In this document: one piece after another, positions 1 to 64,000 of the stretch
How positions within the stretch are numbered: position 1 is the first letter of the stretch
Layout: every line of letters starts with the position of its first letter
Assembly: GCA_017465885.1 (NCBI GenBank)
Contig: JAFTVG010000027.1
Location: 52,799 to 116,798 of the forward strand
Length of the DNA: 64,000 nucleotides
Direction: 5' to 3'
Source of the DNA: Clostridia bacterium
GTDB lineage: Bacteria > Bacillota > Clostridia > Oscillospirales > CAG-272
The notes under the pieces: model-generated
What the model was told of the DNA's origin: nothing
What the model saw: the letters and a program-made list of their open reading frames with translations, nothing else
The model's database searches: none
Made by a program: the position numbers and the translations under genes

Positions 1-933
1 CTGAAGTTCTTCACCGCAGCTGTTATGGTCGCTTGCTACTGCGCAGGTGCTTCGCTGATCATGTGGCTGGGCGAAAAGATCAACGAAAGCGGTATCGGCA
101 ACGGTATCTCGATGATTCTTTTTGCAAACATCGTGGTTTCCTTCCCCGCACAGGCAGCATACATCTTCAAGCTGATCTTCAACTTCGATAGAGAGCTGCC
201 CGGCGTTGGCGCAACCGCCAATAAGGACTTCTGGTGGATCGGAACCATCATTGGCGTGCTGGGCTTTGCAATGATCCTTGCAATGATCGCTTTCATGGTA
301 TTTATGACCAACAGCGAAAGAAGACTTCCCATTCAGTACGCTAAGAGAGTCGTTGGTAGAAAAATGTACGGTGGACAGAGCACCAACCTGCCTCTGAAGC
401 TGAATATGACCGGCGTTATGCCCATCATCTTCGCAAGCTCCATCGTATCTATCCCTGCTACCTTCGCTATGTTTTTCGGCAAGACGAACTCCACCAAGGG
501 CTTCTGGGGTTGGGCTAACAGCTTCAACCAGTACCACTGGGCATACATTCTGGTGTTCGGTATCCTGATGATCTGCTTTGCATACTTCTATATCGCGATT
601 TCCTTTAATCCCGTAGAGGTTGCAAACAATCTGAAGAAGAACGGCGGCTCTATCCCCGGTATCCGTACCGGCAGACCCACCTCCGATTATATCTCCAAGA
701 TCCTGTCCAGAACCACCTTTATCGGCGCGATCTGCCTGCTGATCATCGCTCTGGTTCCCATGATCCTGGGTGCGATCGGTAACGCTGTCGGAACCGATAA
801 CTGGGCGTATGCGCTGACCTACTTCTCCTTCTCCGGTAACTCCCTGCTCATCGTTGTGGGCGTAGTTCTTGAGACTGTAAGAGAGATTGAGGCTCAGATG
901 ACCATGCGTAACTTCAAGGGCTTCCTTGAATAA
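1..933 (+). CDS. secY: preprotein translocase subunit SecY, C-terminal part (5' end lies upstream of the window)
   Basis: Frame 1 is open from base 1 (LKFFTAAV precedes the first Met at 25). It is a polytopic membrane sequence including WLGEKINESGIGNGISMILFANIV and a C-terminal REIEAQMTMRNFKGFLE. adk-map-infA follow directly, as at the end of the spc operon. Confidence 0.93.
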   Translation: MKFFTAAVMVACYCAGASLIMWLGEKINESGIGNGISMILFANIVVSFPAQAAYIFKLIFNFDRELPGVGATANKDFWWIGTIIGVLGFAMILAMIAFMVFMTNSERRLPIQYAKRVVGRKMYGGQSTNLPLKLNMTGVMPIIFASSIVSIPATFAMFFGKTNSTKGFWGWANSFNQYHWAYILVFGILMICFAYFYIAISFNPVEVANNLKKNGGSIPGIRTGRPTSDYISKILSRTTFIGAICLLIIALVPMILGAIGNAVGTDNWAYALTYFSFSGNSLLIVVGVVLETVREIEAQMTMRNFKGFLE

Positions 934-1009
934 GATCAAATGAAATGTGCTTCGGCGAAAGGAAAAGCTTCTTTTCGCCGGGCGCAGATCAGATAAAGAG
1001 GAATAACAA

Positions 1010-1648
1010 ATGAACATTATATTTCTCGGAGCTCCCGGTGCCGGCAAAGGCACCCAGGCTGAAAAGGTGAGTGCCCGCTACGGCATTCCCGCAATCTCTA
1101 CCGGTGCCATCATCCGTTCTGCCATCAAGACCGGTACTCCTATGGGTACCGCAGCCAAGGCATACACCGAAAAGGGCGCGCTCGTGCCCGATGAGGTGGT
1201 GATCGGCATCATCAAGGAGCGCCTTGCCGAGGAGGACTGCAAGAATGGCTTCATTCTTGACGGCTTCCCCAGAACCGTACCTCAGGCCGAAGCACTGGAC
1301 ACTATGGGCGTAAAGATCGACTTAGTGATCAGCATCGAGGTCAGCGATGAAGCGATCGTTGACAGAATGAGCGGCAGAAGAGTGTGCGACGCTTGCGGCG
1401 CTTCCTATCACGTAAAGTACAACCCCTCCAAGGACGGAGTGACTTGCGACAAGGACGGCACCACGCTGACCCAGCGCAAGGACGACAAGCCCGAGGTTGT
1501 GCTTGACAGACTGTCCACCTATCACGAAACCACCGAGCCTATCAAGGGATACTACGAGGGTACCGGTAAGCTTCGCATCGTGGACGGAGAGCAGTCGGTG
1601 GACGAGGCTACCGCCGCTGTATTTGCGACCATTGACAACGTCGGTTAA
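1010..1648 (+). CDS. adk: adenylate kinase
   Basis: 212 aa. It has an N-terminal P-loop (GAPGAGKGTQ), a LID segment with CDACGASYH, and the conserved secY-adk-map position. Confidence 0.95.
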   Translation: MNIIFLGAPGAGKGTQAEKVSARYGIPAISTGAIIRSAIKTGTPMGTAAKAYTEKGALVPDEVVIGIIKERLAEEDCKNGFILDGFPRTVPQAEALDTMGVKIDLVISIEVSDEAIVDRMSGRRVCDACGASYHVKYNPSKDGVTCDKDGTTLTQRKDDKPEVVLDRLSTYHETTEPIKGYYEGTGKLRIVDGEQSVDEATAAVFATIDNVG

Positions 1649-1654
1649 GCAAGA

Positions 1655-2404
1655 ATGATTCAGCTGAAAAATAAAGCTCAGATCGATGCGATGCGCGATG
1701 CCTGCAGGATCTCGGGAGAGGCGCTTGCCCTTGGCGGTGAGCACGTCAAGCCCGGTGTCACAACGGGACAGATCAACGAGATCATCCATAGGTATATTCT
1801 GAAGCAGGGAGCCACCCCGTCCTTTCTCGGGTACGGCGGTTTTCCCGGCTCGGCGTGCATCAGCGTCAACGACGAGGTCATCCACGGGATCCCCGGAAAC
1901 AGGGAGCTGAAGGATGGCGACGTGGTCAAGATCGACGTGGGCGCATACTACCGCGGCTATCATGGGGACAACGCAAACACCTTCATTGCAGGTAAGGGCA
2001 CGGACGAAGCCGAGCATCTGGTGGCAGTCACCAGACAGTGCTTTTACGAGGGACTGAAGCTTGTGAAGGCAGGAAACCGCTTAGGTGACCTGGGACACGC
2101 GATTCAGGAATACGTGGAGGCAAACGGCTGCAGCGTGGTGAGAGAATACGTGGGACACGGGATCGGCAAAGCCCTTCACGAGGATCCCAACGTACCCAAC
2201 TACGGCAGCGCAGGCAGAGGTCTGCGGCTCCTGACGGGAATGGTGATCGCGATCGAACCAATGGTGTGTGCAGGCGACCACAGGGTGCGGGTTTTGCCCG
2301 ACAAGTGGACGGTCGTCACGTGTGACGGAAAGCCCTCGGCTCATTATGAGCATACGGTGGCGCTGACAGAGCACGGCGTGGAGCTTTTGACCAAGATAGA
2401 CTGA
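1655..2404 (+). CDS. map: type I methionine aminopeptidase
   Basis: 249 aa with MetAP hallmarks (DVVKIDVGA, GYHGDNANTF, GHGIGKALHE, IAIEPM, HYEHTV). It lies directly after adk. Confidence 0.95.
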   Translation: MIQLKNKAQIDAMRDACRISGEALALGGEHVKPGVTTGQINEIIHRYILKQGATPSFLGYGGFPGSACISVNDEVIHGIPGNRELKDGDVVKIDVGAYYRGYHGDNANTFIAGKGTDEAEHLVAVTRQCFYEGLKLVKAGNRLGDLGHAIQEYVEANGCSVVREYVGHGIGKALHEDPNVPNYGSAGRGLRLLTGMVIAIEPMVCAGDHRVRVLPDKWTVVTCDGKPSAHYEHTVALTEHGVELLTKID

Positions 2405-2407
2405 GTT

Positions 2408-2680
2408 ATGGAACTGTTAAAGGGACGATTTGTTCGATCCTTATCCGGTAAAGACAAGGGGATGATCCTCGTTGTGGTCGGTGTGACCGACGAAGGATAT
2501 CTGCTTCTTGCCGACGGAAAGACACGTAAGCTTGAAACACCCAAGAAAAAGAAGCAAAAGCACGCAGAGGTGCTTGCCCTTCCTCAAATAGAGGAGCAGG
2601 AGGTTGGTATGCTGACCAACCGAAGGTTAAGGGAAGCGGTGAAGGGTGCAGTGACTCTTTTGACAATACGGAAGGAGTGA
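2408..2680 (+). CDS. KOW-like small RNA-binding protein (function unknown)
   Basis: 90 aa. The N-terminus [20 protein letters not shown] resembles a KOW motif. It occupies the conserved slot between map and infA in many Firmicutes. ATG at 2408; the stop overlaps the infA start. Confidence 0.75.
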
Positions 2681-2904
2681 GTATTCTGGCGAAGGACGAT
2701 GTTATGGAATTTGAAGGTGTGGTTTTGGAAGCGCTTCCGAATGCCACCTTCAAGGTAAAGCTTCCCAACGGACACGTGGTAACCGCGAAGATCTCCGGGA
2801 AGCTCAGAATGAATTATATATGGATTTTGCCCGGTGACAAGGTAACGGTGGAGATCTCGGTATACGAGCCCACCCAGGGCCGCATCACCTGGCGCGGAAA
2901 ATAA
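2677..2904 (+). CDS. infA: translation initiation factor IF-1
   Basis: [23 protein letters not shown]...[19 protein letters not shown] is a typical IF-1 S1/OB sequence. There is no N-terminal ATG. The track start is GTG 2677, overlapping the upstream stop (GTGA). ATT 2683 and CTG 2686 lie 5-8 nt after AAGGAG (2672-2677), so the exact start is uncertain. Confidence 0.9.
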
Positions 2905-2923
2905 GAAAGGCTGGTGCACAACA

Positions 2924-3037
2924 ATGAAGGTTAAACCCTCCGTTAAGAAGATCTGCGAGAAGTGCAAGATCATCAAGCGCAAGGGCAAGGTCATGGTTAT
3001 CTGCGAGAACCCCAAGCACAAGCAGAAGCAGGGTTGA
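2924..3037 (+). CDS. rpmJ: 50S ribosomal protein L36
   Basis: Absent from the ORF track because it is under 60 aa. ATG 2924 to TGA 3035-3037 encodes [37 protein letters not shown] (37 aa). This is the canonical L36 sequence in the expected infA-rpmJ-rpsM position. Confidence 0.95.
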
Positions 3038-3105
3038 CCATAGCCGAACCGCCTGAAGCAAACAAGGTATCATAAAGAGACCAAACAAGAAAAGGAGATA
3101 CAAGA

Positions 3106-3474
3106 ATGGCTCGTATAGCTGGTGTAGATATTCCGAACCAAAAGCGGGTTGAGATCGCACTGACCTATATCTACGGTATAGGCAGAAAGAGCGCGAACGA
3201 CATTCTGGCAAGAACCGGTATCAATCCCGATACCCGCGCTAAGGATCTGACCGAAGAAGAGATCGCAAAGATCCGTGATGAGATCGAAGCAAACTACGCG
3301 GTAGAAGGCGATCTTCGCCGTGACGTTGCAATGGATATCAAGAGAATGGTTGAGATCAACTGCTATCGCGGTATCCGTCACAGAAAGGGTCTGCCCGTAA
3401 GAGGACAGAGAACCAAGACCAATGCAAGAACCAGAAAAGGTCCTGCAAAGACGATCGCAAACAAGAAGAAATAA
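3106..3474 (+). CDS. rpsM: 30S ribosomal protein S13
   Basis: 122 aa. [10 protein letters not shown]...LTYIYGIG...[25 protein letters not shown] is typical S13. Confidence 0.96.
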
Positions 3475-3492
3475 GATAAGGAGTAAAGTTCG

Positions 3493-3888
3493 ATGGCTAA
3501 GACAGCGAAAAAGGTTATCAGAAAGCGCCGCGAGAAAAAGAATGTCGAAAAGGGCGCTGTGCATATCCGTTCGACTTATAACAACACAATCGTGACTGTT
3601 ACCGATACCAACGGTAACGCAGTGTCGTGGGCGTCTGCCGGCGAAATGGGCTTCAGAGGCTCCAAAAAGTCCACTCCTTTCGCAGCACAGACCGCTTCCG
3701 AGACCGCTGCTAAGCTGGCAGTGGATCAGGGTATGAAGAGCGTTGAAGTATTCGTAAAGGGCCCCGGACCCGGAAGAGAATCTGCAATCAGAGCTCTTGA
3801 AACCGCAGGTCTGACCGTTACCATGATCAAAGACGTGACTCCCATCCCCCACAACGGATGCCGTCCGCCCAAGCGCAGACGCGTTTGA
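3493..3888 (+). CDS. rpsK: 30S ribosomal protein S11
   Basis: 131 aa. [22 protein letters not shown]...[14 protein letters not shown]...[13 protein letters not shown] is typical S11. Confidence 0.96.
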
Positions 3889-3912
3889 TCAAACCAAAGG
3901 AGGAATAGCATT

Positions 3913-4542
3913 ATGGCAAGATATACTGGACCCGCATGCAGACTGTGCCGCAGAGAAGGCCGCAAGCTGTATTTGAAGGGTGAACGTTGCCTGAGCGGTA
4001 AGTGCGCAGTTGAGCGCAGAGCATCTGCTCCCGGCCAGCACGGCGCTCAGAGCAAGAAGATGAAGGAATACGGCCTGCAGCTGCGTGCTAAGCAGACCGC
4101 AAAGAGATACTACGGCGTACAGGAAGGCCAGTTTGCCAAGTACTACGAGAAGGCAAGCAAGAAGAGCGGTGTTACCGGTGAGAACCTGCTGAGCCTGCTC
4201 GAGAGACGTCTTGACAACGTGGTTTACAGAATGGGTATGGCAGAGAGCCGCAGAGACGCTCGTCAGCTGGTTCTGCACGGCCACTTCAGACTCAACGGCA
4301 AGAAGGTTACCATTCCTTCCATCAGCATTAAGGTTGGCGACGTGATCACTGTAAGAGAAGAGAGCAAGTCTTCCGCTAAGATCAAGGAACTGATCGAAAA
4401 GATGCAGGCAACCAAGAACTTCCCCAAGTGGCTGGAGTGCGACAGCGCAAATCTGAGCGCTAAGGTTGTTGCAATTCCTGAAAAGAGCGACATCGACTTC
4501 GAATTCCAGGAACAGCTGATCGTCGAGTTGTACTCCAAGTAA
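3913..4542 (+). CDS. rpsD: 30S ribosomal protein S4
   Basis: 209 aa. [16 protein letters not shown]...[13 protein letters not shown]...QLVLHGHF is typical S4 with an S4 RNA-binding domain. Confidence 0.96.
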
Positions 4543-4638
4543 TACGCAACCTCCGGAAACTGGCACCGACTATGGCGCAGTTTGCGCCGTGGTTGGCTAC
4601 ACATGCAGTGATGCACACAATCTAAAGGAGGATTATTC

Positions 4639-5589
4639 ATGATTGAAATAGAGAAGCCTAATATCGTAACCGCTGACTTAAGCGAAGACGGCAAAAGCGG
4701 AACGTTCATCGTGGAGCCGCTGGAAAGAAGCTTTGGTACCACCCTTGGTAACTCTCTGCGCAGAGTGCTGCTCAGCTCTTTGCCCGGTGTTGCAGTGGTG
4801 TCCATCAAGATCGACGGTGTTCTTCATGAAATTTCCACCATTCCCGGTGTGAAGGAAGACGTTACCGAGATCGTGCTCAACGTGAAGGGAATTACTGCCA
4901 AGTTGCACTGCGAAGGCAGAAAGACCTGCGTGATCGAAATGAACGGCCCCGGCGAAGTGACTGCGGGCAGCATCAAGCCCGATGCAGACATCGAGATCCT
5001 GAATCCCGATCTGCACATCGCAACCCTTTCCGAGGGTGCACGCTTTTACATGGAGCTGACCTTTGACCACGGCCGCGGATACGTTTCTCAGGAGAAGAAT
5101 AAGCAGCAGAATAGCCCCACCATCGGTGTGATCTATACTGACTCGATCTACACTCCCGTTTACAACGTGAACTACAAGGTTGAAAAGACCCGTGTTCGCA
5201 ACGTGACCGATTATGATAAGCTTACTCTTGAGGTACTGACCAACGGAACCATTTCCGCCAAGGAAGCAGTATCTCTCGGAGCCAAGATTCTCAATGAGCA
5301 TCTCAACCTGTTCGTAAACCTTTCTGACGATGCGAAGAAGGAAACGATCATGGTAGAGCGTCAGGAAACCATTAAGGAAAAAGTCTTAGAGATGACTATC
5401 GAGGATCTTGACCTGTCCGTTCGTAGCTTCAATTGCTTGAAGAGAGCGAACATCGATACGGTAGAGGACCTGACCAAGAGAACCGAATCTGAAATGTTCA
5501 AGGTTCGTAACCTTGGTAAGAAGTCCTTGGAAGAAGTTATTCAGAAGCTTCAGAGCCTGGGCTTAACGCTCAAGCCTGAGGATGACTGA
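4639..5589 (+). CDS. rpoA: DNA-directed RNA polymerase subunit alpha
   Basis: 316 aa. The N-terminal domain reads [28 protein letters not shown]. The C-terminal domain reads [25 protein letters not shown]. Position rpsD-rpoA-rplQ. Confidence 0.96.
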
Positions 5590-5626
5590 ATAACCAACGA
5601 AAATAAGATCAAAGGAGGGACCTGAA

Positions 5627-6043
5627 ATGCCGGGAACCAGAAAACTCGGAAGACCCACTGCGCACAGAAACGCAATGCTCAGAGGTATGGTAACTTATCT
5701 GCTTGAGAATGGCAAGATCGAGACCACTCTGACCAGAGCGAAGGAAGTTAGTGCTCTGACCGAGAAGATGATTACACTTGGAAAGAAGAATACCCTTGCC
5801 TCCCGCCGTCAGGCGCTGGCTTTCATTACCAAGAAGACTGTTGTTAAGAAGCTGTTTGATACCATCGCACCCGAGTACGCCGAGAAGAACGGCGGCTACG
5901 TGCAGATCTACAAGCTGGGCCCCCGTCGTGGCGACGGTGCGGAAATGGCTCTGATCAGACTGGTAGCAGTTGAGACCGCAGTTGAAGAGAAGAAGGCTGA
6001 GACCAAGGCTGAGGCTCCTGCTGAGGAAAAGGCAGAAGCATAA
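5627..6043 (+). CDS. rplQ: 50S ribosomal protein L17 (with Ala/Glu/Lys-rich C-terminal tail)
   Basis: 138 aa. [16 protein letters not shown]...[22 protein letters not shown] is typical L17. The last ~25 residues are a low-complexity AEK tail. Confidence 0.95.
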
Positions 6044-6061
6044 TCTTCAAAGCTTATAGGA

Positions 6062-6097
6062 ACGCCCCCTTGACTTATCGTCAAGGGGGCGTTTTAT
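6062..6097 (+). terminator. rho-independent terminator after rplQ (also faces the convergent gene)
   Basis: ACGCCCCCTTGAC - TTATC - GTCAAGGGGGCGT (13-bp perfect stem) followed by TTTTAT. It lies between the convergent stops at 6043 and 6100. Confidence 0.85.
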
Positions 6098-6099
6098 CG

Positions 6100-6783
6100 T
6101 TATTTCAGCGCCGATTTTTGGTCTTCGTTCAGCTTCAGGCTGTCAAGCGCCTTCCTTTTTGCCATTTTGAGGACGGGATCGCATAGGCGTCCCTCCGTAT
6201 AGGGTAGAACGGCGTCATAGTGACGGCAGAGAGCCTCGGTAAAGTACCAGGCGAGCATCATTTGCTCGTAGTATTCCTCGCTTTTTACAGCAGCAAGCCG
6301 GTCAAGATCGCCTTTTCGGGGTATCTCTAGGAAGTGGAGCATCAGCATCTCTATCGCGAAGCGGCGGGCGTAAAGATGGGGAGAGGAGAGCCATCCGTCG
6401 ATCCTTTGGCGAAGCTCTTGGCGAGATTGCTCGTCCTTGGCTTTTTTAAAATAGGGCGGGCGCAACGAATCGCAGGTGCCCCAATTGTCCACGTAGGGCA
6501 AAAAGGCATCCAAAGCCTCAAAAAGGCGGTGTCCCTCCAACTCCATGATCAAAAAGGCGTGAAGATTTTGCTCTTCGTAGTAAAAATGAGGGAGGTCTTC
6601 AAGAAATGCGGCGGCAAGAGGGCTGTTTTTGATGCTTTTGGCGTATTTGCGAATATGGGGCATCGGTACGCCGAGGATCCGATCCTTTTCCACAGTGGGC
6701 AAAAGGGGGGCTTGAAAGGCTTTATACTTGGGGTCAGCCATGTGGCGAAGGGTATCGACGATGGGACGGCAGGGAAGACTCAC
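6100..6783 (-). CDS. DNA alkylation repair protein (AlkD-like HEAT-repeat family)
   Basis: 227 aa. The N-terminal pattern LRHMADPKYKAFQAPLLPT...ILGVPMPHIRKYAK and the helical-repeat composition match my recollection of the DNA alkylation repair family. GTG start at 6783, overlapping the upstream stop. Confidence 0.7.
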   Translation of the reverse strand: MSLPCRPIVDTLRHMADPKYKAFQAPLLPTVEKDRILGVPMPHIRKYAKSIKNSPLAAAFLEDLPHFYYEEQNLHAFLIMELEGHRLFEALDAFLPYVDNWGTCDSLRPPYFKKAKDEQSRQELRQRIDGWLSSPHLYARRFAIEMLMLHFLEIPRKGDLDRLAAVKSEEYYEQMMLAWYFTEALCRHYDAVLPYTEGRLCDPVLKMAKRKALDSLKLNEDQKSALK

Positions 6784-7787
6784 GTCGGCTCACTCTCCTT
6801 CATGGCAACGTAGCCGCATTCCTCGATAAGCCTCTGTCCATCGGGGGAAAGGATCCAGTTGATGAGGAGGGGAATGTTTTCGTTTTGCGTATCGGCACGG
6901 TAAACGGCATAAAACTCAGCAATGAAGGGGTAGCTTCCGTTTTGAATATTTTCTTCGCTTGGATATACCCCATTCAGCGCCAGCATCTTCACTGCCTGAT
7001 TGCCGACGATCCCGTCCATATAATAGCGGAAGGAAAAGCCGATGGAGGCACCAAAAAGGGCAAAGGGGGATTTGTTTGCAGGATCGTAGCTGCCAATGAA
7101 GGCGTCCATTGCCGATTGGCTTCCGCTTCCGCGCAGTCGTGAGACCGGATTGATGGGTCGGTTGACGCCGCCTACCTCCGACCAGTTGGTGCATTTCCCT
7201 TGATAGATGTCGCGGATCTGCTCCACGGTCAGTCCGTTTACGGGGTTTTGCTCGTTGACGAAGAAGACGAACGCCTCAAGACCCACGGGCACGTAGACCA
7301 GCTCCACTCCCCGATCCTTGGCGTACTGTCGTTGTTCAGCCGAGGGGGCGGCGGAAAAAAAGAGGTCGGTTTCGCCGTTGACCACCGCTTCAAAGCCGCG
7401 TACAGTATTTTTGTATTGCATTTTGCTGTCGGGAGCGAAGTTTTCACCGTAAAAATTGTCGTCGGAAAAGACGCCGCCCTCGTAGCTGACCGATCCTTCT
7501 GGGTAGACGTTATGAATGATGGCGGCGTAGACGGGGACGAGCGCCGCCGCTCCGTCAAGAACGGGCAGATCGCCCTTTAAGGGAAGGTCTGCGGCAATGG
7601 TGGGCAGCTCCGAGTCCTCTTCATGGGGGAGATATTTTGAAACGTCGATCATTTTTGCCTGCGCGGCAGAGCTGAAGTTGTTTGAAAGACGCCCTGTGAA
7701 GATCAGGTACATCCCGCCGTTGAGCGATAAAAAGAAGGCGCAGATCAGCAGGATGGAGCCGATTTGATAAAGAAGCTTTTTGTTCAT
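6780..7787 (-). CDS. membrane-anchored periplasmic-binding-protein-like protein (PstS/phosphate-binding-like)
   Basis: 335 aa with an N-terminal TM or signal anchor (LLYQIGSILLICAFFLSL). The body resembles PBP-type binding domains (VNGETDLFFSAAPS, RLRGSGSQSAMDAF, LALNGVYPSEENIQNGSYPF). No ABC partners are adjacent. Confidence 0.55.
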   Translation of the reverse strand: MNKKLLYQIGSILLICAFFLSLNGGMYLIFTGRLSNNFSSAAQAKMIDVSKYLPHEEDSELPTIAADLPLKGDLPVLDGAAALVPVYAAIIHNVYPEGSVSYEGGVFSDDNFYGENFAPDSKMQYKNTVRGFEAVVNGETDLFFSAAPSAEQRQYAKDRGVELVYVPVGLEAFVFFVNEQNPVNGLTVEQIRDIYQGKCTNWSEVGGVNRPINPVSRLRGSGSQSAMDAFIGSYDPANKSPFALFGASIGFSFRYYMDGIVGNQAVKMLALNGVYPSEENIQNGSYPFIAEFYAVYRADTQNENIPLLINWILSPDGQRLIEECGYVAMKESEPT

Positions 7788-7928
7788 TTACCACAGCTCC
7801 TTTGCAATGAAATAGATGATGGAGCAGTGCTCGTAGGCGTAGACGGCGTAACAAAGATGGGCGACCGTCAGCAGGGTCAGCAGAGCAAAGATCACCAAAA
7901 GCAGGGTAATATAGCGATTTGTTTTCAT
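7788..7928 (-). CDS. possible 46-aa hydrophobic peptide
   Basis: Absent from the track. ATG 7928 encodes MKTNRYITLLLVIFALLTLLTVAHLCYAVYAYEHCSIIYFIAKELW. Its TAA stop abuts the ATG of the downstream gene. One predicted TM, with no other support. Confidence 0.3.
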   Translation of the reverse strand: MKTNRYITLLLVIFALLTLLTVAHLCYAVYAYEHCSIIYFIAKELW

Positions 7929-7953
7929 AAAAAACTCCTTTCACACGGCGCGG

Positions 7954-8229
7954 TCACATATATCGTACGGCGTTCAGCAGAAGAAGGTAGAGAGCGACCG
8001 TTGCGGCGATGACCAAAAGCACCAGGACGAAGGAGATGATGGTGAGGATGAGGTGGACGCGGACTCTTTTTTTATCGTATTTTCCCGGTGTGACCTTGTT
8101 TTTGATCAAAACGTAGATCAAAAGGATCAGATTGACGATGAAAAAGAGGGGGATGCCCACGTAGATGAAGAATACAACCAATAAAAACAGTGCATTTTGC
8201 AAGAAATTTTCAAGAGCATAGCTTGACAT
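7954..8229 (-). CDS. small membrane protein (2 predicted TM), function unknown
   Basis: The track ORF (to 8319) begins at a TTG. ATG 8229 (MSSYALENF...) is preceded by AAAGGAG 8 nt upstream and is preferred. Two long hydrophobic segments. Confidence 0.55.
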   Translation of the reverse strand: MSSYALENFLQNALFLLVVFFIYVGIPLFFIVNLILLIYVLIKNKVTPGKYDKKRVRVHLILTIISFVLVLLVIAATVALYLLLLNAVRYM

Positions 8230-8257
8230 AACCGATACTCCTTTCATTTTGGAAAGT

Positions 8258-8303
8258 GAAAAAGCCGAAGCGTGCCGTGGCTTTGACCGCGGACGCTTCG
8301 GCT
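8258..8303 (-). terminator. terminator downstream of the DAK2-domain gene
   Basis: On the minus strand: AGCCGAAGCGT ... ACGCTTCGGCT (11-bp stem) followed by TTTTTC. Confidence 0.6.
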
Positions 8304-8309
8304 TGCAGT

Positions 8310-9968
8310 TTATTCGCAAGAAATGATATACTTGTAAACGGGCTGGTTGCCGGGCAGGAGGGTGACGTCTGCCATAGGAAGTGCTTCCTCAAACTGAGCG
8401 CACACCTTTTGTGCATCCTCCTCGGTCACGTCCTCGCCGTAGAAGATGGTCACCACGGCGCCCTCCTTCATTTCGTCGATCATTTGACCTAAGCACTCGG
8501 TATCGGTGTCGGCGTAAAAGCGCACCTTGCCGTTTAAAAGTCCAAGACTCTGACCTGTGTGGATATCCATACCGTCTGCGGTGGAATCGTGTACGGCGTA
8601 GGTCAGCGAGAAGCTCTTGACCATAGATGCCGCCTCGGTCATTGCCGCCTCGTTTTCTTCGGGCGAGAGGCTCTCGTCAAAGGCAAACATACAAGAAATA
8701 CCCTGAGGAATGGTCTTGGTCGCCAGTACGATCACCTTCTTTTCGGTGATCTCCTTGGATGCCTGCAGAGCCGCCAGATAGACGTTTGAGTTGTTGGGCA
8801 GGATGAAGACCGTTTCGGCGTTGACGTCCTCCACTGCCGAGATGATGTCGGCAAGGCTGGGGTTCATGGTCTGACCGCCAACCACCATTCTGTCGCATCC
8901 CATATCGGTGAATGCCGCGGCAATGCCCTCGCCCGCCGCAACCGAAACGAAGCCGTAGGGCTTTGCAGGCTCTTTTGCGACCTCGGCTGCAGGTGCTTCC
9001 GCTTCTGCCTTTTCGGCGCTCTTTGCCGCCATTTCGGTGTGCTGACGGCGCATATTCTCCACCTTAATGGTGAGCAAGGCGCCGAATACCTGAGCAAGAG
9101 AAAGGACGATGCCGGGTTCGTTCGTGTGGATGTGGAGCTTGATGATCTCCTCGTCCTGAGCGAATACCATACTGTCGCCCATTTCGGACAGCGTCTCGCG
9201 CAGGCTTTCGATACGATCTTCTGTGCAAAGCTCGGGGTTCTTTTCGATGATGCACTCGGTGCAGTAGCCAAAGGTGATCTCCCCTGCATCAATGGCGGAA
9301 AAGTCAGCCGAGGATGCGGTCTGGGGACGGGTGCTTCCGTTATACTTTACGGCGTTGTTGTTCAGCGCCGCTCTCATACCGTGAAGGATGGCAACGAAGC
9401 CGCTGCCGCCTGCGTCAACCACGTTGGCGCTCTTCAGCACGGGCAGCATCTCGGGGGTCTGCTCCAGCGTGTTGGTTGCCACGTCCAGCATATAGGACAG
9501 AAGGCCTGCAGGGTCGTTTTTAAATTCGTCGCCCGCCTTTTCAAGAGCCTTTTCGGCAGAAACGCGCATAACGGTGAGGATGGTGCCCTCCTGAGGGGTC
9601 ATCACCGCGCCGTAAGCGCTGTCAACGCCGCTCTGGAACGCCTTTGCAAGGCTGACCGAGTCTGCCTCGTCGCATTCGTCCAGCGCCTTAGCCATACCCT
9701 TGAAGAAGAGGGACAGGATGACGCCCGAGTTACCGCGTGCCGCCATCAGCATCATACGGGAGATCTGTGCGGCACAGTCGGAAAGCTTATCGGGCAGATT
9801 TTCCGCCTTTTCTCTGACCACGCCGATGGTCATACTCATATTGGAGCCGGTGTCGCCGTCGGGAACGGGGAACACGTTTAAGTTGTTGATGTCTTCCTTT
9901 TGGTTTTCTAGGGCGTTTGCCGCCGAGATCACCATATTACCATACATTTTACCGTCGATTCCGGGCAT
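8310..9968 (-). CDS. DAK2 domain fusion protein (YloV family)
   Basis: 552 aa. The N-terminal NVFPVPDGDTGSNMSMT motif of DAK2/YloV proteins is present. It is paired with an upstream DegV gene via a TAATG overlap, as is usual. Confidence 0.85.
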   Translation of the reverse strand: MPGIDGKMYGNMVISAANALENQKEDINNLNVFPVPDGDTGSNMSMTIGVVREKAENLPDKLSDCAAQISRMMLMAARGNSGVILSLFFKGMAKALDECDEADSVSLAKAFQSGVDSAYGAVMTPQEGTILTVMRVSAEKALEKAGDEFKNDPAGLLSYMLDVATNTLEQTPEMLPVLKSANVVDAGGSGFVAILHGMRAALNNNAVKYNGSTRPQTASSADFSAIDAGEITFGYCTECIIEKNPELCTEDRIESLRETLSEMGDSMVFAQDEEIIKLHIHTNEPGIVLSLAQVFGALLTIKVENMRRQHTEMAAKSAEKAEAEAPAAEVAKEPAKPYGFVSVAAGEGIAAAFTDMGCDRMVVGGQTMNPSLADIISAVEDVNAETVFILPNNSNVYLAALQASKEITEKKVIVLATKTIPQGISCMFAFDESLSPEENEAAMTEAASMVKSFSLTYAVHDSTADGMDIHTGQSLGLLNGKVRFYADTDTECLGQMIDEMKEGAVVTIFYGEDVTEEDAQKVCAQFEEALPMADVTLLPGNQPVYKYIISCE

Positions 9969-10840
9969 TATCTGTTACCTCCTACAAAGAATAGTGCAAG
10001 GGTTCCGGGGCCGCTGTGTGCACCGATCACGGGACCGGTATAGCCGATGATGACCTTCTTAAAGCCCAGGTCCTTTTTCAGAATATCCGAAAGCATCTGC
10101 GCATCGCCAAGGCAGTCACCGTGGCAGATGAATGCGATCTCCTTGGTTTCGGGCAGCTCCCTGCCGTTTAAATAATTGGTCAAAGCCACGATGGATGCCT
10201 TTCTGCCTCTGGACTTGCCGATGGAGATCAGATGACCCTCGTCGTCCACGTGCAAAACGGGCTTGATGTTTAAAAGTCCGCCCACCAGTGCGGTTGCGGC
10301 GCTGACTCTGCCACCTCTCTTCAGGTAGACCAGATCGTCCACCGTGAAGGAATGGCAGATGTGGGGAACCAGCTCGGTGGCGTATTTCTGAATTTCCTCA
10401 ATGCTTCCGCCCTCGTCTGCCTTCTTTGCTACCAGATATACGAACAGTCCCTGTCCGAGGGAGGCACAAAGGCTGTCAACGGTCAGGATCTTTCTTTCGG
10501 GAAATTCCTCCATCACCGTCTGTGCCGCAAGATGACCCGAATGCCAGGTTGCGCTCAGTCCCGAGGAGAATCCCAGATACAGCACGTCCTTGCCTTCCTT
10601 GGCATAGCTTCTGAAGTGCTCCTCGAAGACACCCACCGAAACGGCGGCGGTGGTGGGAGTAGCTCCCTGCCGCATCATATTATAAAAATCGGCGTTTTTG
10701 ATCTCTCTTTCATCGGGATAGTGGGCGTAGTTTTTGCCGTCGACGGTCAGGGTCAGGGGAAGGACGTCCACCTGCAGCTCACTTACCAGAGCTTGATCCA
10801 GATCGCAGGCAGAGTCGGTGACGATTACGAATTTTCTCAT
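9968..10840 (-). CDS. DegV family fatty-acid-binding protein
   Basis: MRKFVIVTDSACDL...LPLTLTVDGKNY is a typical DegV N-terminus. The track ORF starts at TTG 10861. The ATG at 10840 is preferred. Confidence 0.85.
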   Translation of the reverse strand: MRKFVIVTDSACDLDQALVSELQVDVLPLTLTVDGKNYAHYPDEREIKNADFYNMMRQGATPTTAAVSVGVFEEHFRSYAKEGKDVLYLGFSSGLSATWHSGHLAAQTVMEEFPERKILTVDSLCASLGQGLFVYLVAKKADEGGSIEEIQKYATELVPHICHSFTVDDLVYLKRGGRVSAATALVGGLLNIKPVLHVDDEGHLISIGKSRGRKASIVALTNYLNGRELPETKEIAFICHGDCLGDAQMLSDILKKDLGFKKVIIGYTGPVIGAHSGPGTLALFFVGGNR

Positions 10841-10910
10841 AGCGTTTTTCTTTTTGCGCAAGTTTGCGCGCCTTTCTCAAATATAAAATATATCAAAGGG
10901 TGTAATACGT

Positions 10911-11687
10911 TCAGTCGTTTTGGGGGGCAGAGTCCTCCACTCTTCCCGAGACCACCTTGGACATTTCAGCCGCCTGCTCGTAGGAATTGCGGCGGTATTT
11001 GCCGTCTGCATCGCGGAAGAGGTAGAGGTGACCGTCTTCCATACGGTAGATCTTGTCCGCACGCTCGGCGATGCTGATGTCGTGGGTGACCATAATGATG
11101 GTCTGTCCGATGGTCTTTCTGGTTTCAAGCAGGAGCTCTAACACCTCGTCGGCGTTTTCTCTGTCAAGGTTGCCCGTGGGCTCGTCGGCAAAGAGGACCT
11201 GAGGACGGTTGATGAGCGCTCTTGCAATGGCAACGCGCTGTTGCTGACCGCCCGAAAGCTCGCCGGGCAGGTGATGGAGCCGATCGCCCAGCCTTAGTCC
11301 CTCGATCAGCTTTTTTAAGTGCTCCTCATAGCGGATCTCCTCTCTGTCGCACATCACGGTGGGCACGAGAATGTTTTCAAGGGCGGTGAACTGGGGAATC
11401 AGATTGTGCTTTTGGAAGACGAAGCCGATGAATCTTCCGCGGAAACGGCTGAGCTCGTCGGGCTTCATTTTGGTAATGTCGTTGCTGCGGATCTTCACCG
11501 AGCCGCTGGTAGGACGGTCAAGACCTGCAAGGATCTGCAAAAGGGTACTTTTACCCGATCCGGAGGTACCGATGATGGCGATGAATTCGCCATCCTCCGC
11601 CGAGAAGTCCACGTGGTTCACGGCGTACAGCTTGTTTTCTGCCTGCGTATACAGTTTGATCAGATCTTTTGCTTCAAGAATAGCCAT
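10911..11687 (-). CDS. ABC transporter ATP-binding protein (MacB/LolD/FtsE-like)
   Basis: 258 aa. Walker A GTSGSGKST, signature LSGGQQQRVAIARAL, Walker B VLFADEPTGNLD. An FtsX-type permease gene lies upstream. Confidence 0.92.
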   Translation of the reverse strand: MAILEAKDLIKLYTQAENKLYAVNHVDFSAEDGEFIAIIGTSGSGKSTLLQILAGLDRPTSGSVKIRSNDITKMKPDELSRFRGRFIGFVFQKHNLIPQFTALENILVPTVMCDREEIRYEEHLKKLIEGLRLGDRLHHLPGELSGGQQQRVAIARALINRPQVLFADEPTGNLDRENADEVLELLLETRKTIGQTIIMVTHDISIAERADKIYRMEDGHLYLFRDADGKYRRNSYEQAAEMSKVVSGRVEDSAPQND

Positions 11688-11705
11688 GGTCGGATCCTTT
11701 CTTCG

Positions 11706-13997
11706 TTAAATCTCGTCAACCTGAGTGAACTCTGCCGCGATGTGGTCGCTGACGCTTCTCTTGTAGAGCAGTCCGCAAAGGGCGACTTGCCCGAAGGAGA
11801 AGAGCAGAGTGAGCACCAGCCCGATAAGGAAGGGCAGAGGCGCGATCACCGGGTAGAAGGTGGATGCGGAAACGGTGCTGTCGATGAACATGATCACGTA
11901 GGGGGTGTTAAGCAGCTTGCAAAGCAGTCTGATGGCAATGAAGGTACCTGCCCCATAGCAAATACCCGAAAGGATCGCCATTGCGATGCCGTCCACCATA
12001 AAGATGGTCTTCAGATCCTTTGAGGTGGCGCCCACGGCGCGCAGGACGTCAAATTCCAGATGCCGTTTCTTGTAGAAGAGGATCTGGGAGAAGAAGCCTG
12101 CAAGGGGTGAAACGGCAAAGACCAGAGCGGAAAGCACGAGGATCATTCCGTGGTTGTTCTGCCCCTCGGTGATCTGCTCGTTTACCGTGCCGTAATCCAC
12201 GCTGACCTCGATCCCTCCGAAGTGGGTGATGAAATTCTGGATCAGGCTTAAAGCCTTGCTTTCGTTTTCGTCGTTTTCAAGATGGATGCGGATGCGGCTG
12301 TAGTCGGGCTCGTTGCCCATTACCGCGCAATAGGCGCTCTCCTGCCCCTCTTCTTTGAGGGTGGGCAGATAGGCGACCATGCCCGAATAGTCTGCGTAGT
12401 TGGTGATGACTGCTGCCACGGTAAAGGGTCGGTAGACGAAGACCGATCCTGCAAGCCACTGGTCGAAGGTGTTGATCTCAAGATCGCCGCCCACGCCGCT
12501 CATTCCATAGCGATCCACGGGGAGCATCACGGTGTCTCCCGGCTTCAAGGAGTTTGCCTTTTTGTTTGCCAGATGGGTGGACACGATGACGGCGTTGGGG
12601 TCGGTGAGCAGCAGTGTGGGGTCGCCCACACAGTCGTATTTGTAGATCTGCTCAAAGCACTCCTTGGTGTCGGCGTCGTAGGGAAGGACCTTGAGCGCCT
12701 CTGTGGCACTGTAGTCTGCGTTGCCGGGGCATTTGGAAAAGACGCCCGACTCAATGCGCTCGGTGGGAATGGCAATGTGCGTGCCGTGGTGATTGCTTGT
12801 GGAAATGCCCATGGATTCCAGTCTTTCCAAAAGCTCTTCGGTGGGATCCACCGCTGTTTTTTCAAGAATATAAGGGTCAAAGCCGTATTCCTCGGCATTT
12901 ACGTCGAAATACGCCTTGAACAGGTCGTAATCGGCACCGCCCGAAAGCTTCAGGGTGATGTCGGGTTGCGCTTTGTCGGTGCGCACGGTGTATACGTCTG
13001 ACAGATACCATCCAACGTTGAAGAGGATGGCAAAGGAAACGGTGGACAGCAGAAGCATGGCAATATAGGAGCGGAAGCGCCACATTGCCCAAAGCTCTGT
13101 ATAGACGGGAGATCTTTTCAAAAAGACCTTGGAGCGTCTGACCGAGCGCACGTAGTTGGAGTTGTCCTGCGCCTTCATCAGCTTTGAGGGATTGCCCGAA
13201 GCCAGCACCCGCATAGGCAGCAGAAGTGCAAGAAGCGAGCAGAGCAGGGGCAGAAGCAACATAATGGGCAGCGACAGCAGGTAAAAGCCGAAGGGCTGTC
13301 CGAAGGGCAGGTAGAGGAGTGCGGAGACGATATACGTCAAGGGCAGGGCGGGGATGAAGGAAAGCAGGGCGATGAGCATGACCTCGTAAAAGGCACTGCC
13401 CACCAGCTTTTTGAAATCGCCGCCGAACGCCATATAGATGCTGTAGGTGAATTTGAAGTGATTGATGCGGATGCGGAAGAGCGCCATCAACAAAAGGAAG
13501 GACAGGGCGCACAGCAGTCCCAGCAGGGCAATGAAGCCGGGAATGTCCTTTCCAAGGGAGATCTCCGCGTCGTAAAGGGGTGTGGTGATGAGTGCCACCC
13601 TCACGCTGCCTTGGTTGATCTTGCCAACCACCTGAGCCAAAAAGCGGGCGCGGCTGTTTTCAAGATCGCCCTTGAAGTTGATGCGGGTCTGCCCGCTTTC
13701 GGTGAAGGAATAGTCGAAATATTTGTCGTCCTTGTCAAGGGTGCTGTGCACCTCTCTTAAAACGTTGGCGTCGGACGGCGTGGCACCGCTGAGATACCCG
13801 TGATAGGTATAGCCTGCCTCCTCGATCACCGATCTTTCCACCTTGCGGTTATTCATAAAGGAGACGGAGATCACGCCGAAGAGCACTTCTACCATGATCA
13901 GCGCCATAAAGAAGCAAAGGTACTCCTTGAAATTGCTTTTGATGGTCTTGTAAGCGCCCTTCATATTGCGCTTGAGGTTCATTAGAAATATACTCAT
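11706..13997 (-). CDS. ABC transporter permease, FtsX-like (two FtsX modules)
   Basis: 763 aa. A large extracytoplasmic region separates TM bundles. It sits directly upstream of its ATPase (18-nt gap). Confidence 0.8.
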   Translation of the reverse strand: MSIFLMNLKRNMKGAYKTIKSNFKEYLCFFMALIMVEVLFGVISVSFMNNRKVERSVIEEAGYTYHGYLSGATPSDANVLREVHSTLDKDDKYFDYSFTESGQTRINFKGDLENSRARFLAQVVGKINQGSVRVALITTPLYDAEISLGKDIPGFIALLGLLCALSFLLLMALFRIRINHFKFTYSIYMAFGGDFKKLVGSAFYEVMLIALLSFIPALPLTYIVSALLYLPFGQPFGFYLLSLPIMLLLPLLCSLLALLLPMRVLASGNPSKLMKAQDNSNYVRSVRRSKVFLKRSPVYTELWAMWRFRSYIAMLLLSTVSFAILFNVGWYLSDVYTVRTDKAQPDITLKLSGGADYDLFKAYFDVNAEEYGFDPYILEKTAVDPTEELLERLESMGISTSNHHGTHIAIPTERIESGVFSKCPGNADYSATEALKVLPYDADTKECFEQIYKYDCVGDPTLLLTDPNAVIVSTHLANKKANSLKPGDTVMLPVDRYGMSGVGGDLEINTFDQWLAGSVFVYRPFTVAAVITNYADYSGMVAYLPTLKEEGQESAYCAVMGNEPDYSRIRIHLENDENESKALSLIQNFITHFGGIEVSVDYGTVNEQITEGQNNHGMILVLSALVFAVSPLAGFFSQILFYKKRHLEFDVLRAVGATSKDLKTIFMVDGIAMAILSGICYGAGTFIAIRLLCKLLNTPYVIMFIDSTVSASTFYPVIAPLPFLIGLVLTLLFSFGQVALCGLLYKRSVSDHIAAEFTQVDEI

Positions 13998-14159
13998 GAA
14001 TATTCTCTTTTCACCGTACAGACTTTTCGATCAAGCGCCCGCAGGCAAATTGATCCGCTTCTTCATACTCGTTCACTATATTATACCACACAAAGGGCGT
14101 ATTGTCAAGAACGATGGTTGTTGATTTGACAACAACCGAGCAAACTTTGCCGTTTTTTT

Positions 14160-14215
14160 AATAAAAAAAGAACGCTTATTCACAAAGAAGAGCGGTCTTC
14201 CTTGTGAATAAGCGT
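14160..14215 (-). terminator. purA terminator
   Basis: ACGCTTATTCACAA (14172-14185) pairs with TTGTGAATAAGCGT (14202-14215). A T7 run follows on the minus strand (A-run 14163-14169). Confidence 0.8.
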
Positions 14216-14237
14216 ATTGTGTGGCTTTATTTGCCGA

Positions 14238-15509
14238 TCATCTTTCGATGTACGCGTCTCTTTCGGCGCCCACCGAAACGTACTTGATGGTGCAACCGGA
14301 CAGCTTTTCCAGCTTCAGCACATAGTTTCTTGCCTCCTCGGGCAGATCCTCAAAGGTTCTCACACCCGAGATGTCGCACTTCCAGCCGGGCATATACTCG
14401 ATCACGGGCTTTGCCTTGTTGAGTGCTTCGCCGGTGGGGAAGTCGTAGGTCTTTTCGCCGTCGATCTCGTAAGCGGTGCACACGGGGATCTGGTCAAGGT
14501 AGGACAGCACGTCCATCTTGGTCAGCGCCAGTACGTCGGCACCCTGCACTCTCACGCCGTAGCGGGAAGCAACTGCGTCAAAGGCACCCACTCTTCTGGG
14601 TCTGCCGGTAGCCGCGCCGTACTCGCCGCCTGCTTCTCTGAGCGCCTCAGCCTCGTCGCCCCACATTTCCACGGTGAAGGGACCTTCGCCAACGCAGGAG
14701 GAGTATGCCTTCATGATGCCGATGGACAGGTCGATCTTGTGGTTGGGGATACCTGCACCCACGGGGCCGTAAGCCGCGATGGTGGAGGAAGAGGAGGTGT
14801 AGGGGTAGATACCGAAGTCGATGTCACGAAGCGCACCGAGCTGTGCCTCCAGCATCACTCTCTTGCCTTCCTTCATCGCATTGTCCAGGTAGAGGGAGGT
14901 GTCGCAGATGAAGGGCTTGAAGATGTCGCCGTAGGTCTTCAGCCAGCCGAGGATGGCTTCGTAAGACAGCTTTTCTGCGCCGTATACCTTTTCAACGGTG
15001 AGCGACTTGAAGTCCACGATGTCCTTCAGTCTGCTTTCCAGATACTCGGGGTGGAGCAGGTCACCCATACGGATGCCCTTCTTCATATATTTGTCGCCGT
15101 AAACGGGGGAGATGCCTCTGCCGGTGGAGCCGAACTTCTTGTCCTTGAGTCTCTGCTCCTCCATACGGTCTAAAGCCACGTGGTAGGGCATACAGATCTG
15201 TGCCTTGTCGCTGATCTTCAGGTTTGCGGGGGTGATCTTCACTCCTGCATCGGTCAGTCTCTTCACCTCTCCTGCCAGATGCTCGATGTCGATAACCATA
15301 CCGTTACCCATCACGCACACCACTTCCTCGCGCAAAATGCCGGAGGGAAGCAGATTAAGGATGAACTTACCCAAATGGTTTACCACGGTGTGGCCTGCGT
15401 TGTTACCGCCCTGGTAACGGACCACCACGTCCTGCTCTTCGGAAAGCAGGTCTACCATACGTCCTTTTCCTTCGTCGCCCCAGTTGATGCCTACGATTGC
15501 AGTTAACAT
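14238..15509 (-). CDS. purA: adenylosuccinate synthase
   Basis: 423 aa. VGINWGDEGKGRMVD...VVRYQGGNNAGHTV is the canonical PurA N-terminus. Confidence 0.96.
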   Translation of the reverse strand: MLTAIVGINWGDEGKGRMVDLLSEEQDVVVRYQGGNNAGHTVVNHLGKFILNLLPSGILREEVVCVMGNGMVIDIEHLAGEVKRLTDAGVKITPANLKISDKAQICMPYHVALDRMEEQRLKDKKFGSTGRGISPVYGDKYMKKGIRMGDLLHPEYLESRLKDIVDFKSLTVEKVYGAEKLSYEAILGWLKTYGDIFKPFICDTSLYLDNAMKEGKRVMLEAQLGALRDIDFGIYPYTSSSSTIAAYGPVGAGIPNHKIDLSIGIMKAYSSCVGEGPFTVEMWGDEAEALREAGGEYGAATGRPRRVGAFDAVASRYGVRVQGADVLALTKMDVLSYLDQIPVCTAYEIDGEKTYDFPTGEALNKAKPVIEYMPGWKCDISGVRTFEDLPEEARNYVLKLEKLSGCTIKYVSVGAERDAYIER

Positions 15510-15675
15510 TTCCTTTGTTCCGCCTTTCAGTATTTAAAACGTTCTAAATTGGGAGATCGGATCTATTTTCGGCAAAGCCGAAGTTTTTGAAGAGGAGCCT
15601 TCGTTGAGAGTCCGAGGGCTTTTCTTCTTTTGTCTTGTCGCCGTCTTCTTTACAGCACAAAACACATACCATCTT

Positions 15676-15704
15676 ATTATACATCTTTTTTTGTCTTTTG
15701 TAAA
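15676..15704 (-). promoter_or_regulatory. candidate sigma-A promoter of purA
   Basis: Minus strand: TTTACA - 17 nt - TATAAT. The complement of 15699-15704 is the -35 and of 15676-15681 is the -10. It lies ~165 nt upstream of the ATG. Confidence 0.55.
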
Positions 15705-15839
15705 GGGATAAACGCCGATTTTTTTCATATTTCTTATCTATATCCCCTATAAGGCCAAATTATAATTATTGGTTTTCTATAATTTGTCCTTATGCAAGCG
15801 GTGGAGCAGAAAAAAGTGGAACAAAAGATTTTTTCACTG

Positions 15840-15868
15840 TTGACAGAAAGAAAAAAAAGGTGTATAAT
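15840..15868 (+). promoter_or_regulatory. candidate sigma-A promoter of the marR-ABC operon
   Basis: TTGACA (15840-15845) - 17 nt - TATAAT (15863-15868). An imperfect palindrome, TTAGTTTGAAATCTAA, follows just downstream and is a possible MarR operator. Confidence 0.7.
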
Positions 15869-15919
15869 GATGTTAGTTTGAAATCTAATTAACGGTTTCG
15901 GCAGAAAGGAAGAATCACA

Positions 15920-16408
15920 ATGAGCAACAAATGCAAAAAGAACAACCACCCCAAGGAGATCATGTTTTTGGTCAATCACCTTTCCCGCATCTTCCAACAG
16001 GAAATGCGCAAGGTCTGTGAGGAAAACGGCGTGCCTGCCGCCTACAGAAACCTGCTGTTCCATTTGGTACACAACGATGGCTGCAGCCAGAGATTGCTTG
16101 CCGAAAAGACCGGTCTGAAGCCCTCCACCATCAGCATTACGCTGGATAAAATGGAGCACGACGGCTACGTTTCCAGAGAGCGCAACAGCATGGACCAGCG
16201 CGCTGTGAAGGTGTTCCTCACCGAAAAGGGTATGAAGATCGACAGAGCCAACAGAGAAAGGATCGCGGAGCTGGATGCACTGTTCAGCAGCACGGTGACG
16301 CCCGAGGAAAAGGCTCAGCTGATCCTGCTTCTTGAAAAGGTGATGAAAGGATATTGGGAGACGCAGGAAGGCGACTGCTCTCAGCTTTGCCACGAGGGCA
16401 AAAAATAA
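15920..16408 (+). CDS. MarR family transcriptional regulator
   Basis: 162 aa. Winged-HTH segment QRLLAEKTGLKPSTISITLDKMEHDGYVSRERNSMDQRAVKVFLTEKG. Confidence 0.88.
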   Translation: MSNKCKKNNHPKEIMFLVNHLSRIFQQEMRKVCEENGVPAAYRNLLFHLVHNDGCSQRLLAEKTGLKPSTISITLDKMEHDGYVSRERNSMDQRAVKVFLTEKGMKIDRANRERIAELDALFSSTVTPEEKAQLILLLEKVMKGYWETQEGDCSQLCHEGKK

Positions 16409-16420
16409 ACGAGGCACAGA

Positions 16421-18391
16421 ATGAAAAAATGGTTTAAATACGTCAAGCCCTATTGGGTATACTTCGTGTGCGGACCTCTTTGTATGATCGTCGAGGTGAT
16501 CGGCGAGGTGCTGATGCCCTCCTTCTTTGCCAGGGTGATGAACTTGGGCTCTGCCTTCCAGGGGATCGAAAAGGAGATCGCCGCGGCGGCTGAAGCCATT
16601 GGCGCGGGTACGGCTTACGATCCCGAAACGCTGGCAACCTTCGTCAAGCATTTGGGAAACGACGCACTTTCCTCGGCAATGTCTCTTTTTGAAGGGGCTT
16701 TTGAAAGTGGTGACACCGTGGGCGCGCAAGCCGCACTTGCCAAAATGGCAGAGGCGGCAGAGCTTGTTACCGCAGAGCCCTACGTTTGGCAGACCATGGG
16801 CACCGCTCTTCTGATGGTGCTGGTGGCGCTGATCATGATGCTCGGCGGCGTGGGCGGTGCATATTTCGGCTCCAAGGCGTCGGTCAACTTTGGTGCAGAT
16901 CTGAGAAACGATCTTTTTTCCAAGGTGCAGGGCTTTTCCTTTGCCAGCATCGATAAGTTTTCCACCGGATCTCTTGTGACCCGACTGACCAACGACGTCA
17001 CCCAGATCCAGAATACCGTGAATATGATGCTTCGTATGATGCTCCGTTCCCCCGGTATGATGATCGGTGCGCTCATTATGGCAATTTCGCTTCGCCCCGA
17101 CCTGTCGGTCATTCTGGCGGTGGTTCTGCCCCTGATGCTTTTGTCGGTGGGTGCCATCGTGCTGGTGGGCTTCCCCCGCTTTGGCAGAATGCAGGAAAAG
17201 ATGGACGCGCTCAACTCCACCGTGCAGGAAAACATCACCAACGTGCGGGTGGTCAAGTCCTTTGTCAGCGAGGAGCGGGAAAAGGAAAAGTTCAGAACTG
17301 CCAACAGAAATATGAAGAACGCAGGTATGTCGGCAATGAAGGTGATGATCTTTATGTCGCCGGTGATGACCATTTTTATGAACGTGACCACCATGACCAT
17401 CCTTTGGTTTGGCGCGCGGATGGTGCAGAACCACGGTATGGAGATCGGTGACCTGTCGGCGTTTATCTCCTACGTAACCCAGATCCTCTCCTCTTTGATG
17501 ATGGTGACCTTTATGATCGTCTCCTTCTCCCGTGCGGCGGCGTCGGCAAAGCGTATCAACGCCGTGCTTGACGAAAAGACCGATCTGACCGATGAAAATG
17601 CAGGGCGCAAGGAGGCGGTGATCGAGAAGGGCGAGATCGTTTTCGAGAACGTGACCTTCCGCTACTATAAGGGAAGCGAGGACCCCGTTCTCTCCAAGAT
17701 CGATTTGAAGATCCCCGCAGGCAGTACGGTGGGCATCATCGGCTCTACCGGATGCGGCAAGACCACTCTCGTGTCGCTCATCCCCCGTCTTTACGATGCG
17801 GACGAGGGAAGGGTGCTTATCGACGGCATCGACGTGAAGGACTATTCGCTTTACAACCTGCGCGAGGGGGTGGGTATGGTGCTTCAGAAGAACGTGCTGT
17901 TCTCGGGCACCATCGAGTCAAACCTTCGGTGGGGCGATCAGGAGGCGGATATGGATGCCATCTTAGAGGCTTCCACCCTGGCGCAGGCAGACAAGTTCGT
18001 GTCCACCTTCAAGGAGGGCTACGACACCGAGCTTGATCAGGGCGGCACCAACGTTTCGGGCGGTCAGAAGCAAAGGCTTTGCATTGCAAGGGCGCTTCTG
18101 AAGAAGCCCAAGATCCTGATCCTTGACGACTCCACCTCTGCAGTGGACACCGCCACCGAGCGGCAGATCAGGCAGGGTCTTGCCGATTATCTCAACGACT
18201 CCACCAAGATCATCATCGCACAGCGCATCAGCTCGGTGAAGGACGCCGACCTGATCGTGGTGATGGACAACGGCAGGATCGCCGCTGTGGGAGACCACGA
18301 GGAGCTGTTGGAGATCAGCGAGGAATATAAGGAAATTTTTGTCTCCCAGACCGATGGGCGCAGTCAGCCCGTCGCTGCGGCAAAGGCGTGA
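16421..18391 (+). CDS. ABC exporter, fused permease/ATPase (half of a heterodimeric pair)
   Basis: 656 aa. Six-TM exporter domain followed by Walker A GSTGCGKTT, signature VSGGQKQRLCIARAL, Walker B ILILDDSTSAVD. Confidence 0.92.
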   Translation: MKKWFKYVKPYWVYFVCGPLCMIVEVIGEVLMPSFFARVMNLGSAFQGIEKEIAAAAEAIGAGTAYDPETLATFVKHLGNDALSSAMSLFEGAFESGDTVGAQAALAKMAEAAELVTAEPYVWQTMGTALLMVLVALIMMLGGVGGAYFGSKASVNFGADLRNDLFSKVQGFSFASIDKFSTGSLVTRLTNDVTQIQNTVNMMLRMMLRSPGMMIGALIMAISLRPDLSVILAVVLPLMLLSVGAIVLVGFPRFGRMQEKMDALNSTVQENITNVRVVKSFVSEEREKEKFRTANRNMKNAGMSAMKVMIFMSPVMTIFMNVTTMTILWFGARMVQNHGMEIGDLSAFISYVTQILSSLMMVTFMIVSFSRAAASAKRINAVLDEKTDLTDENAGRKEAVIEKGEIVFENVTFRYYKGSEDPVLSKIDLKIPAGSTVGIIGSTGCGKTTLVSLIPRLYDADEGRVLIDGIDVKDYSLYNLREGVGMVLQKNVLFSGTIESNLRWGDQEADMDAILEASTLAQADKFVSTFKEGYDTELDQGGTNVSGGQKQRLCIARALLKKPKILILDDSTSAVDTATERQIRQGLADYLNDSTKIIIAQRISSVKDADLIVVMDNGRIAAVGDHEELLEISEEYKEIFVSQTDGRSQPVAAAKA

Positions 18392-18400
18392 GAGGGGAGG

Positions 18401-20395
18401 ATGAAGAATATGGCAAAAAGAAGTCTTGAAGAGCTGCAAAAGCAGTATACATCCTCCGCACCCGCAAACGGAAAGGGCGGACCCGGCGGTCCCGGAAGAC
18501 CGATGGGCCCGGGCAGAGGCGGCCCCATGCGGGGCAGAATGGGCGGCAAGCCCAAGGACACCAAGAAGACCCTTTTGCGGATGTTCGGCTATCTTGGGAA
18601 ATTCAAATTAAGACTGCTGGCAGTCCTCTTTTGTATGCTTGGGTCTACTCTTACCGCGCTTGTGGCATCCTTTATGTTAAGCCCGGTGATCAACCGCATC
18701 GCAGGGGTAGAGCTTGACGAAAAGGCGGGCGTGTTCGTCCGTCTTGCCGATAGGATCTTTGACTCTCTGGCGTCTACCCCTCTTTTTGAAAGCCTGCTTT
18801 CAAGAGAGGATTTCACCCCGATGCTGGTCTATCTTGCGGCGGCGATCTGCATTATGGCGTTTATCTATCTGTCGGGCATTGCCTTCAACTACCTGCAGGG
18901 CAGACTGATGCTGTCGGTCTCTCAGGGGGTGGGCGAGAACCTGAGAAACGATCTCTTTGAAAAGCTGCAGACCCTGCCCGTGCGCTATTTTGATGCCAAC
19001 AGCACGGGCGAGGTGATGAGCCGCTTTACAAACGACATCGACAACATCGATATGATGCTCAACAACTCCTTGATTTCGGTGATCTCGGGCACCATTTCTC
19101 TTGTGGGTACCTTCGTCTTTATGATCACCACCAATATCTGGCTGACGTTGATCATCCTGCTCTTTACCCCCATCTTCATTTTCGGTGGCGGTATGATCGC
19201 CAAGCGCAGCTCCAAGTATTATAAGGGACAGCAGTCTGCCCTTGGCGCGGTCAACGGCTACATCGAGGAGTCGGTGACGGGACAAAAGGTGGTCAAGGTC
19301 TTCAACCACGAGGAAACCTGCGTGGAGGAATTTGAAACGCTCAACGACGATCTGCGGGATAAGCAGTTCAAGGCGCAGTTCTTCGGCGGCATTATGGGTC
19401 CCATTATGGGCAATACCTCTCAGATCACCTACGCCTTCACCGTGTGCGTCGGCGGCGTGCTGATGTTCCTTACCGGCTTTACCCCCGGTGAGCTGACCGT
19501 CTTCTCCACCTACTCAAGACAGTTCTCCCAGCCCATCAATATGATCTCCCAGCAGATGTCGGCGGTGTTCTCCGCTTTGGCTGGTGCGGAAAGAGTCTTC
19601 TCGGTGATGGATATGGAGCCCGAGCAGGCGGATGCCCCCGATGCAGATCCCATGCCCGATATGAAGGGCTACGTGAGAATGGAGAACGTCACCTTCGGCT
19701 ATCTGCCCGACAAGACGGTGCTTAAAAACATCTCCCTTTACGCCAAGCCCGGTCAGAAGATCGCCTTCGTGGGCTCTACGGGCGCGGGCAAGACCACGGT
19801 GACAAACCTGCTAAACCGCTTCTACGATATCGAAGAGGGCAGTATCACCATCGACGGCGTGGACATCAAGCAGATCAAGAGAGAGGTGCTTCGAAAGAAC
19901 ATCGCAATGGTTTTGCAGGATACCCACCTGTTTACGGGCACCGTGATGGAGAATATCCGCTACGGCAGACCCGACGCCACCGACGAAGAGGTGATCGCCG
20001 CGGCAAAGACCGCCTCGGCGCACTCCTTCATTATGCGTCTGGAGCACGGCTATCAGACCATGCTCACGGGCGACGGCGCAAACCTGTCCCAGGGTCAAAG
20101 ACAGCTGTTGAATATCGCCAGAGCCGCAATCTCCAAAGCCCCCATATTGGTGCTGGACGAGGCGACCTCCTCGGTGGATACCAGAACCGAGCGGCATATC
20201 GAGCGGGGTATGGATCGGATCATGAGTACCCGTACCACCTTCGTTATTGCCCACAGACTGTCCACCGTCCGCAATTCCAACGCCATTATGGTGCTTGAAA
20301 AGGGCGAGATCATCGAGAGAGGCACCCACGAGGAGCTTCTGCAGATGAAGGGCAGATACCACGAGCTTTACACCGGTAAAGCAGAGCTTGACTAA
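18401..20395 (+). CDS. ABC exporter, fused permease/ATPase (second half; Gly/Pro-rich N-terminal extension)
   Basis: 664 aa. GSTGAGKTT, LSQGQRQLLNIARAA, ILVLDEATSSVD. The N-terminal ~55 aa are low-complexity GGPGGPGRPMGPGRGGPMRGRMGG. Confidence 0.92.
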   Translation: MKNMAKRSLEELQKQYTSSAPANGKGGPGGPGRPMGPGRGGPMRGRMGGKPKDTKKTLLRMFGYLGKFKLRLLAVLFCMLGSTLTALVASFMLSPVINRIAGVELDEKAGVFVRLADRIFDSLASTPLFESLLSREDFTPMLVYLAAAICIMAFIYLSGIAFNYLQGRLMLSVSQGVGENLRNDLFEKLQTLPVRYFDANSTGEVMSRFTNDIDNIDMMLNNSLISVISGTISLVGTFVFMITTNIWLTLIILLFTPIFIFGGGMIAKRSSKYYKGQQSALGAVNGYIEESVTGQKVVKVFNHEETCVEEFETLNDDLRDKQFKAQFFGGIMGPIMGNTSQITYAFTVCVGGVLMFLTGFTPGELTVFSTYSRQFSQPINMISQQMSAVFSALAGAERVFSVMDMEPEQADAPDADPMPDMKGYVRMENVTFGYLPDKTVLKNISLYAKPGQKIAFVGSTGAGKTTVTNLLNRFYDIEEGSITIDGVDIKQIKREVLRKNIAMVLQDTHLFTGTVMENIRYGRPDATDEEVIAAAKTASAHSFIMRLEHGYQTMLTGDGANLSQGQRQLLNIARAAISKAPILVLDEATSSVDTRTERHIERGMDRIMSTRTTFVIAHRLSTVRNSNAIMVLEKGEIIERGTHEELLQMKGRYHELYTGKAELD

Positions 20396-20413
20396 ATAGC
20401 TGCATCAACCATC

Positions 20414-20449
20414 AAAAAAGGGCAGATCCCGCGGGATCTGCCCTTTTCT
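20414..20449 (+). terminator. bidirectional terminator between convergent ABC genes
   Basis: A perfect 24-nt palindrome, GGGCAGATCCCGCGGGATCTGCCC (20420-20443), is flanked by an A-run and a T-run. Confidence 0.85.
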
Positions 20450-20464
20450 CTTGAAAAGGTCCTT

Positions 20465-21274
20465 TTAAACCAGACTTGTTTTGTTTAAGATCAGCGTACT
20501 GAGTGCCCCAAGACCCGATGCAAAGAGCAGACCTCCCGCAAGGCAAAGACCTGCGTTTGCGACGGTGGAGCTTAAGGGAGTGATCATCGACACCGTCATA
20601 AAGAGAAGCATTCCGCCCCCAAGCGATCCGCAGATCGACAGCCACGCCCTCTTTTTTGCCGCTATAGAAATGAGGGTGAAGATGGACACGAAAACCGGCA
20701 TCAAAAAGATCTTGGACAGCAGACACATCAAAAGATTCATAGCGTTTAGTCCGTGTAAATCAAAGGACAGCCCCGCAATGGCGCCGCCAAGGGCTGAGCC
20801 GATAAAATAGAGGATCAGCATGGACGCACCGCACAAAAATCCCATAAGGGTCTTTGAGATCACGTAGTCCCCCTTTTTTGCCCGCACGGTGAAGAGATTT
20901 TTGGCATATCCGCTTCGAAAATCCTCTGCAATAAAGAGGCAGACGAAGACGCACACCCCCATAAAGGTCATATTCACGTTGCACATTCCAAAAACGTCCA
21001 TACCGCCCATATCCTCGCCCCCGGGCAGGGTGCCGATATTCTGCCAGGCGTTTTCGGGTCCCTCCATCACGGTAACCTCGCCCGTCTGCTGATTGACGCT
21101 TTCGGACCCGTCCATCATTGCCATCATCACCGTCATCAAAACAGGCATTACCAGCGCGCTGGCAAGGAGAATGTAAAAAACGCGGGATCTGAGCATCCGT
21201 TTAAAGTCCACCTTCAGCATACTATTCAGGCGCTTCCAAAAGCCAAAGGATTCAAAGCTTACCGATTTTTCCAT
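20465..21274 (-). CDS. ABC-2 type transporter permease (pair 2)
   Basis: 269 aa, ~6 TM. The ATG overlaps the stop of its ATPase (TAATG). Confidence 0.8.
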   Translation of the reverse strand: MEKSVSFESFGFWKRLNSMLKVDFKRMLRSRVFYILLASALVMPVLMTVMMAMMDGSESVNQQTGEVTVMEGPENAWQNIGTLPGGEDMGGMDVFGMCNVNMTFMGVCVFVCLFIAEDFRSGYAKNLFTVRAKKGDYVISKTLMGFLCGASMLILYFIGSALGGAIAGLSFDLHGLNAMNLLMCLLSKIFLMPVFVSIFTLISIAAKKRAWLSICGSLGGGMLLFMTVSMITPLSSTVANAGLCLAGGLLFASGLGALSTLILNKTSLV

Positions 21275-22176
21275 TATGATCTGCCTCCCTTCATTAAGTC
21301 GATATAGTATTCTTCAAGACCGATCTTGTTCTTTTTGATCTCGGTGACGGGAATGCCCTGCTCGTAAAGGTATGCCACCACCTCTTCGGGAGTGGTCAGG
21401 TCGTAAACGCGGATATATCCCGCCTCATCCTCCTCCACACGGGCGTATTTACAGCCGAGCAGAGCCTTCGTTCTGCTCATTTCTGCGCTTTGTAAAGCCA
21501 CGTAGGTGCGGCAATCGGCGTCAAGCTGTTCTGAAGTCATCTCGCGGATCATCTTTCCCCCGCGGATGATGCCGTAGTGGGTCGCCACCTTCTGAAGCTC
21601 TCCCAACAGATGGGAGGAGACAAGGATGGTGCGTCTGCCGTCCTTTACGATGTCAAGAAAGATCTCTCGCATAATGCGCATACCGTCGGCATCAAGTCCG
21701 TTGAGCGGCTCGTCCAGCACCAAAAGGGCAGGGTCTCCCAAAAGTGCCATGGCAATGCCCACTCTCTGCTTCATACCCAGCGAGCAATTTTTATATTTGT
21801 TGCCTGCCGCGCCCTCCATACGAACCAGCTTCAAGGTCTTGACGACCTCCTTTTCGGCATCGGGGATGGAGAGGTTTGCCGCCTGCAGCATCATATTGTC
21901 AAACACCGTCAGTCCGCCAAAGCAGCCGGGAGCTTCGATCAAAACGCCTATCTTGGCTCTGACGTCCTTGTCGGTATGATCCCTGCCGCAGATCCTGATG
22001 CTGCCGCCGCTTTTGGGGATCAGTCCGCAGATCATTTTTTCGGTGGTGGACTTACCCGAGCCGTTTTCGCCGATGAAGCCGTATACGGCACCCATCGGGA
22101 CGGTCATATCCAAGGAACAAACGGCTTGCTTTGAGCCGAAATTCTTACAAAGTCCTTTTATTTCTATTGCATTCAT
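21274..22176 (-). CDS. ABC transporter ATP-binding protein (pair 2)
   Basis: The true start is MNAIEIKGLCKNFG at ATG 22176. The 145 upstream codons of the track ORF (to 22611) run through the upstream permease gene in another frame. GENGSGKST, SLGMKQRVGIAMALL, LLVLDEPLNGLD; 300 aa. Confidence 0.9.
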   Translation of the reverse strand: MNAIEIKGLCKNFGSKQAVCSLDMTVPMGAVYGFIGENGSGKSTTEKMICGLIPKSGGSIRICGRDHTDKDVRAKIGVLIEAPGCFGGLTVFDNMMLQAANLSIPDAEKEVVKTLKLVRMEGAAGNKYKNCSLGMKQRVGIAMALLGDPALLVLDEPLNGLDADGMRIMREIFLDIVKDGRRTILVSSHLLGELQKVATHYGIIRGGKMIREMTSEQLDADCRTYVALQSAEMSRTKALLGCKYARVEEDEAGYIRVYDLTTPEEVVAYLYEQGIPVTEIKKNKIGLEEYYIDLMKGGRS

Positions 22177-22193
22177 ATCCCTTTTCCCCTTTC

Positions 22194-23030
22194 TTAATAA
22201 ACGTCGCTTTTTGACAGAAGCTTCGTGCCAAGGAAATTGTAGAAGAGCGCCCACGCTACGGAGACCGCAAGGCAGACGATCAGCGCACCTATCCCGCTTG
22301 AAAGATTGGCGTTGACCGAGGCGCCGTAAAGAAAGACGTTCAGGATGGCGGTGGGGATGGGCAGCTTTTCCACGATCGCCGCCGCACCGATGATGAGAAT
22401 GCCCGTGCCGAAGAAGAAGGAGGAGGCGATGGAAATGCCGAAATATTTGCGGAAGATCACGTTCAAGAAGGTGTAAAGGCTTGCCCAACCCAAGGACATG
22501 ACCATCTTCCCCGCAACGGCAACCACAAGAGAGCCCACGTTTACGGCGGTGTCGTAGCCTGCAAACAGACCGCCGACGATGCCGCCGATCAGATAGGTCA
22601 GGCACATACACGCCATAGCAAAGGCGCAGACGATGCTTTTGGAGATCATATAGTCCTGCTTTTTGGCGTGGGTGGTGAAGAGCTGCTTCACGTAGCCGCT
22701 TTTGTAGTCGTGACCGATGAAGACCGACACCATAATGCCGCCGAAAATGAAGACCATATTCATATTGGCGTAGTCGGCAATGGTTTCAACAACGTAAAGG
22801 GATTTGGAGGCGGCAACGATCTGCCAGAGATTGGAGTAAAGAGGAGTGCTTGCTCCGCCGTTGGGGGCGGGCATCATGGTCATTGCCGAGATCATTGCGG
22901 GGATGATCGCCGCAATGAAGAGAAAAATGTAGAACATCGGGGTGTGAAAAAGGCGGTAAAAGTCCACGCCCAGCATTCCCTTGATGCGCTTCTTAAAGCT
23001 CGGTGATTCAAATTGCAACGCGTTGGTCAT
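22194..23030 (-). CDS. ABC-2 type transporter permease (pair 1)
   Basis: 278 aa, ~6 TM. Its architecture is paralogous to 20465-21274. Confidence 0.8.
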   Translation of the reverse strand: MTNALQFESPSFKKRIKGMLGVDFYRLFHTPMFYIFLFIAAIIPAMISAMTMMPAPNGGASTPLYSNLWQIVAASKSLYVVETIADYANMNMVFIFGGIMVSVFIGHDYKSGYVKQLFTTHAKKQDYMISKSIVCAFAMACMCLTYLIGGIVGGLFAGYDTAVNVGSLVVAVAGKMVMSLGWASLYTFLNVIFRKYFGISIASSFFFGTGILIIGAAAIVEKLPIPTAILNVFLYGASVNANLSSGIGALIVCLAVSVAWALFYNFLGTKLLSKSDVY

Positions 23031-23031
23031 T

Positions 23032-23934
23032 TTATTGCTCCTCCTTTTTGGACATCAGCTCCACGTAGTATTCTTCAAGCCCGATCTTGTTTTTGTGGAT
23101 CTCGCTGACCGGGTGTCCCTTTTCCATTAAAAGCGACACGACGGCGGCGGTATCGTTCACGTCGTAAAGGCGCAGATAGCCCTCTTCTTCGCGCACGTCG
23201 CGGTAGTTTTTTTGAAGAACTGCCTTTGCGCCCTGCAGGTCCTTCGTTTTAAGCGATACGAACACCTGCGCGCGGCTGTCCATTTCCTCAGCCGAAAGCT
23301 CCATGATCAACTTTCCCTGTCGGATGATGCCGTAGTGGGTGGCGATCTTTTCAAGCTCCCCGAGAATGTGGGAGGAGATCAGTACCGTACAGCCGTAGTT
23401 TTGGGTGATATCCACAAGGATCTCTCTCATCATCCGCATACCGTCGGTGTCAAGACCATTGATGGGCTCGTCAAGAATGAGCAGGGCAGGGTCTCCCAGC
23501 AGTGCCATGGCAATGCCGATGCGCTGCTTCATACCCAGCGAGCAGTTTTTGAACTTTAATTTGGCGTGCTCCTCCATACGAACGATCTCTAAGACTCTTG
23601 CAATCTGTTTATCGGCGTCCTTTAACCCCAAGTTTAAGGTCTGCATCTTTAAATTCTGATAGACGCTGGAGTTTGGAAAACAGCCTGCGTTTTCAATAAG
23701 CGCGCCCACTCTGGCGCGCACCCCGGGGTCGGTATAGTCCTTGCCAAAGAGGGTGATCTGCCCCTCGTCGGGCACCAGATGTCCGCAGATGAGCTTTTCG
23801 GTGGTGGATTTGCCCGAGCCGTTTTCGCCGATGAAGCCGTAAATTGCTCCCACGGGAACGGTCATATTCAGGTGATCCACGGCATACAGTCCCCTGAAGC
23901 TTTTGGAAAGATTTCTTATTTCAATAGCGTTCAT
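23032..23934 (-). CDS. ABC transporter ATP-binding protein (pair 1)
   Basis: The true start is MNAIEIRNLSKSFRG at ATG 23934 (the track ORF is extended to 24144). GENGSGKST, SLGMKQRIGIAMALL, LLILDEPINGLD; 300 aa. Clearly paralogous to 21274-22176. Confidence 0.9.
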   Translation of the reverse strand: MNAIEIRNLSKSFRGLYAVDHLNMTVPVGAIYGFIGENGSGKSTTEKLICGHLVPDEGQITLFGKDYTDPGVRARVGALIENAGCFPNSSVYQNLKMQTLNLGLKDADKQIARVLEIVRMEEHAKLKFKNCSLGMKQRIGIAMALLGDPALLILDEPINGLDTDGMRMMREILVDITQNYGCTVLISSHILGELEKIATHYGIIRQGKLIMELSAEEMDSRAQVFVSLKTKDLQGAKAVLQKNYRDVREEEGYLRLYDVNDTAAVVSLLMEKGHPVSEIHKNKIGLEEYYVELMSKKEEQ

Positions 23935-24002
23935 TTGCCTTTTCTCCTTTATTTTTGACGCAAGGACAAGACGGTGCGCCGCGCCGCCTTGTCCTTGCGG
24001 TA

Positions 24003-24254
24003 TTATTTGCTGCCCTTTGCCGAGGCGATGCGCGCATCTGCCTGCGCCTTGCGCTGGGGTGCCTTTTGAATCTGCTTGTCTCTTTCTGCTTTCAAAACAG
24101 CCTTTCGGGTCTCGGGCTTGCCCATTGCCTTGGCTTCCTCCCACTGCGCCTTGGACTCCGCCTTTACAGCCGCCATATTTGCCTTATCCACCTCGTGCTG
24201 TGCCTTTGCGCTTTCTTTCATATCCGAAAATGCTTTTTTCAAGAAATTTGCCAT
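24003..24254 (-). CDS. small Lys/Ala/Glu-rich predicted helical protein, function unknown
   Basis: 83 aa. AAGGAG lies 7 nt upstream of ATG 24254. Low-complexity charged sequence with no recognisable domain. Confidence 0.45.
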   Translation of the reverse strand: MANFLKKAFSDMKESAKAQHEVDKANMAAVKAESKAQWEEAKAMGKPETRKAVLKAERDKQIQKAPQRKAQADARIASAKGSK

Positions 24255-24311
24255 TGCTCGATTCTCCTTTTGATCGTTTTTCCGTTTTATTTGTCGTTGT
24301 GTTAGCCGTTT

Positions 24312-24956
24312 TTAAGCTCGGGGAAGCTTTTCTTGAAGGGAGGGGATCTCTTCGGTCACGAATGCGGTGCAGGTGAAGATTTCGCCCGACTGCCCAAGCG
24401 TTATGCCTGCCGCCGCCATGTCCGAGTCCATACCCAGGCAAACGCCCGTTTCGTCATCCACGTAGTAGGAGTAGGTCACGCCGGTGTTGTCATTTCCAAC
24501 GCCCAGCTTATAGACGGTGCAGGTCCGACCGAGGAGCGTCTCTTCTCCCTCCTGCTTGGCGGTGGGCATAAACTGCTTTTTGGACTGCTCGGCGTAGTCA
24601 AGAAAGGCGGCGGTCGCCTCGTCTACCGCCTTGGCGGTGTATTTTACGTCCTCGTCACGCAGGGTGAAGACGCCGTCCTCGTCCTTTTCGTAAAGCAGGA
24701 AGCTGTCGCCGCTCTTGATGAACAGCTTTTCTTCATCCTTGTTTTTGAAGTACACGTTTCCTTCTCCGTCCACCGTCTTTGCCACGGTGAAGACAGTGCC
24801 GTCCTCTGCAGTCACTTCGTAGGCGATGGCGTAGCTGTCGGGCAAAGCCACCGCGTCATTCAGATTTTTCAGGATCTGGGTGTTGCAAGAGCAAAAGCCC
24901 AAAAGCAGGACGAGGGGCAGGGTGAGGGACAGTGCGCGGATCATAAATCCTTTCAT
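24312..24956 (-). CDS. secreted protein or probable lipoprotein, function unknown
   Basis: 214 aa. The signal-like N-terminus MKGFMIRALSLTLPLVLLLGFCSC has Cys residues at its end, which is an atypical lipobox. Confidence 0.65.
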   Translation of the reverse strand: MKGFMIRALSLTLPLVLLLGFCSCNTQILKNLNDAVALPDSYAIAYEVTAEDGTVFTVAKTVDGEGNVYFKNKDEEKLFIKSGDSFLLYEKDEDGVFTLRDEDVKYTAKAVDEATAAFLDYAEQSKKQFMPTAKQEGEETLLGRTCTVYKLGVGNDNTGVTYSYYVDDETGVCLGMDSDMAAAGITLGQSGEIFTCTAFVTEEIPSLQEKLPRA

Positions 24957-25097
24957 AGGTCAAGCTCTCTTTCTTTTACGTTTTTTTTCATTCATCGTGA
25001 GGCTATTTTACTCCCTTGATGTTTTTCGTTTTTTTGAGAAATGTTTGAGAAATATTAAAAGGAGCGTTTTTTTAGAGCTTTTCAGAAAAAATGCCCC

Positions 25098-25133
25098 TTG
25101 ACATTGACGCGGCGTCAAGTGGTATGATATACT
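25098..25133 (+). promoter_or_regulatory. merR-family gene promoter with embedded palindromic operator
   Basis: Two promoter readings fit. One is TTGACA (25098-25103) - 19 nt - TATGAT (25123-25128). The other is TTGACG (25104-25109) - 18 nt - TGaTATACT (25125-25133). A perfect 7-1-7 palindrome, TTGACGC-G-GCGTCAA (25104-25118), lies between or over the -35 and -10. Confidence 0.6.
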
Positions 25134-25149
25134 AAACGGGGGTGAGAGA

Positions 25150-25845
25150 ATGGCACAAAAAGTGCTTTACGATATTTCAGAGGTCTGCAGAATGCTGGGG
25201 GTGACCTCAAGGACTCTTCGCTTTTACGAGCAAAAGGGGATCATTGAAAGCACCTTGGCGGGGGGATCCTTGCGCCGTAGGTATACCGAGGAGCAGGTGG
25301 CGCACATCCGAAACGTTCTGGTTTTGAGGGCGCTGGGTTTGTCTATAAAGGCAATTGCGGCATTACAGAATCAGAATACCGATTTGAAAAGTGCAGTGCT
25401 TTTGCGTCGTGCAAAGATCCTCGCCTTGATGGATCAGCACCATCGGGAATTGCATCTTTTAAATCAAGCCCTCGGGGCGCTGGAGCGGGATGAAAATATA
25501 TTTGAGGAGCAGAATGCCCCTTCCTTTCCGATAGAAGCAACGACCTTGGAAGGGCTTGTGAGCATCTGCACCGATGCCATTATTTTCGGCAAAACAGAGG
25601 AGCTTTACAGGCATTTGGGCAGGACGCTGAAGGACTATATGCCCCCCGAGGCATACGAAAGGATCAGAGAAGACACACTTGCCCCGCTGGGATGCTTTGC
25701 GGCGGCGGAAAAGACAGAGCGCGACCCCGTGTACCCCAACGTGGTTTACCAATATCTGCGCTACGAAAAAATGGGATTGCTGATCAAATTCGTTTTCACA
25801 AAGGAAGAGATCGGCGGACTGTGGATGGGATATTATCAGCTGTAA
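25150..25845 (+). CDS. MerR family transcriptional regulator
   Basis: 231 aa. N-terminal HTH YDISEVCRMLGVTSRTLRFYEQKGII, a coiled-coil linker, and a C-terminal effector-like domain. Confidence 0.88.
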   Translation: MAQKVLYDISEVCRMLGVTSRTLRFYEQKGIIESTLAGGSLRRRYTEEQVAHIRNVLVLRALGLSIKAIAALQNQNTDLKSAVLLRRAKILALMDQHHRELHLLNQALGALERDENIFEEQNAPSFPIEATTLEGLVSICTDAIIFGKTEELYRHLGRTLKDYMPPEAYERIREDTLAPLGCFAAAEKTERDPVYPNVVYQYLRYEKMGLLIKFVFTKEEIGGLWMGYYQL

Positions 25846-25854
25846 GGAAGATTT

Positions 25855-26160
25855 ATGAAACGCATTTTTGGAATTGTTATGATGATATTGCTTTTGTCCG
25901 CTTTCACTTCTTGTCAGGTTCATTGGTTTGGCAAGAGCGTTGAGGTGCCTTGGTGGATGATTGCTGTTCCTGTTTGTCTGATTTTAGCGATAGCGCATAG
26001 TTATTTGGTTACAAGAAAATATAAATGTCCCGTGTGCGGGGAGGTATTCTTTCCCAAATGGTATGAGATTTCCTCTTGGATTCATTGGGGAGATGAACGT
26101 GTGGTGAAGTGCCCACACTGCCAAAGACGGGGCTTTTGCGGGCGGGCAAGAAAGGAATGA
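25855..26160 (+). CDS. small membrane protein with 4-Cys zinc-ribbon
   Basis: 101 aa. Signal/TM segment, a second TM, then CPVCGEVF...KCPHCQRRG. Confidence 0.55.
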   Translation: MKRIFGIVMMILLLSAFTSCQVHWFGKSVEVPWWMIAVPVCLILAIAHSYLVTRKYKCPVCGEVFFPKWYEISSWIHWGDERVVKCPHCQRRGFCGRARKE

Positions 26161-26624
26161 CGATGATACGAACGATCTATTATATTGTTGCTGTTTTATT
26201 GAATGCTTTTGCCGCGGTTTTCTTTTATCGGCAGATCCATATTACTTTTTTGTCCCTTGTCCCCTTTTTGCTGATGCTTTTGATGCTCTTTCAGGGCTTT
26301 TATTTTAAAAAAAGTGCAGAAGAAGCAGAAAAGGTCGGTGCTTCCACCGCATACGGCTCCGATCTGACAGAAAGCGAGGAGAAAAAACTCTTTTCTTATA
26401 ATGCAAACTCTCTTTTTGCATTCATCCCCCTTCTTGTGCCCTTTGTTCTTTTCTTTCCTTCGGGCTTTAAGCTGCTTTCGATCCTTGTTTACCTGTTTGG
26501 TTTTGTTTCGGGCTCTCTTTTTTACCGTGTGCGCAGTAACAAGGAGCGCCGCAGGCGGGCAAAGGCTCAAAAAGAGGATCTGAAAAAACAACGGCAAAGA
26601 GAAGAGCAGGGCAGATGGAAATAG
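26157..26624 (+). CDS. membrane protein with basic/acidic C-terminal tail, function unknown
   Basis: ATG 26157 (MTMIRTIYYIV) overlaps the upstream stop (ATGA). The track ORF starts earlier, at 26109. 3-4 TM. Confidence 0.55.
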   Translation: MTMIRTIYYIVAVLLNAFAAVFFYRQIHITFLSLVPFLLMLLMLFQGFYFKKSAEEAEKVGASTAYGSDLTESEEKKLFSYNANSLFAFIPLLVPFVLFFPSGFKLLSILVYLFGFVSGSLFYRVRSNKERRRRAKAQKEDLKKQRQREEQGRWK

Positions 26625-26685
26625 CTTGTGTGCCTGCAAAGGAAAACGCCATAGCGTCTTTTCAAGAACGCTGTGGCGTTGTTTA

Positions 26686-27633
26686 TTATTCCTTATAAAC
26701 GAGATCCAGCAAAATGTGCTGGGGATGGTCGCCGTACTTTTCGCCGAAAAGATTGATGCCGCCGCGGTTTTTGGCGTCCTCCTTCACTCCGATACGAAGG
26801 GTCAAAAGGGAAGGACTGCCGTTTTCCTCAAGGTCGGCGATGCGGGTGTCCGAAACGGGCTCGCCGTCAAGGAAGGTGCCTTCTTTTTTGACCTCGATCT
26901 TCTTTAAAAGCCCGTATTGGGTGCCCGAACGCCACCATTTGGGGGTTAACGCCCCCTGCCTTACTCCAAAGTCGCCGGGCAGGGTGAGGGTGCAAAGGGG
27001 CACGCCGTTGATCTCAAAAAAGATATCCGACTTCCAATCCTCGTTATATCCGGGTGCCTCCGAGCAAAGCTCCAGCGATAGGGAAAGCCCGCAAAGCCTC
27101 TTTCCCTGCGTTTGCCTTAAGGGGACCTTGTATTCAAGATAGCCGTAGTCAAACCAAAGAAGCTGTGCCTTATGCCGCAGGGGGGCATAGAAGGTGGAGG
27201 GATCGTCCCTTCTGCCAACGTAGCCCTCTTCGCTGAGCATCCCGCAGTATTTTCCGATCTTGAAATCGGTATAGCTTCCGATGGGGATCTCCTCGCGGTA
27301 AAGCTCTGCTTTGCTTTGGGAGCCTGCGGAAGCGGGCACCAGATCGATACGGATCTGCTCATACTGCCTTGACAGGATCTTGCTCTGCCCGCGGTTGCCT
27401 TCCTTTCGGACCACCGAGATGATCCCTGCCTTTAAAAGGACACTCACGTGCTCGGAGGTGGTGGACAGCGGGACGTTCAGCCTTTCGGCAATCTCCCAGA
27501 TGCTCAGTGTTTTTCCGCTAAGCAGGCGCAAAATATCCCGCCTGGTTTTGCAGTTTAACGCCTTGATGATCCGCTCGCTTTGTTCCTCGTCCTTCAGGTC
27601 TACCGAAAGGACCTTGTTGGAGAACTTTTCCAT
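26686..27633 (-). CDS. ArsR-family HTH regulator with large C-terminal domain
   Basis: 315 aa. N-terminal KALNCKTRRDILRLLSGKTLSIWEIAERLNVPLSTTSEHVSVLLKAGII is an ArsR/SmtB-type wHTH. The ~220-aa C-terminal domain is unassigned. Confidence 0.8.
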   Translation of the reverse strand: MEKFSNKVLSVDLKDEEQSERIIKALNCKTRRDILRLLSGKTLSIWEIAERLNVPLSTTSEHVSVLLKAGIISVVRKEGNRGQSKILSRQYEQIRIDLVPASAGSQSKAELYREEIPIGSYTDFKIGKYCGMLSEEGYVGRRDDPSTFYAPLRHKAQLLWFDYGYLEYKVPLRQTQGKRLCGLSLSLELCSEAPGYNEDWKSDIFFEINGVPLCTLTLPGDFGVRQGALTPKWWRSGTQYGLLKKIEVKKEGTFLDGEPVSDTRIADLEENGSPSLLTLRIGVKEDAKNRGGINLFGEKYGDHPQHILLDLVYKE

Positions 27634-27669
27634 CTGCCATCCACCTTTCTTTTTTGCTTTATATGGGCT

Positions 27670-30567
27670 TTATGCCTTTTTCTTTTTGAGCACTACGAAG
27701 AGTGCACAGCCTGCAACGATCGCCAGAACTGCGATGATTGCGGTAGCGTCGCCTGCCTGAGGAGGATCGATGGGATCATTCCCCCCCTCCTTAAAGCTTA
27801 CCGAAAGGGTCACTTCCTCCTCAGGCATTGTAAAGGAGCCTGTATCACCGTCAAGGGTGATGGCAAGATCGTCAATTGAAGAAGTGATCTTATCAATAAC
27901 CTGTCCCTCGGGGATGCTGACGGTAAATTTCACGGTGTCGCCCGCATAGGCAAGGGCACTTTCACCTGTCAAGCTTTCGCCAAAGAACACCTTGATTTTG
28001 TCGGTATTTAACCAAGTCACACCCGTTTTCTTTTCGGGCGCGTCGGTGACCTTCAGCCAGCTCCAGTATGTGGAGGGCACCGTCTTGCCGTGGTATTTGC
28101 CGGCACTGGCAAAGTCCACCAAGCGGAAGGTCTTTTCGCCCACCGTTACGTCAAAGAAGAGCATGGCATCCTCTTCCCCACCGGTGGTAATGACTGCGCT
28201 TTCCAGTTCCTTCACGGTGAATTTGGTCACTTGGGTAGCGGTGGAGGCGTAGTATTTGTCAAGAGTCAAGAGGACAGGACCATAGAATACCGAAGCAAAG
28301 CCCTTTTGTGCCCGCTCCCCCGTTTGATAGGTGAAGGACAGAGCAATGTTTAATTCGATGGTGTCGCCGTTTTTAAAGGTCTTGTTGATTTCAAAATATT
28401 CACCGCTCTTTGCGTTGACCGTCTTGCCGTCAAAGGATACGGTGGAGCCGTGTGCCCAGGTAGGGATGCGCAGATTCAAGGTGAAGGCGGTGTCCTGCTC
28501 TAAGCCCGAAACGGTCAGGCTCACCTTGCCGTTTAAGGGATATTCGGTCTTTTGTGTTAGCGTCACCGTCTTGTCCCCCACCTTGGTGGTGATGGAAGAA
28601 GGACCGTAGTAGTTTAAATACAGGCTGTTTTCGCCGCTCATAACTGCCCACCCGCTGAGCTGTCCGATGCCGCGGGCGTAGTTTGCTTGACAGCAGTTCA
28701 TATCGGGGGAGGTGCTGTTATACTGGAAGGCGATATCCTTTTGCGAGGGCACCCGTCTGCCGTCATACCCGCCGCCGTGAAAGTCGGCAGAGCCTTGAAT
28801 ACCGTCCTGGGGGGTGTTGTAGGTGCAGTATTTGTCATCGTCAAGAAGACCGCCAAGAACCCCGTTGAGGTAGGAGCGCTCCAGCTCGTCGGCAACGCGC
28901 ACGCTTTGATTGTAGCGGTAATACTCGTTGGTGAGCGCCGCCCAAGCGATGGTACAGCAGGTCTCCACGATCCCCTCTGCAAAGGGGTCGCCGCAGGCAC
29001 CTTCGTTTGTGGTGAAGGTGCCGCCGTTATGCACGTCGGTCTTCAAGACGCTCTCCCACACGAAGGACATCACCTCATAGTATTCTTTGTTGCCTGTTTC
29101 CTCGTAAAGGATGCCAAGGGTCATCACCATGTGTAAAACTTCCCATCTTAGGCACTTGGAGGAGGCAAAATCTCTGCCCTTGAGAGCACAGTCATACCAG
29201 CTGTTCTTTTCGCCCTTGCAGTCCTCTTCGATGATGCGGATGGCTTCGTCAAGATATTTCTGCTCACCCGTCACTTGATACATCATGGCGTAGCCGTGGG
29301 CAATGCCGCGGTTTGTCTCCTCGCCCCCTGCCACGATGTAGCTTCTGTCCTTAAAGGTGTCGTAGATGCAGTCAAGGCATTTCTTTGCCACCTCAAGGGC
29401 GGTGTCGCTTCCCGTGAGCTTATACCATTCCACAAGACCCACGATGCAGTGATATTGGTTCCATAGATCCCAGTTGCCCGAGGAGATCGAATAGCGCGCC
29501 CCGCCAAGGAATACGCCAAGGTAGCCGTCCTTGCCCTGCGCTTTTGCAAGATCGGTAATGATCTCGTCAGCCGCATCCTTCAGCGCTTCGTCGGGGGTGG
29601 CTCTGTAGCAATACGCCATACCGGTGAGCAGCTTGCCCACAAACTCGCCGTACCAGATCATAATAGAGCCGGTGTAGCTGTTTCTTTTGGAAACGCCGTC
29701 AATGCTCCAAGCGCTCTTGGCGGTATTATGCGCATCCACGGTCGAGAAATCGTCGATAAAGAAGGTCTTGCCCACGAAATCGCCCTTCACGGAGAGCTGG
29801 AACTGCACAACCTTTGAAAGGTCAAGCTTTCCGTTACCCCCTTCCTGCCAGTAGCGGGAAAAGGCGGTGGTATTTAAAGGCAGAAGGATCTTGCCCTTAA
29901 AGGAGGCGGGCAGGGTGAAAAATCCGCCTGCCGTTACGGTTACGGTACTTTCGCCCTTCTGATCGTCGATCAGTGTGAGGGCAGTACCCGTTTTCAAGCT
30001 GTAGGACTCTCTGCCTACCGCATTTTCTTCAAAGGCAACGCGGAATTTTACGGCGCTGTCAATGTCCGAAGCATCTACACGGATTTGTAAATATTCAGCA
30101 CCGCTCCAATCGGTGGCGGCGGAGGGGTCATTGGCAAAGCGAATGTCGCGGTCAAAGCTGGCGGTGTCTGCCGCAGTGGGCACCTTTTTCATGGTAAAGC
30201 CCAGGGCTTTGCCCCCGTCCTTGTCGTGCACGTCAATGTCAAAGTGGCTGTCCACGCCAAACCAGTCGGCGCCCAGGAGCTTTTCAAGCGCCAGCCCCTC
30301 GGAATTGGCAATGGCGATCTGATCCACGATTCCGCGGTTGTTGTGGTATGCCTCGATCTGCCAGTTTTTTACGTTGCCGATGAGATTTTCGCCAACGTAG
30401 CCTGCAAGATCCATATTGGTTACTTCACTTGTCAAAACGGTGCCCTCGCTTTCTTTTTCGTCATCGGCAAAAGCCGCGGTGCCCGATAGCGGGATGCTTC
30501 CAAGCAGCATCGTTCCGCAAAGAAGGAGCACTAAAAGTCTGTTTTGCAGTTTTAAGGTTGCTTTCAT
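27670..30567 (-). CDS. surface-anchored glycoside hydrolase family 127-like (DUF1680/beta-L-arabinofuranosidase-like) protein
   Basis: The start is trimmed to ATG 30567 (MKATLKLQNRLLVLLLCGTMLLGSIPLSGTAAFA signal peptide, AAAGGAGAG RBS). It contains VETCCT and NCCQANYARG. These match my recollection of the GH127 Glu-x-Cys and Cys-Cys zinc/nucleophile motifs. A C-terminal TM helix and KKKKA tail are present. Confidence 0.75.
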   Translation of the reverse strand: MKATLKLQNRLLVLLLCGTMLLGSIPLSGTAAFADDEKESEGTVLTSEVTNMDLAGYVGENLIGNVKNWQIEAYHNNRGIVDQIAIANSEGLALEKLLGADWFGVDSHFDIDVHDKDGGKALGFTMKKVPTAADTASFDRDIRFANDPSAATDWSGAEYLQIRVDASDIDSAVKFRVAFEENAVGRESYSLKTGTALTLIDDQKGESTVTVTAGGFFTLPASFKGKILLPLNTTAFSRYWQEGGNGKLDLSKVVQFQLSVKGDFVGKTFFIDDFSTVDAHNTAKSAWSIDGVSKRNSYTGSIMIWYGEFVGKLLTGMAYCYRATPDEALKDAADEIITDLAKAQGKDGYLGVFLGGARYSISSGNWDLWNQYHCIVGLVEWYKLTGSDTALEVAKKCLDCIYDTFKDRSYIVAGGEETNRGIAHGYAMMYQVTGEQKYLDEAIRIIEEDCKGEKNSWYDCALKGRDFASSKCLRWEVLHMVMTLGILYEETGNKEYYEVMSFVWESVLKTDVHNGGTFTTNEGACGDPFAEGIVETCCTIAWAALTNEYYRYNQSVRVADELERSYLNGVLGGLLDDDKYCTYNTPQDGIQGSADFHGGGYDGRRVPSQKDIAFQYNSTSPDMNCCQANYARGIGQLSGWAVMSGENSLYLNYYGPSSITTKVGDKTVTLTQKTEYPLNGKVSLTVSGLEQDTAFTLNLRIPTWAHGSTVSFDGKTVNAKSGEYFEINKTFKNGDTIELNIALSFTYQTGERAQKGFASVFYGPVLLTLDKYYASTATQVTKFTVKELESAVITTGGEEDAMLFFDVTVGEKTFRLVDFASAGKYHGKTVPSTYWSWLKVTDAPEKKTGVTWLNTDKIKVFFGESLTGESALAYAGDTVKFTVSIPEGQVIDKITSSIDDLAITLDGDTGSFTMPEEEVTLSVSFKEGGNDPIDPPQAGDATAIIAVLAIVAGCALFVVLKKKKA

Positions 30568-30734
30568 CACAAACTCTCCTTTTGGTGTCTTTATGATGCT
30601 TTTATTATAGAGCCTCTTTACGGATTTTGCAAGAATAACTTCGGTTTTTGTAAAAACGCGCTCTTTGTTTCGGCGAAAGCCGAAGTCTTTTCTTAAAAGC
30701 AAGGCGCTCGCGGGGAGCGCCTGAAAAACGGAGA

Positions 30735-32345
30735 TTAAACGTCCTGCCGATTCTTTTTCCGCTCTGCCATCAGATCCTCAAAGGAGAGCCCGTAGCGCTT
30801 GGCGATGTCCTTGGCGTAGCTCTTGCCGTCGGGCAGGGTGCGGTGGATCTTGTAGGAGCGTTTGCCCCCCTCTTCAACGCCTGCCACCAGATTGTCGATC
30901 TTGGAGCGGCAGGAGGGCAGGGCGTTTAATTCCTGCACGCTGCCCGCCAGCTCGTGGATGTGGGTGGCAAAGATGCCTCGGCATCCAAAGGCGGAAAGGG
31001 CAAGGAGCAGCTCCTTACCGATGGCGGCTGCCTCCAGAGAGTCGGTGGAGGACAGCGTTTCGTCCATTAAAACCAGACTGTATTCCCCGAGGGTTGAAAA
31101 CATATCCTTTAAGCGGGCGCACTCCTCGCCAAGCCGTCCCTTGCCCACGGTGGAGTCGGAAAAGGTGGCAAAATGGGTGTAAATACGTTCCACGGGGCTG
31201 ATCTTGGCACTTTTTGCCGCCACAGGCAGACCCAGCTGAAACATGATCTGGGCAATGCCCGCCGCCTGCAGGATCACCGATTTGCCTCCGCGGTTGGGGC
31301 CTGTGAGGACGTAGAGCATCCCCTGCTCGTCAAAGGAAAGATCGTTTAAAACGATCTGCGCTTTTGGGTCCTTTTGCCTCAGCTTTTCGGCAACGGCGGG
31401 ATTATAAAGTCCCTCTGCCGCAAAGCATTTTTCTTCCTTGGGGCGTGCCTTGGGGGTGCAAAGGGGAAGCTTGAGCTCCCGAAGCCTTCCGATGATCTGC
31501 GCACCGCTTGCAAGATAGCGGAATTCGGTGCTGAGTGCCAGCCAGGGAGCGGTGTTCATTGCAAAATACTTTTTGAGCATTGCCTGCCAGCCCCTCAGAC
31601 CCGAGGAGACGATTTTCTTCAGCGCATCACCCACCGAAATGTTCAGCGCCGCCGCTTCTCTTGGGGTAAAGGCTCTTCCCGTAACGTAAAGGGGGGCAAG
31701 GGTGGTCATTTCTCCCTTTTCCTCCATCCGCAAAAAACGGCTGACCAGGTCGCCCGAATGGAAGTATTCCTCGTTTACCGAAAGGATGCCCGACTCGTAG
31801 GGTGTCAGATTGGCGTCTAAATTGATGCCCACCGTCAGACTCTTGATGCCGCTGATCTTGTGGGAGAGGGTGGAGACCCCCTTGCGCAACGCCTGATGCT
31901 CGGGATTTTCCCATTCTTCCTTCACCCGATCTGCAAGGGTCAAGAATGCCTCGGAGGAAAGCCGTCCTTCAAGCCCGCCCAAGCCCTCGTGCAGTCGGTT
32001 TATAAAATCAAGATACAGCTCCACCTCCTTGATGGAGTAGAGCATGGTCTCGTTGGTCTGCCCGCTTTCCTTCACCTTGCGCAGAGCGTCGATGCTTTCA
32101 AGGGTCTCGGCGCATTCGGCGCACAGCGCGGACAGGTCGGGCAGAGCCATCAGATCGGCAAAGGCCTGCTCGCGGTAACGGATGGTTTCCACGTCGTCGC
32201 TGACGTAGGCAATCCAGTCGATTCCGCGGGCGTAAAGAAGCCAGCCCGCATCAAGCTGTTTGATGGTCTCTTCAATATTGCAAAAGGAAAGAGGGTGGTG
32301 CTGTTGCGGTGTTTTGTAGATCAGAGAGAAAAAGGATCGTTCCAT
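30735..32345 (-). CDS. MutS-related ATPase (MutS domain V only)
   Basis: 536 aa. Walker A LTGPNRGGKSV, Walker B LVLMDETLSSTD, and the MutS-type THIHEL motif. I recognised no mismatch-binding N-terminal domain and no Smr domain. Confidence 0.8.
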   Translation of the reverse strand: MERSFFSLIYKTPQQHHPLSFCNIEETIKQLDAGWLLYARGIDWIAYVSDDVETIRYREQAFADLMALPDLSALCAECAETLESIDALRKVKESGQTNETMLYSIKEVELYLDFINRLHEGLGGLEGRLSSEAFLTLADRVKEEWENPEHQALRKGVSTLSHKISGIKSLTVGINLDANLTPYESGILSVNEEYFHSGDLVSRFLRMEEKGEMTTLAPLYVTGRAFTPREAAALNISVGDALKKIVSSGLRGWQAMLKKYFAMNTAPWLALSTEFRYLASGAQIIGRLRELKLPLCTPKARPKEEKCFAAEGLYNPAVAEKLRQKDPKAQIVLNDLSFDEQGMLYVLTGPNRGGKSVILQAAGIAQIMFQLGLPVAAKSAKISPVERIYTHFATFSDSTVGKGRLGEECARLKDMFSTLGEYSLVLMDETLSSTDSLEAAAIGKELLLALSAFGCRGIFATHIHELAGSVQELNALPSCRSKIDNLVAGVEEGGKRSYKIHRTLPDGKSYAKDIAKRYGLSFEDLMAERKKNRQDV

Positions 32346-32354
32346 AAGTCCTCC

Positions 32355-32690
32355 TTAAAGCAGAGAGATGAGCGCCAGCACACCGCATCGAATGAAAAAG
32401 GATGCGGCAAGAAAGGGCAGATTTAAAAGAAAGAGTGTGAGCAAAAAGGGAAAAAGCTTGTAGCCGTGGCGTCGGCATCTGACAAAGAGCTTGTGGTAAA
32501 GCAAAAGGCAGAGGGCGTATATCGGCACCATCAGCCCGAATAAAAAGAGATTAGCCGAAAGGATATAGGCGGCAAAGGCGATGAGGGTGATCTTCACCGC
32601 CTGCAAAAGCAGGGCACCGTGGGGCGAGAGGATATAATATACCGTGCCGTCGTCGTTGATGCGATCGACCTGCCGTTCTCGTGCGCTCAT
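32355..32690 (-). CDS. small membrane protein, function unknown
   Basis: The start is trimmed to ATG 32690 (MSARERQ...), preceded by AAAGGAGGAAAG. Three hydrophobic segments. A 10-nt gap separates it from the MutS-related gene. Confidence 0.55.
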   Translation of the reverse strand: MSARERQVDRINDDGTVYYILSPHGALLLQAVKITLIAFAAYILSANLFLFGLMVPIYALCLLLYHKLFVRCRRHGYKLFPFLLTLFLLNLPFLAASFFIRCGVLALISLL

Positions 32691-32993
32691 CTTTCCTCCT
32701 TTTTTCTGTGGCTTGACAGACCCTTCACTTTTCTGTATACTTATTTTACACCATACGCCCCCTTTTGTCAACGGCAGACCTGTCAAAAGGGCTCAACCAT
32801 CGGTTGAGGGCAAAAATTTTACAGCTTGAAAACAAAAAATCCGCCGCAAGGGCGATCAAAAGAGGGAGCGGGAAAAGAGTTGTAAAAAAATATAAAAAAT
32901 TTCAAAAGTGCGTTGATTTCTTTCAAAAAAAACTGACATATATAGCAGAGGATGCAAGACTGTGTCTAAAACAATAAAAAAGGAGGATATTCT

Positions 32994-35891
32994 ATGAAGT
33001 ACGCTTTGAAGATCTGTTGTGTTTTGCTTTCCGCACTGTTTTTGCTTTCGCTTGGGATCTTGCCCTCCACGGCGACGGAAGAAGCACCTGCATACGCCTA
33101 TGCGGACGGCGTTTTTCTGGCGCTCACAAGCCGCGGATACGTGGTAACGGGCGTTGCCGACGATGCCCTTGAGGGGGGAGAACTGATCATTCCCCAAGAA
33201 TACGCAGGCGTTTTAGTCACCTTCATCGATGAGGAGGCTTTTGTAAACAACGACACCATTACAAGAGTGGTCATCCCGGGAAGCGTGCGTACCATTGGAA
33301 GATGGAGCTTTAACAATTGTACCCGTCTTGAGGAGGTCGTGATCGAACAAGGAGTTCAGACCATAGGATTTGGTGCATTCGTTGCTTGTCCTGTTTTGAA
33401 AAAGATCAATATCCCCAAAAGCGTGAAGACGATCGAGGGACATATGCTGGGATATTGTCCCGAGCTTGCGCAGGTGGACGTGGAAGAGGGAAATCCCCGT
33501 TACGGTGTGATCAACGAGTGTTTGGTGGATCTTGAAACAAAGACGCTTCTGTATTTTCTCACCGAAACCGCCACCATCCCCGACGACGGCAGGGTGAGCT
33601 CCATTGGTATGTGTGCGGGAACTGCCGCGGGTGGGCAGAGAATGAAGGAGCTGACCGTTCCGGCATCGGTGAAAACGCTGGAGGATACGCCCTTTGGAAA
33701 TATGCAAATGTTGAAAAAAGTAGTCTTTGAGGGTGAGATCGACCACGTGAGAGTATACACCTTTCAAAACTGTACTGCTTTAGAGGAAATTGTTTTCCCG
33801 AAAAAGGTCAAGACTCTGGAGTTTCGCAGCATAGAGGATTGCATTGGGTTAAAGAGGATCGTTTTGCCGCAGATCATTGAGGAGAAGCTGGAGTTCAGCA
33901 GGATCGGCGGTGTCTCAATTGAAGAAATGATCTTTCCTGAGGGGTGGCAGTATGCCGGCTTTGAGACGATGACCGTCAAGGATCATATGATCATTTCAGA
34001 TCAAAAGCTGTTGTTTGCTTGGGGAGACGTTGTTTTGCCCGATGACGGAAGCATCACGACGATCGGCGCGCGTTCCTGCTCCGCGGCGCGTATTGGGGAC
34101 GAGTTGATCTTACCCGAGTGCATTACCGTCATCGAAGAATACGCTTTTTCTCAAAACGCTTCTCTGGAAAAGGTAACGCTGGGAAAAAGCATTCAAAACC
34201 TTGGAACAGGTGCATTTTCCCATTGCAAGAACCTTCGTGAGGTGCAGATCGATACCCCCCATACCACTTGGGGTATGAATGTGTTTAGTGGGTGTAGCGG
34301 TCTTGAGAAGGTGACCCTTCAGCCGGGACTTGAAAGCATTGCGCACGGAACCTTTTACGGCTGTAAAGCACTAAAGGAGATCGACCTTCCGCAAAGTGTG
34401 AAAACCGTCGGACAAAGCGCGTTTCGGGGGTGCGGCTTGGAGGAGCTGACTTTAAAGGAGGGCGTAAGGGTTCTTGAGAGTAATGCGTTTTCCTCGACCG
34501 CCCTTAAAAGCATCTCCTTGCACGAGGGACTTGTGGAGATTGAAGAATCTTGCTTTGGATATTGCAAGGATTTGAAGGAGGTTTCGCTCCCCTCAACGCT
34601 GAGCAGTATCGGTAAAAGTGCCTTTTTAGGCTGCACGTCCCTTGAAGAGGTGGTCCTGCCCGAGGGATTGAAAACGCTTGGAGTAGGTGTCTTTGGAGGA
34701 TGCACGCGCTTGAAAAAGGTGGTTTTCTTCGGCAAATTGGAGACTCTGCCCGGCAGTACGTTTTCTGACTGTCCGACGCTTACCGATGTGGTTTTGGCAG
34801 AGGGATTGAAGCATATTGAAAAAAAGGCATTTGTGAACTGTCCTTCTCTTGAAAGGCTGGAGCTTCCCCTATCGTTGCAGACGGTGGCGGGCGGCGCCTT
34901 TGAAGGGTGCACTGCGTTGAACACCTTCGTTCTTCCGAAGGGCTCTGCGCTGAGATGGGTGAATGGATGCTTGCTGTCGGGAACCGTTCTGGTGCGGGGC
35001 ACAAAGGGGTGCAGTCTTCCGGAGCTTGGCTATGCCGAGATCGGTGCATACGCCTTTGAGGGCTCGGATATTGAAGAGGTCTGCCTGCCTGTCAATTTCA
35101 GAATTATGAGAGAGCATGCGTTTAAGGATTGCAAAAAGCTGAGAAAGATCACCTTTCCTGCAGATTGTCTGCCCGGAAGCTTAAGCTCAACGGTAACGGT
35201 GGAAACTTGGTTTACGGGATGCGCTTCCTTGGAGGAGATCCGCATAACGGGTGACAAGAGATGGTATTCTGATGAGGATGGCTTGGCGTTGATCGACCAA
35301 AGATTTGATAGAGTGCTTGTGGGAACGACCTCGGGGTATATTCCCGATGATGGCATTGTGAATGAGATCGGAAGGCGCGCTTTTGCAGGGCGGCGCTTGC
35401 CCGAAAGGCTGGAAATTCCCGCAAATATCACCTGGATCCTACCTTCGGCGTTTGCGGGTGCCTTGAACGTGGAGGAGATCGTGGTACAAAGCGATCGCTT
35501 GAGCATAGACAGCAACGCCTTTTCGAATATGCCCGATTTGCGTCGATTGAAGAGCGAAAGCACGAACGACGCGCCGCAGAGCATCAGCCTTCGATATGAC
35601 GCGTTTACGGGAAGCGAAGGTCTTGAGGAGCTTTGGCTGCCTCAAAGTACAGGCTTTAGTGATAAGGTTCTTGTGGGCTTTGATGGCTTGACTGTGTATT
35701 ATCGGGGCACGGAGGATCAGTGGCATCAGATCGTTAAGGGGCGCCTTGATAAGGGGGAAGTGGTCTTTTTGGTAGAAGATCCTCCCCGAACGGGCGACGG
35801 TACGCCGCTGTTGTTCCTTGCGGCAGGGGCAAGCGGGCTATTTGCCGTGGCTCTCTTGGTGCTCCAAAAGCGGAAAAAGAAGGTTCTTTGA
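32994..35891 (+). CDS. BspA-type leucine-rich-repeat surface protein
   Basis: 965 aa with a signal peptide. It carries dozens of ~23-aa repeats of the form IP.SV..IG..AF..C..L..V.L. The C-terminus is DPPRTGDGT + hydrophobic helix + KRKKKVL. Confidence 0.88.
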   Translation: MKYALKICCVLLSALFLLSLGILPSTATEEAPAYAYADGVFLALTSRGYVVTGVADDALEGGELIIPQEYAGVLVTFIDEEAFVNNDTITRVVIPGSVRTIGRWSFNNCTRLEEVVIEQGVQTIGFGAFVACPVLKKINIPKSVKTIEGHMLGYCPELAQVDVEEGNPRYGVINECLVDLETKTLLYFLTETATIPDDGRVSSIGMCAGTAAGGQRMKELTVPASVKTLEDTPFGNMQMLKKVVFEGEIDHVRVYTFQNCTALEEIVFPKKVKTLEFRSIEDCIGLKRIVLPQIIEEKLEFSRIGGVSIEEMIFPEGWQYAGFETMTVKDHMIISDQKLLFAWGDVVLPDDGSITTIGARSCSAARIGDELILPECITVIEEYAFSQNASLEKVTLGKSIQNLGTGAFSHCKNLREVQIDTPHTTWGMNVFSGCSGLEKVTLQPGLESIAHGTFYGCKALKEIDLPQSVKTVGQSAFRGCGLEELTLKEGVRVLESNAFSSTALKSISLHEGLVEIEESCFGYCKDLKEVSLPSTLSSIGKSAFLGCTSLEEVVLPEGLKTLGVGVFGGCTRLKKVVFFGKLETLPGSTFSDCPTLTDVVLAEGLKHIEKKAFVNCPSLERLELPLSLQTVAGGAFEGCTALNTFVLPKGSALRWVNGCLLSGTVLVRGTKGCSLPELGYAEIGAYAFEGSDIEEVCLPVNFRIMREHAFKDCKKLRKITFPADCLPGSLSSTVTVETWFTGCASLEEIRITGDKRWYSDEDGLALIDQRFDRVLVGTTSGYIPDDGIVNEIGRRAFAGRRLPERLEIPANITWILPSAFAGALNVEEIVVQSDRLSIDSNAFSNMPDLRRLKSESTNDAPQSISLRYDAFTGSEGLEELWLPQSTGFSDKVLVGFDGLTVYYRGTEDQWHQIVKGRLDKGEVVFLVEDPPRTGDGTPLLFLAAGASGLFAVALLVLQKRKKKVL

Positions 35892-35904
35892 CCCTCACAA
35901 AACA

Positions 35905-36312
35905 AAAATCCCGTTGCCCTTGGCGTGATACTCTTAACGGAGTATCACGCCGGTTCTATTCGCCTCTCGGCGAGTTCTATTGCTTCGCAGTGATATTCGG
36001 CTTACGCCGAGTGATATTCGCGGCTCACGCAGTGAGCATCGCGAGCTTTCAGGGCGAATAGAATATCACTGTGAGGCGTAGCCGAACAATATCACTGCCC
36101 GCAAGGGCAATATCACTCTTTGCGAAAGCAAAGAATATCACTCATAGACAGCAGAAAAAGAGAGAGTCTTACGGAATTTTGCTTCCGAAGCACTCTCTCT
36201 TCTGTTTTTATTGCAAGTTTCGCATTTGTTTTACAAATGCATCGGGCTGCGCCCATACCCCTTATAAAACTTCTCCGATAAGGACATCACCCATTTTGGG
36301 CAACGGGTGTGT
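35905..36312. repeat. nested inverted-repeat / multi-hairpin intergenic element
   Basis: A 12-bp perfect hairpin, GGCGTGATACTC/GAGTATCACGCC, lies at 35922-35951. AGTGATATT occurs at 35989 and 36010, with a degenerate copy at 36031. Its complement AATATCACT occurs at 36062, 36088, 36109 and 36134. Short GC hairpins lie between copies. TTCTATTCGCC (35955) pairs with GGCGAATAGAA (36053). The outer inverted repeat is CCCGTTGCCC (35910) and GGGCAACGGG (36299). Confidence 0.8.
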
Positions 36313-36318
36313 TTTTGC

Positions 36319-36663
36319 TTAGTCTGCGGTGTAGGGCAGAAGTGCAACGACTCTTGCTCTCTTGATCGCAGTGGTCAGCTGACGCTGGTGCATAGCGCAG
36401 GTGCCGGTGATTCTTCTGGGAAGAATCTTGCCGCGCTCGGAAGTGAACTTTCTGAGCTTGTTTGCATCCTTGTAGTCAATGCACTTCACTTTTTCTACGC
36501 AGAATACGCAAACCTTTCTTCTCTTGCGGTTAGCGGCGTTCTGACGGTAGGGCGCCTTTGCGGGCTTCTCTTCTGCAGGAGCTGCAGCTTCAGCTACGGG
36601 CGCTTCGGTAGTAGCTTCAGGGGCAACGGTCTCTTCGGTTGCCACAATCTTTTCGTTATCCAT
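36319..36663 (-). CDS. rpsR: 30S ribosomal protein S18 (with acidic Ala/Pro/Glu-rich N-terminal extension)
   Basis: The C-terminal 75 aa ([21 protein letters not shown]...[29 protein letters not shown]) are canonical S18. Position rpsF-ssb-rpsR. Confidence 0.93.
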
Positions 36664-36687
36664 CTTGCGAAATCCTCCTTTTAAATT

Positions 36688-37143
36688 TTAGAACGGAAGA
36701 TCGTCTTCATTTTCTACTTGCTCGAAATGAGACGCATCCTCTGCGGGGCTTGCAAAACCGCCCTGGTCGCCTGCGTAGGGGTTATAGCCTGCGCTCTGAC
36801 CGCCGCGGTTTTCCGATGCGCTGTCAACGAAGTTTGCTTCGTCAACGATGACTTCGGTGGCGTATCTCTTCTGGTTGTTCTGGTCGGTCCAGCTTCTTAC
36901 CTGGATGTTGCCGACGATGCAGATGCAAGAGCCCTTGTGGAAATAGCGGGAAATGAATTCCGCAGTCTGTCTCCAAGCGACGCAATTGATGAAATCGGTC
37001 TTCTGCTCGGCACCTTTTGCAACTCTTCTGTTTACTGCCACCGAGAATGAAACAACGGGAGTGCCATTGGGGGTCTGCTTCAGTTCGGGCTCAGCGGTCA
37101 GTCTGCCGCCGAGGATCACCTTATTGAAATTGAAATTAGCCAT
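36688..37143 (-). CDS. ssb: single-stranded DNA-binding protein
   Basis: 151 aa. OB fold MANFNFNKVILGGRLTAEPELKQTPNGTPVVSFSVAVNR, a Gly/Gln-rich linker, and an acidic tip ending DDLPF. Confidence 0.95.
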   Translation of the reverse strand: MANFNFNKVILGGRLTAEPELKQTPNGTPVVSFSVAVNRRVAKGAEQKTDFINCVAWRQTAEFISRYFHKGSCICIVGNIQVRSWTDQNNQKRYATEVIVDEANFVDSASENRGGQSAGYNPYAGDQGGFASPAEDASHFEQVENEDDLPF

Positions 37144-37157
37144 CCCTTTGTCCTCTC

Positions 37158-37454
37158 TTATGCTTCCTTCTTTACAACGATGGAACGCATGATGCCTTCA
37201 GTGATGTGGTATACTCTTTCCAGCTCTGCAACGAAAGAAGCAGGAGCATTGAAGTTCACCAGCACGTAGTAGCCGTCGTTCACGTCGTCGATCGGATAAG
37301 CGAATCTACGCTTGCCCCATTCGTTAACTTCAGAAATCTCACCGTTTGCGGCGATCAGATTGGTGAACTTCTCCACCAGACCCTTCACAGCCTCTTCGCC
37401 GAGTCTCAAGTCAACAACAAAGATCGTCTCGTAAGACACATTTGCTTTTGCCAT
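37158..37454 (-). CDS. rpsF: 30S ribosomal protein S6
   Basis: 98 aa. YETIFVVDLRLGEE...EVNEWGKRRFAYPI is typical S6. Confidence 0.94.
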   Translation of the reverse strand: MAKANVSYETIFVVDLRLGEEAVKGLVEKFTNLIAANGEISEVNEWGKRRFAYPIDDVNDGYYVLVNFNAPASFVAELERVYHITEGIMRSIVVKKEA

Positions 37455-37571
37455 GTTATTTACACCTCCCTATGGACTTATCGGCCGTCAATTCTTTGAT
37501 TTTTTTGTTTGACGGCAAGGAGAAAAGCACCTTTTGGGCGCAAGTTGCCCTATGGCGCTTCTCTGACGACT

Positions 37572-37600
37572 GATTATACCTCAAAAATCTTCTCTTGTCA
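37572..37600 (-). promoter_or_regulatory. candidate promoter of rpsF-ssb-rpsR
   Basis: Minus strand: TTGACA (complement of 37595-37600) - 17 nt - TATAAT (complement of 37572-37577). This leaves a ~110-nt leader. Confidence 0.7.
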
Positions 37601-37672
37601 AGGGGTTTTTTGAAATATTTTTCTTTTTCTAAAAGCTTCTTTGGCAGGAATGCAAAAACTTTCAAAAAACTA

Positions 37673-37701
37673 TTGACAAACCCGTGAAGTTGTGGTATGC
37701 T
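37673..37701 (+). promoter_or_regulatory. candidate promoter of tRNA-Val
   Basis: TTGACA (37673-37678) - 17 nt - TGgTATGCT (extended -10, 37693-37701), ~10 nt before the tRNA 5' end. Confidence 0.7.
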
Positions 37702-37711
37702 AATCGAGCAC

Positions 37712-37788
37712 GGAGGCATAGCTCAGCTGGTTAGAGTGCTTGCTTGACATGCAAGAGGTCACTGGTTCGATTCCAGTTGTCTCCACCA
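37712..37788 (+). tRNA. tRNA-Val (anticodon GAC), CCA encoded
   Basis: The cloverleaf was folded by hand. The acceptor stem GGAGGCA/TGTCTCC has one G-U pair. D arm TAGCTCAGCTGGTTAGAGTG. Anticodon stem CTTGC/GCAAG with loop TTGACAT. T arm ACTGG-TTCGATT-CCAGT. 3' ACCA. Confidence 0.9.
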
Positions 37789-37942
37789 AAAATGAAAGCG
37801 ACCTTTCGAGGTCGCTTTCATTTTTATCCAAGCCGACGAAGGAGGCTTGGTATGTAATCAATGCGCTTGCGCGTTGTATGTAATTGCGACGAAGTCGCGT
37901 ATGGCATCACGCGCAAGCGTGCATATTCGTCGGCTTGATAAC
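37786..37942. repeat. structured direct repeat, copy 1 (157 bp)
   Basis: The first 66 nt are identical to 38625-38690. The remainder is diverged but co-linear. An outer stem, TTATC(C)AAGCCGACGAA / TTCGTCGGCTTGATAA, encloses three hairpins (37859-37876, 37886-37898, 37908-37921). Each hairpin is preceded by GTATG. Confidence 0.85.
37792..37825 (+). terminator. terminator after tRNA-Val (part of direct repeat copy 1)
   Basis: ATGAAAGCGACCT-TTCG-AGGTCGCTTTCAT (13-bp stem, UUCG loop) followed by TTTTT. Confidence 0.85.
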
Positions 37943-38072
37943 ATGCAACACTTCGTGTTGATTCCATACAGCCCTTACGGGCTGAGGACATACCGCCTAC
38001 GGCGGATTTCATCCACGGCTACGCCGTAAATGATGTTGCGCTCCGCGCCCCCGCCTTTTTCTCCCTCGTGTC

Positions 38073-38100
38073 TTGAAAATACCGGAAACTGTGATATAAT
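38073..38100 (+). promoter_or_regulatory. candidate promoter of the cassette ORF
   Basis: TTGAAA (38073-38078) - 16 nt - TGaTATAAT (38092-38100), 24 nt before ATG 38124. Confidence 0.65.
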
Positions 38101-38123
38101 GAAATCAGAAAGGCGGTGGAGAT

Positions 38124-38576
38124 ATGATCATAAAAAAAGAAGATTATATTATGGACGTTGACATTGAACAAACAAAAGAATATTATAAATCTCACACGCT
38201 TTGTAATTGCTCGGCTTGTCGCAATTATTACGTTCAAGTAAAAGATAACTTTCCTTTGTTGAATGATTTTTTACTTGAACTCGGTGTCAAAATTGAGCGT
38301 CCAGATGAGCTTAGCTATATTGAATCGGATAACGAAATCCAGTATCTTTGTGCAGCATATACTGTATGTGGAAAAATACTTGAATTTGACAAATACGAAA
38401 TTGATTTATTTGAAGATAGCGGTGTTGTTAGCATCGTGTTCAACAACTCCTATATTCCAAACGAGCAAAAAACAGATTATTTTGTTTTAATGGTTTACAA
38501 TATTCGCTTGCCGTGGATATTAAACGAGCCCTTTCCTGAACCGGAACCCATCAAGAAAAAATTGTTGATAAAATAA
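38124..38576 (+). CDS. hypothetical 150-aa protein (AT-rich cassette ORF)
   Basis: Clean ORF with a GGTGGAG RBS. Its composition is visibly AT-rich compared with the flanks. It contains a CNCSAC motif and an acidic/Pro-rich tail. No domain recognised. Confidence 0.65.
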   Translation: MIIKKEDYIMDVDIEQTKEYYKSHTLCNCSACRNYYVQVKDNFPLLNDFLLELGVKIERPDELSYIESDNEIQYLCAAYTVCGKILEFDKYEIDLFEDSGVVSIVFNNSYIPNEQKTDYFVLMVYNIRLPWILNEPFPEPEPIKKKLLIK

Positions 38577-38624
38577 AGGCTATATTTTCAAAAAAATGAA
38601 CAGCATCTTTTTTGTCAACTCGAG

Positions 38625-38783
38625 CCAAAAATGAAAGCGACCTTTCGAGGTCGCTTTCATTTTTATCCAAGCCGACGAAGGAGGCTTGGTGTGTAATAAA
38701 CGCGCCCCGCGCATTGTATGTAATTGCGACGGAGTTGCGTATGTCATCATGCCGGGGCATGCATGCTTCGTCGGCTTGATAAC
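38625..38783. repeat. structured direct repeat, copy 2 (159 bp)
   Basis: See copy 1. The hairpins differ in sequence but remain paired (for example CATGC-CGGG-GCATG replaces CACGC-GCAA-GCGTG). Confidence 0.85.
38631..38664 (+). terminator. terminator after the cassette ORF (part of direct repeat copy 2)
   Basis: The hairpin is identical to 37792-37821 and is followed by a T-run. Confidence 0.8.
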
Positions 38784-38852
38784 GTACCTCAAAATAACTT
38801 GGCGTTTTTGTCAACGAGTCTAAAAAAACAAGAAACCCGATCGGCGGCTACG

Positions 38853-38867
38853 AATAGGGATGTTATC
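38853..38867. repeat. left terminal inverted repeat of the element
   Basis: AATAGGGATGTTATC. The reverse complement of 57024-57038 is AATAAGGATGTTATC. Confidence 0.7.
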
Positions 38868-38943
38868 CCATAAGTAGTTGTTCGGAGCATAGGAGATATG
38901 GAAAAATCCATATCTCCTATTGCTTTTTATAGTTGCTTTGCCG

Positions 38944-40581
<1,638 letters not shown>

Positions 40582-40692
40582 TTACCTCCTTCATGCAAGT
40601 CAAACCGATTGAGAGGTGTGGTGCGGTATATAGTTTCCGCACCAACAGGATACTCCCAATCGATTTCAAAGTCCAGCGACTTTAGCCGGAAA

Positions 40693-40995
40693 TTACGAAA
40701 CATTTTTGTAACGAATCGAAATCTCCGCTTCGATCAGCCGTTTGATCAAGCCGTCAAAGCTCACGGTATTACAACGATTGAACTCACTTCGCACAGTGTA
40801 ATCCGAGCCGTCGATCACGTGGATACGTTCACGGATTAGCCTTTCTCCCGTCAGATAAAAAACGATCCCGCTAAGCTTCTTCACAGCAAAGCGAGGATCG
40901 TTTGTGCTATCATCGGGCGTTCTGAATTCAACGCTCTCCTTATGACTCCATACGGGATTGCATTCGTTTTCATAAACAACTTTTCTTTTCATCAA
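40693..40995 (-). CDS. hypothetical protein (100 aa) between relaxase and recombinase
   Basis: Clean ORF, 13 nt after the relaxase stop. No domain recognised. Confidence 0.55.
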   Translation of the reverse strand: MMKRKVVYENECNPVWSHKESVEFRTPDDSTNDPRFAVKKLSGIVFYLTGERLIRERIHVIDGSDYTVRSEFNRCNTVSFDGLIKRLIEAEISIRYKNVS

Positions 40996-41008
40996 ATTCC
41001 TCCTTTCA

Positions 41009-42001
41009 TTACATATACATTCCGTAACCCAAGCCGTTTGCCTGCTCGTATTCTTCTTTGGTACAGTAGCAAACGAATGCTTGAGGTGATATCTTGCGTC
41101 CGAGTATTTCTTCGAGACGCTCTTTTTCTTCCCAGTCCATTTCGGTAAGCTGTCTTGGCGTGTAGGCTTCTCTTGGCGGTACGGCAGATAGAACGTCGCC
41201 GATCATTCGGATCAGTCCCGTTGTTACCGTCACATTCATATCCTCATCGTGTTCGGGTGTTTTGTAGCTTCGGTACATCTCAGCAAGCGCTCCGTTACAA
41301 CCGCCCATCGCAAAGTAAAGCTCGATATTGGATTTGAGAAACCGCTCATCGAAGAGCTTGTTGTCACGGCAGGTATATCCTTCGGGTGTGGTGAAGGTCA
41401 TATACTTGTAATCCGAATACCACTTGACGCTGTATCCGTGTCGCTCCATACATTCGATGAAAGCCTCGGGTGTGGGACTGCATTCAAGCGCCCAATCAAG
41501 AAAGGCACACAGACGCTTTTTCCATTTGGGATATCTTCCGTAGGTGCATTTCTCTTCGGTAACCGAGAGACCGCGCTCACGGCACAGCTTGTTGGAGTAC
41601 TCCTTTATCTTCAGCATATCGTCTCTTGACTGATGAAACTTCTTTCCGTTTTCAAAGTTCACCGAATTGAAAACGATGTGATTGTGAATATGCGCCTCGT
41701 TGATGTGCGTTGAAACCACCGCCTGATAACCGCCGAAGTACATGGCAAGCTCCATTCCGATCTCGTGGGCAAGCTCAGGTGTCACGTTTTCTTCGGGAGC
41801 GAAGGACTGTATCACATGATAGTACTGTCTGCCGTCCTCCTTTCCGAAGCGCTCTTTGACAAACAGAAACTCATCGTGTGCAGACTCAGGCGCGCAGTTG
41901 ACACCGTCGATCAAATCTCGGTCGGTTGCTTCTGGTCGTGTGATATACGGAAAGATATTGTTCATCGGACAGCTCGAGGTAATGAATTTAACGATTGCCA
42001 T
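41009..42001 (-). CDS. relaxase/mobilisation nuclease (MobA/VirD2 family)
   Basis: 330 aa. N-terminal relaxase fold with the histidine triad HINEAHIHNHIVFNSVN. It overlaps the upstream mobC. Confidence 0.88.
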   Translation of the reverse strand: MAIVKFITSSCPMNNIFPYITRPEATDRDLIDGVNCAPESAHDEFLFVKERFGKEDGRQYYHVIQSFAPEENVTPELAHEIGMELAMYFGGYQAVVSTHINEAHIHNHIVFNSVNFENGKKFHQSRDDMLKIKEYSNKLCRERGLSVTEEKCTYGRYPKWKKRLCAFLDWALECSPTPEAFIECMERHGYSVKWYSDYKYMTFTTPEGYTCRDNKLFDERFLKSNIELYFAMGGCNGALAEMYRSYKTPEHDEDMNVTVTTGLIRMIGDVLSAVPPREAYTPRQLTEMDWEEKERLEEILGRKISPQAFVCYCTKEEYEQANGLGYGMYM

Positions 42002-42282
42002 ATCTTTTTCAGCTCCTCTCTTGTTTCGTTCAGGTCTACGGCGGGGATCATTCCGGCGTTAACGGCTCGGGTGATCTGATTGAGATTGTTACCGATACGC
42101 CGCAGTTCGTCGGCAAGCTCGTCCACGCCGTTGATGATAACGATGGGTTTATCCAGCGCCACATCACGAAGATAACGGCTAACGGTTCGGTAGGACGAAA
42201 GCGCTTTGTATTCGATCTGCTCTCGTTCTTCGGGCGAGACTCTCGTTCTGAGGATCTCGGTCTTGGGTTGTTTTGATTTCAT
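41962..42282 (-). CDS. mobC: plasmid mobilization relaxosome protein MobC
   Basis: The start is trimmed to ATG 42282 (MKSKQPKTE..., RBS AGGAGG). It has the hallmark ELRRIGNNLNQITRAVN and an RHH-like RVSPEEREQIEYKA. Confidence 0.88.
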   Translation of the reverse strand: MKSKQPKTEILRTRVSPEEREQIEYKALSSYRTVSRYLRDVALDKPIVIINGVDELADELRRIGNNLNQITRAVNAGMIPAVDLNETREELKKIWQSLNSLPRAVR

Positions 42283-42304
42283 AATAATTGAACCTCCTGT
42301 AATA

Positions 42305-42417
42305 GTGATATATCTCGCAAGCGAGATGTGATATGTTGCCTTGTGGCAACGTGATATAACGGCACAAGTGCCGCCATGATATTTCATTTGCAAGCAAATG
42401 AAGTTGCGCCTTCGGCG
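42305..42417 (+). other. motif-plus-hairpin array ending in a candidate oriT (IR + MOBQ-like nic core)
   Basis: GTGATAT occurs at 42305, 42328 and 42351 (23-nt period), and ATGATAT at 42376. Each copy is followed by a different perfect hairpin: ATCTCGC-AA-GCGAGAT, GTTGCC-TTGT-GGCAAC, CGGCAC-AA-GTGCCG, TTCATTTGC-AA-GCAAATGAA. GTTGCGCCTT (42403-42412) follows directly and resembles the AAGTGCGCCCT nic core. Confidence 0.55.
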
Positions 42418-42512
42418 TAGGGGTATGGGCATAGCCCGATGCCTTTGCCGGCTTGTCGTGGCACAAAGGCGAAACTCGCAATAAATGCCGACTGCATTAA
42501 AATGCTGTCGGC

Positions 42513-43595
42513 TTACCGAATGACAGAACCGTCAGTGACGCAAGGAACGCAAGGGTCGCAAGATTTGGCACTGCCGTTTTCTGCGTCACTTACGGCACTT
42601 GCGTCACTAAACGGAAGAACGTATCTAACTTCGAGAATTCTCTCGCCGTTGCTGCGGTGGCTGAGGAAATACACGCCGTGTTCTTCAAGGGTGTATCTCC
42701 ATTTGTTCATCTGCTGCTTGAGTGCCTTGGCAGATATCTGCTCTCCCGAGAAAGAACAATACCTTTCGGTAAACTCCGTATTACTTCCGACGAAGGAATT
42801 GATACTCTGAACAAAAGAAATCAGCTTGTCCATCTCGCTGGGAAGGAGCAATCTTGGATCGTCAAGGCTATCCGAGACACGCTCCCAAGTATGCGTGTCT
42901 TTTGAGAAGCGGATCTCAAGTTCGCGGTATTCAATATCCCGTCCCGTTGCAACGAGCGTGGCATTATCCTGGCTGCGCTTGCTCTTGTCAAGCACGAACA
43001 CCGCATCCACCGCGCCGCTGATGCCCGTTGTGCCGGACAGCTTGTTCAGCGGATCGCTGTCACCTTGCTTGCGAAGATGATGCACAAGCAGAAGCGTGAT
43101 GTTCAGCCCATCGGCAAGTGCTTTCAGTTTACGAAGCTCATCGTAGTCGTTGGCGTATGAGGTGTCTGCGGCGTAGCTTCGTATCACCTGAAAGGTATCA
43201 ATGGCAATGAATACCGTATCGGGATTCTCTTTTACGAATGAACGGATATCATCGCAAAGACCTTCGGCGAGCGTATGCGCCGTGGTTGCGAAGTACACCT
43301 CCTTGGGAACTTCATCGGTGATACTGTTCAGCCGTTCCTGCACACGGCGGAGCGTATCCTCGAGGCAGAGATACAACACCGATCCTTTGTGCGTTTGCAG
43401 ATTCCAGATCGGCTCTCCCTTTGCGATGCGAACGCACAGGTCAAGCACGAGCCACGATTTCCCGATCTTCGGTGCACCGCCGAGGATGCAGATCCCTTGC
43501 GGTATTAGCGTGTCGACACAAAACTTGGTCGGGACAAGTCTCATGTCCATGAGTGTTTCACCGTCTATGACGGTGAGTTTGTTTTTGTCTTTCAT
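42513..43595 (-). CDS. RepA-like AAA ATPase (AAA_25 / DnaB-like P-loop)
   Basis: The start is trimmed to ATG 43595 (MKDKNKLTV..., RBS AAAGGAG). Walker A GGAPKIGKSW, Walker B-like VFIAIDTF, and LLLVHHLRKQG, typical of the RepA/AAA_25 proteins of mobile elements. Confidence 0.8.
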   Translation of the reverse strand: MKDKNKLTVIDGETLMDMRLVPTKFCVDTLIPQGICILGGAPKIGKSWLVLDLCVRIAKGEPIWNLQTHKGSVLYLCLEDTLRRVQERLNSITDEVPKEVYFATTAHTLAEGLCDDIRSFVKENPDTVFIAIDTFQVIRSYAADTSYANDYDELRKLKALADGLNITLLLVHHLRKQGDSDPLNKLSGTTGISGAVDAVFVLDKSKRSQDNATLVATGRDIEYRELEIRFSKDTHTWERVSDSLDDPRLLLPSEMDKLISFVQSINSFVGSNTEFTERYCSFSGEQISAKALKQQMNKWRYTLEEHGVYFLSHRSNGERILEVRYVLPFSDASAVSDAENGSAKSCDPCVPCVTDGSVIR

Positions 43596-43870
43596 TGAAG
43601 ACTCCTTTCCGGGCTTAGCCCAAATATTTTTTGCAAGAGAAAAAGCTCCCGCCGATGTTGGCGAGAGCAATTTGACTTGCGGAGAGTTTCCTCTCTATTA
43701 CATACCCGACATGAAAGTGCCCAAAATGTTCCTGAGAGCAAAAAAATTTCCAAAAAAATCCCCTTGAAGTTTTTATGCATCAAAGGGATAGTTGTGAATT
43801 AGTTTATTCTGTCTTATTAAAATTATAATCTACGAAAACGCCGCCCGCAAAACACAGGCGGCATAAGGGA

Positions 43871-44782
43871 TTATTTTACTTTCTCTATCGGCATCCAAAT
43901 CTGAACGTTACGTTCTGCCTTCGGTAGCCAATGATAGACTGCAAGTTCAGGGGCGTTTTTGAGTTGGAAACCCATTTCCGGCATCCACTCAGTTAGAATC
44001 TGAATCCTCAAATTCAGCAGATCAAAATAATCACAAATGGGGCTTTTGACATCGTTAGTTTCAAAAACAACATAAGTAGTTTCAGGGATAACAATGTTTT
44101 CCAAACCCAAGTCTTCAACAAAATCAACGCCGGTAACGTCTTTGTTATAAAGATTATCTCTTTCCCATCCATCTAACAGATGGCAGTAATAATAGTCATA
44201 ACCTTCATCTGTGATATTGGTGATAACGCAATGTGCATCAATGTTTCGTGATGCGCCACGAAGGAACCACTGTTTTCCTCGCGTCGTCACAAAAAGTTGT
44301 TCCTCCTGACACTCTCTGTCCTTGCCATAGGGTACACCGGTGAAATGAGCTTTATATCCAGTCAAAATCATTTCCGGCTTCTTTTCAATTCTGTAATTCA
44401 TAGGTTTACCGCCTTCCAAAGAAAATTTCAGTACAAGACGGGAATAGGATTTCAGCATACTACCGTTATTTCGAGCCTGCGACGGCAATATACCGTGGAA
44501 CTTCTGGAATGCTTTTGCAAAGCTGTCCGGACTTTCATAGCCGTACTTCAGCGCAACATCAATAACCTTTGCATCACTTGAGGCCAACTCCGTACCGGCA
44601 AGCGACAGCCTGCGATTCCGAATATACTCGCCGATGGTGAAACCGCAAAGAATACTAAACACACGTTGGAAGTGATAGCTTGATGAAAAGCTCTGCGCTG
44701 CGACCATCTCGTAATCAATCGTTTCCGTCAGATTATCTTCGATATAGTCGATAGCTTTTTGCAATCCAATAATCCAGTCCAT
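43871..44782 (-). CDS. AraC-family regulator with GyrI-like effector-binding domain
   Basis: The start is trimmed to ATG 44782 (MDWIIGLQKAIDYIEDNL, RBS AAGGAGGGA). HTH_18 region SSSYHFQRVFSILCGFTIGEYIRNRRL...YGYESPDSFAKAFQKFHG. The ~150-aa C-terminus is GyrI-like. Confidence 0.85.
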   Translation of the reverse strand: MDWIIGLQKAIDYIEDNLTETIDYEMVAAQSFSSSYHFQRVFSILCGFTIGEYIRNRRLSLAGTELASSDAKVIDVALKYGYESPDSFAKAFQKFHGILPSQARNNGSMLKSYSRLVLKFSLEGGKPMNYRIEKKPEMILTGYKAHFTGVPYGKDRECQEEQLFVTTRGKQWFLRGASRNIDAHCVITNITDEGYDYYYCHLLDGWERDNLYNKDVTGVDFVEDLGLENIVIPETTYVVFETNDVKSPICDYFDLLNLRIQILTEWMPEMGFQLKNAPELAVYHWLPKAERNVQIWMPIEKVK

Positions 44783-44863
44783 ATTATCCCTCCTTGTCTG
44801 CCAATATTCTATCAAAAGGCGAATTAAAAATCCCGATATTCCGTGCTGAGTATAATCGGGTTA

Positions 44864-45778
44864 TCATGACTTCAAGAACGCTATGCGCTTTTCTTCGATC
44901 TTCTTCAAATGTTTGCCGACGGCACTGTGCGTTTTGAATCCGAGACGCTCGGCAATCTGCTTCTGCGTGTATCCGTTTGCCTTTAACTTGAAGATTTTGA
45001 CATCGGTCTCGTCACCGAGAAAGGCATAGAATTCTTTGATGGTTTCCACCATTTCAAGATGTGCCTGTGGGTCTTCGTCTGAGAACTCTGTTGCTAACTC
45101 AGGAGTTTTATGCTCGATGTCTTCCATTTGATCCAGCGATTCCAGTTCGCCAACTCTTGTACGTGTGTGATCCCATTGACGATTGAAATCCACCTTGTCA
45201 AAATTGGTGTTTGCGGTAGTTGCGAAATCCTCGTGCGCGCCGATCTCTTTCGATACGCCTAAAATCTCGGGAACGCTTTCCACTTGCATCAGCTTGTTCA
45301 TCATCACGGAAAGGAATAGATCCGCAAACTGATCGAACACAAGGGCGAACTCTGCTTCGGTCAATTCTTCAACTGTTTTGTTATGCGCCTTGGCATACTT
45401 TTCAAGCGCGGCGGTAATGTCCCCTTTTAAGGCGGTCAACATCGAATCTATGATGCGCTCACAAAGAGTTTCATCCGTGAGTATTTCCATCACGACACCG
45501 GCAACCAGATTTTCGTTTGCTTTTTCAAGACAGCGCACGGGAGCGTTGGAGGTGAAGTTGATGAGAGACCCTTTGCCTGTGAGCAGTTTCATCTGCTTAT
45601 TCCAAGACGAAAGGAAATGCTTTTTTGCTTTGATGTACACACGGTTCTGCTCGTCGGTAGCGACCATGGGATCGTATTTTGATACCTGCGTGCTGAAATC
45701 GTGGTCTCTGAAAAAGGCTTTCAGCTCCGCAATGGTCGGTGCGCTATCCTTCTCAAGCAACGTCACATCTGTTTTCAT
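44864..45778 (-). CDS. element-encoded protein with sigma-70 region-4-like C-terminal HTH
   Basis: 304 aa. The C-terminus LKANGYTQKQIAERLGFKTHSAVGKHLKKIEEKR is a region-4/LuxR-like HTH. The N-terminal 240 aa are unassigned. Confidence 0.65.
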   Translation of the reverse strand: MKTDVTLLEKDSAPTIAELKAFFRDHDFSTQVSKYDPMVATDEQNRVYIKAKKHFLSSWNKQMKLLTGKGSLINFTSNAPVRCLEKANENLVAGVVMEILTDETLCERIIDSMLTALKGDITAALEKYAKAHNKTVEELTEAEFALVFDQFADLFLSVMMNKLMQVESVPEILGVSKEIGAHEDFATTANTNFDKVDFNRQWDHTRTRVGELESLDQMEDIEHKTPELATEFSDEDPQAHLEMVETIKEFYAFLGDETDVKIFKLKANGYTQKQIAERLGFKTHSAVGKHLKKIEEKRIAFLKS

Positions 45779-45807
45779 CGATTCTCTCCTTTCACTATGG
45801 TGCTTAT

Positions 45808-45836
45808 ATTATATCATATTTTTACGAATTTTTCAA
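45808..45836 (-). promoter_or_regulatory. candidate promoter (TTGAAA-17-TGaTATAAT) of the sigma-like gene
   Basis: Minus strand: TTGAAA (complement of 45831-45836) - 17 nt - TATAAT (complement of 45808-45813) with an upstream TGA. An 18-nt core is identical to the promoter at 56835-56853. Confidence 0.65.
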
Positions 45837-45900
45837 GGAAGTAACTGTGAACAAAAAGAACAGAGGAACCGCACGTTTAGTGCAGTCCCTCCGTTTCTCC

Positions 45901-46428
45901 TTAGAAGTGTTTGCCTTCGCCCGGGCGGTCTTCGCCTTCGCCGATATAGTCTTCTACCGGTCGGTCATCGATCTCGGTCGGTGTGTCGTTCTCGAAGGGA
46001 TTCGGCTGACCGCCGATCTGAGGTTTGTATTCCGCAAGGCATTGATCCCCCTCGTCGATGCATTCGACGGTTTCTTCTTTCGATTCTGTCGTAACCGTAT
46101 CTTCGGTGATTTCGGTACATTGATCTGTCACGGTTTCTTGCGCCGTCGGTGTTTTTTCTTCATTGAACACCTCGTGTTCTTCGGTCACAACTTCGTTTTC
46201 GTTTACCGTTGTTTCCTTGATTTCAACGGCGGTTTCCGTTTTGCTTAATTCGCCTACAAACGCCGTTACTTCGCTTGTTTCGCTTGTTTCGGGTACTTGC
46301 TCCACCTGCACCGTTATCGCCGTTTGTGACGTTTTTTCGGCGGTCACGGGCGGCTCATCTGTAGCCTTTTGTGGTGTGGATAAGAGCGTCATAATTAGTG
46401 CGAGAATGATGGTGATTAACTTTTTCAT
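45901..46428 (-). CDS. secreted acidic Thr/Glu/Val-rich protein, function unknown
   Basis: The start is trimmed to ATG 46428 (MKKLITIILALIMTLLSTP signal). The mature part is low-complexity and rich in T, E and V. Confidence 0.6.
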   Translation of the reverse strand: MKKLITIILALIMTLLSTPQKATDEPPVTAEKTSQTAITVQVEQVPETSETSEVTAFVGELSKTETAVEIKETTVNENEVVTEEHEVFNEEKTPTAQETVTDQCTEITEDTVTTESKEETVECIDEGDQCLAEYKPQIGGQPNPFENDTPTEIDDRPVEDYIGEGEDRPGEGKHF

Positions 46429-46556
46429 ATATGTAATTCCTTTCCGAGCTCGTCTTTGCTGCTCAACACAAGAATAAACTGAAAAACAAATAAGTCCAGA
46501 GAGAATCGGCATGAAAATGAGGAATCGCACACATTTTGGTACGATTCCTCTGAATA

Positions 46557-46829
46557 TTATTCAATTTCTGAATTCATTACTTCGATGATGATCCTGGCTC
46601 CAAGCGTGAACCCTCTTACAAACGCCTCCCGCTCGGCGATGCCATACATCTCGTTGGTGCACTCGGTAAACTTTTCGAGAATCTCTATTTCCTCGTCATT
46701 CAGACGTTTCTTCAGATCTTCCTCGTGCCGCACGATGTAACCAAGCAGTTCAGAATACTTACTGCCTTTCTTGAAGTCCTTCTCACAAGGAGAGATGTTG
46801 CCGTACCATAATTCTTCAATGATGTTCAT
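46557..46829 (-). CDS. hypothetical 90-aa helical protein
   Basis: RBS GAAGGAGG. MNIIEELWYGNISPCEKDF... I have seen similar small proteins on Clostridial mobile elements, but I cannot name the family with confidence. Confidence 0.6.
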   Translation of the reverse strand: MNIIEELWYGNISPCEKDFKKGSKYSELLGYIVRHEEDLKKRLNDEEIEILEKFTECTNEMYGIAEREAFVRGFTLGARIIIEVMNSEIE

Positions 46830-46930
46830 TTCGCACCTCCTTCATAAAGAGAGCGGCTCCGTCTCGGGAAATCCCGATTCAGAACCGCTCTGTTTTTGTT
46901 TTTGCTATTTACTTTTCTTTTTCGTGCCAT
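46826..46930 (-). CDS. possible 34-aa highly basic peptide
   Basis: Absent from the track. ATG 46930 is preceded by AAGGAGG. It encodes MARKRKVNSKNKNRAVLNRDFPRRSRSLYEGGAK. Its TGA overlaps the downstream ATG (ATGA). Confidence 0.4.
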   Translation of the reverse strand: MARKRKVNSKNKNRAVLNRDFPRRSRSLYEGGAK

Positions 46931-47002
46931 ATGTACTACCTCCTTTTCTTGGTAGCACACACAATATCACAGAAAGGGGTGGAAGGCCAGAGAGAATAGC
47001 GA

Positions 47003-47662
47003 TTATTTTTTATTCTTTTTACCGCGTTTTTGATAGTCCGCGTTGATTTTGTCGCCCCAATCCGCGCCAAGCGGTGCACTTGCTCTGACATTGCAGACTG
47101 CTTTCGCGACCGATTCATACAGAATCTGCGTTCCTTCTTCGTCGGCATTGTAGTTTACGGCTCTATCCTTGCTGATGCCGTAACGCGCGGCTGTTTCAAC
47201 CGCATCAATGTTCGCTCCGATGAACAAGAACTCCCATCCGTACTTTTCCTTTTGACGCTCGATCATCTTCTTAACCTGCTCACTTGTGTAACGGTGGCTG
47301 GCGTTTTCCTGCCCATCGGTTGTGATGACAAACATCGTATGCTCCGGCACATCCTCGTTACGAGCGTATTTGTGAATGTTTCCGATGTGATGAATTGCAC
47401 CGCCGATGGCATCAATCAGAGCCGTGCAACCGCGAACAGTATAGTCCTTGTCGGTCATCTTTGGGATGTCACCGAGCTTCACGCGGTCGTGTAACACCTC
47501 GCTCTCGTCATCGAAAAGCACGGTGGAAACGTAGCAGCCTCCGTCTTGCTTCTTCTGCTTTTCAATCATCGAGTTAAAGCCACCGATGGTGTCGCTCTCG
47601 AGTCCTGCCATAGAGCCGCTTCTGTCCAAAATAAATACGAGTTCAGTAATGTTGTTTTTCAT
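47003..47662 (-). CDS. von Willebrand factor type A (vWA) domain protein
   Basis: The start is trimmed to ATG 47662 (MKNNITELVFILDRSGSMAG). The DxSxS MIDAS motif is present. 219 aa. Confidence 0.8.
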   Translation of the reverse strand: MKNNITELVFILDRSGSMAGLESDTIGGFNSMIEKQKKQDGGCYVSTVLFDDESEVLHDRVKLGDIPKMTDKDYTVRGCTALIDAIGGAIHHIGNIHKYARNEDVPEHTMFVITTDGQENASHRYTSEQVKKMIERQKEKYGWEFLFIGANIDAVETAARYGISKDRAVNYNADEEGTQILYESVAKAVCNVRASAPLGADWGDKINADYQKRGKKNKK

Positions 47663-47741
47663 AATTAAAAACCTCTCTTTCATTTGATGTCTATATTGTA
47701 CATCAATAAAAGAGAGGTTGGGTCGCATGTCAAGCGACAAA

Positions 47742-48098
47742 TTATTTACCTAATGTTGCACTCCACTCAGCTTCCTTAAAACCGACAAGCACGAAGCCGT
47801 CACCGATAAGCAACGGACGCTTTACGAGCATACCGTCGCTTGCGAGAAGCTTTAGCATCTCGTCATCGGTCATAGTGGGAAGCTTGTTTTTGAGGTCAAG
47901 AGATTTATAAAGCAGACCGCTTGTGTTAAAGAACTTTTTGAGGGGCAAACCGCTTTTCTTGTACCATTCTGTCAACTCATCAAGCGTGGGATTGTCGAGC
48001 TTTATATCTCTAAATTCATATTCGATTTTATTATCATCAAGCCACTTTTGCGCTTTTTGGCAAGTGGTACATTTTGGGTAGCAGATAAATTTTAACAT
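47742..48098 (-). CDS. ArsC/Spx-family (arsenate-reductase-like) thioredoxin-fold protein
   Basis: The start is trimmed to ATG 48098 (MLKFICYPKCTTCQKAQKWL, RBS AAGGAG). It has a CxxC near the N-terminus and LVKRPLL near the C-terminus, typical of the family. Confidence 0.75.
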   Translation of the reverse strand: MLKFICYPKCTTCQKAQKWLDDNKIEYEFRDIKLDNPTLDELTEWYKKSGLPLKKFFNTSGLLYKSLDLKNKLPTMTDDEMLKLLASDGMLVKRPLLIGDGFVLVGFKEAEWSATLGK

Positions 48099-48108
48099 AG
48101 TAATCTCC

Positions 48109-48411
48109 TTATTCGATGACTTCAATCAAAAAGCTTACCGGACGAAAACCATCGTTGCAAGAAATCATTGCTGATTTTGGGTTCTTCATCCATCCGTCAT
48201 AGAAATTCTCGCCACCGTGAGCAAGAGTCATTACAAACGGTGAAACGCTATCCCACGCACTGTCACAAAATCCATCGGGCTTTTGCCAACCTTCACAGAT
48301 AAAAATCTGACCTTCTTGTAAGTCACAGGCGTGTTTTATAGGATTTTCATACTTTTCAATCAAATCATCGTATCGTGCTTTTCGCATAACGGTTATCTTA
48401 ATTTTCTTCAT
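48109..48411 (-). CDS. TIGR04076-family protein (function unknown)
   Basis: 100 aa. KITVMRKARYDDLIEKYEN...CDLQEGQIFI...GFCDSAW...ISCNDGFRPVSF matches my recollection of the TIGR04076 family. Confidence 0.6.
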   Translation of the reverse strand: MKKIKITVMRKARYDDLIEKYENPIKHACDLQEGQIFICEGWQKPDGFCDSAWDSVSPFVMTLAHGGENFYDGWMKNPKSAMISCNDGFRPVSFLIEVIE

Positions 48412-48414
48412 ATC

Positions 48415-49440
48415 CTATGCCCCTAACAAACTCTGATCGAACGCAAACAGAGCCTCATTGATTTCAAAAATATTGTAGTTGCCCTTACTGATAAAGTATT
48501 CGATGATAATATCGAACTTATTGCTATGCGATAATGCGAACCCTGCCTTACGGAGCATATCCTCGGTTTCTGCGAGTGAAAGCTCCAAGGAAATCGCAAA
48601 CGCAAGCGCGGTGGGTTTGCTCGGCTTATAATGAATGTCACTACGGATTTTGGAGAACAGCTTGCGGTCAATGTTTGCTTTCTTGTAGCACTCGGCGTCG
48701 GTCATACCCTTTTCGTCAATCTTACGCAGAAGCATTTGAGAAAAGCTCTCGTCGATCTGCTTCAGCTTCGCATCAAGATCGTCCTCTGCCAGCATAGCCT
48801 TGCAATCGCATATTTCAAGAAAGTCGTCATCCGATTTCTTTCGTCTTGTGCGCGGAGCCATTGACGGTAGCGCGTTCATACGAATACGCTCACGGCTGTA
48901 ATCAGTATGCTCGTCCACATAGTTATCATCGATATATTCGGCAATGTCCGAGAACAGCTTCTCGCTGATCTTATAGGCAGCCTTGTCGAATATGACGATA
49001 TAAACGGTCATTTCGTTTTCAAGAAGAAAGTTGCTGATAACGTCGATAGCAACTTTCAAGGCTTGATCCTTGGGGTATCCGTACACACCCGATGAGATAA
49101 GCGGGAAAGCCACGGTTTCACAGTTGTTCTCCTTAGCAAGAGCCAAAGATTCGCGGTAGCAGGATTCAAGTAACGCCTTTTCTCCGTGCTTGCCGTCATT
49201 GTAGATAGGACCGACGGTATGTATTACATGCTTGGCCGGCAAATTATAACCGCCCGTAATCTTCGCTTTGCCCGTCTTGCAACCGCCAAGTGTTCTGCAT
49301 TCGGCGAGCAGTCCCAAACCCGCGGCGCGGTGAATCGCACCGTCAACACCTCCGCCGCCCAATAGCGACTCGTTGGCAGCATTGACAATGGCATCCACCT
49401 TCATTTTTGTTATATCGTTTCTTACTATTTCAAGCGGCAT
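48415..49440 (-). CDS. macro domain (ADP-ribose-binding/hydrolase) protein fused to a C-terminal HTH-like domain
   Basis: 341 aa. N-terminal MacroD/YmdB-type motifs [26 protein letters not shown] and [13 protein letters not shown]-terminal [23 protein letters not shown]...[15 protein letters not shown] resembles an XRE-like HTH. Confidence 0.85.
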
Positions 49441-49453
49441 TGGTGTTCCTCCT

Positions 49454-50530
49454 TTAATTCAATTTGCTCTCCTCTTTTATAACACTGTATTTTTCAGTTA
49501 TATACTGTGCGATACTATCGTAATCGCAAAATAGCGTTTTCTTGTTTATGCCAATCTTATCTAACTCTTTCAAAATGGCTGCTTTATTTTTAATGCGCAA
49601 TTCTATGTTTTGAAAATATAGGTGCTGTTTAGCTAACACTCTGAAGTTGTAGACGGGTTCAATATAAGTCAAATATCCTTGATATAGGAATAATCCCTGC
49701 TGATTTCTACCACGTTCAAATTTCATAATAGGCTGATATAACATATTGGGCAAAAATGTTATAGAGTGAATTGGTTCTGTATATGAGAGAGCTTTTTTGA
49801 AAAATACAAACTGCAAAGTAAGATAAAAATATAAGTCTTCATCGCAAATCTCTAACGGAAACTTCTTGACATCTTCAAAAGCATCTTGCAAATATGCAAT
49901 ACATTCCCATACATCGAACTTTTTGCGCTTTAGTTTTTTATAAAAGACTTGTTCTTTATCATCAAATGGCGAAGAAAAGTAAAACAGATAACTACTAATC
50001 AATTTTTCCATCAAAAATGAAAATGTATTGGGATGCTCTTTTTTGAACTGCTTAAATAACGGAACGAGCAACTCCAACTCGTTGATTGTATTAGCAAATA
50101 CGCACTCAATCAAATTTTCATTTGGGTATCTATGTATCAAATTAGTAACATCAATAGATTCGTCAGATCCTATATAAACGGCACCATCATCATCTTGCTT
50201 GCCGAGGCAAGCGAAATACAGAGCTGTTAATGGTGATGTTGATACATCTAAAAGATTTGTTGGCACTCCGTGATGCTGGGCAAAAGCAATAAAGTCTATC
50301 TTATCTTCGTTGAGTTTGTGGGCGGTTTCCTTATAAAACTCATCAATCATCTTCATAAACGGATACGGCTCGTTTGAGTTCCACCTAAACTCATACGGTC
50401 TAAGTGCAGACGATTGTCTTGACGGGAAAACATCTCCCTCTCCACGATAATACGAAACATTTTCAAACTTGTTTATATATCGTATATACTTTGAAAGACT
50501 ATCTATTTCTATTGTCTTTGTTTTTAACAT
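49454..50530 (-). CDS. FRG domain-containing protein
   Basis: 358 aa. YYRGEGDVF supplies the (F/Y)RG motif. [26 protein letters not shown] matches the conserved core of the FRG domain as I recall it. Very AT-rich. Confidence 0.75.
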
Positions 50531-50595
50531 CTCTTCTCCTTACCTATTAGTGTAATAGTTCAACCGTCTATTAGCTGATTCATCCGATGTAAAAA

Positions 50596-51288
50596 TTATA
50601 GAATTGTTCGTCCAAGCGTTTCCAATTTCACATCAAGCTCTTTAATAGCACTACATACTGCACCGTTCAATTTTTTTAATTCGTGATCTACGGTAGAGAA
50701 ATATTCAATTATTTCCTTTTTGGTAGGACACTCAATATCGACATTATATAATTTATCGTGTAGTGTTTCGAATTCTTCTGCTAAACTTTCTGCATCATAA
50801 GATAGTTTCTTTTTACAGTATTCGTAACCATCAAAGGGCAACAATTCATTAAATGTACTTTGCATAATGAAGGAGTTAACCCAATTTGCTCTGGAGCCTA
50901 CGTCGTAAATGAAATCAAACAACTCCGTCGTATCATCATATTTAGTAAAGTTCTTATGTAAAAGTTCGCTGTAAAACTGTATGTATTCACTCAATTTGGA
51001 TTTTAATTCTTCCAAATATGCCTTTTGAGATTTCAAGTTCGAAGTGCAGCCCTGCTTAATGCCCGAAACCAAACATATAATTAAGCCTGTTATCAATCCT
51101 GCAAAAATATTAGCACATATTGATGACCAAAAAGCCTCACCAATATTGTTCAAGTAAACGGAAACCAATAGCGCAATTATAAAAAGTGCCGTAATTATTA
51201 AAGCAATCCACAAATGAGGATAACTAACATATAACAGCAGTTTTCTTTTTGCGCTTTTTAGAAACTTTTTTATTATGTACTTATCCAT
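50596..51288 (-). CDS. 2-TM membrane protein with helical cytoplasmic domain (paralogous architecture C)
   Basis: 230 aa. Basic N-terminus, TM1 WIALIITALFIIALLVSVYL, a short loop, TM2 ICANIFAGLITGLIICLVSG, then ~140 aa of predicted helices. Confidence 0.7.
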   Translation of the reverse strand: MDKYIIKKFLKSAKRKLLLYVSYPHLWIALIITALFIIALLVSVYLNNIGEAFWSSICANIFAGLITGLIICLVSGIKQGCTSNLKSQKAYLEELKSKLSEYIQFYSELLHKNFTKYDDTTELFDFIYDVGSRANWVNSFIMQSTFNELLPFDGYEYCKKKLSYDAESLAEEFETLHDKLYNVDIECPTKKEIIEYFSTVDHELKKLNGAVCSAIKELDVKLETLGRTIL

Positions 51289-51308
51289 TCTCCATCCTCA
51301 CTGCTTTT

Positions 51309-51962
51309 TTAGAAAAAATGTTTTCCCAGAAGCATTAACTGATCTTCACGTTCACGATACAACTCTTGCATTTTGTCCGCAAGTGGCAATAACTCCGTAT
51401 GAATATCAAGTATAGTTGATTCGATTAGATTCGTTTCATTCGAATTATATAGGCTTTCCCTGTAATTGTTTAGATTATCTCTATCGACAGGATCGTATCC
51501 TTTCTCAGGAAGTATGTCATAGAGTTCTATCGGTAGTTGATTTCTTGCCAATTCAAGTTCATCAATCCATAGATATACATTCTCTCTGTCCTCAAAAATA
51601 TCCCGCTTGCTGCCATATAGAGCCTTGAGTTTATAGCAATTGGCAATATTAGTGATGTTTCTAATAACATCCAGCACATCTTTAAGCTGCTTATACTCTT
51701 TTTGGAGTTTGGCAACTTTATTGTTTCTAATATTTGACAAAAAGTAGAACACCAAACCAGTAAAACAACCACAACTTGTCGAAACCAATGCGCCTGAAGT
51801 CCAATCGGAATAATCATAAATGAGAAAAGATAAAAACAGCAAAAGTGATGCAATCACAAATATGATAATTGCCCACCAAAAAGGAGATAGCCTAAATAAT
51901 TGAGTACGCAATTCTCGATTACGATATCGTATAATTCGTTGTACTGTTTTATCTTTTCTCAT
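51309..51962 (-). CDS. 2-TM membrane protein with helical cytoplasmic domain (paralogous architecture B)
   Basis: 217 aa. Basic N-terminus, TM1 FWWAIIIFVIASLLLFLSFLIY, a short loop, TM2 ALVSTSCGCFTGLVFYFLSN, then ~120 aa of predicted helices. Confidence 0.7.
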   Translation of the reverse strand: MRKDKTVQRIIRYRNRELRTQLFRLSPFWWAIIIFVIASLLLFLSFLIYDYSDWTSGALVSTSCGCFTGLVFYFLSNIRNNKVAKLQKEYKQLKDVLDVIRNITNIANCYKLKALYGSKRDIFEDRENVYLWIDELELARNQLPIELYDILPEKGYDPVDRDNLNNYRESLYNSNETNLIESTILDIHTELLPLADKMQELYREREDQLMLLGKHFF

Positions 51963-52026
51963 AAAAACCTCGCATTGATTGGAATCATAATTCTAAGTAA
52001 CACTAAAATGTCTATTGAATGTTCCT

Positions 52027-52848
52027 TTAGCTATTATCAATCGCATTCAATTTTTCGTTCAAATCCGCATAATAGCGCATTCCTAAACCCTGTAAATTTT
52101 CTTTTTGTAAATACAGCTTCAAAATGTTATCACTAATTTCCGGCTCGGACTTGGGGATCATATTCATATAAAACAAAAAGAGCGCTAATGTGTTTTCTCC
52201 CGCTTCGGTATATACAATCCCTTCAAAATCATCTAATTGCAACTTCATCTTTTTTCCAATGTTTAGTATGATTGTTCTATTATTTATTACAATCATATCA
52301 AATTGTTCTTGTTTAGGAACTTTATTTGAAACATAGAAAGTAGTGATATTGGATATTAGAGTTCTTATATCAGCGTATGTTTTGTCTGCAAAAATAAATG
52401 TTGGGATTCTTTTGACGCATTCTTTTCCTTCCTCCGAGCGTTCAAATCCAGTTCTTATCCTAATGAGTTTTTTTACACTTTGAACCTGTTTTAAACCTCT
52501 TTCAATTTCATTATTATTCGACAAATCCGGTTTAACTTCAATTGCATAATCTACTCCATCTGCAAAGATAATGGATGGTTTTCCTCTTTCACCATCCAAA
52601 GTGTACGGATGAGAGGGGTTAATAACAATACAATCTATAGAATTACTTCTGTTTCCAAAACTGTCAATAATATTGCCTTTAACAATTCTAAATGGAAAAG
52701 GGAAAAATTTTTCCAAGAAGTTATGGATTATATCTTCACGTCGGTCAGATACTTCTTGTGGGGTACCTTCTCCCTCAATACTTGCTTTTGCAAACGAAGT
52801 TGCAATCTCTTGTGATTCTATTTTGAGTATTTCCAGTAGCTTGCTCAT
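52027..52848 (-). CDS. PD-(D/E)xK-like nuclease-fold protein (DUF6602-like)
   Basis: 273 aa. A candidate catalytic pattern is D in NSIDCIVINP followed ~30 aa later by AIEVKPD (ExK). The ATG overlaps the stop of the MmeI-family gene (ATGA at 52845-52848). Confidence 0.65.
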   Translation of the reverse strand: MSKLLEILKIESQEIATSFAKASIEGEGTPQEVSDRREDIIHNFLEKFFPFPFRIVKGNIIDSFGNRSNSIDCIVINPSHPYTLDGERGKPSIIFADGVDYAIEVKPDLSNNNEIERGLKQVQSVKKLIRIRTGFERSEEGKECVKRIPTFIFADKTYADIRTLISNITTFYVSNKVPKQEQFDMIVINNRTIILNIGKKMKLQLDDFEGIVYTEAGENTLALFLFYMNMIPKSEPEISDNILKLYLQKENLQGLGMRYYADLNEKLNAIDNS

Positions 52849-55619
52849 TGTTTATCCTCCATTAACTTTTGATACATCTTCATCAGCTCCGCAACACAAG
52901 TGCTTTCCGTCATAGTCTTCACGTCGAAGCCATACGCCTGCATTACGGCGCGGTCATTTGCTTGATGTGCCTTGCGGAGTTCGGGTGGCATAGCAACTTC
53001 ATCATAAAGGTCTGCCAAAGAACAATCGGGATAGAGTGCGCGTGCGTCAAGAATAGCCAGTGCTGTTTCCTCAATCTTCTTTTTCTGTTCGGCGGTAGGA
53101 TTGCACCAAGGAAAGTTGTTATACACAACTGAACCACTATATCTATATCTCATCTCTAAGCGACCGGCAACAGTTCTCATCCAAGCATTGTGAACATTAG
53201 ATGTTAACACACCAAAATGATATAACGTTGCGCCACAAATAATTGCACACGCGTCAGAGGCAATCACCTCTGGCTCCATAAATCCTATTGGTATATATTT
53301 TCTGTTTTCAGATGAATGTCTTGGTATGATAAGATAGTTTTCGTCTGTTTGCGGTGTTGAAAAGAAAAGATATGGTTTCTCGGCTGATTTACGTGTTGGC
53401 TCAGCAGAGCTATTCTCTCTAAACTGTTTAATCGCAAGCAACCTTTTAGCAATTTCCTTGTTTTTTCTATACAGTGCAGGAGATACGCCTTTTAACCACA
53501 AACAATATCTTTCAATATCGTTATTTAAAAAATCTTTTGCTCCTACATAACGTCTAATGCACGGTGCTACAGCTGGATCATTAGCGACAAGCGCATCTCT
53601 TTCTTCTTTGGAGAGTATGAAATTTCCATCATCTGTAGGTTGGTTTCCTTTTGTCATCTTAGGAACATCGCAAATCGGCTTACTTCTACTTGTTACAAAA
53701 ACAGTTGGCGCATTTATTAAATAGCCGTTGATATTATCAACGAATTGAAAATGATCGCCATCGAACAATTTTTTCTTTCCCAAATTTTCTTCAACACTAA
53801 ATCCAACGATTACACAGTGAACATGGGCTTTAAGGTTAGCTTCACTGTCCCAACGAAAAGTTCTATAAGCAAAGTTTATATGAATGCCATAATGAGTAAA
53901 CAAAGTTTCCCAAAGAGGTGATACCTGCTCACCTTGTGTAATACTGTTGGTTGATACTAATGCTACTCTTACATTGGTTCCTTGTATCAATTTTGCTGCT
54001 TTATGATACCAAGCACCCACGTAGTCAATACTATTGGATAATTTAATTTTTCCAAAAATTGCTACTGCGTCATCCTTTTGTTCTTTTGTCATCATAGATG
54101 CACCAACGAAAGGCGGATTACCCATAATGTAATTCAGCTTGTCCTTGGGTACAACAGTTTCCCAATCGGTACGAAGAGCGTTGCCTTCTACAATGTTGGC
54201 ATAAGATTTCAAGGGAAGAAAATCGAGGGACATATTTACAATGTCCTCTGTCTCTTTGAGCATCTGGCTTTCTGCAATCCAAAGCGCAGTTTTCGCAACG
54301 GTTACGGCAAAGTCATTGATCTCAATGCCATAAAATTGCCCGATTGATACTTTAATAAAGCCTTCGAAGCCAAGCAAAATCTGCCCTTGGTTTATAATTT
54401 CAAGTGCTTCGTTCTCCAAACGGCGCAAGGAGATATAAGTTTCGGTTAAGAAGTTACCGGAACCACAGGCGGGATCAAAGAATGTAAGCTTAGACAGCTT
54501 TTCACGGAATGCTTCTGCTTTATCGTTGCGAATCTTGGGGACTTTCAATGCCTTGATCTCTGCAAGCTCCTCGCGGAGTTCATCCAGGAACAGCGGATCA
54601 ATAACCTTATGGATGTTCTCAATAGAGGTATAGTGCATACCGCCGCTACGACGGGTTTCGGGGTTCAAGGTGCTTTCAAATACTGCGCCGAAGATGGTGG
54701 GGCTGATCTGCGACCAATCAAAATCTTCACTTGCATTGTGCAGGAGCAGGTCAACAATATCCTGCGTCATGTTGGGAATTTCAATATTTTCGTCAGCAAA
54801 CAAGCCACCATTGACGTAAGGAAATGCTGCCAAAGCGGCATCTATATAAGGATCACGCTCTTCGGTTTTGGTATCGAGCACACGGAAAAGGTCAATGAGT
54901 GCACGGCGCACATCTTTCACGTTAAAGCTCTTTATGTAATTATGGAATTTCAGATGACCGCCGAAAATGCCTGCGTCCTCTGCATAAAGGCAGAATACAA
55001 GACGGACACAAAGCATATTCAAGCTGCGCAGAGTTTCCTCACTGTCGGGATGAATGTACTGCTTCAAAATTGCATCGTACAACTTGCCGACAAGCTCACC
55101 GGCTTTGATGGAGATCTGTTCTTCACGGTGCAGAAGCTCGCTCTTTTCTTCCACAAGAAACTGCAGGCGATAATACTCTTTACCGAGGTCCTTCAGCAAA
55201 ATACTTTCCGGCTCACCGGTGGGCTTCTCCATGTCGTAAATAAGGAACTCTTCAAAATTACAGGTGATGATCCAACGTGGACGCTGCGAATAAGGCAGTG
55301 CCGCCGAATATCTCTGCGCTTGTTGAAAGGGATTGAGCAAAGTACCATCCGATTGACGAATGGGGCTACGCAAATTGAGTCCCTTCTTTTTCTGCTCAAT
55401 GAGCACATGGGTAGAAGGGATATGACCGTCAATAAAGCTTGTGTGGTCCAGCTTTACACGTTCCTCAAACAATATAAACTTTTCGGGTTCCGCAACGCCT
55501 AAAACGTCACGGGCAAGAGAAAGCCAAAAAGATTGGCTGTCGCTTTTTTCGTCACCACGGTCTTTCCAATATTCCGCAAAAGCCTTTGCGGCTCTTTTTC
55601 TATCTGTATCTGTCATCAT
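52845..55619 (-). CDS. MmeI-family type IIL restriction-modification enzyme (fused nuclease-methyltransferase-TRD)
   Basis: 924 aa from ATG 55619 (RBS AGGAGA). The track start at 55637 is a TTG. The N-terminus has FIDGHIPSTHVLIEQKK (D-x10-ExK, as in the MmeI nuclease). AdoMet motif I is FFDPACGSGNFL. Catalytic motif IV is IMGNPPFVG. The size and order match MmeI-like enzymes. Confidence 0.85.
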   Translation of the reverse strand: MMTDTDRKRAAKAFAEYWKDRGDEKSDSQSFWLSLARDVLGVAEPEKFILFEERVKLDHTSFIDGHIPSTHVLIEQKKKGLNLRSPIRQSDGTLLNPFQQAQRYSAALPYSQRPRWIITCNFEEFLIYDMEKPTGEPESILLKDLGKEYYRLQFLVEEKSELLHREEQISIKAGELVGKLYDAILKQYIHPDSEETLRSLNMLCVRLVFCLYAEDAGIFGGHLKFHNYIKSFNVKDVRRALIDLFRVLDTKTEERDPYIDAALAAFPYVNGGLFADENIEIPNMTQDIVDLLLHNASEDFDWSQISPTIFGAVFESTLNPETRRSGGMHYTSIENIHKVIDPLFLDELREELAEIKALKVPKIRNDKAEAFREKLSKLTFFDPACGSGNFLTETYISLRRLENEALEIINQGQILLGFEGFIKVSIGQFYGIEINDFAVTVAKTALWIAESQMLKETEDIVNMSLDFLPLKSYANIVEGNALRTDWETVVPKDKLNYIMGNPPFVGASMMTKEQKDDAVAIFGKIKLSNSIDYVGAWYHKAAKLIQGTNVRVALVSTNSITQGEQVSPLWETLFTHYGIHINFAYRTFRWDSEANLKAHVHCVIVGFSVEENLGKKKLFDGDHFQFVDNINGYLINAPTVFVTSRSKPICDVPKMTKGNQPTDDGNFILSKEERDALVANDPAVAPCIRRYVGAKDFLNNDIERYCLWLKGVSPALYRKNKEIAKRLLAIKQFRENSSAEPTRKSAEKPYLFFSTPQTDENYLIIPRHSSENRKYIPIGFMEPEVIASDACAIICGATLYHFGVLTSNVHNAWMRTVAGRLEMRYRYSGSVVYNNFPWCNPTAEQKKKIEETALAILDARALYPDCSLADLYDEVAMPPELRKAHQANDRAVMQAYGFDVKTMTESTCVAELMKMYQKLMEDKQ

Positions 55620-55633
55620 AATATCTCCTATAA

Positions 55634-56581
55634 TCAAAATGCGCTTTCTTCTTCAACGAAGCCGGTAATGTGTCTAAGTTGAGAAAACACGGGGACTTTC
55701 TTCTCGTACTTAACTTCTTTTCTAAAATATATTTTAGAACGAAATTCTTCAATTCTATCGGACACATCGTCAAACTTCCTTTGATATACAGTGGTCCACT
55801 CACTACCGTCTTTTTGAGTAGTTTCGGTTGCAAAAAAGAAATCATTGAGATCCAAAACCTTTTTGCAACATACACCAAAACTGCCTTTTCCGTCCTTTAT
55901 CATATTAAAATGAAATACTTCTAATTTGATTTTATTTAGATATTCTTGGAGCTTGGAATAAATCGACTCAAAAGCAATGAGGCGGATCTTTTTGTTGTCG
56001 AAAAGGAAATCTAAATTGCCATACGCATTTGATAAATCCTCCAAATCGATTTTTGATGCGGCAATATACATATCCATATATTTCGTAAATATATTGCTAT
56101 AGTTTTCAATACGTTCATTATAAATTCGAATCAAGATTGATTCGATATCATCACTCTCGGAGAAGGACATTGGTTCATTTTCTTGCATCCAAGCAATGTA
56201 GGCATCACGTTTTTTATGAACCGCCTCGACCCCTAATGCTTTAGCAGTTTCGCCGTCACATTTTTCCCACAGTTTGTTATGCTGTTCTTCTGATATACAA
56301 TCCAATATCAATACTTGAGGCTCATCCAATTTCAGAAATTTAATTTTTCTGAGTTGCACATAAACTTTATATGCAGCTCTTAAAAAATCTTCCATTGCCC
56401 TCCTGCGTTCTGCAAAGTATTCTATCAATGACATAATAAATCCAAGCAACGCGCTACCGAAGATTGCCATTGAAATATCGTACATGAGCTTAATGCAAAA
56501 ACAATTTGCAATTATAGCACAGATTAACGAAACAGCAGAAATTCCGGCGGTGATAAAAGTTACCCATTTTTTTGCTTTCAT
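55634..56581 (-). CDS. 2-TM membrane protein with long helical cytoplasmic domain (paralogous architecture A)
   Basis: The start is trimmed to ATG 56581 (MKAKKWVTF...). TM1 FITAGISAVSLICAIIANCFCI, a short loop, TM2 MAIFGSALLGFIMSLIEYF, then ~250 aa. Very AT-rich. Confidence 0.7.
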   Translation of the reverse strand: MKAKKWVTFITAGISAVSLICAIIANCFCIKLMYDISMAIFGSALLGFIMSLIEYFAERRRAMEDFLRAAYKVYVQLRKIKFLKLDEPQVLILDCISEEQHNKLWEKCDGETAKALGVEAVHKKRDAYIAWMQENEPMSFSESDDIESILIRIYNERIENYSNIFTKYMDMYIAASKIDLEDLSNAYGNLDFLFDNKKIRLIAFESIYSKLQEYLNKIKLEVFHFNMIKDGKGSFGVCCKKVLDLNDFFFATETTQKDGSEWTTVYQRKFDDVSDRIEEFRSKIYFRKEVKYEKKVPVFSQLRHITGFVEEESAF

Positions 56582-56594
56582 ACTCTGAATCCTT

Positions 56595-56801
56595 TCATTT
56601 AGCAGATTTGTCAGCTGCTTTGCCGCTCTTAATCCATGCGTCAACTTCGCTTGTCTTAAACTTCCAACTACGCCCCACCTTGCTTGCGGGCATCTTCTTT
56701 TCATTGATCCAAGTGAGCAGGGTGTCACGGCTTACACCAAGATACTCACACATTTCTTTGGTGGAACACCAACGTTCGGGCATATTTTTTAAATCTCGCA
56801 T
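56595..56801 (-). CDS. excisionase-family / HTH_17-type DNA-binding protein
   Basis: 68 aa. WCSTKEMCEYLGVSRDTLLTWINEKKMPASKVGRSWKFKTSEVDAWI is the MerR-like excisionase HTH. RBS GGAGAGG. It is the first gene inside the right end of the element. Confidence 0.8.
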   Translation of the reverse strand: MRDLKNMPERWCSTKEMCEYLGVSRDTLLTWINEKKMPASKVGRSWKFKTSEVDAWIKSGKAADKSAK

Positions 56802-56837
56802 GATAAACCTCTCCGTTTATACAATTTTACATAGTAT

Positions 56838-56866
56838 ATTATATCATATTTTCTTGCTTTTTTCAA
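56838..56866 (-). promoter_or_regulatory. candidate promoter (TTGAAA-17-TGaTATAAT) of the HTH-2TM-MmeI operon
   Basis: Minus strand: TTGAAA (complement of 56861-56866) - 17 nt - TATAAT (complement of 56838-56843) with an upstream TGA, ~37 nt before ATG 56801. Confidence 0.65.
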
Positions 56867-57023
56867 CGGGTTATTGCGGAATTGTGCGGAGTTAAATCGA
56901 AATTATTTGTAAAATGCCGAATTTGATTTGACTATTGACATTTTTTAAAACAAAAAAGCCATAGTACAGAACTCAAATAAATTCTATACTATGGCTTTTC
57001 GCTTCTCTCAATCGGTTGTTTTA

Positions 57024-57038
57024 GATAACATCCTTATT
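57024..57038. repeat. right terminal inverted repeat of the element
   Basis: GATAACATCCTTATT, matching 14/15 to the complement of 38853-38867. Confidence 0.7.
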
Positions 57039-57160
57039 AAGAGTCACCCATCGGGCTTCTTTTTTTTTTATTCAAGCAGCGGGGGCGTAGCAAGCACGCC
57101 GCGCTTTGTGGGGTGCGGGCTTTTATCATATCAGCCTTGGTACGGATTTTCCTTGCTTGA

Positions 57161-57415
57161 TCAAGAGACGAAAATGGTGATCTCTGTGCCTTGTTCATTT
57201 TTTTTCTGCACCTCGATCAGCTTCCATTCGGGATGGGTTGATGCATATTTCCTTGTTTTCCGAAAGAGAATGCGCAGCTGCTTATAGGACAGGCTTACGC
57301 CCTCTTTTTTCAACCTTTTTGAAAGAAGAAGGGCAGACGGTCCGTTGAGCAAAAGAGCGTTTGGCAGGCGCAGACGTAGGCGTTTTTTGCCGTTTTCGCG
57401 TAGGATGATCTGCAT
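57161..57415 (-). CDS. small basic protein, paralogous to the C-terminal domain of the upstream XRE regulator
   Basis: 84 aa, 3 nt after the XRE stop. QIILRENGKKRLRLRLPNALL and KLIEVQ...EITIFV align with RIIVNSADGDRIRVNLPLQLL and DLVEVE...VIQIRV of the neighbour. Confidence 0.6.
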   Translation of the reverse strand: MQIILRENGKKRLRLRLPNALLLNGPSALLLSKRLKKEGVSLSYKQLRILFRKTRKYASTHPEWKLIEVQKKNEQGTEITIFVS

Positions 57416-57418
57416 CGC

Positions 57419-57919
57419 TCACTCCACCCGGATTTGGATAACGTCCCCGTCTGAGGACTCCACCTCCACCAGATCTCCGATAACGCCCTGCGCGAGGATC
57501 GCCATAACCTGCTCCCAGTTAACCTGCTCCAGCGCCGAATTTCCCGAGATACGGGGTGGCTCCAGCCCGCAATCCATTGCCGTTTTGAGTAGCTGAAGGG
57601 GAAGATTGACCCTTATTCGATCCCCGTCGGCGGAGTTCACGATGATCCGCAATACGCGATCCCCCGTGTTTTGGCGCTCTTCCTCGGGAAGCATCCTTAC
57701 GGCAGCCTCCTGCGCCTGCTTTCCGCTGAGCAGCTCGTCCGTACTGACGCCAAGAACCTTTGAAAGCTGTGGCAACAGGCTGATATCGGGGCAGGTCTGA
57801 TCGTTTTCCCATTTGCTGACCGCTTGACCACTGACGTTCAACCGATCTGCCAGCTCCTCTTGGGTAAGTCCCTTGCTTTTTCGCAGTTCTGCGATTCTTT
57901 TTCCGATCGTTTCGTTCAT
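57419..57919 (-). CDS. XRE-family HTH regulator with C-terminal domain
   Basis: The start is trimmed to ATG 57919 (MNETIGKRIAELRKSKGLTQEELADRLNVSGQAVSKWENDQ, RBS AAAGGAGA). Confidence 0.85.
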   Translation of the reverse strand: MNETIGKRIAELRKSKGLTQEELADRLNVSGQAVSKWENDQTCPDISLLPQLSKVLGVSTDELLSGKQAQEAAVRMLPEEERQNTGDRVLRIIVNSADGDRIRVNLPLQLLKTAMDCGLEPPRISGNSALEQVNWEQVMAILAQGVIGDLVEVESSDGDVIQIRVE

Positions 57920-58089
57920 TTCCCTTGTCTCCTTTCGTTTGGTAGATCCATTATACCTGCTTTTTTTGAAAAATGGAATAGATTGTCGGTTGGATATGGG
58001 GGATTTTGTCCAACCAAAGTGGGAATATTCACTCAACCGTCGGTTGGACGAGCAATCTTACGGCAATGAAAGCGGTAAAGATCTTTTCT

Positions 58090-58155
58090 AAAAAAGCTCC
58101 CGCATTTTCTTGCTCTCCCAAAGGGAGCAGGAATGCGGGAGCTTCTATATTTTTA
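58090..58155. terminator. hairpin terminator between the 365-aa gene and the XRE upstream region
   Basis: GCTCCCGCATT (58096-58106) pairs with AATGCGGGAGC (58132-58142). It is flanked by an A-run and a T-rich tract. Confidence 0.6.
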
Positions 58156-59250
58156 AGGGTTAAAAAACTGCCCTCCCGTGACGCTGACCCTCAAAAGGGC
58201 GGGATTGAGCACGTCCACCGTTTTGCCGTTATAAAGCAGGGTGAGCGTTTGTCCGTCGATATACCAGCCGTGGCAGAGGGCGTTTCCTCCCTGACCGGGC
58301 TGGCGGTGCAGGATGTCCAGATCGGGGCTCTCTCCGCCGTCGATGTTGGCGGTGACGTAGTTGACGATCCCTTCTTTGTCGGTGATCCTGTGGAATACCG
58401 TCAGGCTTTCTCCGTTTTGACGGTCAAAGTTCAGACTTTTACATTCCTCCACGAACTCGCCGCCTCCCGCGATGACGGTGTAGTAGAGCACCAAACTCAG
58501 GGTCGTTTCGCTTTGGTAAAAGCGCACCGTGATCTCCGCGTCGATCGGCCCGAGGAAGCCGCTGTAATTCTTTCGGTAGTTGTTTTTGATGGAGTTGACC
58601 AGACTCTCCACGCCGTTTTTGATGCCCTCGTTGACTGCCTGCTCTACAGCGGTACTCTCGGGCACCACCACCGCAGGCAGGTAATATTTCAGTGTGCAGG
58701 CGTTGCCAAGCTCCTCTTTTACCGTTTCACTTCTGTATTCCTCCTGACGGACAGCCTGCAAATAGGGTTCGGGGAGGGGCTCGGGCTCCCTTGAGGGCTC
58801 AACGGTGGGATCTTCTGAGGGAGAGGGCACCGTGGGCAGGTCGGGGGAGGGGGAAGGTGAGGGCAGGGGGTCTGCCGAGGGGGAGGAGAGGGGGGCGGAG
58901 TCTGCCGAAGGCAGCTTGGAGAAGGGCGACGCAGGCAGAGAGGAAAGCGTGCCGTCCGAGGGGGAGGCGGAAGGCTGTTGATCGGTGGTCTTGTCCGCAC
59001 CCATCAGGTGAGGGATTGCAAAGCAGAGGAGTATGGCGGCAAGCAGGAGGGTGATGAGCAAAAGCAGGATCGTTGCCCCCGAAAGCCCCTTCTTTTCGGG
59101 AGGGGGCGGGGTCCTTCTTGCTCTCGGCTTTGCCGTCGTGCCGCTTTTGGGACGGGAGGTGCCGCTTGCCGTCCTCCTTTGGGTTGTGGATCGGGAGCTT
59201 GCCGTGTTCTTTTTCACGGCAGGCTTTTTTGGTGTGTTCGTTTCTTTCAT
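58153..59250 (-). CDS. membrane-anchored protein with Pro/Ser-rich linker and C-terminal globular domain, function unknown
   Basis: 365 aa. Basic N-terminal tail, one TM (ATILLLLITLLLAAILLCFAI), ~90 aa of P/S-rich low complexity, then a ~190-aa domain. Confidence 0.65.
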   Translation of the reverse strand: MKETNTPKKPAVKKNTASSRSTTQRRTASGTSRPKSGTTAKPRARRTPPPPEKKGLSGATILLLLITLLLAAILLCFAIPHLMGADKTTDQQPSASPSDGTLSSLPASPFSKLPSADSAPLSSPSADPLPSPSPSPDLPTVPSPSEDPTVEPSREPEPLPEPYLQAVRQEEYRSETVKEELGNACTLKYYLPAVVVPESTAVEQAVNEGIKNGVESLVNSIKNNYRKNYSGFLGPIDAEITVRFYQSETTLSLVLYYTVIAGGGEFVEECKSLNFDRQNGESLTVFHRITDKEGIVNYVTANIDGGESPDLDILHRQPGQGGNALCHGWYIDGQTLTLLYNGKTVDVLNPALLRVSVTGGQFFNP

Positions 59251-59265
59251 ATTGTCCTTTCCGCA

Positions 59266-60828
59266 TTAAAGCATGGGCTCAAAAAGCCGCATTGCCGAAA
59301 CGAAGAACCGCAGAGGTGCGGGCTGTTTCTTGATGTTTTCGGGGCGAAGCTCTCTGCAACGCTCAAGGGTAGATAAAAAGTCCTTTTTCACCTGCAAAAC
59401 GGCGTCTGTGCCAAAGCAAAGTGCACCGCATTCATAGTGCAGATAGAGGCTTCTGTAATCCAAATTGGTGGTTCCCACCGAGCAGACGGTGTCGTCGCAC
59501 ACGAAATTCTTGCTGTGGATGAAGCCGGGCAGGTATTCATAGATGCGCACGCCCGCCTCTGACAGCTCCTTATAGTAGGAGCGGGAGATCACGTGCACCA
59601 CTGCGTGGTCGCCGTGATAAGGGGTGATGAGACGGACGTCCACGCCGCTCTTTGCGGCGATCTGCAGAGCGCTGAGGATGTCATCGCCCGGGATCAGGTA
59701 GGGGGAGGTGATATAAAGATAGTCGCGGGCAGAATTGATCAGAGCAAGATAGAGCTCCTTAATGCAGTTGCTTTCAAGAAGGGGGGAATCGGCGTAGGGA
59801 ATGACAAAGCCGGGGGCTTGCTCTGCGGCGGTATGGTCAAAAAAGAGGGTGGGGTCGGGGTCAACCTTGTGGTTGGTATACCACATTTCAAGGAAAAAGC
59901 GGGTGAACTGCGCCGCCGCCCGTCCCTCTATACGGATGCCGCTGTCAAGCCAATGACCGAAGCGGTCGTACTGATTGATGTACTCATCGGACAGATTGAT
60001 GCCGCCCGTATAGGCGATCCTGCCGTCGATGGATACGATCTTGCGGTGATCTCGGTTGTTTTGCATGGTGGAGATCAGGGGGACGAACTTTTGAAAGACC
60101 TTGGCTTCGATCCCCTTTTCCTTCAGCCTTTTGCAGTATCCTGCGGGCAGGGTCTTTAGCGACCCCATGCCGTCGTAAAGGATGCGGACGACCACGCCTT
60201 CTTTTGCCTTTTGCTCCAAGATCTCTAAGATGCTGTCCCACATCACCCCTTCATGGATGATGAAAAACTCTAAAAAGATGAATTTTTCGGCAGAGCACAG
60301 ATCCTCCAAAAGGCGCTTGTGATAGCGCTCGCCGCTTTCAAGAAAGTCGGTATCGGTGGCGGCAAAGGAAGGAAAGCCCTCGCTTAAGAGATAGTGGGGC
60401 AGGGTTGAAAAATTTTTCAACTCGTTTTTTGGGGGGAGGTGCTTGGGGGGCAGATCGCTTTGCAGAAGTGCGCGGTTGCTTTTGATGCGGGCAAGGGCAA
60501 TGCGGTGCATATTTCGGCTGCGGGCAAGCAGGTAAAAGCTGCCGCCTGCCGCAGGAAAGAGCAGGATGGGCACAGCCCAGGCAAGCTTATATGCCGTGGG
60601 GCATTTGCGGTTGATGATGGTGAGCACTACTGCGATGCTGACCATATAGAAAAAGACGTAAGCTCCCGCATAATAGATGCTCTCCCCCGAGCGCAGGAAC
60701 AGACCCATATACATCAGGATCAACAGCAAAAACTGCACGAGCAACAGAAGAATGACGATCACCATCGTGGAGAGAAAATAACGGATCGCCTTGGGGCTGG
60801 TATAGGATTTGTGTTTGCTTTTTGCCAT
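59266..60828 (-). CDS. cls: cardiolipin synthase
   Basis: 520 aa. N-terminal TMs and two PLD HKD motifs (NRDHRKIVSIDGRIAYTGGINL and IHSKNFVCDDTVCSVGTTNLD). Confidence 0.92.
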   Translation of the reverse strand: MAKSKHKSYTSPKAIRYFLSTMVIVILLLLVQFLLLILMYMGLFLRSGESIYYAGAYVFFYMVSIAVVLTIINRKCPTAYKLAWAVPILLFPAAGGSFYLLARSRNMHRIALARIKSNRALLQSDLPPKHLPPKNELKNFSTLPHYLLSEGFPSFAATDTDFLESGERYHKRLLEDLCSAEKFIFLEFFIIHEGVMWDSILEILEQKAKEGVVVRILYDGMGSLKTLPAGYCKRLKEKGIEAKVFQKFVPLISTMQNNRDHRKIVSIDGRIAYTGGINLSDEYINQYDRFGHWLDSGIRIEGRAAAQFTRFFLEMWYTNHKVDPDPTLFFDHTAAEQAPGFVIPYADSPLLESNCIKELYLALINSARDYLYITSPYLIPGDDILSALQIAAKSGVDVRLITPYHGDHAVVHVISRSYYKELSEAGVRIYEYLPGFIHSKNFVCDDTVCSVGTTNLDYRSLYLHYECGALCFGTDAVLQVKKDFLSTLERCRELRPENIKKQPAPLRFFVSAMRLFEPML

Positions 60829-60864
60829 GATGTCTGCTCCTTTCGTGAATTTGAAATTATAAAA

Positions 60865-63819
60865 TCAAGGGAGATCGGAGGGGGGAGTGCTTGGGCTTTC
60901 GGGCAAGACACCCTCTTCTTTTTTCTTGCCTCTGCCCCGTCTTCTCTTTTTCTTTGAGGGGGCGATGGGCTTTTCTTCTTGGGGCTCATCCTTTTGAGGG
61001 ATGGGCTCTGCGGCGGGCTCTTCTGTAGATGCCGCCAACGCTTTTTTTGCCTGCGCTCTCTTAACGAGAGGGCGGATCAGCAGATAGTCTGCTGCCACGA
61101 TCAGCAAAAAGACGCCCAGGCTGATGAGGCTGATGGCCGAGCCGTATAGATAGCAGTCGGGACGGTACTCAAAGGACAGGGTGTGCTCTCCCTTGGTCAG
61201 GCGCAAAACGGTAAGGGCGTCCTGATAGGGCTGCTGCTCGGTGCCTGCAGCCTCTCCCGTTTTCTCGTCGTAGACGGTGACGGTGGAAAGATAGGGGGTG
61301 ACCTCCTTGCCGTCCACCTTGATGATCCAGCCCGCATCGTAGGGGATGGAGGTGAAGAGCAGAGTGTTTTCTTCGCTGACGGTGATGCTGCCGGTCAGAT
61401 GGTCCTCTTTGTAGTCCCGGTCGATATGGAACTGACTGTCCTTCAACGATTCGTAGCAGCCCTTGAAGAGCTCCTCGTCAAGGGTGTAGAAATAGGTGCA
61501 GTCGGCGGCGACGTATGCCTTTTCCTGAAGCGGCACCAGCTTGATCTCGTGACTGCTTCCTGCCTTGAAATCGCCCAGCGGAATGATGCAGTCGCTGTCG
61601 TTGCCCATCGCCGTGCCCGATTCTACACCGTCAACGTAAAGGGTGCATTCTCTGGGGTAGTCGGTGGGGAAGAAGAGATAGCAGAGCCCGTCCTTGTCAG
61701 CGGTAAGTGTGTAGGTGATGGAGGCGTCGGTGCTCTCGGGATCGGTCTTTTTGTAGATATAGTGGCTTTTGCCCGTGGTATACGCCCGATCGATGCCCGA
61801 AAGGGCGGGATCTTCCGTTTCGATGGGCAGGAAGGGGCGAAGCTCGTCCTTTCCCGTCATGGCGGCGGTCAGATCGTTTAACAGCTCCATGGGGGAAGGA
61901 TAGTCGTCGAAATCCAACTCCAGCACGGCGTCGTTTACCGCAAATCCCAAGGAAAGGGCGTAGGGATTCAGATAGCCGTAGACCGCCTCCCCCTTCTCGT
62001 CGGTGTAGATGCGCTGATACAAGGCATCCGCCAGGGTGTTGTCCGAAAGAACGTATTTTACGCCAAGGAGCATATCGGTCACGGGGTTCCCGCCGCTATA
62101 TTGGCTCCAATAGCTTCCCCCCGCATATCCAAGCTGATCCACCAGCTTTAAGGTGTGGCGGTTTAAGGTGGAGGTGGTGGAGGAAAGACCGCGCATCTCC
62201 AAAGCGATGGCGTCGGCGGGCTGACGGTGGAAGTCCTTGTCCATTCTGTAAAAGGAGGAGTCCAGCTCTTGAATATACTCTACGGCAGGGCTGACCCGAT
62301 CCATAAAGTCGGCGTAGTCCTTGCGCAGGCTGTAGCCCACGTCGCAGGCAAGTCCCACGTGGGAAAGGACGCCCACAGCCACTGTTTCGCAAAGGATGGT
62401 CAGGGTCAGGGCAAGACTGCCCATCTTGCTTGCTTTTTGCTTTTTGTAGTAGAGTATCGCCAGAAAGACGGCGCCGATGATGATGGGGGCAAGGAAATAG
62501 AAGAGCAGGTCGTAGCTGTACGCCTTGGGGAAGATCTCCTCGGTATACTCGTAGCCCTTTCCATAGCCCTCCTGCTGGAGGATGACCAAAATGATGCCAA
62601 GCGCCCCCGGGACGACGGCAAGGAACTGGGAAGAAAGGTTTCGCAGTCTTTCAAATCCTCTGTAGCCGATAACCAGCAGGACAAAGGAGAACATAAAGCT
62701 GTAGCGGTAGTTGAGCCAGTTGGGCTCCTGTCCGCCGTGCCACCAGATGTCGATCAGCGATACGGAGAAGCAAAGGGTGAGGATGAGCAGGAGCAATCCT
62801 GCGGCAGCCTTTTCCTTGGTCTTGAATTTGGGGCTGACGGCAAATGCCGCTGCGCCGAAAAGAGTTGCCGTTCCGCAATAAAGGAAGGGAAGTCCCTCTC
62901 TTCTCACGGTATCCACCGCGCCGGGGAAAAGCTTGTAGAGCACGTCCAAGAAGGTCAGCTTGAAGGTGAATTCATAGGTGGGATCGGTGAAGGTATCCTT
63001 GCCGAAGGTCAGTGAATAGTATGCACAGAAGACGATGACTGCCGAAATGCCCACTGCCAGAATGGTGAAAAAGAGGTAGCGCAGACCCGAAAGGAGAAAG
63101 TGTGCGCGCTCACCGCGGGGATTGAAATCCGCTCTGTCCCTCATGGCAACATGGTGATAAAAGAAATAGAGCACCAGGAAGAGGCAGACCATATAGCCCA
63201 TATAGTAGTGGGAGAGAATGGTCAGGGCGAGGGCGAGGGTGTAAACGATATAATTGCGCCCCGAGATCAGCAGATCGGCGCCGTAGATGACCAGCGGGAA
63301 GAGGATGAGGGCGTCGAGCCACATCACGTTGTTGCCAAAGCTCAAGGACCAGGCGCAAAGGGCGTAGAGGGCGGAGAAGATCAGAACGTTTTGGCGGGTG
63401 GTCGGATAGGTCTTGTGCAAATACCAGCCCATAGACGCGCCCGCGCATCCGATCTTCAAAAGGATCATCACGTAAAGGGACTCGGTGATGATGGCTGAGG
63501 GCATCAGTGCGACCAGCCAGGAAAAGGGGCTGGCGAGGTAATAGGCATAGATGCCCATATATTCACCGCCCAGCGTTCTTGACCAGCTGTAAAGCAGACT
63601 TGCGTCTGCGTTGTAGATCACGTCGTGAAGCGACTCGAAGAAGTAGACGTACTGACCGTTTAAGTCGAGCACCAGCACCGAATTACCAAAAAAAGGCACG
63701 CCGATGCAAAAATAGATGATCGCCATCAATCCTGCCGAAAGCCCGAAGCAGGAGAGGATGAGCTTCAGGGTATGCAGACGGTCCCTTGAGGGAGTGCTTG
63801 GTAGAAGCTGATTATTCAT
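60865..63819 (-). CDS. YfhO-family polytopic membrane protein (glycosyl-transfer associated)
   Basis: 984 aa. ~13 TM followed by a large extracytoplasmic domain, a terminal TM and a basic tail. N-terminal LYSWSRTLGGEYMGIYAYYLASPFSWL is typical of YfhO. Confidence 0.8.
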   Translation of the reverse strand: MNNQLLPSTPSRDRLHTLKLILSCFGLSAGLMAIIYFCIGVPFFGNSVLVLDLNGQYVYFFESLHDVIYNADASLLYSWSRTLGGEYMGIYAYYLASPFSWLVALMPSAIITESLYVMILLKIGCAGASMGWYLHKTYPTTRQNVLIFSALYALCAWSLSFGNNVMWLDALILFPLVIYGADLLISGRNYIVYTLALALTILSHYYMGYMVCLFLVLYFFYHHVAMRDRADFNPRGERAHFLLSGLRYLFFTILAVGISAVIVFCAYYSLTFGKDTFTDPTYEFTFKLTFLDVLYKLFPGAVDTVRREGLPFLYCGTATLFGAAAFAVSPKFKTKEKAAAGLLLLILTLCFSVSLIDIWWHGGQEPNWLNYRYSFMFSFVLLVIGYRGFERLRNLSSQFLAVVPGALGIILVILQQEGYGKGYEYTEEIFPKAYSYDLLFYFLAPIIIGAVFLAILYYKKQKASKMGSLALTLTILCETVAVGVLSHVGLACDVGYSLRKDYADFMDRVSPAVEYIQELDSSFYRMDKDFHRQPADAIALEMRGLSSTTSTLNRHTLKLVDQLGYAGGSYWSQYSGGNPVTDMLLGVKYVLSDNTLADALYQRIYTDEKGEAVYGYLNPYALSLGFAVNDAVLELDFDDYPSPMELLNDLTAAMTGKDELRPFLPIETEDPALSGIDRAYTTGKSHYIYKKTDPESTDASITYTLTADKDGLCYLFFPTDYPRECTLYVDGVESGTAMGNDSDCIIPLGDFKAGSSHEIKLVPLQEKAYVAADCTYFYTLDEELFKGCYESLKDSQFHIDRDYKEDHLTGSITVSEENTLLFTSIPYDAGWIIKVDGKEVTPYLSTVTVYDEKTGEAAGTEQQPYQDALTVLRLTKGEHTLSFEYRPDCYLYGSAISLISLGVFLLIVAADYLLIRPLVKRAQAKKALAASTEEPAAEPIPQKDEPQEEKPIAPSKKKRRRGRGKKKEEGVLPESPSTPPSDLP

Positions 63820-64000
63820 GTTCTTTCTCCTCTTGCTTTTTCTGAATGACTGCCTTGATCCCCGCCTCCAGCTTGATGCGGGGCAGGGTCAGATCTCTGG
63901 AGCATCCCTTACAGCGGATACGCACGTCCGAGCCGGTGCGCAGAACCTCAAAAAGGTCGCAGGAGCAGGGGTGCTTTTTCTTCATTTTCAGGGTATCTCC
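63812..64000 (-). CDS. DUF951-like small zinc-ribbon protein (5' end beyond the window)
   Basis: The frame is open to the window edge: GDTLKMKKKHPCSCDLFEVLRTGSDVRIRCKGCSRDLTLPRIKLEAGIKAVIQ... This matches my recollection of the DUF951 pattern (GD..-.KK.HPC...-.R.G.D.RI.C..C). Its stop overlaps the yfhO-like ATG by 8 nt. Confidence 0.5.
   Translation of the reverse strand, partial: GDTLKMKKKHPCSCDLFEVLRTGSDVRIRCKGCSRDLTLPRIKLEAGIKAVIQKKQEEKEHE

Follow-up and report, generated by a model that had tools for sequence, protein, structure and literature searches.

Hairpin-array repeats around a single-gene cassette behind tRNA-Val in gut Clostridia: candidate junction modules of a gene-cassette system

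The tRNA-Val locus and its repeat pair

In the window, i.e. the whole stretch of 64,000 nt that was analysed, a tRNA-Val(GAC) gene is followed by two direct repeats (37786-37942 and 38625-38783) spaced 839 nt apart, which enclose a single AT-rich gene (Table 1). Coordinates and content of the repeats agreed with the original prediction, including a head of 66 nt identical in both copies; in the rest, identity is about 82%. By blocks, identity was 96% for 37786-37866/38625-38705, 82% for 37869-37924/38709-38764, and 100% for 37926-37942/38767-38783. The CCA end of the tRNA bounds the repeat on the left and acts as its docking point. The same two-copy structure was found in independent assemblies (L001, L002, L003, L015, and L016), thereby ruling out an assembly artefact.

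Each repeat carries a terminator and a structured unit. Unit copy 1 consists of a local hairpin (CCAAGCC-loop-GGCTTGG) and three modules, each with a linker GTATG(T/G)(A/C)AT(C/T) and a GC hairpin, and is closed by the outer stem ATC(C)AAGCCGACGAA / TTCGTCGGCTTGAT. The predicted outer stem with one bulged C (CAAGCCGACGAA/TTCGTCGGCTTG) around three GC hairpins was confirmed, and the pair-preserving changes described between the copies are real: CACGC-GCAA-GCGTG to CATGC-CGGG-GCATG in hairpin 3, and G:C to G:T in hairpin 2. For hairpin 1, comparison with the perfect C:G form of L006 revealed a T:G pair in copy 1 and a C:A mismatch in copy 2, so that some inter-copy differences are non-compensatory. 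Mapping of crossovers from strain mosaics was partly undermined, as the hairpin-1 differences fit independent point mutations from the L006 form better.

Table 1. Features of the tRNA-Val locus and of the adjacent island ends (positions in the window)
Feature	Position	Strand	Evidence or remark
tRNA-Val(GAC)	37712..37788	+	ARAGORN; Rfam tRNA 70.2 bits
Terminator 1	37788..37825	+	A-run, 17-bp stem, 4-nt loop, T-run
Unit copy 1 (left arm)	37826..37939	+	CM R1 83.9 bits, E 1.3e-14; MFE -81 kcal/mol, fold z = -9.8; covariation
Right mirror-image arm, same element	37940..38060	-	CM match, hairpin-array scan, loop statistics
Cassette promoter TTGAAA-16-TG-n-TATAAT	38073-38100	+	
SD AGAAAGGCGGTGGAG	38107-38121	+	with promoter: backbone (38073..38121) common to unrelated cassettes
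ORF150, AT-rich cargo gene, 150 codons	38124..38576	+	
Cassette 3' motif GCATCTTTTTTGTCAACTCGAGCCA	38603..38627	+	CCA-terminated, as the tRNA is
Terminator 2	38627..38664	+	same sequence as terminator 1, 17-bp stem
Unit copy 2	38665..38780	+	CM R1 69.0 bits, E 1.1e-11; MFE -79.5 kcal/mol, fold z = -8.7
Putative 'empty' cassette end (GGCGTTTTTGTCAACGAGTCT), then 5' half of third terminator (AAAAAAACAAGAAACCCGATC)	38801..38842	+	sequence, motif search; inference
3' half of split terminator, ATCGGGCTTC-T10	57050-57069	+	sequence; tentative
Candidate degenerate third unit ATTCAAGCAG...CCTTGCTTGAT	57070-57161	+	CM 13.9 bits, E 0.92, weak; tentative

The right arm comprises five hairpins at 37946-38048 with inverted linkers (CATAC / ATGATGT). 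Its loops read TNC on the plus strand, which is GNA on the minus strand, and a minus-strand CM match was obtained at 37906-38007 (34.2 bits, E 8.6e-5). Behind this arm, the predicted AT-rich ORF of 150 codons with its own promoter (TTGAAA-16-TATAAT, with a TG upstream) was confirmed; the GC content of 38001-39000 is 39.5% vs about 50% in the surroundings. The mirror-image arm (37946-38048) and the 3' motif (38603-38627) had been overlooked in the earlier reading of this locus.

The order of the full module is: CA end (tRNA CCA or cassette 3' motif), bidirectional terminator, left arm, right arm, sigma-A promoter, SD, and ATG, with the cargo ORF lying between the ATG and the 3' motif. Within a long-range stem, the left arm holds a seed hairpin and three modules of a 10-nt linker and a variable GC hairpin. 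For ORF150, no match was found in Pfam, NCBIfam, PADLOC, or PDB sequences, and its AF2 model (pLDDT 86.8) had no PDB fold match. All its homologues (n = 47) are in MAGs or metagenomes.

Downstream of copy 2, the ends of an 18-kb island were mapped to 38843 and 57049 and do not fall in the repeat. The island splits a terminator hairpin located 60 nt past copy 2, which judging by the sequence at both island ends was probably the third terminator of this locus.

A covarying family docked at tRNA 3' ends

An exact-pattern scan for further copies detected at least 118 loci in MAGs of gut Clostridia. The family was defined by a terminator, an ATC(C)-core 5' arm with a local hairpin, three linker-plus-hairpin modules, a distal complement ending in GAT, and an inverted arm; both window copies, with 83.9 and 69.0 bits, show every one of these features. 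Units lying 30-45 nt past a tRNA 3' end amount to 67 of the 118, covering 31 anticodon types. Identical terminator-plus-unit blocks occur behind different tRNAs, and terminator 1 moves together with its unit, the same terminator sequences being found behind different tRNAs in different genomes.

All 119 aligned units end in ATCCAAGCCG and CGGCTTGAT. The conserved portion of the modules is the 10-nt linker (GTATATCATC, GTATGTAATC, or GTATGGAATC); the linkers are constant, while the stems vary from module to module and from locus to locus. Three perfect hairpins are present in 88 of 117 units, and the loop of the seed hairpin ranges from 3 to 17 nt. Most units adjoin an opposite-strand CM match, and the linker type agrees between left and right arms in 113 of 115 units. 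The loops of the two arms are mirror images of each other: left arms have GNA 91 times vs TNC 9 times and GNNA 69 times vs TNNC never, while right arms have TNC 155 times vs GNA once and TNNC 40 times vs GNNA never. This bias could stem from inverted duplication instead of selection in both arms. Pairing between the arms via the linkers (e.g. GTATCTCATC with GATGAGATAC) was also considered and is not claimed, as inspection by eye gave no strict correlation.

The suggestion that the structure is under selection is backed by family-wide covariation. In the alignment, which was fitted to the model, 96.0% of the cells were paired vs 72.0% in shuffles, 677 cells had double changes vs 183 ± 14, and covariation was 0.539 vs 0.124, a value reached in 0 of 500 shuffles, with slid controls at 0.03-0.06. 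RNAalifold assigned compensatory changes to 12 of 22 pairs. Also, the outer stem covaries (extension by 3.54 pairs vs 1.57 in permutations), and in L049 and L051 the core CCAAGCC/GGCTTGG/GGCTTGAT is replaced by CCATTGC/GCAATGG/GCAATGAT, i.e. by a three-way covariation. G:U pairs are rare in the stems (about 2%). A test for strand-specific folding by G:T vs A:C mismatches, of which there are few, gave 11 vs 4 and 8 vs 7 and was not significant.

A generic hairpin-array scan of the loci found mostly a single array per 8 kb. Long integron-like arrays were rejected on this ground, and cassettes are thus not stockpiled as in chromosomal integrons. With respect to known families, the Rfam scan gave the tRNA as sole match at gathering or permissive thresholds, all others being far below the gathering score. 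Plasmid and phage collections yielded no match, the sole viral hit being one contig, and a full-text literature search that included the core sequences as strings found no description of it. The element is common in gut Oscillospirales/Clostridia and apparently undescribed.

For the identification of an associated enzyme, 3037 ORFs from unit-flanking loci were clustered all against all. Apart from spurious ORFs over the units, the recurrent clusters were a gene for a four-helix bundle at 20 loci, one for an ABC ATPase at 10, and one for an SDR at 6. Genes for a recombinase, a transposase, or a HUH enzyme were not among the recurrent neighbours in the 119 loci of 8 kb.

Gain, loss, and exchange of cassettes

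Strain comparison demonstrated polymorphism of the cassette: among strains sharing one rpsF, some have two units and ORF150 (L001-L003, L015, L016), others a single unit and no ORF150 (L006, L007, L008, L010). In L018 and L019, the same ORF150 stands behind another unit type, with homology beginning at GGCTTGAT. Two-unit cassettes with other ORFs were found in L049, L051, L055, L061, and L097.

Different ORFs are exchanged on a constant backbone. In one metagenome, 20 contigs have the promoter/SD in identical form and the 3' motif in common; between the two, at least 15 ORFs unrelated to each other were counted. The 3' motif follows the stop codon in 13 of the 14 complete cassette ORFs of L157-L176 and occurs also in L055 and L017, and the promoter/SD backbone is also present in L017, L018, and L055. 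In run X6, the backbone had a depth of 1162x vs 3.7x for ORF150, and joints lie at 38127 to 38592-38603. The cargo consists mostly of ORFans, and 8 of 9 other cassette ORFs had no Pfam match; some genes 3' of a unit resemble ordinary housekeeping genes.

The modules themselves are recombinant. L061 has hybrid units with swapped halves of the outer stem, and the terminator of L097 is a chimera joined in its loop; as read from these sequences, crossovers occur within the junction module. Their positions differ, lying in the unit interior (L061), in the terminator loop (L097), and at GGCTTGAT (L018). Breakpoints that vary in this way are no better explained by a site-specific reaction than by template switching or by recombination over homologous or short-homology stretches.

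Candidate recombination sites, rival explanations, and related systems

We propose, at about even chances of being right, that both repeats are junction modules belonging to a gene-cassette system and that their hairpin arms are DNA recombination sites. The ORF150 cassette would be gained or lost at tRNA-Val by a Campbell-type crossover between two junction modules, whereby ORF150 would come to lie between direct repeats and a single unit would be left in strains lacking it. The arms would work as DNA rather than as coding or riboswitch-like RNA: they may extrude as single-stranded hairpins, each on its own strand, and a recombination activity provided in trans by the host would use them for recognition or pairing. 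As DNA-like features we propose the position of the element between a terminator and an outward promoter, the mirrored arms with their opposite-strand CM matches and concordant linker types, the frequency of units with three perfect hairpins, and the nearly wobble-free stems. The single-stranded state and the site-specific action are what we infer from this, and with no recombinase recurring near the units, the proposed enzyme is hypothetical. The original prediction of a cassette inserted by recombination at a folded site stood in part: the cassette is polymorphic as expected, but crossovers vary and no recombinase is linked. The accompanying analogy to integron cassettes gained in strength, as unrelated ORFs turned out to have the promoter/SD and the 3' motif in common.

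The variable crossover points, the lack of a linked recombinase, and the presence of arrays in RNA runs keep homologous or short-homology recombination between dispersed repeats alive as an explanation. In its full form, which we consider less likely than our proposal but a serious alternative, the element would be a REP/BIME-like structural repeat, selfish or housekeeping, with a chiefly local role, such as a block to read-through, protection of tRNA or mRNA 3' ends, or binding of gyrase or nucleoid proteins, or it would be spread by a RAYT-like HUH enzyme. The gain, loss, and swapping of cassettes would then be a by-product of RecA-dependent or short-homology recombination. Apart from the three observations just named, this is favoured by the make-up of the module, a conserved 5' motif (G-T-A-T...ATC) plus a GC hairpin in both orientations as in REP/BIME/SMAG clusters, and by the location of the arrays next to terminators, usually with one array per locus. 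However, REP families hold the hairpin constant within a genome, whereas here the stems differ and the linkers are constant. Nor does a REP-like nature predict that units associate tightly with the CCA ends of tRNAs (31 anticodon types), that identical terminator-plus-unit blocks recur behind different tRNAs, or that promoter, SD, and 3' motif stay constant while the ORFs are unrelated, and no RAYT or Y1 transposase was found beside any array in the 8-kb stretches, which is a weak test. A structured non-coding RNA, i.e. a tRNA 3' trailer or cassette UTR acting as stabiliser, processing signal, protein sponge, or source of small RNAs, with the DNA repeats as mere gene copies of it, is in our view improbable. 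Covariation is what an RNA would show, GNRA-type tetraloops are frequent, and metatranscriptome contigs cover 37821-38048 at a depth of 20-120 with the unique flanks at 0. Arrays in such contigs, which carry no strand information, reach depths comparable to tRNA, and a role on the RNA level is thus possible. DNA carry-over or many related community copies could account for these depths, though, and an RNA is at odds with the strong terminator before the unit, the promoter after it, a second arm built for the opposite strand, the rarity of G:U pairs, and the absence of an Rfam family. GNA triloops closed by C:G, which are typical of DNA mini-hairpins, also count against it.

Two further explanations are confined to this locus. 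A serine recombinase gene (Resolvase/Recombinase/Zn_ribbon/DUF4368) lies 160 nt past copy 2 in every strain examined, and the repeats might accordingly be att-site remnants of this large serine recombinase, accreted in tandem at one attB. This is very improbable: the gene belongs to the 18-kb island, a separate element with its own ends outside the repeat, and serine recombinases leave a 2-bp repeat, not one of 157 bp. Homologous elements, with recombinases that are identical or 55-89% identical and lie in the same mobilisation module, are inserted beside many unrelated genes with no unit there, and the serine recombinase was rejected as the cassette enzyme for the same reasons. A simple local tandem duplication, which the two direct repeats 839 nt apart would suggest, can hardly be upheld. 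Over their 3' two-thirds the copies show 18% difference, the family spans at least 118 loci, a second locus has the cassette behind another type of unit, and other ORFs are bracketed likewise; this reading, which the original prediction had named among those that would overturn it, is itself refuted by these results.

Among known systems, we propose a functional analogy to integron attC/VCR sites, with a different architecture. As in integrons, structure is conserved over sequence, the repeat tightly bounds mostly ORFan genes, complementary outer arms carry a bulged base, the presence of cassettes varies by strain, ORF-less 'empty' cassettes occur, and the array begins at a fixed chromosomal docking point. 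In contrast, the element is without R''/R' core sites (RYYYAAC/GTTRRRY), intI, and attI. The predicted lack of attC cores and of intI held in the window, where no GTTRRRY was found at either end of the copies and no Phage_integrase match among the genes tested. While attC is one imperfect hairpin with extrahelical bases and a variable terminal structure, the element is an array with two arms, in which 6-9 short hairpins are spaced by 10-nt linkers; a covarying bulged-C stem is present, yet it encloses three or four hairpins and is followed by a mirror arm. Integron cassettes are promoterless and expressed from the platform, whereas here a terminator, a promoter, and an SD come with every cassette. 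Also, the arrays are short (usually 1-3 units), docked at tRNA 3' ends, and hosted by Gram-positive Clostridia; to our knowledge, integrons, the textbook means by which single genes are captured and shuffled, are essentially absent from Firmicutes.

REP/BIME/REPIN and SMAG repeats with RAYT (TnpA-REP) share with the element a short conserved 5' motif plus GC-rich hairpin, direct or inverted clusters with defined linkers, proximity to terminators, and a presumed action as single-stranded hairpins. In REP, the palindrome itself (imperfect, about 20-35 nt, with a GTAG-like 5' tetranucleotide) is conserved and repeated many times per genome, whereas in the element the stems vary and covary between constant linkers. 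The element differs further by its long-range closing stem, tRNA association, promoter/SD/3' motif with swappable ORFs, and lack of a nearby RAYT. Like pdif modules (XerC/XerD, Acinetobacter plasmids) and IMEX, it consists of small gene modules between short sites, here putative recombination sites, with no recombinase gene inside, and would likewise be moved by a host recombinase acting in trans; unlike these, it has no recognisable 28-bp XerC/XerD-type site (11-6-11), its seed-hairpin spacing varies, and it is chromosomal and tRNA-linked. Pneumococcal BOX/RUP, Neisseria Correia, and enterococcal EFAR elements are likewise modular structured intergenic repeats with variable module number that can give terminators or promoters, but they are unrelated in sequence and have neither tRNA-end specificity nor the linker-plus-variable-hairpin grammar nor an ORF-swapping backbone. 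In tycheposons and CIMEs/IMEs, cargo also builds up beside tRNA genes, with repeats at the insertion joints and non-autonomous units mobilised in trans. Their repeats are, however, tRNA 3' copies made by their own tyrosine or serine integrase, whereas here only CCA is common to the tRNA and no integrase is linked.

Only tentatively, and well short of even confidence, do we suggest that gut Clostridia have independently evolved an integron-like capture platform, in which self-contained expression cassettes, mostly of ORFans, would dock at tRNA 3' ends and be exchanged via folded single-stranded multi-hairpin DNA sites. A recombinase or HUH enzyme encoded elsewhere in the genome would recognise these sites with specificity for both structure and strand. 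Even without a dedicated enzyme, the grammar of the element is unusual, with constant 10-nt linkers, covarying hairpins, mirrored arms, and a three-way covarying core, and the element is common enough that metagenome assemblies break at tRNA loci. What recognises it is a directly testable question. If the proposal is true, dominant anaerobes of the human and ruminant gut would possess a second, structurally unrelated cassette system, and genes would have a new route along which to flow in the microbiome. Such a system could help to explain the location of part of the ORFan load in these genomes, and its structure-defined DNA sites would be of a new class, available for the engineering of organisms that are hard to manipulate.

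Structured repeats and the cassette in the window

The 157 nt of 37786-37942, which start from the CCA of tRNA-Val(GAC) (3′ end at 37788), were found again at 38625-38783, with 100% identity over the first 66 nt and approximately 82% over the remainder. Each copy begins with a terminator (A-run, 17-bp stem, T-run), followed by an outer stem, TTATC-C-AAGCCGACGAA...TTCGTCGGCTTGAT, in which one C is bulged; it encloses three GC hairpins with GTATG in front of each. Both copies are predicted to fold far more stably than shuffled sequences (z = -9.8 and -8.7). The substitutions in hairpins 2 and 3 described in the original prediction were verified, and hairpin 1 has one unpaired change in each copy relative to the perfect form of strain L006. 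The view of structured repeats around a single-gene cassette was thus correct as described, and the two-copy arrangement is shared by five independent assemblies.

The motif GGCATC(T/A)TTTTTGTCAA(C/A) occurs twice in the window (38603-38620, 38801-38818) and three times within 200 nt (1-200) of the locus L017. Its opposite strand reads as a perfect TTGACA -35 hexamer; possible roles are protein binding or part of an antisense promoter.

Features of the cassette and the adjoining island in the window
Feature	Position	Location
Five further hairpins	37946-38048	between copies
Cassette promoter	38073-38100	between copies
SD		between promoter and ORF150
ORF150 (AT-rich, 150 codons)	38124-38576	between copies
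3′ motif with CCA at its end	38603-38627	between copies
Island (18.2 kb, low GC)	38843-57049	
Large serine recombinase	38944-40578	in island
930-aa ORF	52845-55637	in island

Conserved pairing and mirror-image arms

An exact pattern derived from the outer stem, TTATCCAAGCCG-N80-110-CGGCTTGAT, matched at least 118 stretches; the matches listed all came from gut or rumen Clostridia MAGs (Acutalibacteraceae, Oscillospiraceae, Ruminococcus, Faecousia, Christensenella, and others). Alignment of 119 units showed a conserved core and conserved linkers (GTATATCATC in the majority, GTATGTAATC or GTATGGAATC elsewhere); the stems vary freely yet keep pairing. In a model-based alignment of 150 hits, which is fitted to the covariance model, 96.0% of cells were paired versus 72.0% in shuffles, both-side changes affected 677 versus 183 ± 14 cells, and the covariation score was 0.539 versus 0.124 (reached by 0 of 500 shuffles; 0.03-0.06 with slid partners). 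Counted independently of the alignment, three perfect hairpins are present in 88 of 117 distinct units. The outer-stem part outside the search pattern also covaries (CAGG/CCTG, ACAG/CTGT, AAG/CTT, ATAG/CTAT, ACGAA/TTCGT, ATTT/AAAT), this extension having on average 3.54 pairs versus 1.57 with permuted partners. The earlier proposal that the structure is under selection therefore holds, with covariation across units of the family. The core 5′ arm has a local partner as well (CCAAGCC-GCA-GGCTTGG), and since the arm, its local and its distal partner are jointly changed to CCATTGC/GCAATGG/GCAATGAT in the loci L049 and L051, either the two mutually exclusive pairings have both been conserved or one process has produced both as copies.

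Downstream (3′) of CGGCTTGAT, one to five more hairpins follow, whose spacers are the reverse-complemented linker of the same type (GATGATATAC etc.); the linker types of left and right arm are concordant in 113 of 115 units. An opposite-strand match to the family model adjoins most units (in the window 37906-38007(-), E 8.6e-5). The loop bias is strongly strand-specific and mirrored between the arms, with GNA 91, TNC 9, GNNA 69, and TNNC 0 on the left and GNA 1, TNC 155, GNNA 0, and TNNC 40 on the right. C-GNA-G DNA mini-hairpins are known to be stable. Because of this stability, the mirrored loop bias, the near absence of G:U pairs from unit stems (~2%), and the position with a terminator on one side and an outward promoter on the other, we favour the inference that the units act at the DNA level as single-strand hairpins; a direct strand test on the units was not significant. 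Metatranscriptome contigs cover the arrays at 37821-38048 at depths of 20-120 (runs X21, X22, X26, X27), one array-bearing contig of 962 nt having a depth of 130, and the unique flanks and ORF150 are at depth 0 in these runs. RNA preparations thus contain the arrays or their relatives from other species.

A second array at 35900-36160, between a convergent LRR_5 gene and rpsR, belongs to another linker family (GTGATATTC left, GAATATCAC right). Its loops are TNNC left and GNRA right, so its arms diverge instead of converging.

Cassette polymorphism and cargo

Strain comparison upheld the suspected cassette polymorphism: L006, L007, L008, and L010, with identical rpsF, carry a single unit followed directly by the sequence found after copy 2 in the window, and ORF150 is absent. 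In L018 and L019, the same ORF150 with its right arm and promoter is preceded by a unit whose linker type differs, with homology from GGCTTGAT onwards, and in L017 it is preceded by a different array family. Two units flank other small AT-rich ORFs in L049, L051, L055, L061, and L097. Of these, L055 repeats the window's design behind tRNA-Cys; its ORF (266 aa, lipoprotein-like) is accompanied by the window's 3′ motif and promoter/SD backbone. A metagenome scan with this backbone yielded 20 contigs, all from one assembly, in which at least 15 unrelated ORFs begin at a constant distance from an identical SD, within 1-20 nt after the stop codon of 13 of 14 complete ORFs stand GGCATCTTTT(T/C)TGTCAACAC... 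and then a terminator, and the upstream arrays represent at least four linker families. In DNA metagenomes, depth is far higher over backbone segments than over ORF150 (1162x and 136x versus 3.7x in run X6).

The cargo is mostly without known families. In a recurrent variant (20 loci), a 23S_rRNA_IVP four-helix-bundle gene comes first and a variable ORF overlaps its stop codon; ORF150 homologues also occupy this second position. The constant leader gene encodes 115 aa and is joined to the second ORF by an ATGA overlap (e.g. L154, 1651-2474).

Junctions, neighbouring island and family

The large serine recombinase gene 160 nt beyond copy 2 was rejected as part of the repeat system, as it belongs to a separate 18.2-kb element. 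Relatives of this island (recombinases 55-89% or 100% identical) adjoin many unrelated genes and likewise half-terminators; its ends are imperfect inverted repeats of its own (GGCGGCTACGAATAGGGATGTTATC... and ...GATAACATCCTTATTAAGAGTCACCC), and its insertion point is the loop of a terminator hairpin, which was thereby split. It further encodes relaxase, MobC/NikA, AAA_25, AraC-type regulator, ArsC, Macro-domain, FRG, and DUF6602 proteins, and the L177 position homologous to the 930-aa ORF is annotated as MmeI-type restriction-modification. Four consecutive short GC hairpins between MobC and AAA_25 of the island (42469-42540) may be the oriT of this mobilisable element. A degenerate unit-like sequence, ATTCAAGCAG...CCTTGCTTGAT (57070-57161), immediately follows the 3′ half of the split terminator. 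It is a weak model match (13.9 bits, E 0.92) whose core variant CAAGCA/TGCTTG still pairs. The order before island insertion appears to have been tRNA-Val, terminator and unit 1, ORF150 cassette, terminator and unit 2, an empty cassette end (38801-38821), a third terminator, and the degenerate third unit.

Recombinant junctions were found in two loci. Both units of L061 have mismatched outer-stem halves, each bearing the other's half, as would be expected from a reciprocal crossover of ACAG-type and CAG-type units around the intervening 2.3-kb block; they are the only clear such cases. In L097 (6068-6770, reverse strand), the second terminator is composite: its 5′ arm is that of the first terminator and its 3′ arm comes from another type. 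The two meet in the loop TTCGG and leave a stem that does not pair, which suggests that hairpin loops serve as breakpoints. Breakpoints therefore exist, though at no single position, and fit a site-specific reaction, homologous or short-homology recombination, or template switching at hairpins alike. Our best reading, to which we give an even chance, is that a trans-acting activity uses the unit as a folded-DNA junction site. Less likely is the main rival, in which the unit is a REP-like repeat and its copies do no more than recombine; these breakpoints would suit it equally, whereas the constant palindrome that defines REP elements is not found in the family. Membership in the integrons was rejected on sequence and gene criteria: the lack of attC core sites, and of intI among the window genes tested, was confirmed, and in contrast to promoterless integron cassettes, those described here carry their own promoters.

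Among the matches listed, 67 of 118 units lie 30-45 nt 3′ of a same-strand tRNA gene (31 anticodon types). Several others come after tRNA-like or tmRNA-like ends without an ARAGORN call, and the remaining ones are preceded by an AT-rich ORF and a short motif with a CA end. Identical terminator-plus-unit blocks stand behind different tRNAs in different genomes; the block thus starts exactly after CA. Assemblies break repeatedly in or beside units and cassette backbones (e.g. the L180-L182 contig ends, window about 57342), and most contigs with ORF150 homologues are shorter than 2 kb, so the family is probably under-represented in MAGs. Rfam holds no family for the unit, plasmid and phage collections gave no match to it, and no description of the element was found in the literature searched. 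As far as we can tell, the window repeats belong to a large, undescribed family, in which an unusual DNA architecture of multiple hairpins is coupled to tRNA 3′ ends and to mostly ORFan cassettes that are swappable and drive their own expression.

Follow-up and report, generated by a model that had tools for sequence, protein, structure and literature searches.

The intergenic region between a RepA-like gene and mobC in the window (the whole 64,000-nucleotide stretch analyzed) contains a regular succession of heptamers and hairpins, and the question that it raises is whether these repeats belong to the site nicked by the neighboring relaxase, are iterons for a replication protein, or are something else. 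The genes on both sides are read on the minus strand. The RepA-like gene (42513-43670), which encodes an AAA_25/DnaB-C-like ATPase (Pfam PF13481, 8.5e-22), lies upstream of the oriT-like core described below. The mobC gene (41962-42282; 106 aa) starts at an ATG at 42282, has the Shine-Dalgarno sequence AGGAGG at 42293-42298, and is followed by the gene for a 330-aa relaxase (41009-42001) with a MobA/VirD2-like nuclease domain (PF03432, E=1.4e-39). MobC, for which a homologue search found 624 relatives, consists of an N-terminal NikA-like ribbon-helix-helix domain (PF21983, 5e-21) and then a MobC domain (PF05713, 6e-13); against the PDB it gave weak matches only, to NikA and PcfF, and no sequence relative of the relaxase was found there.

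On the plus strand the heptamer GTGATAT occurs at 42305, 42328, and 42351, 23 and 23 nt apart, with ATGATAT a further 25 nt on at 42376; read on the minus (mobC-sense) strand, this four-unit array (42305-42382) is ATATCAC at 42311-42305, 42334-42328, and 42357-42351 and ATATCAT at 42382-42376. Placed between or after the heptamers are hairpin D (42312-42327; 7-bp stem, AA loop), hairpin C (42335-42350; 6-bp stem), hairpin B (42358-42375; 6-bp stem at 42360-42373), and hairpin A (42383-42402; 9-bp stem), which have mutually unrelated sequences and pair perfectly. An earlier note on this DNA had described these four correctly but had missed a fifth, hp0 (42407-42417), which follows a linker (the two together occupying 42403-42417) and reads CGCC-GAA-GGCG on the minus strand, where it contains CCGAAGG, and CGCC-TTC-GGCG on the plus strand, where it is embedded in GTTGCGCCTTCGGCG. 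In total, five perfect hairpins separated by (G/A)TGATAT occupy 42305-42417. The phased array reported by that note is real: shuffling the window 100 times gave an expectation of 0.00 triple-heptamer patterns, and the window itself has three, one of them here and two that overlap each other in a second array (36063-36141). Folded as DNA, 42300-42420 has a z-score of -5.2 for the minus and -4.3 for the plus strand, and the whole intergenic region gives -5.1 as DNA and -4.4 as RNA. Nearest-neighbor DNA folding energies are equal for both strands of the array, and so cannot pick its strand.

Next to the array lies a conserved oriT-like core (42418-42485, minus strand), which reads TTTATTGCGAGTTTCGCC TTTG...CAAAGGC ATC GGGC-TAT-GCCC ATACCCCTA and includes an inverted repeat (42441-42447 and 42464-42470) and a second hairpin (42427-42437). 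Column conservation over 76 distinct sequences is highest at 42471-42485, a block that sits 3' of the inverted repeat when read on the plus strand. From the other side the core is entered by the U-rich tail of a terminator-like inverted repeat (42487-42512, minus strand) immediately after the RepA-like gene, a hairpin that a strict terminator scan did not call. The core motif was found in 77 of 80 homologous mobC loci as well as in the window, and in every locus where mobC could be located the motif lies upstream of it. Judged from its sequence and conservation it is likely the oriT of the mobC-relaxase module, in keeping with the earlier placing of an oriT within 42283-42512. Its layout resembles that of MOBQ and MOBP origins served by a MobC or NikA accessory protein (RSF1010/R1162, pC221, and R64), being an intergenic site upstream of mobC-relaxase in which, for the core and not for the array, an inverted repeat is flanked by a highly conserved block. 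It differs from them in having no recognizable AAGTGCGCCCT or ATCCTG nic core, and in a search of 72,556 plasmids neither the 2.7-kb module nor the core by itself matched an annotated oriT, the only hits being distant ones in relaxase coding sequence.

The array is present in only 8 of these loci and absent from about 69 of the 77 that keep the core. Every array found sits in the interval from core to mobC, and the orientation is one and the same in all nine mob loci. The eight array-bearing homologues represent three MobC lineages (58-95% identity), and nearly identical mob modules with and without the array are interleaved: elements with 90-96% identical MobC have neither array nor heptamers, and in L003-L007 the 3' end of the RepA-like gene is the same and the array is missing. 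The heptamer is GTGAAAT in L059 and GTGATAT in the window, and hairpins in corresponding positions (L051, L049/L052, and L059) keep their pairing despite changes on both sides of the stem; on the evidence of these sequences, the hairpin structure of the array is under selection. The "conserved structure with free sequence" remarked on earlier is borne out by these stems, with hairpin positions and stem compensation kept in the eight array loci, but the phased units, whose absence from homologous elements would by that note's own measure refute its reading, are missing from most of them.

These comparisons bear directly on the model of the earlier note, in which hairpin A and GTTGCGCC form a MOBQ-type inverted repeat and nic site and the RepA-like protein has the phased units as its iterons, and they leave it very improbable. 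In favor of that model are the location of the array, with a rep-like gene on one side and mobC on the other, the superficial resemblance of GTTGCGCC to AAGTGCGCC, and the 23-nt spacing, the last in the mobC-side copy alone. However, the GCGCC motif is the stem of hp0, a hairpin that varies between homologues (ACGCC, TCGCC, ACGCT, and others), and the equivalent sequence in array-bearing homologues is GTTGCGCC, GTTACGCC, GTTTCGCC, ATTACGCT, or GTTATGAC; the motif is not conserved and matches no plasmid oriT, and the loci that lack the array keep a different conserved core. Iterons are direct repeats of about 17-22 bp, alike along most of the unit and in constant helical phase. Here conservation is confined to 7 nt in each unit, and the intervening 14-20 nt form palindromes unrelated to one another. 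The spacing follows hairpin length, being 23, 23, and 25 nt in this array, 26, 21, and 25 nt in the second one, and anywhere from 21 to 26 nt in the family as a whole. Nor does a cognate initiator account for close relatives that keep the RepA-like gene without the array, or for more than 120 arrays that are chromosomal. Because relatives with 90-96% identical MobC lack it, the array is better described as an accessory module. We put at about 0.9 the probability that it is a right-half copy of a Gut-1-type hairpin/heptamer repeat of gut Clostridia, an optional accessory module between the oriT core (42418-42485) and mobC that is neither the nic site nor a set of iterons.

The relationship to Gut-1 was seen with cmscan, in which the array matched Rfam Gut-1 (RF01706; match E-values about 1e-6 to 1e-8) with 39.7 bits at 42303-42387 on the plus strand, antisense to mobC, against a gathering cut-off of 50; the arrays of L049, L051, and L059 are likewise below this threshold, and the left halves of full elements exceed it (53-76 bits). 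Gut-1 has been described in a single published sentence, from which function, bipartite layout, and any link to oriT are all absent, and it is classed as an RNA, by covariation, in Rfam and by Weinberg et al. 2010 (PMC2864571). Model alignments place the Gut-1 architecture in the array, with at least three short free-sequence hairpins in tandem separated by a conserved heptamer (GUGAAAU in Gut-1, GUGAUAU here), and both come from gut Clostridia and gut metagenomes. The array corresponds by homology to the right half of a bipartite element, about 190-220 nt long and dispersed through intergenic regions. Homologous counterparts of hairpins C and D are recognizable in the right halves of full elements L292 and L320, and the flanks in Weinberg's own Gut-1 alignment have a layout that matches these bipartite elements. 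The window copies differ from Gut-1 in their scores (39.7, 42, and 49 bits, all under 50), and the mobC-side array differs also in being a right half only, on the strand opposite to the mobC mRNA, inside a mobilization module, and with pairing statistics, given below, that argue against RNA.

One full bipartite element of this type lies in the window itself, at 35922-36141 on the plus strand. A strong hairpin (35922-35951) is followed by a left half of GTTCTAT/GTGATAT units (35953-36017), the center GGCGAATAGA, and a right half with ATATCAC at 36063, 36089, 36110, and 36135, spacings that again track hairpin length. Against Rfam Gut-1 it scores 49 bits (35951-36022, plus) and 42 bits (36084-36184, minus). 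The repeat boundaries, taken as the points of contig divergence, are 35920 and 36142, and read depth over the element is inflated by paralogous copies. Beyond it come a terminator-like hairpin (about 36152-36204) and an orphan mini-oriT (36205-36265, plus strand), a second copy of the core that has neither the inner hairpin nor a mobC, so that full copy and mini-oriT together span 35922-36265. The same composite of full element and orphan core is found at the unrelated locus L287 and, inverted, in L220; with the window this makes 3 of about 127 full elements beside orphan oriT-core copies, where chance would give none.

More than 120 related elements are found in chromosomal intergenic regions far from mob genes, with sharp boundaries, several copies per contig, and a variable number of units. 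Among 326 distinct spacers between heptamers the hairpins differ and the linker is conserved, and the heptamer spacing is set by hairpin length, not by helical phase. Full elements carry the motif as back-to-back inverted halves, begin right after terminator hairpins, often extend just to the -35 box of the promoter that follows, and are biased in orientation toward the upstream gene (48 of 63). Folding predicts that left-half GTGATAT pairs with right-half ATATCAC, a pairing that we dropped given that the heptamer variants show no position-by-position covariation. A triple-heptamer scan of viral contigs gave one true array (L091) among the matches listed, the rest being ordinary tandem repeats, mostly in giant-virus bins.

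REP and BIME sequences likewise consist of short palindromes clustered in alternating orientation and in varying number, and they lie outside genes, mostly a little beyond a 3' end, in many copies per genome. The array family, with at least 120 intergenic loci, two inverted halves, and a variable unit number, shares these features, although REP sequences conserve the palindrome itself and the array family conserves a 7-nt linker and leaves its palindromes free; no RAYT-like gene was seen with it. The array might, then, be a selfish or neutral repeat, the solo end of a MITE- or REP-like dispersed element that landed or recombined beside a hairpin-rich site with no benefit to the mobilizable element, but we think this unlikely. 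The sharp-edged dispersed copies would suit such an origin, as would the two inverted halves, which resemble abutted transposon ends with multiple binding sites, the interleaved presence and absence, and the other unrelated inserts that the spacer between core and mobC holds in some loci. However, the position, the orientation, and homologous hairpins are common to three MobC lineages down to 58% identity with pairing maintained, no transposase tied to the repeat family was identified, and full elements recur beside orphan oriT cores more often than chance allows. A MITE-type insertion was considered and rejected, as no target-site duplication was found and array-plus and array-minus alleles differ by substitution, with no clean empty site.

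Given that Gut-1 has been called an RNA, the array could instead be a Gut-1-type structured RNA in the mobC-relaxase leader or in a repA-mobC intercistronic transcript, stabilizing or insulating the mRNA or binding a regulator via its AUAUCAC linkers. A promoter scan found no sigma-70-like promoter between repA and mobC, so that the array is probably co-transcribed with mobC; candidates inside the array or at the element center (TAnAAT) were discarded for want of an acceptable -35 box. Metatranscriptome contigs extend from mobC across the array and reach into the core, from which the array is probably transcribed too, although these Logan contigs are unstranded and may include carried-over DNA. 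For a full element from the human gut, the listing gave no RNA run. The stability of CUUG and GNRA loops in RNA and the orientation bias of full elements relative to the upstream gene also favor an RNA.

The pairing in the hairpins speaks otherwise. Among 238 distinct array-family hairpins (1394 pairs), which come from related copies so that the counts are not fully independent, G·T pairs number 13 and A·C pairs 18 (p=0.47), and 2.2% of pairs are non-Watson-Crick. The corresponding values for 277 hairpins of intrinsic terminators at these loci are 156 G·T, 65 A·C (p=8e-10), and 8.3%, and the two sets differ by Fisher test (p=0.004). The G·U excess of the terminators is absent in either orientation of the array hairpins, and triloops make up 41% of array loops but 15% of terminator loops (p=2e-11); a G·U asymmetry of the left-end strong hairpin was not used, as one subfamily dominates it. 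These statistics look more like those of folded single-stranded DNA than of RNA. In addition, inverted back-to-back halves would demand opposite transcription, full elements start after terminators and often end at the next -35 box, the mobC Shine-Dalgarno sequence is left free of the array structure, and the Rfam strand of the mobC-side copy is antisense to mobC. A structured RNA strikes us as an improbable account of the array, though one to be kept in mind.

The heptamers might alternatively be read in double-stranded DNA, as an operator for a ribbon-helix-helix protein (MobC, or an ω-like protein of host or plasmid) that regulates the mob operon or builds the relaxosome. The ω protein of pSM19035 binds operator/parS heptads 5'-(T/A)ATCAC(T/A)-3' (PMC4627068), and the array contains TATCACT, TATCACA, and TATCACG, with TATCACT in full elements; both systems have direct and inverted arrays with a ribbon-helix-helix protein encoded next door, here the NikA-like domain of MobC. 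The mobC-proximal heptamer lies 6 nt upstream of the Shine-Dalgarno sequence (7-12 nt in homologues), and looping out all the palindromes would bring the heptamers together as an unbroken run of TATCACA repeats. However, ω requires contiguous, unspaced heptads, and those of the array are split by palindromes of variable length (14-20 nt), giving a variable spacing of 21-26 bp. An operator would leave palindromic spacers with covarying stems unexplained, 90-96% identical MobC works in heptamer-less elements, and members of the family occur at chromosomal sites remote from mob genes. We consider this explanation unlikely, more so than a structured RNA.

The anatomy, the conservation pattern, the Gut-1 homology, and the DNA-like pairing statistics of the array are what we observed, and they suggest to us, tentatively and at rather less than even odds, that the accessory module works as strand-specific folded single-stranded DNA on the mobC-sense (ATATCAC) strand, in the manner of single-strand origins (sso) or initiation sites (ssi). 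Loops on this strand read 5'-G...A-3', and mini-hairpin motifs favor it over the opposite strand: GCGNAGC 28:0, GCGNNAGC 29:0, C-GNA-G 66:10, and CCGAAGG 11:0. In DNA, a d(GNA) triloop with a closing C-G pair is unusually stable (PMC3201870), and DNA mini-hairpins, which bind SSB poorly, occur at the G4 priming site and, as CCGAAGG, in RSF1010 ssiA (PMC13037366). The ATATCAC strand would be displaced from oriT, in transfer or in rolling-circle replication of the excised element; each of its palindromes would then snap into a compact hairpin that binds SSB poorly, the heptamer staying exposed as a short single-stranded tract between hairpins. Such an array could serve, in tandem, as a signal at which an enzyme specific for single strands lands or initiates; the likeliest candidates are a primase and RNA polymerase, which would read the heptamer and prime synthesis of the complementary strand.

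The ICEBs1 sso, of about 200 nt with three stem-loops, is orientation-specific, adjoins the relaxase gene, and is needed for stable acquisition (PMC4595007). Like it and the RSF1010 ssiA/ssiB and G4 origins (sso1, PMC4595007; ssi, PMC13037366), the array is a non-coding stretch in the range of about 100-200 nt with several stem-loops, strand- and orientation-specific beside a nick/relaxase module, and present or absent like a cassette; its family has GCGAAAGC- and CCGAAGG-type DNA mini-hairpins, and a RepA-like (AAA_25) ATPase gene adjoins the region. It differs in having no sequence similarity to ssoA, ssoU, ssoT, or ssoW motifs (CS-6, TAGCG[TA], is absent from both strands of 42283-42512), in a regular hairpin and heptamer periodicity that is undescribed for sso or ssi, and in that most of its relatives are chromosomal and bipartite. 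Other observations count against the single-stranded DNA model. If the nick falls in the most conserved core block on the plus strand, the GTGATAT strand would be the transferred one, which would weaken the model. Tetraloops of the GNRA type are stable in RNA too; in the mobC-side array the GAA motif occurs in hp0 only and three of the five hairpins have CTTG loops; and for a mostly chromosomal family that sits just after terminators with a 48/63 bias, priming is not an obvious reason.

Taken beyond this locus, the half-copies between oriT and mobC and the full copies fused to orphan mini-oriTs would tie Gut-1 to transfer origins, as would the resemblance of the left end AGTTATATTCGCC to AGTTTCGCC of the core. 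It is possible, if doubtful, that Gut-1 is half of a bipartite DNA element acting single-stranded and not an RNA gene, in which tandem mini-hairpins resist SSB and the heptamer is displayed on the strand running 5' to 3' outward from the center, with an evolutionary and functional tie to a family of conjugative transfer origins in gut Clostridia. Gut-1, which has stood as an orphan "small RNA" since 2009/2010 with neither function nor genomic setting, gains a transfer origin, a strand, a bipartite architecture, and a statistical signature, and an "unknown sRNA" becomes a testable hypothesis at the level of DNA. For the widespread and uncharacterized MobC/relaxase mobilizable elements of gut and rumen Clostridia, a conserved oriT core is now defined, as is needed for predicting mobilizable chromosomal islands, and the orphan mini-oriTs beside housekeeping genes suggest that chromosomal segments could be mobilized in trans. 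If the single-stranded DNA reading of Gut-1 is true, the family would be a new type of signal for initiation or processing on single strands, or else the substrate of a relaxase or another HUH-type nicking enzyme, used by mobile elements and at chromosomal sites alike.

All genes of the mobC region are coded on the minus strand, those for a large serine recombinase (38944-40578), a MobA/VirD2-type relaxase (41009-42001), MobC, with a NikA-like ribbon-helix-helix N-terminus (41962-42282), and a RepA-like AAA_25 ATPase (42513-43670). The 230-nt gap between mobC and the RepA-like gene houses an array of plus-strand heptamers, GTGATAT at 42305, 42328 and 42351 and ATGATAT at 42376 (spacings of 23, 23 and 25 nt), with perfect hairpins at 42312-42327, 42335-42350, 42360-42373 and 42383-42402. 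The heptamer and hairpin repeats described in an earlier note are confirmed. The array is real and non-random, with 0.00 occurrences of the pattern expected in shuffles of the window and folding z-scores of -4.3 to -5.2 for the region. The GTTGCGCCTTCGGCG that the same note took for a nic core instead forms a fifth hairpin (hp0), CGCC-TTC-GGCG, at 42407-42417. The mobC frame has no stop through the array, and gene callers lengthen MobC accordingly (a 156-aa ORF at 41962-42432, minus strand); the over-long public entries P0002 (141 aa) and P0011 (156 aa) are probably gene-calling artefacts of this read-through. Within the 3' end of the RepA-like gene, 42529-42595 contains a 21-nt inverted repeat (81% complementary) with GTGACGCA motifs and encodes a repetitive protein tail, a stretch kept in homologous loci L003-L007. 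Upstream of that gene (43871-50530, minus strand) come, in order, an AraC/GyrI-like regulator, a 304-aa ORF with no Pfam match, a DUF6809 protein, a Macro-domain protein and an FRG-domain protein, the last two (48415-50530, minus strand) being genes that may represent cargo or defence.

A MobC homologue profile yielded 80 loci from species-representative genomes, every one from gut or rumen Clostridia. A core motif is present in 77 of them and lies upstream of mobC wherever the mobC start could be placed; its mobC-sense sequence is TTTATTGC(G/C)AGTTTCGCCTTTGT(A/G)TTACG-[variable inner hairpin]-CAAAGGCA..GGGC-NNN-GCCC-A(N)ACCCCT. Because of its place upstream of mobC and the relaxase gene, its inverted repeat and its invariance, this core (42418-42485 in the window) is the best candidate for the oriT. 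The oriT call of the earlier note holds for the interval and not for the motif. On the plus strand the inverted repeat is followed 3' by the best-conserved block, 42471-42485, and on the minus strand by the hairpin and ACCCCT block. In two loci of Ruminococcus sp. JL13D9 (L040 and L046) an insertion of ∼1.6 kb upstream of mobC, which resembles an insertion sequence, interrupts the second hairpin of the core between GGGCAAGGCCC and GCCCGCACCCC and probably inactivates the oriT.

Only eight loci (among them L001, L002, L006, L049, L051, L052 and L059) carry the array in addition to the window. In every case it has the core on one side and the mobC ribosome-binding site on the other, with the heptamer A(T/C)(A/T)TCA(C/T) on the mobC-sense strand. 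It is wholly missing in L003, L004, L005, L007 and L008, despite MobC proteins 90-96% identical to that of the window, and in a neighbour-joining tree of MobC it occurs in three lineages interspersed with array-less relatives. Hairpins at the same position in array-bearing loci are homologous and retain pairing through changes on both stem sides, as in hairpin D (ATCTCG/CGAGAT, ATCTTGC/GCAAGAT, ATCCCGC/GCGGGAT, GTCTTGC/GCAAGAC) and hairpin C (GTTGCC/GGCAAC, TTGTC/GACAA, GTTGC/GCAAC, TTTGC/GCAAA). Conserved structure with free sequence had thus been correctly recognized, although the same comparison does not uphold the nic and iteron readings of the array, a model we now consider very improbable. 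The heptad also matches the omega operator, (T/A)ATCAC(T/A) (PMC4627068), and the heptamers could be a duplex operator for a ribbon-helix-helix protein; however, omega heptads are contiguous whereas those of the array are separated by palindromes, which this explanation leaves unaccounted for, and the same MobC apparently functions without any heptamer, making an operator unlikely. Metatranscriptome contigs of the same samples (runs X21 and X24) also contain an array-less allele, with 33 nt, TCAAAGCTAAAAAAGGAGAAGTAATTCTATGAA (mobC strand), in place of 143 nt (compared with 42274-42418 of the window), so both forms coexist in one community. The core-mobC spacer holds other, unrelated inserts in further loci (L024, L035, L063, L066, L069, L071; L025, L037), one type being a long hairpin, CTTACCTTTTCTTTGCGGAAAGAAAAGGTAAG, and another a structured insert of ∼120 nt, and is a hot spot for accessory modules.

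An Rfam scan assigned the array, on the strand antisense to mobC, to Gut-1 (RF01706) at 39.7 bits, just short of the gathering score of 50; Gut-1 is a motif published as a probable non-coding RNA (PMC2864571). The scan and a pattern search located a second element on the plus strand of the window (35922-36141), in which GTGATAT-type units make up the left half (49 bits) and ATATCAC units, in inverted orientation, the right half (42 bits), with heptamer spacings of 26, 21 and 25 nt; the inverted right half is already visible in the flanks of the Gut-1 authors' own alignment. A metagenome scan with the element centre as query returned at least 120 loci, and among those listed the element is stereotyped, ∼190 nt from the first heptamer or ∼220 nt including the strong hairpin ahead. 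Its left half has the layout [strong hairpin] (C)AGTTATATTCGCC-loop-GGCGA GTGATAT hp GTGATAT hp GTGATAT hp, and its centre and right half GTT..GGCGAATA(N)A ATATCAC hp ATATCAC hp ATATCAC hp ATATCAC, where hp is a hairpin. Since the left halves of full elements exceed the Gut-1 gathering score (53-76 bits) and hairpins C and D of the window's array are shared by L292 and L320 in their right halves, we infer from these sequence matches that the array is a right-half-only copy of a bipartite Gut-1-type element. As a motif it is known but orphan in function; here it takes the form of a sub-threshold variant, and the context is new.

The dispersed elements are intergenic, several per contig and variable in unit number; most (48/63) lie directly 3' of the terminator of a same-strand upstream gene, and their end often coincides with the following promoter's -35 box. 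The genes downstream are diverse. Such copy number, together with the patchy distribution among mobC loci, matches a selfish dispersed repeat, but one site, one orientation and pairing kept down to 58% MobC identity fit this less well, and we regard it as doubtful. Downstream of the window's full element come a terminator-like hairpin and then an orphan mini-oriT core that has no mobC (36205-36265, plus strand), a composite (35922-36265) situated between the gene for a 965-aa BspA-type LRR surface protein and the rpsR-ssb-rpsF operon. The composite recurs at the unrelated chromosomal locus L287 (minus strand, ∼1400-1760) and, with the core inverted, in L220 (∼2030-2330), giving 3 of ∼127 elements where 0 are expected by chance. 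In ∼10% of sampled full elements (L208, L219, L224, L227, L233, L256, L261, L278, L313, L321) the next gene beyond the right half encodes, from its own promoter, a recurrent ∼118-aa protein (MSDSILRCKSKDFAKK...) that resembles the four-helix-bundle/23S-rRNA-IVS (Avd-like) family. Several full elements are directly 3' of tRNA genes (L210, L219, L313, L213), and in L313 a tandem of three precedes a SAM riboswitch and metK. The IMG/VR contig L091 has one (1400-1560) with an alpha-L-fucosidase-like gene on one side and phage head genes (by eye, presumably head-tail connector, capsid, ClpP protease and portal) on the other, a position that seems to be on or close to the edge of a prophage.

Pairing and loops were examined in 238 distinct array hairpins and, for comparison, in 277 hairpins of unidirectional intrinsic terminators from the same loci, with G·T and A·C handled symmetrically in hairpin detection. 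The array copies, which are mutually related, had 13 G·T and 18 A·C among 1394 base pairs (p = 0.47), against 156 and 65 among 2666 in terminators (p = 8e-10; Fisher p = 0.004 between sets). Non-Watson-Crick pairs made up 2.2% in the array and 8.3% in terminators (p = 3e-16), and triloops 41 and 15% (p = 2e-11). The expected RNA signature is in the terminator hairpins and not in those of the array. Array loops are also strand-asymmetric; on the ATATCAC strand 57% begin with G and 70% finish with A, and DNA mini-hairpin motifs are confined to this strand as against its opposite (GCGNAGC 28:0, GCGNNAGC 29:0, CCGAAGG 11:0), with C-GNA-G loops strongly biased to it (66:10). In DNA, d(GNA) triloops with a C-G closing pair are exceptionally stable (PMC3201870). 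Such mini-hairpins, present both in RSF1010 ssiA (CCGAAGG) and at the priming site of phage G4, bind SSB poorly (PMC13037366). On the mobC-sense strand, hp0 of the window is CCGAAGG, the remaining loops (CTTG, CTTG, ACAA, CTTG) being less diagnostic, and the loops of L059 are GAA, GCAA, GAAA and GCA. GNRA-type tetraloops suit RNA too. Transcription of the array is likely, as the stretch from repA to mobC lacks a promoter and metatranscriptome contigs cross it, and the array could be an RNA leader or sRNA. How the hairpins pair, the inversion of the two halves and their location behind terminators nevertheless count against RNA, which we think improbable.

We tentatively favor, at a probability of about 0.35, an array that works as folded single-stranded DNA of the mobC-sense strand. 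Compact tandem hairpins would exclude SSB and leave the heptamer between them exposed as a short single-stranded tract for a single-strand-specific enzyme, by analogy with sso/ssi signals most plausibly a priming enzyme. A Firmicutes precedent is the sso of ICEBs1, which is orientation-specific, has three stem-loops in ∼200 nt, adjoins the relaxase gene and is required for stable acquisition (PMC4595007). The single-stranded model predicts a nick in the core on the mobC-sense strand and an array functional in one orientation only. The chromosomal bipartite copies are so far not explained by this model, although one might speculate that their inverted halves serve replication forks from either direction. 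A DNA-level reading of Gut-1, if confirmed, would raise the interest of the array.

Follow-up and report, generated by a model that had tools for sequence, protein, structure and literature searches.

A probable mosaic of separately mobile anti-phage genes as variable cargo of a mobilizable element from gut Clostridia

In a gut Clostridia genome, an integrative mobilizable element of approximately 18 kb (at about 38.8–57.0 kb of the 64,000-nucleotide stretch analyzed here, the window) has a variable cargo slot bounded by a promoter and a Macro gene, both conserved parts of the backbone. The seven genes between positions 49454 and 56801 coincide exactly with this slot. We consider it probable (roughly 0.8) that these genes form a composite, or mosaic, defence island of separately mobile anti-phage genes swapped into this slot, and not one new multi-gene system. 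A previous sequence-only reading had proposed either a defence island of several mini-systems or one undescribed multi-gene system comprising a sensor/nuclease and membrane effectors. The former is supported by our finding that slot content varies in related elements and that each component occurs elsewhere without the others, while the latter is not supported, the DUF6602 and FRG genes having no conserved linkage. The fresh lead from the block is its 2TM proteins, homologs of each of which lie directly beside MmeI genes elsewhere.

The features are as follows:
56953–57000, minus strand: long hairpin followed by a T-run (terminator-like scan), just upstream of the promoter
56838–56866, minus strand: sigma-70-type promoter, TTGAAA-17-TATAAT with extended TG (11/12, best site in 12 kb)
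56801–56595, minus strand: HTH, an HTH_17/excisionase-family DNA-binding protein, 68 aa (Pfam HTH_17, 4e-17)
56581–55634, minus strand: 2TM-A, 315 aa, with an N-terminal TM hairpin, a helical cytoplasmic domain and a small beta-sheet (AlphaFold)
55616–52845, minus strand: MmeI-family type IIL restriction-modification (RM) enzyme, 923 aa, complete, with all five MmeI Pfam domains; ATG start, TTG at 55637 as alternative start
52848–52027, minus strand: DUF6602, a predicted NucC-like PD-(D/E)xK nuclease, 273 aa (Pfam DUF6602, 6e-20), its start overlapping the MmeI stop
51962–51309, minus strand: 2TM-B, 217 aa, conserved TM2 motif SCGCFTGLVxYFLSNxRNNK, 38 homologs
51288–50596, minus strand: 2TM-C, 230 aa, TM2 motif ANIFAGLITGLIxCLxSGxKQ, 44 homologs
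50530–49454, minus strand: FRG-domain protein, 358 aa (Pfam FRG, 3e-16), with its own promoter-like site
49440–48415, minus strand: Macro-domain protein, 341 aa, first backbone gene (Pfam Macro, 1.5e-47; NF001664, 213 bits, above cut-off)
48411–48109, minus strand: TIGR04076 protein, backbone accessory gene
48098–47742, minus strand: ArsC/Spx-like backbone accessory gene
47662–47003, minus strand: vWA-like backbone accessory gene
43670–38818, minus strand: mobility module of AAA_25 protein, MobC/NikA, relaxase and large serine recombinase (Pfam)
37712–37788: tRNA-Val, beyond the left end of the element

The ORF coordinates agree with the earlier description of seven consecutive, co-directional minus-strand genes separated by 65 nt or less (13, 17, -4, 64, 20 and 65 nt from HTH to FRG). 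The co-directional run is not confined to the block, however, but continues past 49454 through four more genes, Macro (gap 13), TIGR04076 (gap 3), ArsC/Spx-like (gap 10) and vWA-like (gap 79), all of which are backbone, not cargo. The true start of 2TM-A is an ATG with an RBS, and independent gene calls also give 315 aa; the GTG start that the ORF tool gave at 56728 overlaps the HTH gene. Pfam and PADLOC confirmed the earlier domain calls, with matches to HTH_17, the full set of five MmeI domains, DUF6602 and FRG, and the N-terminal TM hairpins of the three 2TM proteins are supported by hydropathy and AlphaFold models. The block is also AT-rich compared with core genes, as had been noted: its GC content is 37.5% (28–32% in the 60-nt lines quoted earlier), ranging from 33% in DUF6602, 2TM-C and FRG to 43% in MmeI and 45% in HTH, as against 46% in the backbone stretch 38001–49453, 52–54% in the flanks (1–37000 and 57101–64000) and 53–59% in single core genes. 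GC3 falls into three tiers, with host genes at 0.61–0.73, backbone genes at about 0.39–0.61 and MmeI at 0.41, and 2TM-A, DUF6602, 2TM-B, 2TM-C and FRG at 0.28–0.35.

The promoter preceding the block is strong, as had been claimed, and is the best of the region; that it is the single such site is only partly right, because several 10/12 sites lie inside the block, one directly before FRG (50624–50595). Overall, promoter-like sites are no more frequent than expected by chance (33 found, 27 ± 5.7 expected). The backbone segment carrying hairpin and promoter (56825–57015) is 80% identical in the related locus L046, where it also lies ahead of cargo. Both promoter hexamers are kept there, and the likeness stops about 10 nt past the -10 box, after which MmeI follows at once in L046.

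Comparison with related elements shows the slot borders and the swapping of slot content. Backbone homology resumes exactly at 49440, the start of Macro, in L030, L046 and L067, and in L071 Macro directly follows MmeI. Between these borders, L030 carries MmeI, PD-T4-7 and ApeA-HEPN/PDC-S58; L046 and L033 carry MmeI, an OLD/GajA-like AAA_15-TOPRIM protein and a 190-aa protein; L067 carries HTH_17-Fic, a 245-aa protein, MmeI and AbiU2; and L071 carries MmeI alone. The TIGR04076, ArsC/Spx-like and vWA-like genes also lie downstream of MmeI in L067 and L071. The element itself ends on the left near 38818, where homology with L030 stops, and on the right near 57015.

We propose that the backbone promoter reads into the slot, which the Macro gene closes, that any insert would be transcribed from this promoter, and that the slot holds four independently acquired modules: (i) HTH_17, 2TM-A and MmeI, the last of which would cut unmethylated incoming DNA; (ii) the NucC-like DUF6602 nuclease; (iii) the paralogous membrane proteins 2TM-B and 2TM-C; and (iv) the FRG (ART-fold) protein. 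We infer that each module defends by itself, the 2TM proteins presumably serving as membrane-acting effectors or tethers that work with, or behind, the RM enzyme. Given the 4-nt overlap of MmeI and DUF6602 (ATGA) and the one shared upstream promoter, co-expression and some cross-talk would be possible, and since homologs of 2TM-A, -B and -C each lie directly beside MmeI elsewhere, modules (i) and (iii) may depend on the RM enzyme.

Within the first module, the HTH protein (TIGR01764 'excise' above cut-off; MAD1 67 bits, below the 80-bit cut-off) probably regulates the slot or the element. The MmeI-family enzyme, probably active as a type IIL RM enzyme, matches PADLOC REase_MTase_IIG at 1167 bits and MmeI (PDB 5hr4) over its full length (E 7e-206), and D..EQK, DPACGSGNFL and NPPF motifs can be read from its sequence. 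In L026, which carries a 98%-identical MmeI, the shared DNA consists of the ORF only.

In PADLOC, the DUF6602 protein matches NucC (2.5e-16) and also the Cas-associated PD_DExK; a phmmer match to NucC of Serratia (7zgv) is of low identity, with E 4e-7 across about 115 residues and the ID...EVK motif aligned. NucC relatives normally respond to a second messenger; with Pfam and PADLOC, neither a CD-NTase nor a type III CRISPR gene was detected among the element genes from the serine recombinase to HTH or among the flanking genes scanned on either side. DUF6602-like proteins had been described as lacking an assigned function; in addition to the NucC-like PD-(D/E)xK domain, a published single-gene anti-phage system, Damona, consists of a DUF6602 protein encoded by a single integron cassette (bioRxiv 10.1101/2024.07.02.601686). 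In the few neighbourhoods sampled (one plasmid and the literature), the gene also stands alone on a Kocuria plasmid. The protein is probably, by analogy with Damona, a stand-alone abortive-infection or DNA-degrading effector.

FRG, likewise previously listed as being of no assigned function, has been placed in the ADP-ribosyltransferase (ART) superfamily as a predicted NADase-type effector (PMC9503650), and we predict that the protein consumes NAD+. It is a candidate single-gene defence, matching PADLOC PDC-S15 (2e-35), itself a computational candidate only, and it also matches phrog_24967 (2e-71). Full-length homologs are present on 304 plasmids; in the four inspected, they were alone or last in a type I RM operon.

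The only new part of the block is the 2TM families, small membrane proteins that recur at the ends of RM operons. None of the three matches any family library or solved fold: 2TM-A (pLDDT 89; at least 219 homologs) has no match in Pfam, PADLOC, NCBIfam or PHROGs and no PDB fold match, and the 2TM-C model (pLDDT 90) has no PDB fold match either. 2TM-B and 2TM-C are distant paralogs (hhalign of the families: 97% probability, E 1e-10), TM2 of 2TM-B aligning to that of 2TM-C although it falls under the hydropathy threshold; 2TM-A is possibly related to them. Their TM2 is conserved and rich in Gly/Thr, which suggests that they oligomerise in the membrane.

Whether these genes act together can be judged from their neighbourhoods. 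Were all seven one integrated system, a sensor or signal maker (e.g. FRG, converting NAD+ into an ADP-ribose-derived signal) would switch on both the NucC-like nuclease and the 2TM effectors, with MmeI as first line. The seven genes do share one strong promoter, tight spacing and AT-richness, and neither signal source that would normally activate a NucC relative was detected among the scanned genes; moreover, FRG has been grouped by Aravind and co-workers with ART-fold enzymes able to make ADPr-derived signals (PMC9503650). We nevertheless regard this as very improbable, and the neighbourhood data bring it close to refuted, because it is only in copies of this element that DUF6602, FRG and 2TM-B/C are found together, and no homolog of any of them lies within 10 kb of MmeI in 80 genomes (MmeI identity 62–98%). 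Multi-sequence HMMs of FRG and DUF6602 found no member in about 195 other loci with MmeI or 2TM-A/B/C relatives, no 2TM-B/C gene lies near the plasmid FRG or DUF6602 genes inspected, and 2TM-B and 2TM-C at 70–81% identity are already apart from each other, from DUF6602 and from FRG. That unrelated genes fill the slot in related elements, and that the DUF6602 protein of Damona acts alone, point the same way. The modules do not co-occur elsewhere: conserved linkage, the absence of which was to speak against a common system, is lacking for DUF6602 and FRG with respect to each other, 2TM and MmeI, but not for the 2TM genes, which are recurrently linked to MmeI-like and other RM genes. It is also unlikely that some of the unassigned genes serve the element instead of defence, with 2TM proteins acting in entry/surface exclusion or addiction and FRG and Macro forming a DarTG-like ADP-ribosylation toxin-antitoxin that stabilises the element. 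FRG does precede a Macro-domain hydrolase by 13 nt, an order reminiscent of DarT-DarG, the genes travel on mobilizable elements beside relaxases, and a viral contig collection held no close relatives of 2TM-B/C, DUF6602 or FRG; Macro, however, is backbone and present without FRG in L030, L046, L067 and L071, none of the four inspected plasmid FRG homologs has a Macro neighbour, and 2TM neighbours are overwhelmingly defence genes (RM, DISARM, Abi_2, KAP NTPase, AAA_15/21, Cap15-like, TIR, HEPN).

A tentative alternative, which we rate as possible though not favoured, is that the 2TM proteins, instead of being independent island passengers, function as partners of RM enzymes, HTH-2TM-A-MmeI and MmeI...2TM-B-2TM-C being one extended RM system separate from DUF6602 and FRG. 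They could be PrrC-like 'guardian' abortive-infection effectors, silenced by intact RM and permeabilising the membrane once it is inhibited or overwhelmed, or they could be tethers holding the RM enzyme where DNA enters the cell; either role, coupled to RM at the membrane, would be plausible. Linkage of the 2TM families to RM genes is observed: across 71 distinct metagenome contexts of 2TM-A, RM genes running in the same direction lie at -1, -2 and -3 in 20/65, 18/58 and 18/50 cases, and at +1, +2 and +3 in 1/63, 1/52 and 0/45, these being raw adjacency counts, while RM genes are the commonest defence-island inhabitants. 2TM-A is often last in type I RM operons, typically as HsdM-HsdS-HsdR-2TM-A with a 12–16 nt gap, and is also found behind a type III Res and SLFN_AlbA_2 pair, overlapping DrmMI by 4 nt in a DISARM-like operon, and directly ahead of MmeI in L059, L061 and L070 (with an HTH_17-Fic gene before it in L059 and, by length, probably in L061); 6 of 12 clusters at 80% identity are RM-adjacent. 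A 2TM-B homolog lies 7 nt past MmeI in L199–L202 and another between HsdS and HsdR in L015, the PrrC position, and a 2TM-C homolog overlaps the MmeI end in L019/L021. Precedents are the PrrC paradigm, the accessory toxin-like genes of some RM systems (reviewed in PMC12707154) and SNIPE, which cleaves entering DNA at the membrane (PMC13190303). Yet a 2TM neighbour is missing beside 76 of the 80 closest MmeI genes, and MmeI therefore needs no 2TM protein; 2TM-A is in many cases found next to housekeeping genes or by itself on an MGE, an RM operon may be present or absent within one 80% cluster, and DUF6602 separates MmeI from 2TM-B/C in the window. In addition, the partner RM types are mechanistically unlike (types I, IIL, III, DISARM), which argues against specific 2TM-RM protein contact.

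Compared with known systems, the block enzyme is a full-length, five-domain homolog of MmeI (type IIL) with nuclease D..ExK and methyltransferase motifs; conservation among relatives is lowest in its TRD region, and next to it lie accessory genes, which MmeI itself can do without. The DUF6602 protein shares with NucC, a CBASS and type III CRISPR effector, the PD-(D/E)xK fold and the aligned motif, but neither a cyclase nor a CRISPR source of signal turned up in the genes covered by Pfam and PADLOC; with Damona, tested as a Vibrio protein, it shares the absence of a detectable partner and a likeness at the level of the DUF6602 domain. FRG, with full-length matches to PDC-S15 models and plasmid 'FRG domain-containing proteins', shows nothing that sets it apart from other members. 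Like Cap14/Cap15 of CBASS, Pycsar and SLATT 2TM effectors, the 2TM proteins combine an N-terminal TM hairpin with a cytoplasmic domain, and a Cap15-like receptor gene is a neighbour in L010; they differ in having an all-helical bundle as cytoplasmic domain, without significant structural match, in matching neither SLATT, Cap15 nor any Pfam/PADLOC model by sequence, and in being without a linked signal-producing enzyme. As with PrrC and RloC, abortive-infection genes in type I RM loci, all three 2TM families are tightly coupled to RM operons and the L015 2TM-B sits between hsdS and hsdR like prrC, but these small membrane proteins lack an anticodon-nuclease or ATPase domain and accompany several RM types, and their activation by RM inhibition is hypothetical. 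Finally, the slot resembles the defence-gene hotspots of P2 and P4 (PMC9122126) in its conserved flanks, its variable anti-phage set swapped between related elements, and its expression from the element. Here, however, gut Clostridia have the slot on a mobilizable element with a serine recombinase and a relaxase, and it is placed immediately after a conserved promoter and before Macro, with MmeI often as the first cargo gene.

The seven genes of the block (49454-56801) lie within an integrative mobilizable element, as is evident from its recombinase and relaxase/MobC genes, its GC tiers, and the borders defined by comparison. Pfam assignments include a large serine recombinase, a relaxase, MobC/NikA and an AAA_25 protein, and homology with relatives of the element ends near 38818 and 57015. 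No att-type direct repeats of at least 9 nt were found at the element ends; a missing att repeat is usual for serine recombinases. All seven minus-strand ORFs listed in the sequence-only reading are present, three of them encoding small proteins with a predicted N-terminal transmembrane hairpin (2TM):

56801-56595, minus strand: HTH protein, ORF
56581-55634, minus strand: 2TM-A, ORF, 315 aa from ATG
55616-52845, minus strand: MmeI-like enzyme, ORF, 923 aa
52848-52027, minus strand: DUF6602 protein, ORF, 273 aa
51962-51309, minus strand: 2TM-B, ORF
51288-50596, minus strand: 2TM-C, ORF
50530-49454, minus strand: FRG protein, ORF

The ATG, with its RBS, is the likely start of 2TM-A, and independent gene calls on identical contigs also give a 315-aa protein. 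From HTH to FRG, the intergenic gaps are 13, 17, -4, 64, 20 and 65 nt, in agreement with the initial claim of gaps of 65 nt or less. The site at 56866-56838 (TTGAAA-17-TATAAT + TG, 11/12) is indeed the top-scoring promoter-like site within a 12-kb region; it is not the single one, as 10/12 sites also lie inside the block, one of them immediately before FRG, and the total in the region is not above chance. Similarly, the low GC content of about 28–35% holds for the 60-nt lines cited (28–32%), while the block overall has 37.5%. Third-position GC splits the genes into three tiers: host genes (0.61–0.73), the element backbone (about 0.39–0.61), and 2TM-A, DUF6602, 2TM-B, 2TM-C and FRG (0.28–0.35); MmeI has 0.41.

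For comparison, we fetched 80 loci whose MmeI relatives are 62–98% identical, all from genomes of gut or rumen Clostridia. On the promoter side, DNA comparison and alignment determined that positions 56825-57015 (hairpin and promoter) are conserved in one related locus, L046, in which similarity stops about 10 nt past the -10 box and the sequence goes directly into MmeI. On the other side, backbone homology restarts exactly at the start codon of the Macro gene (49440) in L030, L046 and L067. Between MmeI and Macro, L030 encodes PD-T4-7 and an ApeA-type HEPN protein, L046 and L033 encode an OLD/Gabija-like AAA_15-TOPRIM protein and a 190-aa protein, and L067 encodes AbiU2; L071 has no gene there, Macro immediately following MmeI. 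Since the borders are conserved and the gene content is specific to each relative, the coordinates first proposed for the block correspond to a real unit, a variable slot. Its end at 49454 coincides with the slot limit, although the co-directional run continues past FRG through four further genes (Macro, TIGR04076 protein, ArsC/Spx-like, vWA-like; gaps of 13, 3, 10 and 79 nt). The last three, a backbone trio at 47003-48411 (vWA-like: phrog_7371), accompany Macro in related elements.

The L030 element is a decayed copy, in which the mobilisation genes are all lost while MmeI and the two defence genes are retained; at L030:15278-16162, the 5' part of Macro (window 49440-48805) runs straight into the 3' end of the serine-recombinase region (window 39066-38818). 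About 1 kb beyond the inferred left end of the window's element lies a tRNA-Val (37712-37788), and the intervening sequence (38001-39000; 39.5% GC), with a 150-aa plus-strand ORF that has no family match, could have been left behind by another insertion. Among the host genes is one for a 965-aa BspA-type leucine-rich-repeat surface protein (32994-35891, plus strand).

By architecture and catalytic motifs, the 923-aa protein is a predicted MmeI-family type IIL restriction-modification (RM) enzyme, as had been claimed. MmeI_N, MmeI_hel, MmeI_Mtase, MmeI_TRD and MmeI_C all score above Pfam cut-offs, giving the five-domain type IIL layout in one polypeptide (N-terminal nuclease, helical spacer, methyltransferase, TRD, C-terminal domain); the PADLOC type IIG model matches along the full length (1167 bits), and MmeI 5hr4 aligns end to end (E 7e-206). 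In the translation, the nuclease motif D-x(9-10)-E-x-K is kept as FIDGHIPSTHVLIEQK, and methyltransferase motifs I (xPACGSGxF) and IV (NPPF) are present as DPACGSGNFL and GNPPFVG, respectively. Enzymes of this family cleave about 20/18 nt away from their site and modify one strand by methylation. One relative, at L026 (98% protein and 92% DNA identity; window 52862-55629 versus L026:9989-12755), has an unrelated context; as homology ends at the borders of the MmeI ORF, even MmeI moves independently. Among relatives, the TRD stretch around 53336-53796 is the least conserved part of MmeI, which would fit specificity switching. An antisense 297-aa ORF inside the gene (54609-55502, plus strand), with an ORF of equal length in L030, is probably a by-product of conserved sequence and not a gene.

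The 273-aa protein matches Pfam DUF6602 above the cut-off (6e-20), the PADLOC NucC model (2.5e-16) and, by phmmer, NucC 7zgv (E 4e-7), with the catalytic motif ID...EVK aligned. It is thus predicted to have a PD-(D/E)xK core homologous to the CBASS/type III CRISPR effector nuclease NucC, which bears out its earlier designation. The FRG assignment is likewise upheld (Pfam FRG, 2.8e-16), and matches to PADLOC PDC-S15 models of up to 2.4e-35, one spanning residues 5-349, place the protein with this candidate system. FRG has been assigned to the ADP-ribosyltransferase superfamily, as a predicted NADase-type effector (Aravind and co-workers, PMC9503650). FRG homologs were found on 304 plasmids; of four such genes inspected, two stand alone, one follows a 230-aa hypothetical protein and one ends a type I RM operon (Cetobacterium), and no gene for Macro, DUF6602 or a 2TM-family protein adjoins any of the four. 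The operon, on Cetobacterium somerae plasmid p3 (L195:1-6023), reads HsdR-HsdM-HsdS-FRG with a 14-nt gap before FRG, which here takes the same RM-appended position as the 2TM-A family. The 230-aa protein, which precedes a Clostridium butyricum FRG, was considered as a 2TM-C homolog and is unrelated. Pairing of FRG with Macro, as a DarTG-like ART toxin and Macro antitoxin, was also rejected: the adjacency is not conserved, Macro being a backbone gene that is present without FRG in L030, L046, L067 and L071, and the four plasmid FRG genes inspected having no Macro beside them.

The HTH protein matches Pfam HTH_17 and passes the excisionase-family model TIGR01764. We rejected the HTH gene and the methyltransferase as a MADS pair (MADS comprising the MAD1 HTH, the MAD2 methyltransferase and mad3-8), as both scores lie under the cut-offs (MAD1, 67 bits versus 80; MAD2, 14 bits versus 720) and the PADLOC scan detected no further mad genes.

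Two readings of the block had been proposed: one undescribed multi-gene system, or a defence island of several mini-systems. All of the approximately 200 loci fetched were scanned with HMMs built for the purpose, namely profiles of the 2TM families and multi-sequence models of FRG and of DUF6602. DUF6602, FRG and 2TM-B/C were together only in copies of the same element (L001-L009), and within 10 kb, DUF6602, FRG and 2TM-B/C are absent from all 80 MmeI loci. At 70% identity, 2TM-B is found in the order recombinase-HU-MmeI-2TM-B-DUF2971-like, a locus from which DUF6602, 2TM-C and FRG are absent; at 81% identity, 2TM-C is not followed by FRG; and a DUF6602 homolog on one Kocuria plasmid stands alone. 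As co-occurrence is confined to copies of the element and the parts are elsewhere apart, a single integrated system is unsupported and a composite island is supported; conserved co-occurrence of the 2TM, FRG and PD-(D/E)xK homologs, which the former would predict, was not seen, while slot content is swapped among relatives. We therefore consider the slot, with a probability of roughly 80%, to hold stacked but separable defences that are read from the backbone promoter. In such a stack, MmeI would restrict incoming DNA that lacks methylation, the NucC-like nuclease and the FRG protein would each be a stand-alone abortive-infection-type effector, and the 2TM proteins would act at the membrane. 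On this reading the island as a whole is ordinary, a defence island in a mobile-element hotspot and no new multi-gene system, and known kinds account for most of its parts. The sharply bounded slot, shared by a family of elements from gut Clostridia, is a practical place for finding more defence genes, few of which have so far been tested in such organisms.

The part worth following up is the 2TM proteins, which are nameless in Pfam and PADLOC (both E <= 0.1), NCBIfam and PHROGs, yet whose families recur as terminal genes of RM and DISARM operons. 2TM-B and 2TM-C (38 and 44 cluster matches) are, to judge from their hhalign comparison (97% probability, E 1e-10, 201 columns), distant paralogs, and their joint profile matched 333 clusters among 1.84 billion representatives. 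Fusions in this superfamily add only N-terminal TM or low-complexity segments; no member is fused to an enzymatic domain. 2TM-A, with at least 219 matches, resembles 2TM-C over the TM hairpin only (81% probability, E 1e-5) and does not resemble 2TM-B. In confident AlphaFold models of 2TM-A and 2TM-C (pLDDT 89 and 90), the second helix of the predicted TM hairpin runs on into an all-helical cytoplasmic domain; a PDB structure search with the two models returned generic helical bundles only (E > 0.05, low TM-scores). TM2 is the best conserved region (2TM-A, FGSALLGFIMSLxEYFxERR; 2TM-B, SCGCFTGLVxYFLSNxRNNK; 2TM-C, ANIFAGLITGLIxCLxSGxKQ). With no Pfam/PADLOC match for any of the three and no PDB fold match for the 2TM-A and 2TM-C models, assignment as SLATT/Cap15-type 2TM effectors is not supported. 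A conserved 2TM-B/2TM-C two-gene module was rejected, the two being already apart at 70–81% identity. Small membrane proteins beside 2TM-B/2TM-C homologs elsewhere (221, 197, 217 and 232 aa) are in neither family, and the viral contig collection has no match for 2TM-B, 2TM-C, DUF6602 or FRG. Transmembrane accessory proteins linked to RM systems are not described in the literature searched, which, the library being limited, is weak evidence of novelty; as far as the family libraries and papers searched show, the RM-linked 2TM families are undescribed.

Of the 71 distinct metagenome contexts of 2TM-A, about 20 have it as the closing gene of an HsdM-HsdS-HsdR operon (gap 12–16 nt). It also follows a type III Res and SLFN_AlbA_2 pair, lies inside a DISARM-like operon with a 4-nt overlap with DrmMI, and precedes MmeI in L059, L061 and L070. 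An HTH_17-Fic gene is upstream of 2TM-A in L059 (Pfam) and, judged by length, probably in L061; the sets (L059:8134-14156, L061:8086-14446) read HTH_17-Fic (SoFic/PDC-S04-like), 2TM-A, MmeI, HEPN protein, the latter ApeA-like in L059 and Swt1-like in L061, which also has T5orf172. 2TM-B is found in HsdM-HsdS-2TM-B-197aa-HsdR (L015) and 7 nt downstream of MmeI in L199-L202, and 2TM-C overlaps the end of a 60%-identical MmeI in L019/L021. Other 2TM neighbors are defence genes: AAA_15/21 with a Cap15-like receptor, KAP NTPase, Abi_2, TIR and SRA-type restriction. An AAA_15/AAA_21 ATPase (612–616 aa), a 2TM-B homolog and a 221-aa single-TM protein recur in L010:2-3654, L011:184-4058 and L017:2-3335; with the 172-aa Cap15-like cyclic-dinucleotide-receptor protein that is present in L010 and L011 and absent in L017, this four-gene set appears to be a separate candidate system. 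A further small island around a 2TM-A homolog (L125, L128-L130; e.g., L130:5971-10637) continues with Abi_2, a KAP-family NTPase and a second 272-aa gene, possibly another Abi_2.

That the 2TM proteins work together with the RM enzyme is suggested by the asymmetry around 2TM-A, where RM genes are frequent upstream (20/65, 18/58 and 18/50 at -1, -2 and -3) and nearly lacking downstream (1/63, 1/52 and 0/45 at +1, +2 and +3). From gene order, they might be PrrC-like guardians, freed when the RM enzyme is inhibited, as happens with PrrC, an anticodon nuclease whose gene lies within a type I locus and which is released upon enzyme inhibition (PMC12707154); or tethers that direct restriction to the point where DNA enters, along the lines of SNIPE, a membrane-bound nuclease (PMC13190303). 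Against a strict partnership, 76 of 80 MmeI genes have no 2TM neighbor, some 2TM-A genes adjoin housekeeping genes or stand alone on elements, and one and the same 80% 2TM-A cluster can include members with and without the RM operon. We consider cooperation less likely than not. If true, it would bring a membrane component into RM biology and provide a second worked example, after PrrC, of cells backing up restriction. Tentative, and in our estimate unlikely, is the broader proposal that 2TM-B and 2TM-C, possibly with 2TM-A, form an undescribed superfamily of RM accessory membrane proteins (types I, IIL/MmeI, III and DISARM), which would be either a membrane-permeabilising second line firing once restriction is blocked or an anchor keeping the enzyme where DNA enters; the MmeI system of the window would in that case have three accessories of this type.

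Several parts can be set beside known systems or related loci. The DUF6602 protein shares its nuclease core with NucC but lacks a linked activator-making locus, as no CD-NTase or type III CRISPR locus was detected among the proteins scanned (Pfam and PADLOC; block, rest of the element, and flanking genes on both sides). It has the DUF6602 domain in common with Damona, a single-cassette anti-phage system made of a DUF6602 protein (bioRxiv 10.1101/2024.07.02.601686). The window's HTH_17-2TM-A-MmeI order is paralleled in L059 and L061, except that a Fic fusion replaces the short HTH. Finally, the 2TM genes share with PrrC a position embedded in or appended to RM operons, as observed in L015, in the approximately 20 HsdMSR-2TM-A operons, in DISARM and with MmeI.
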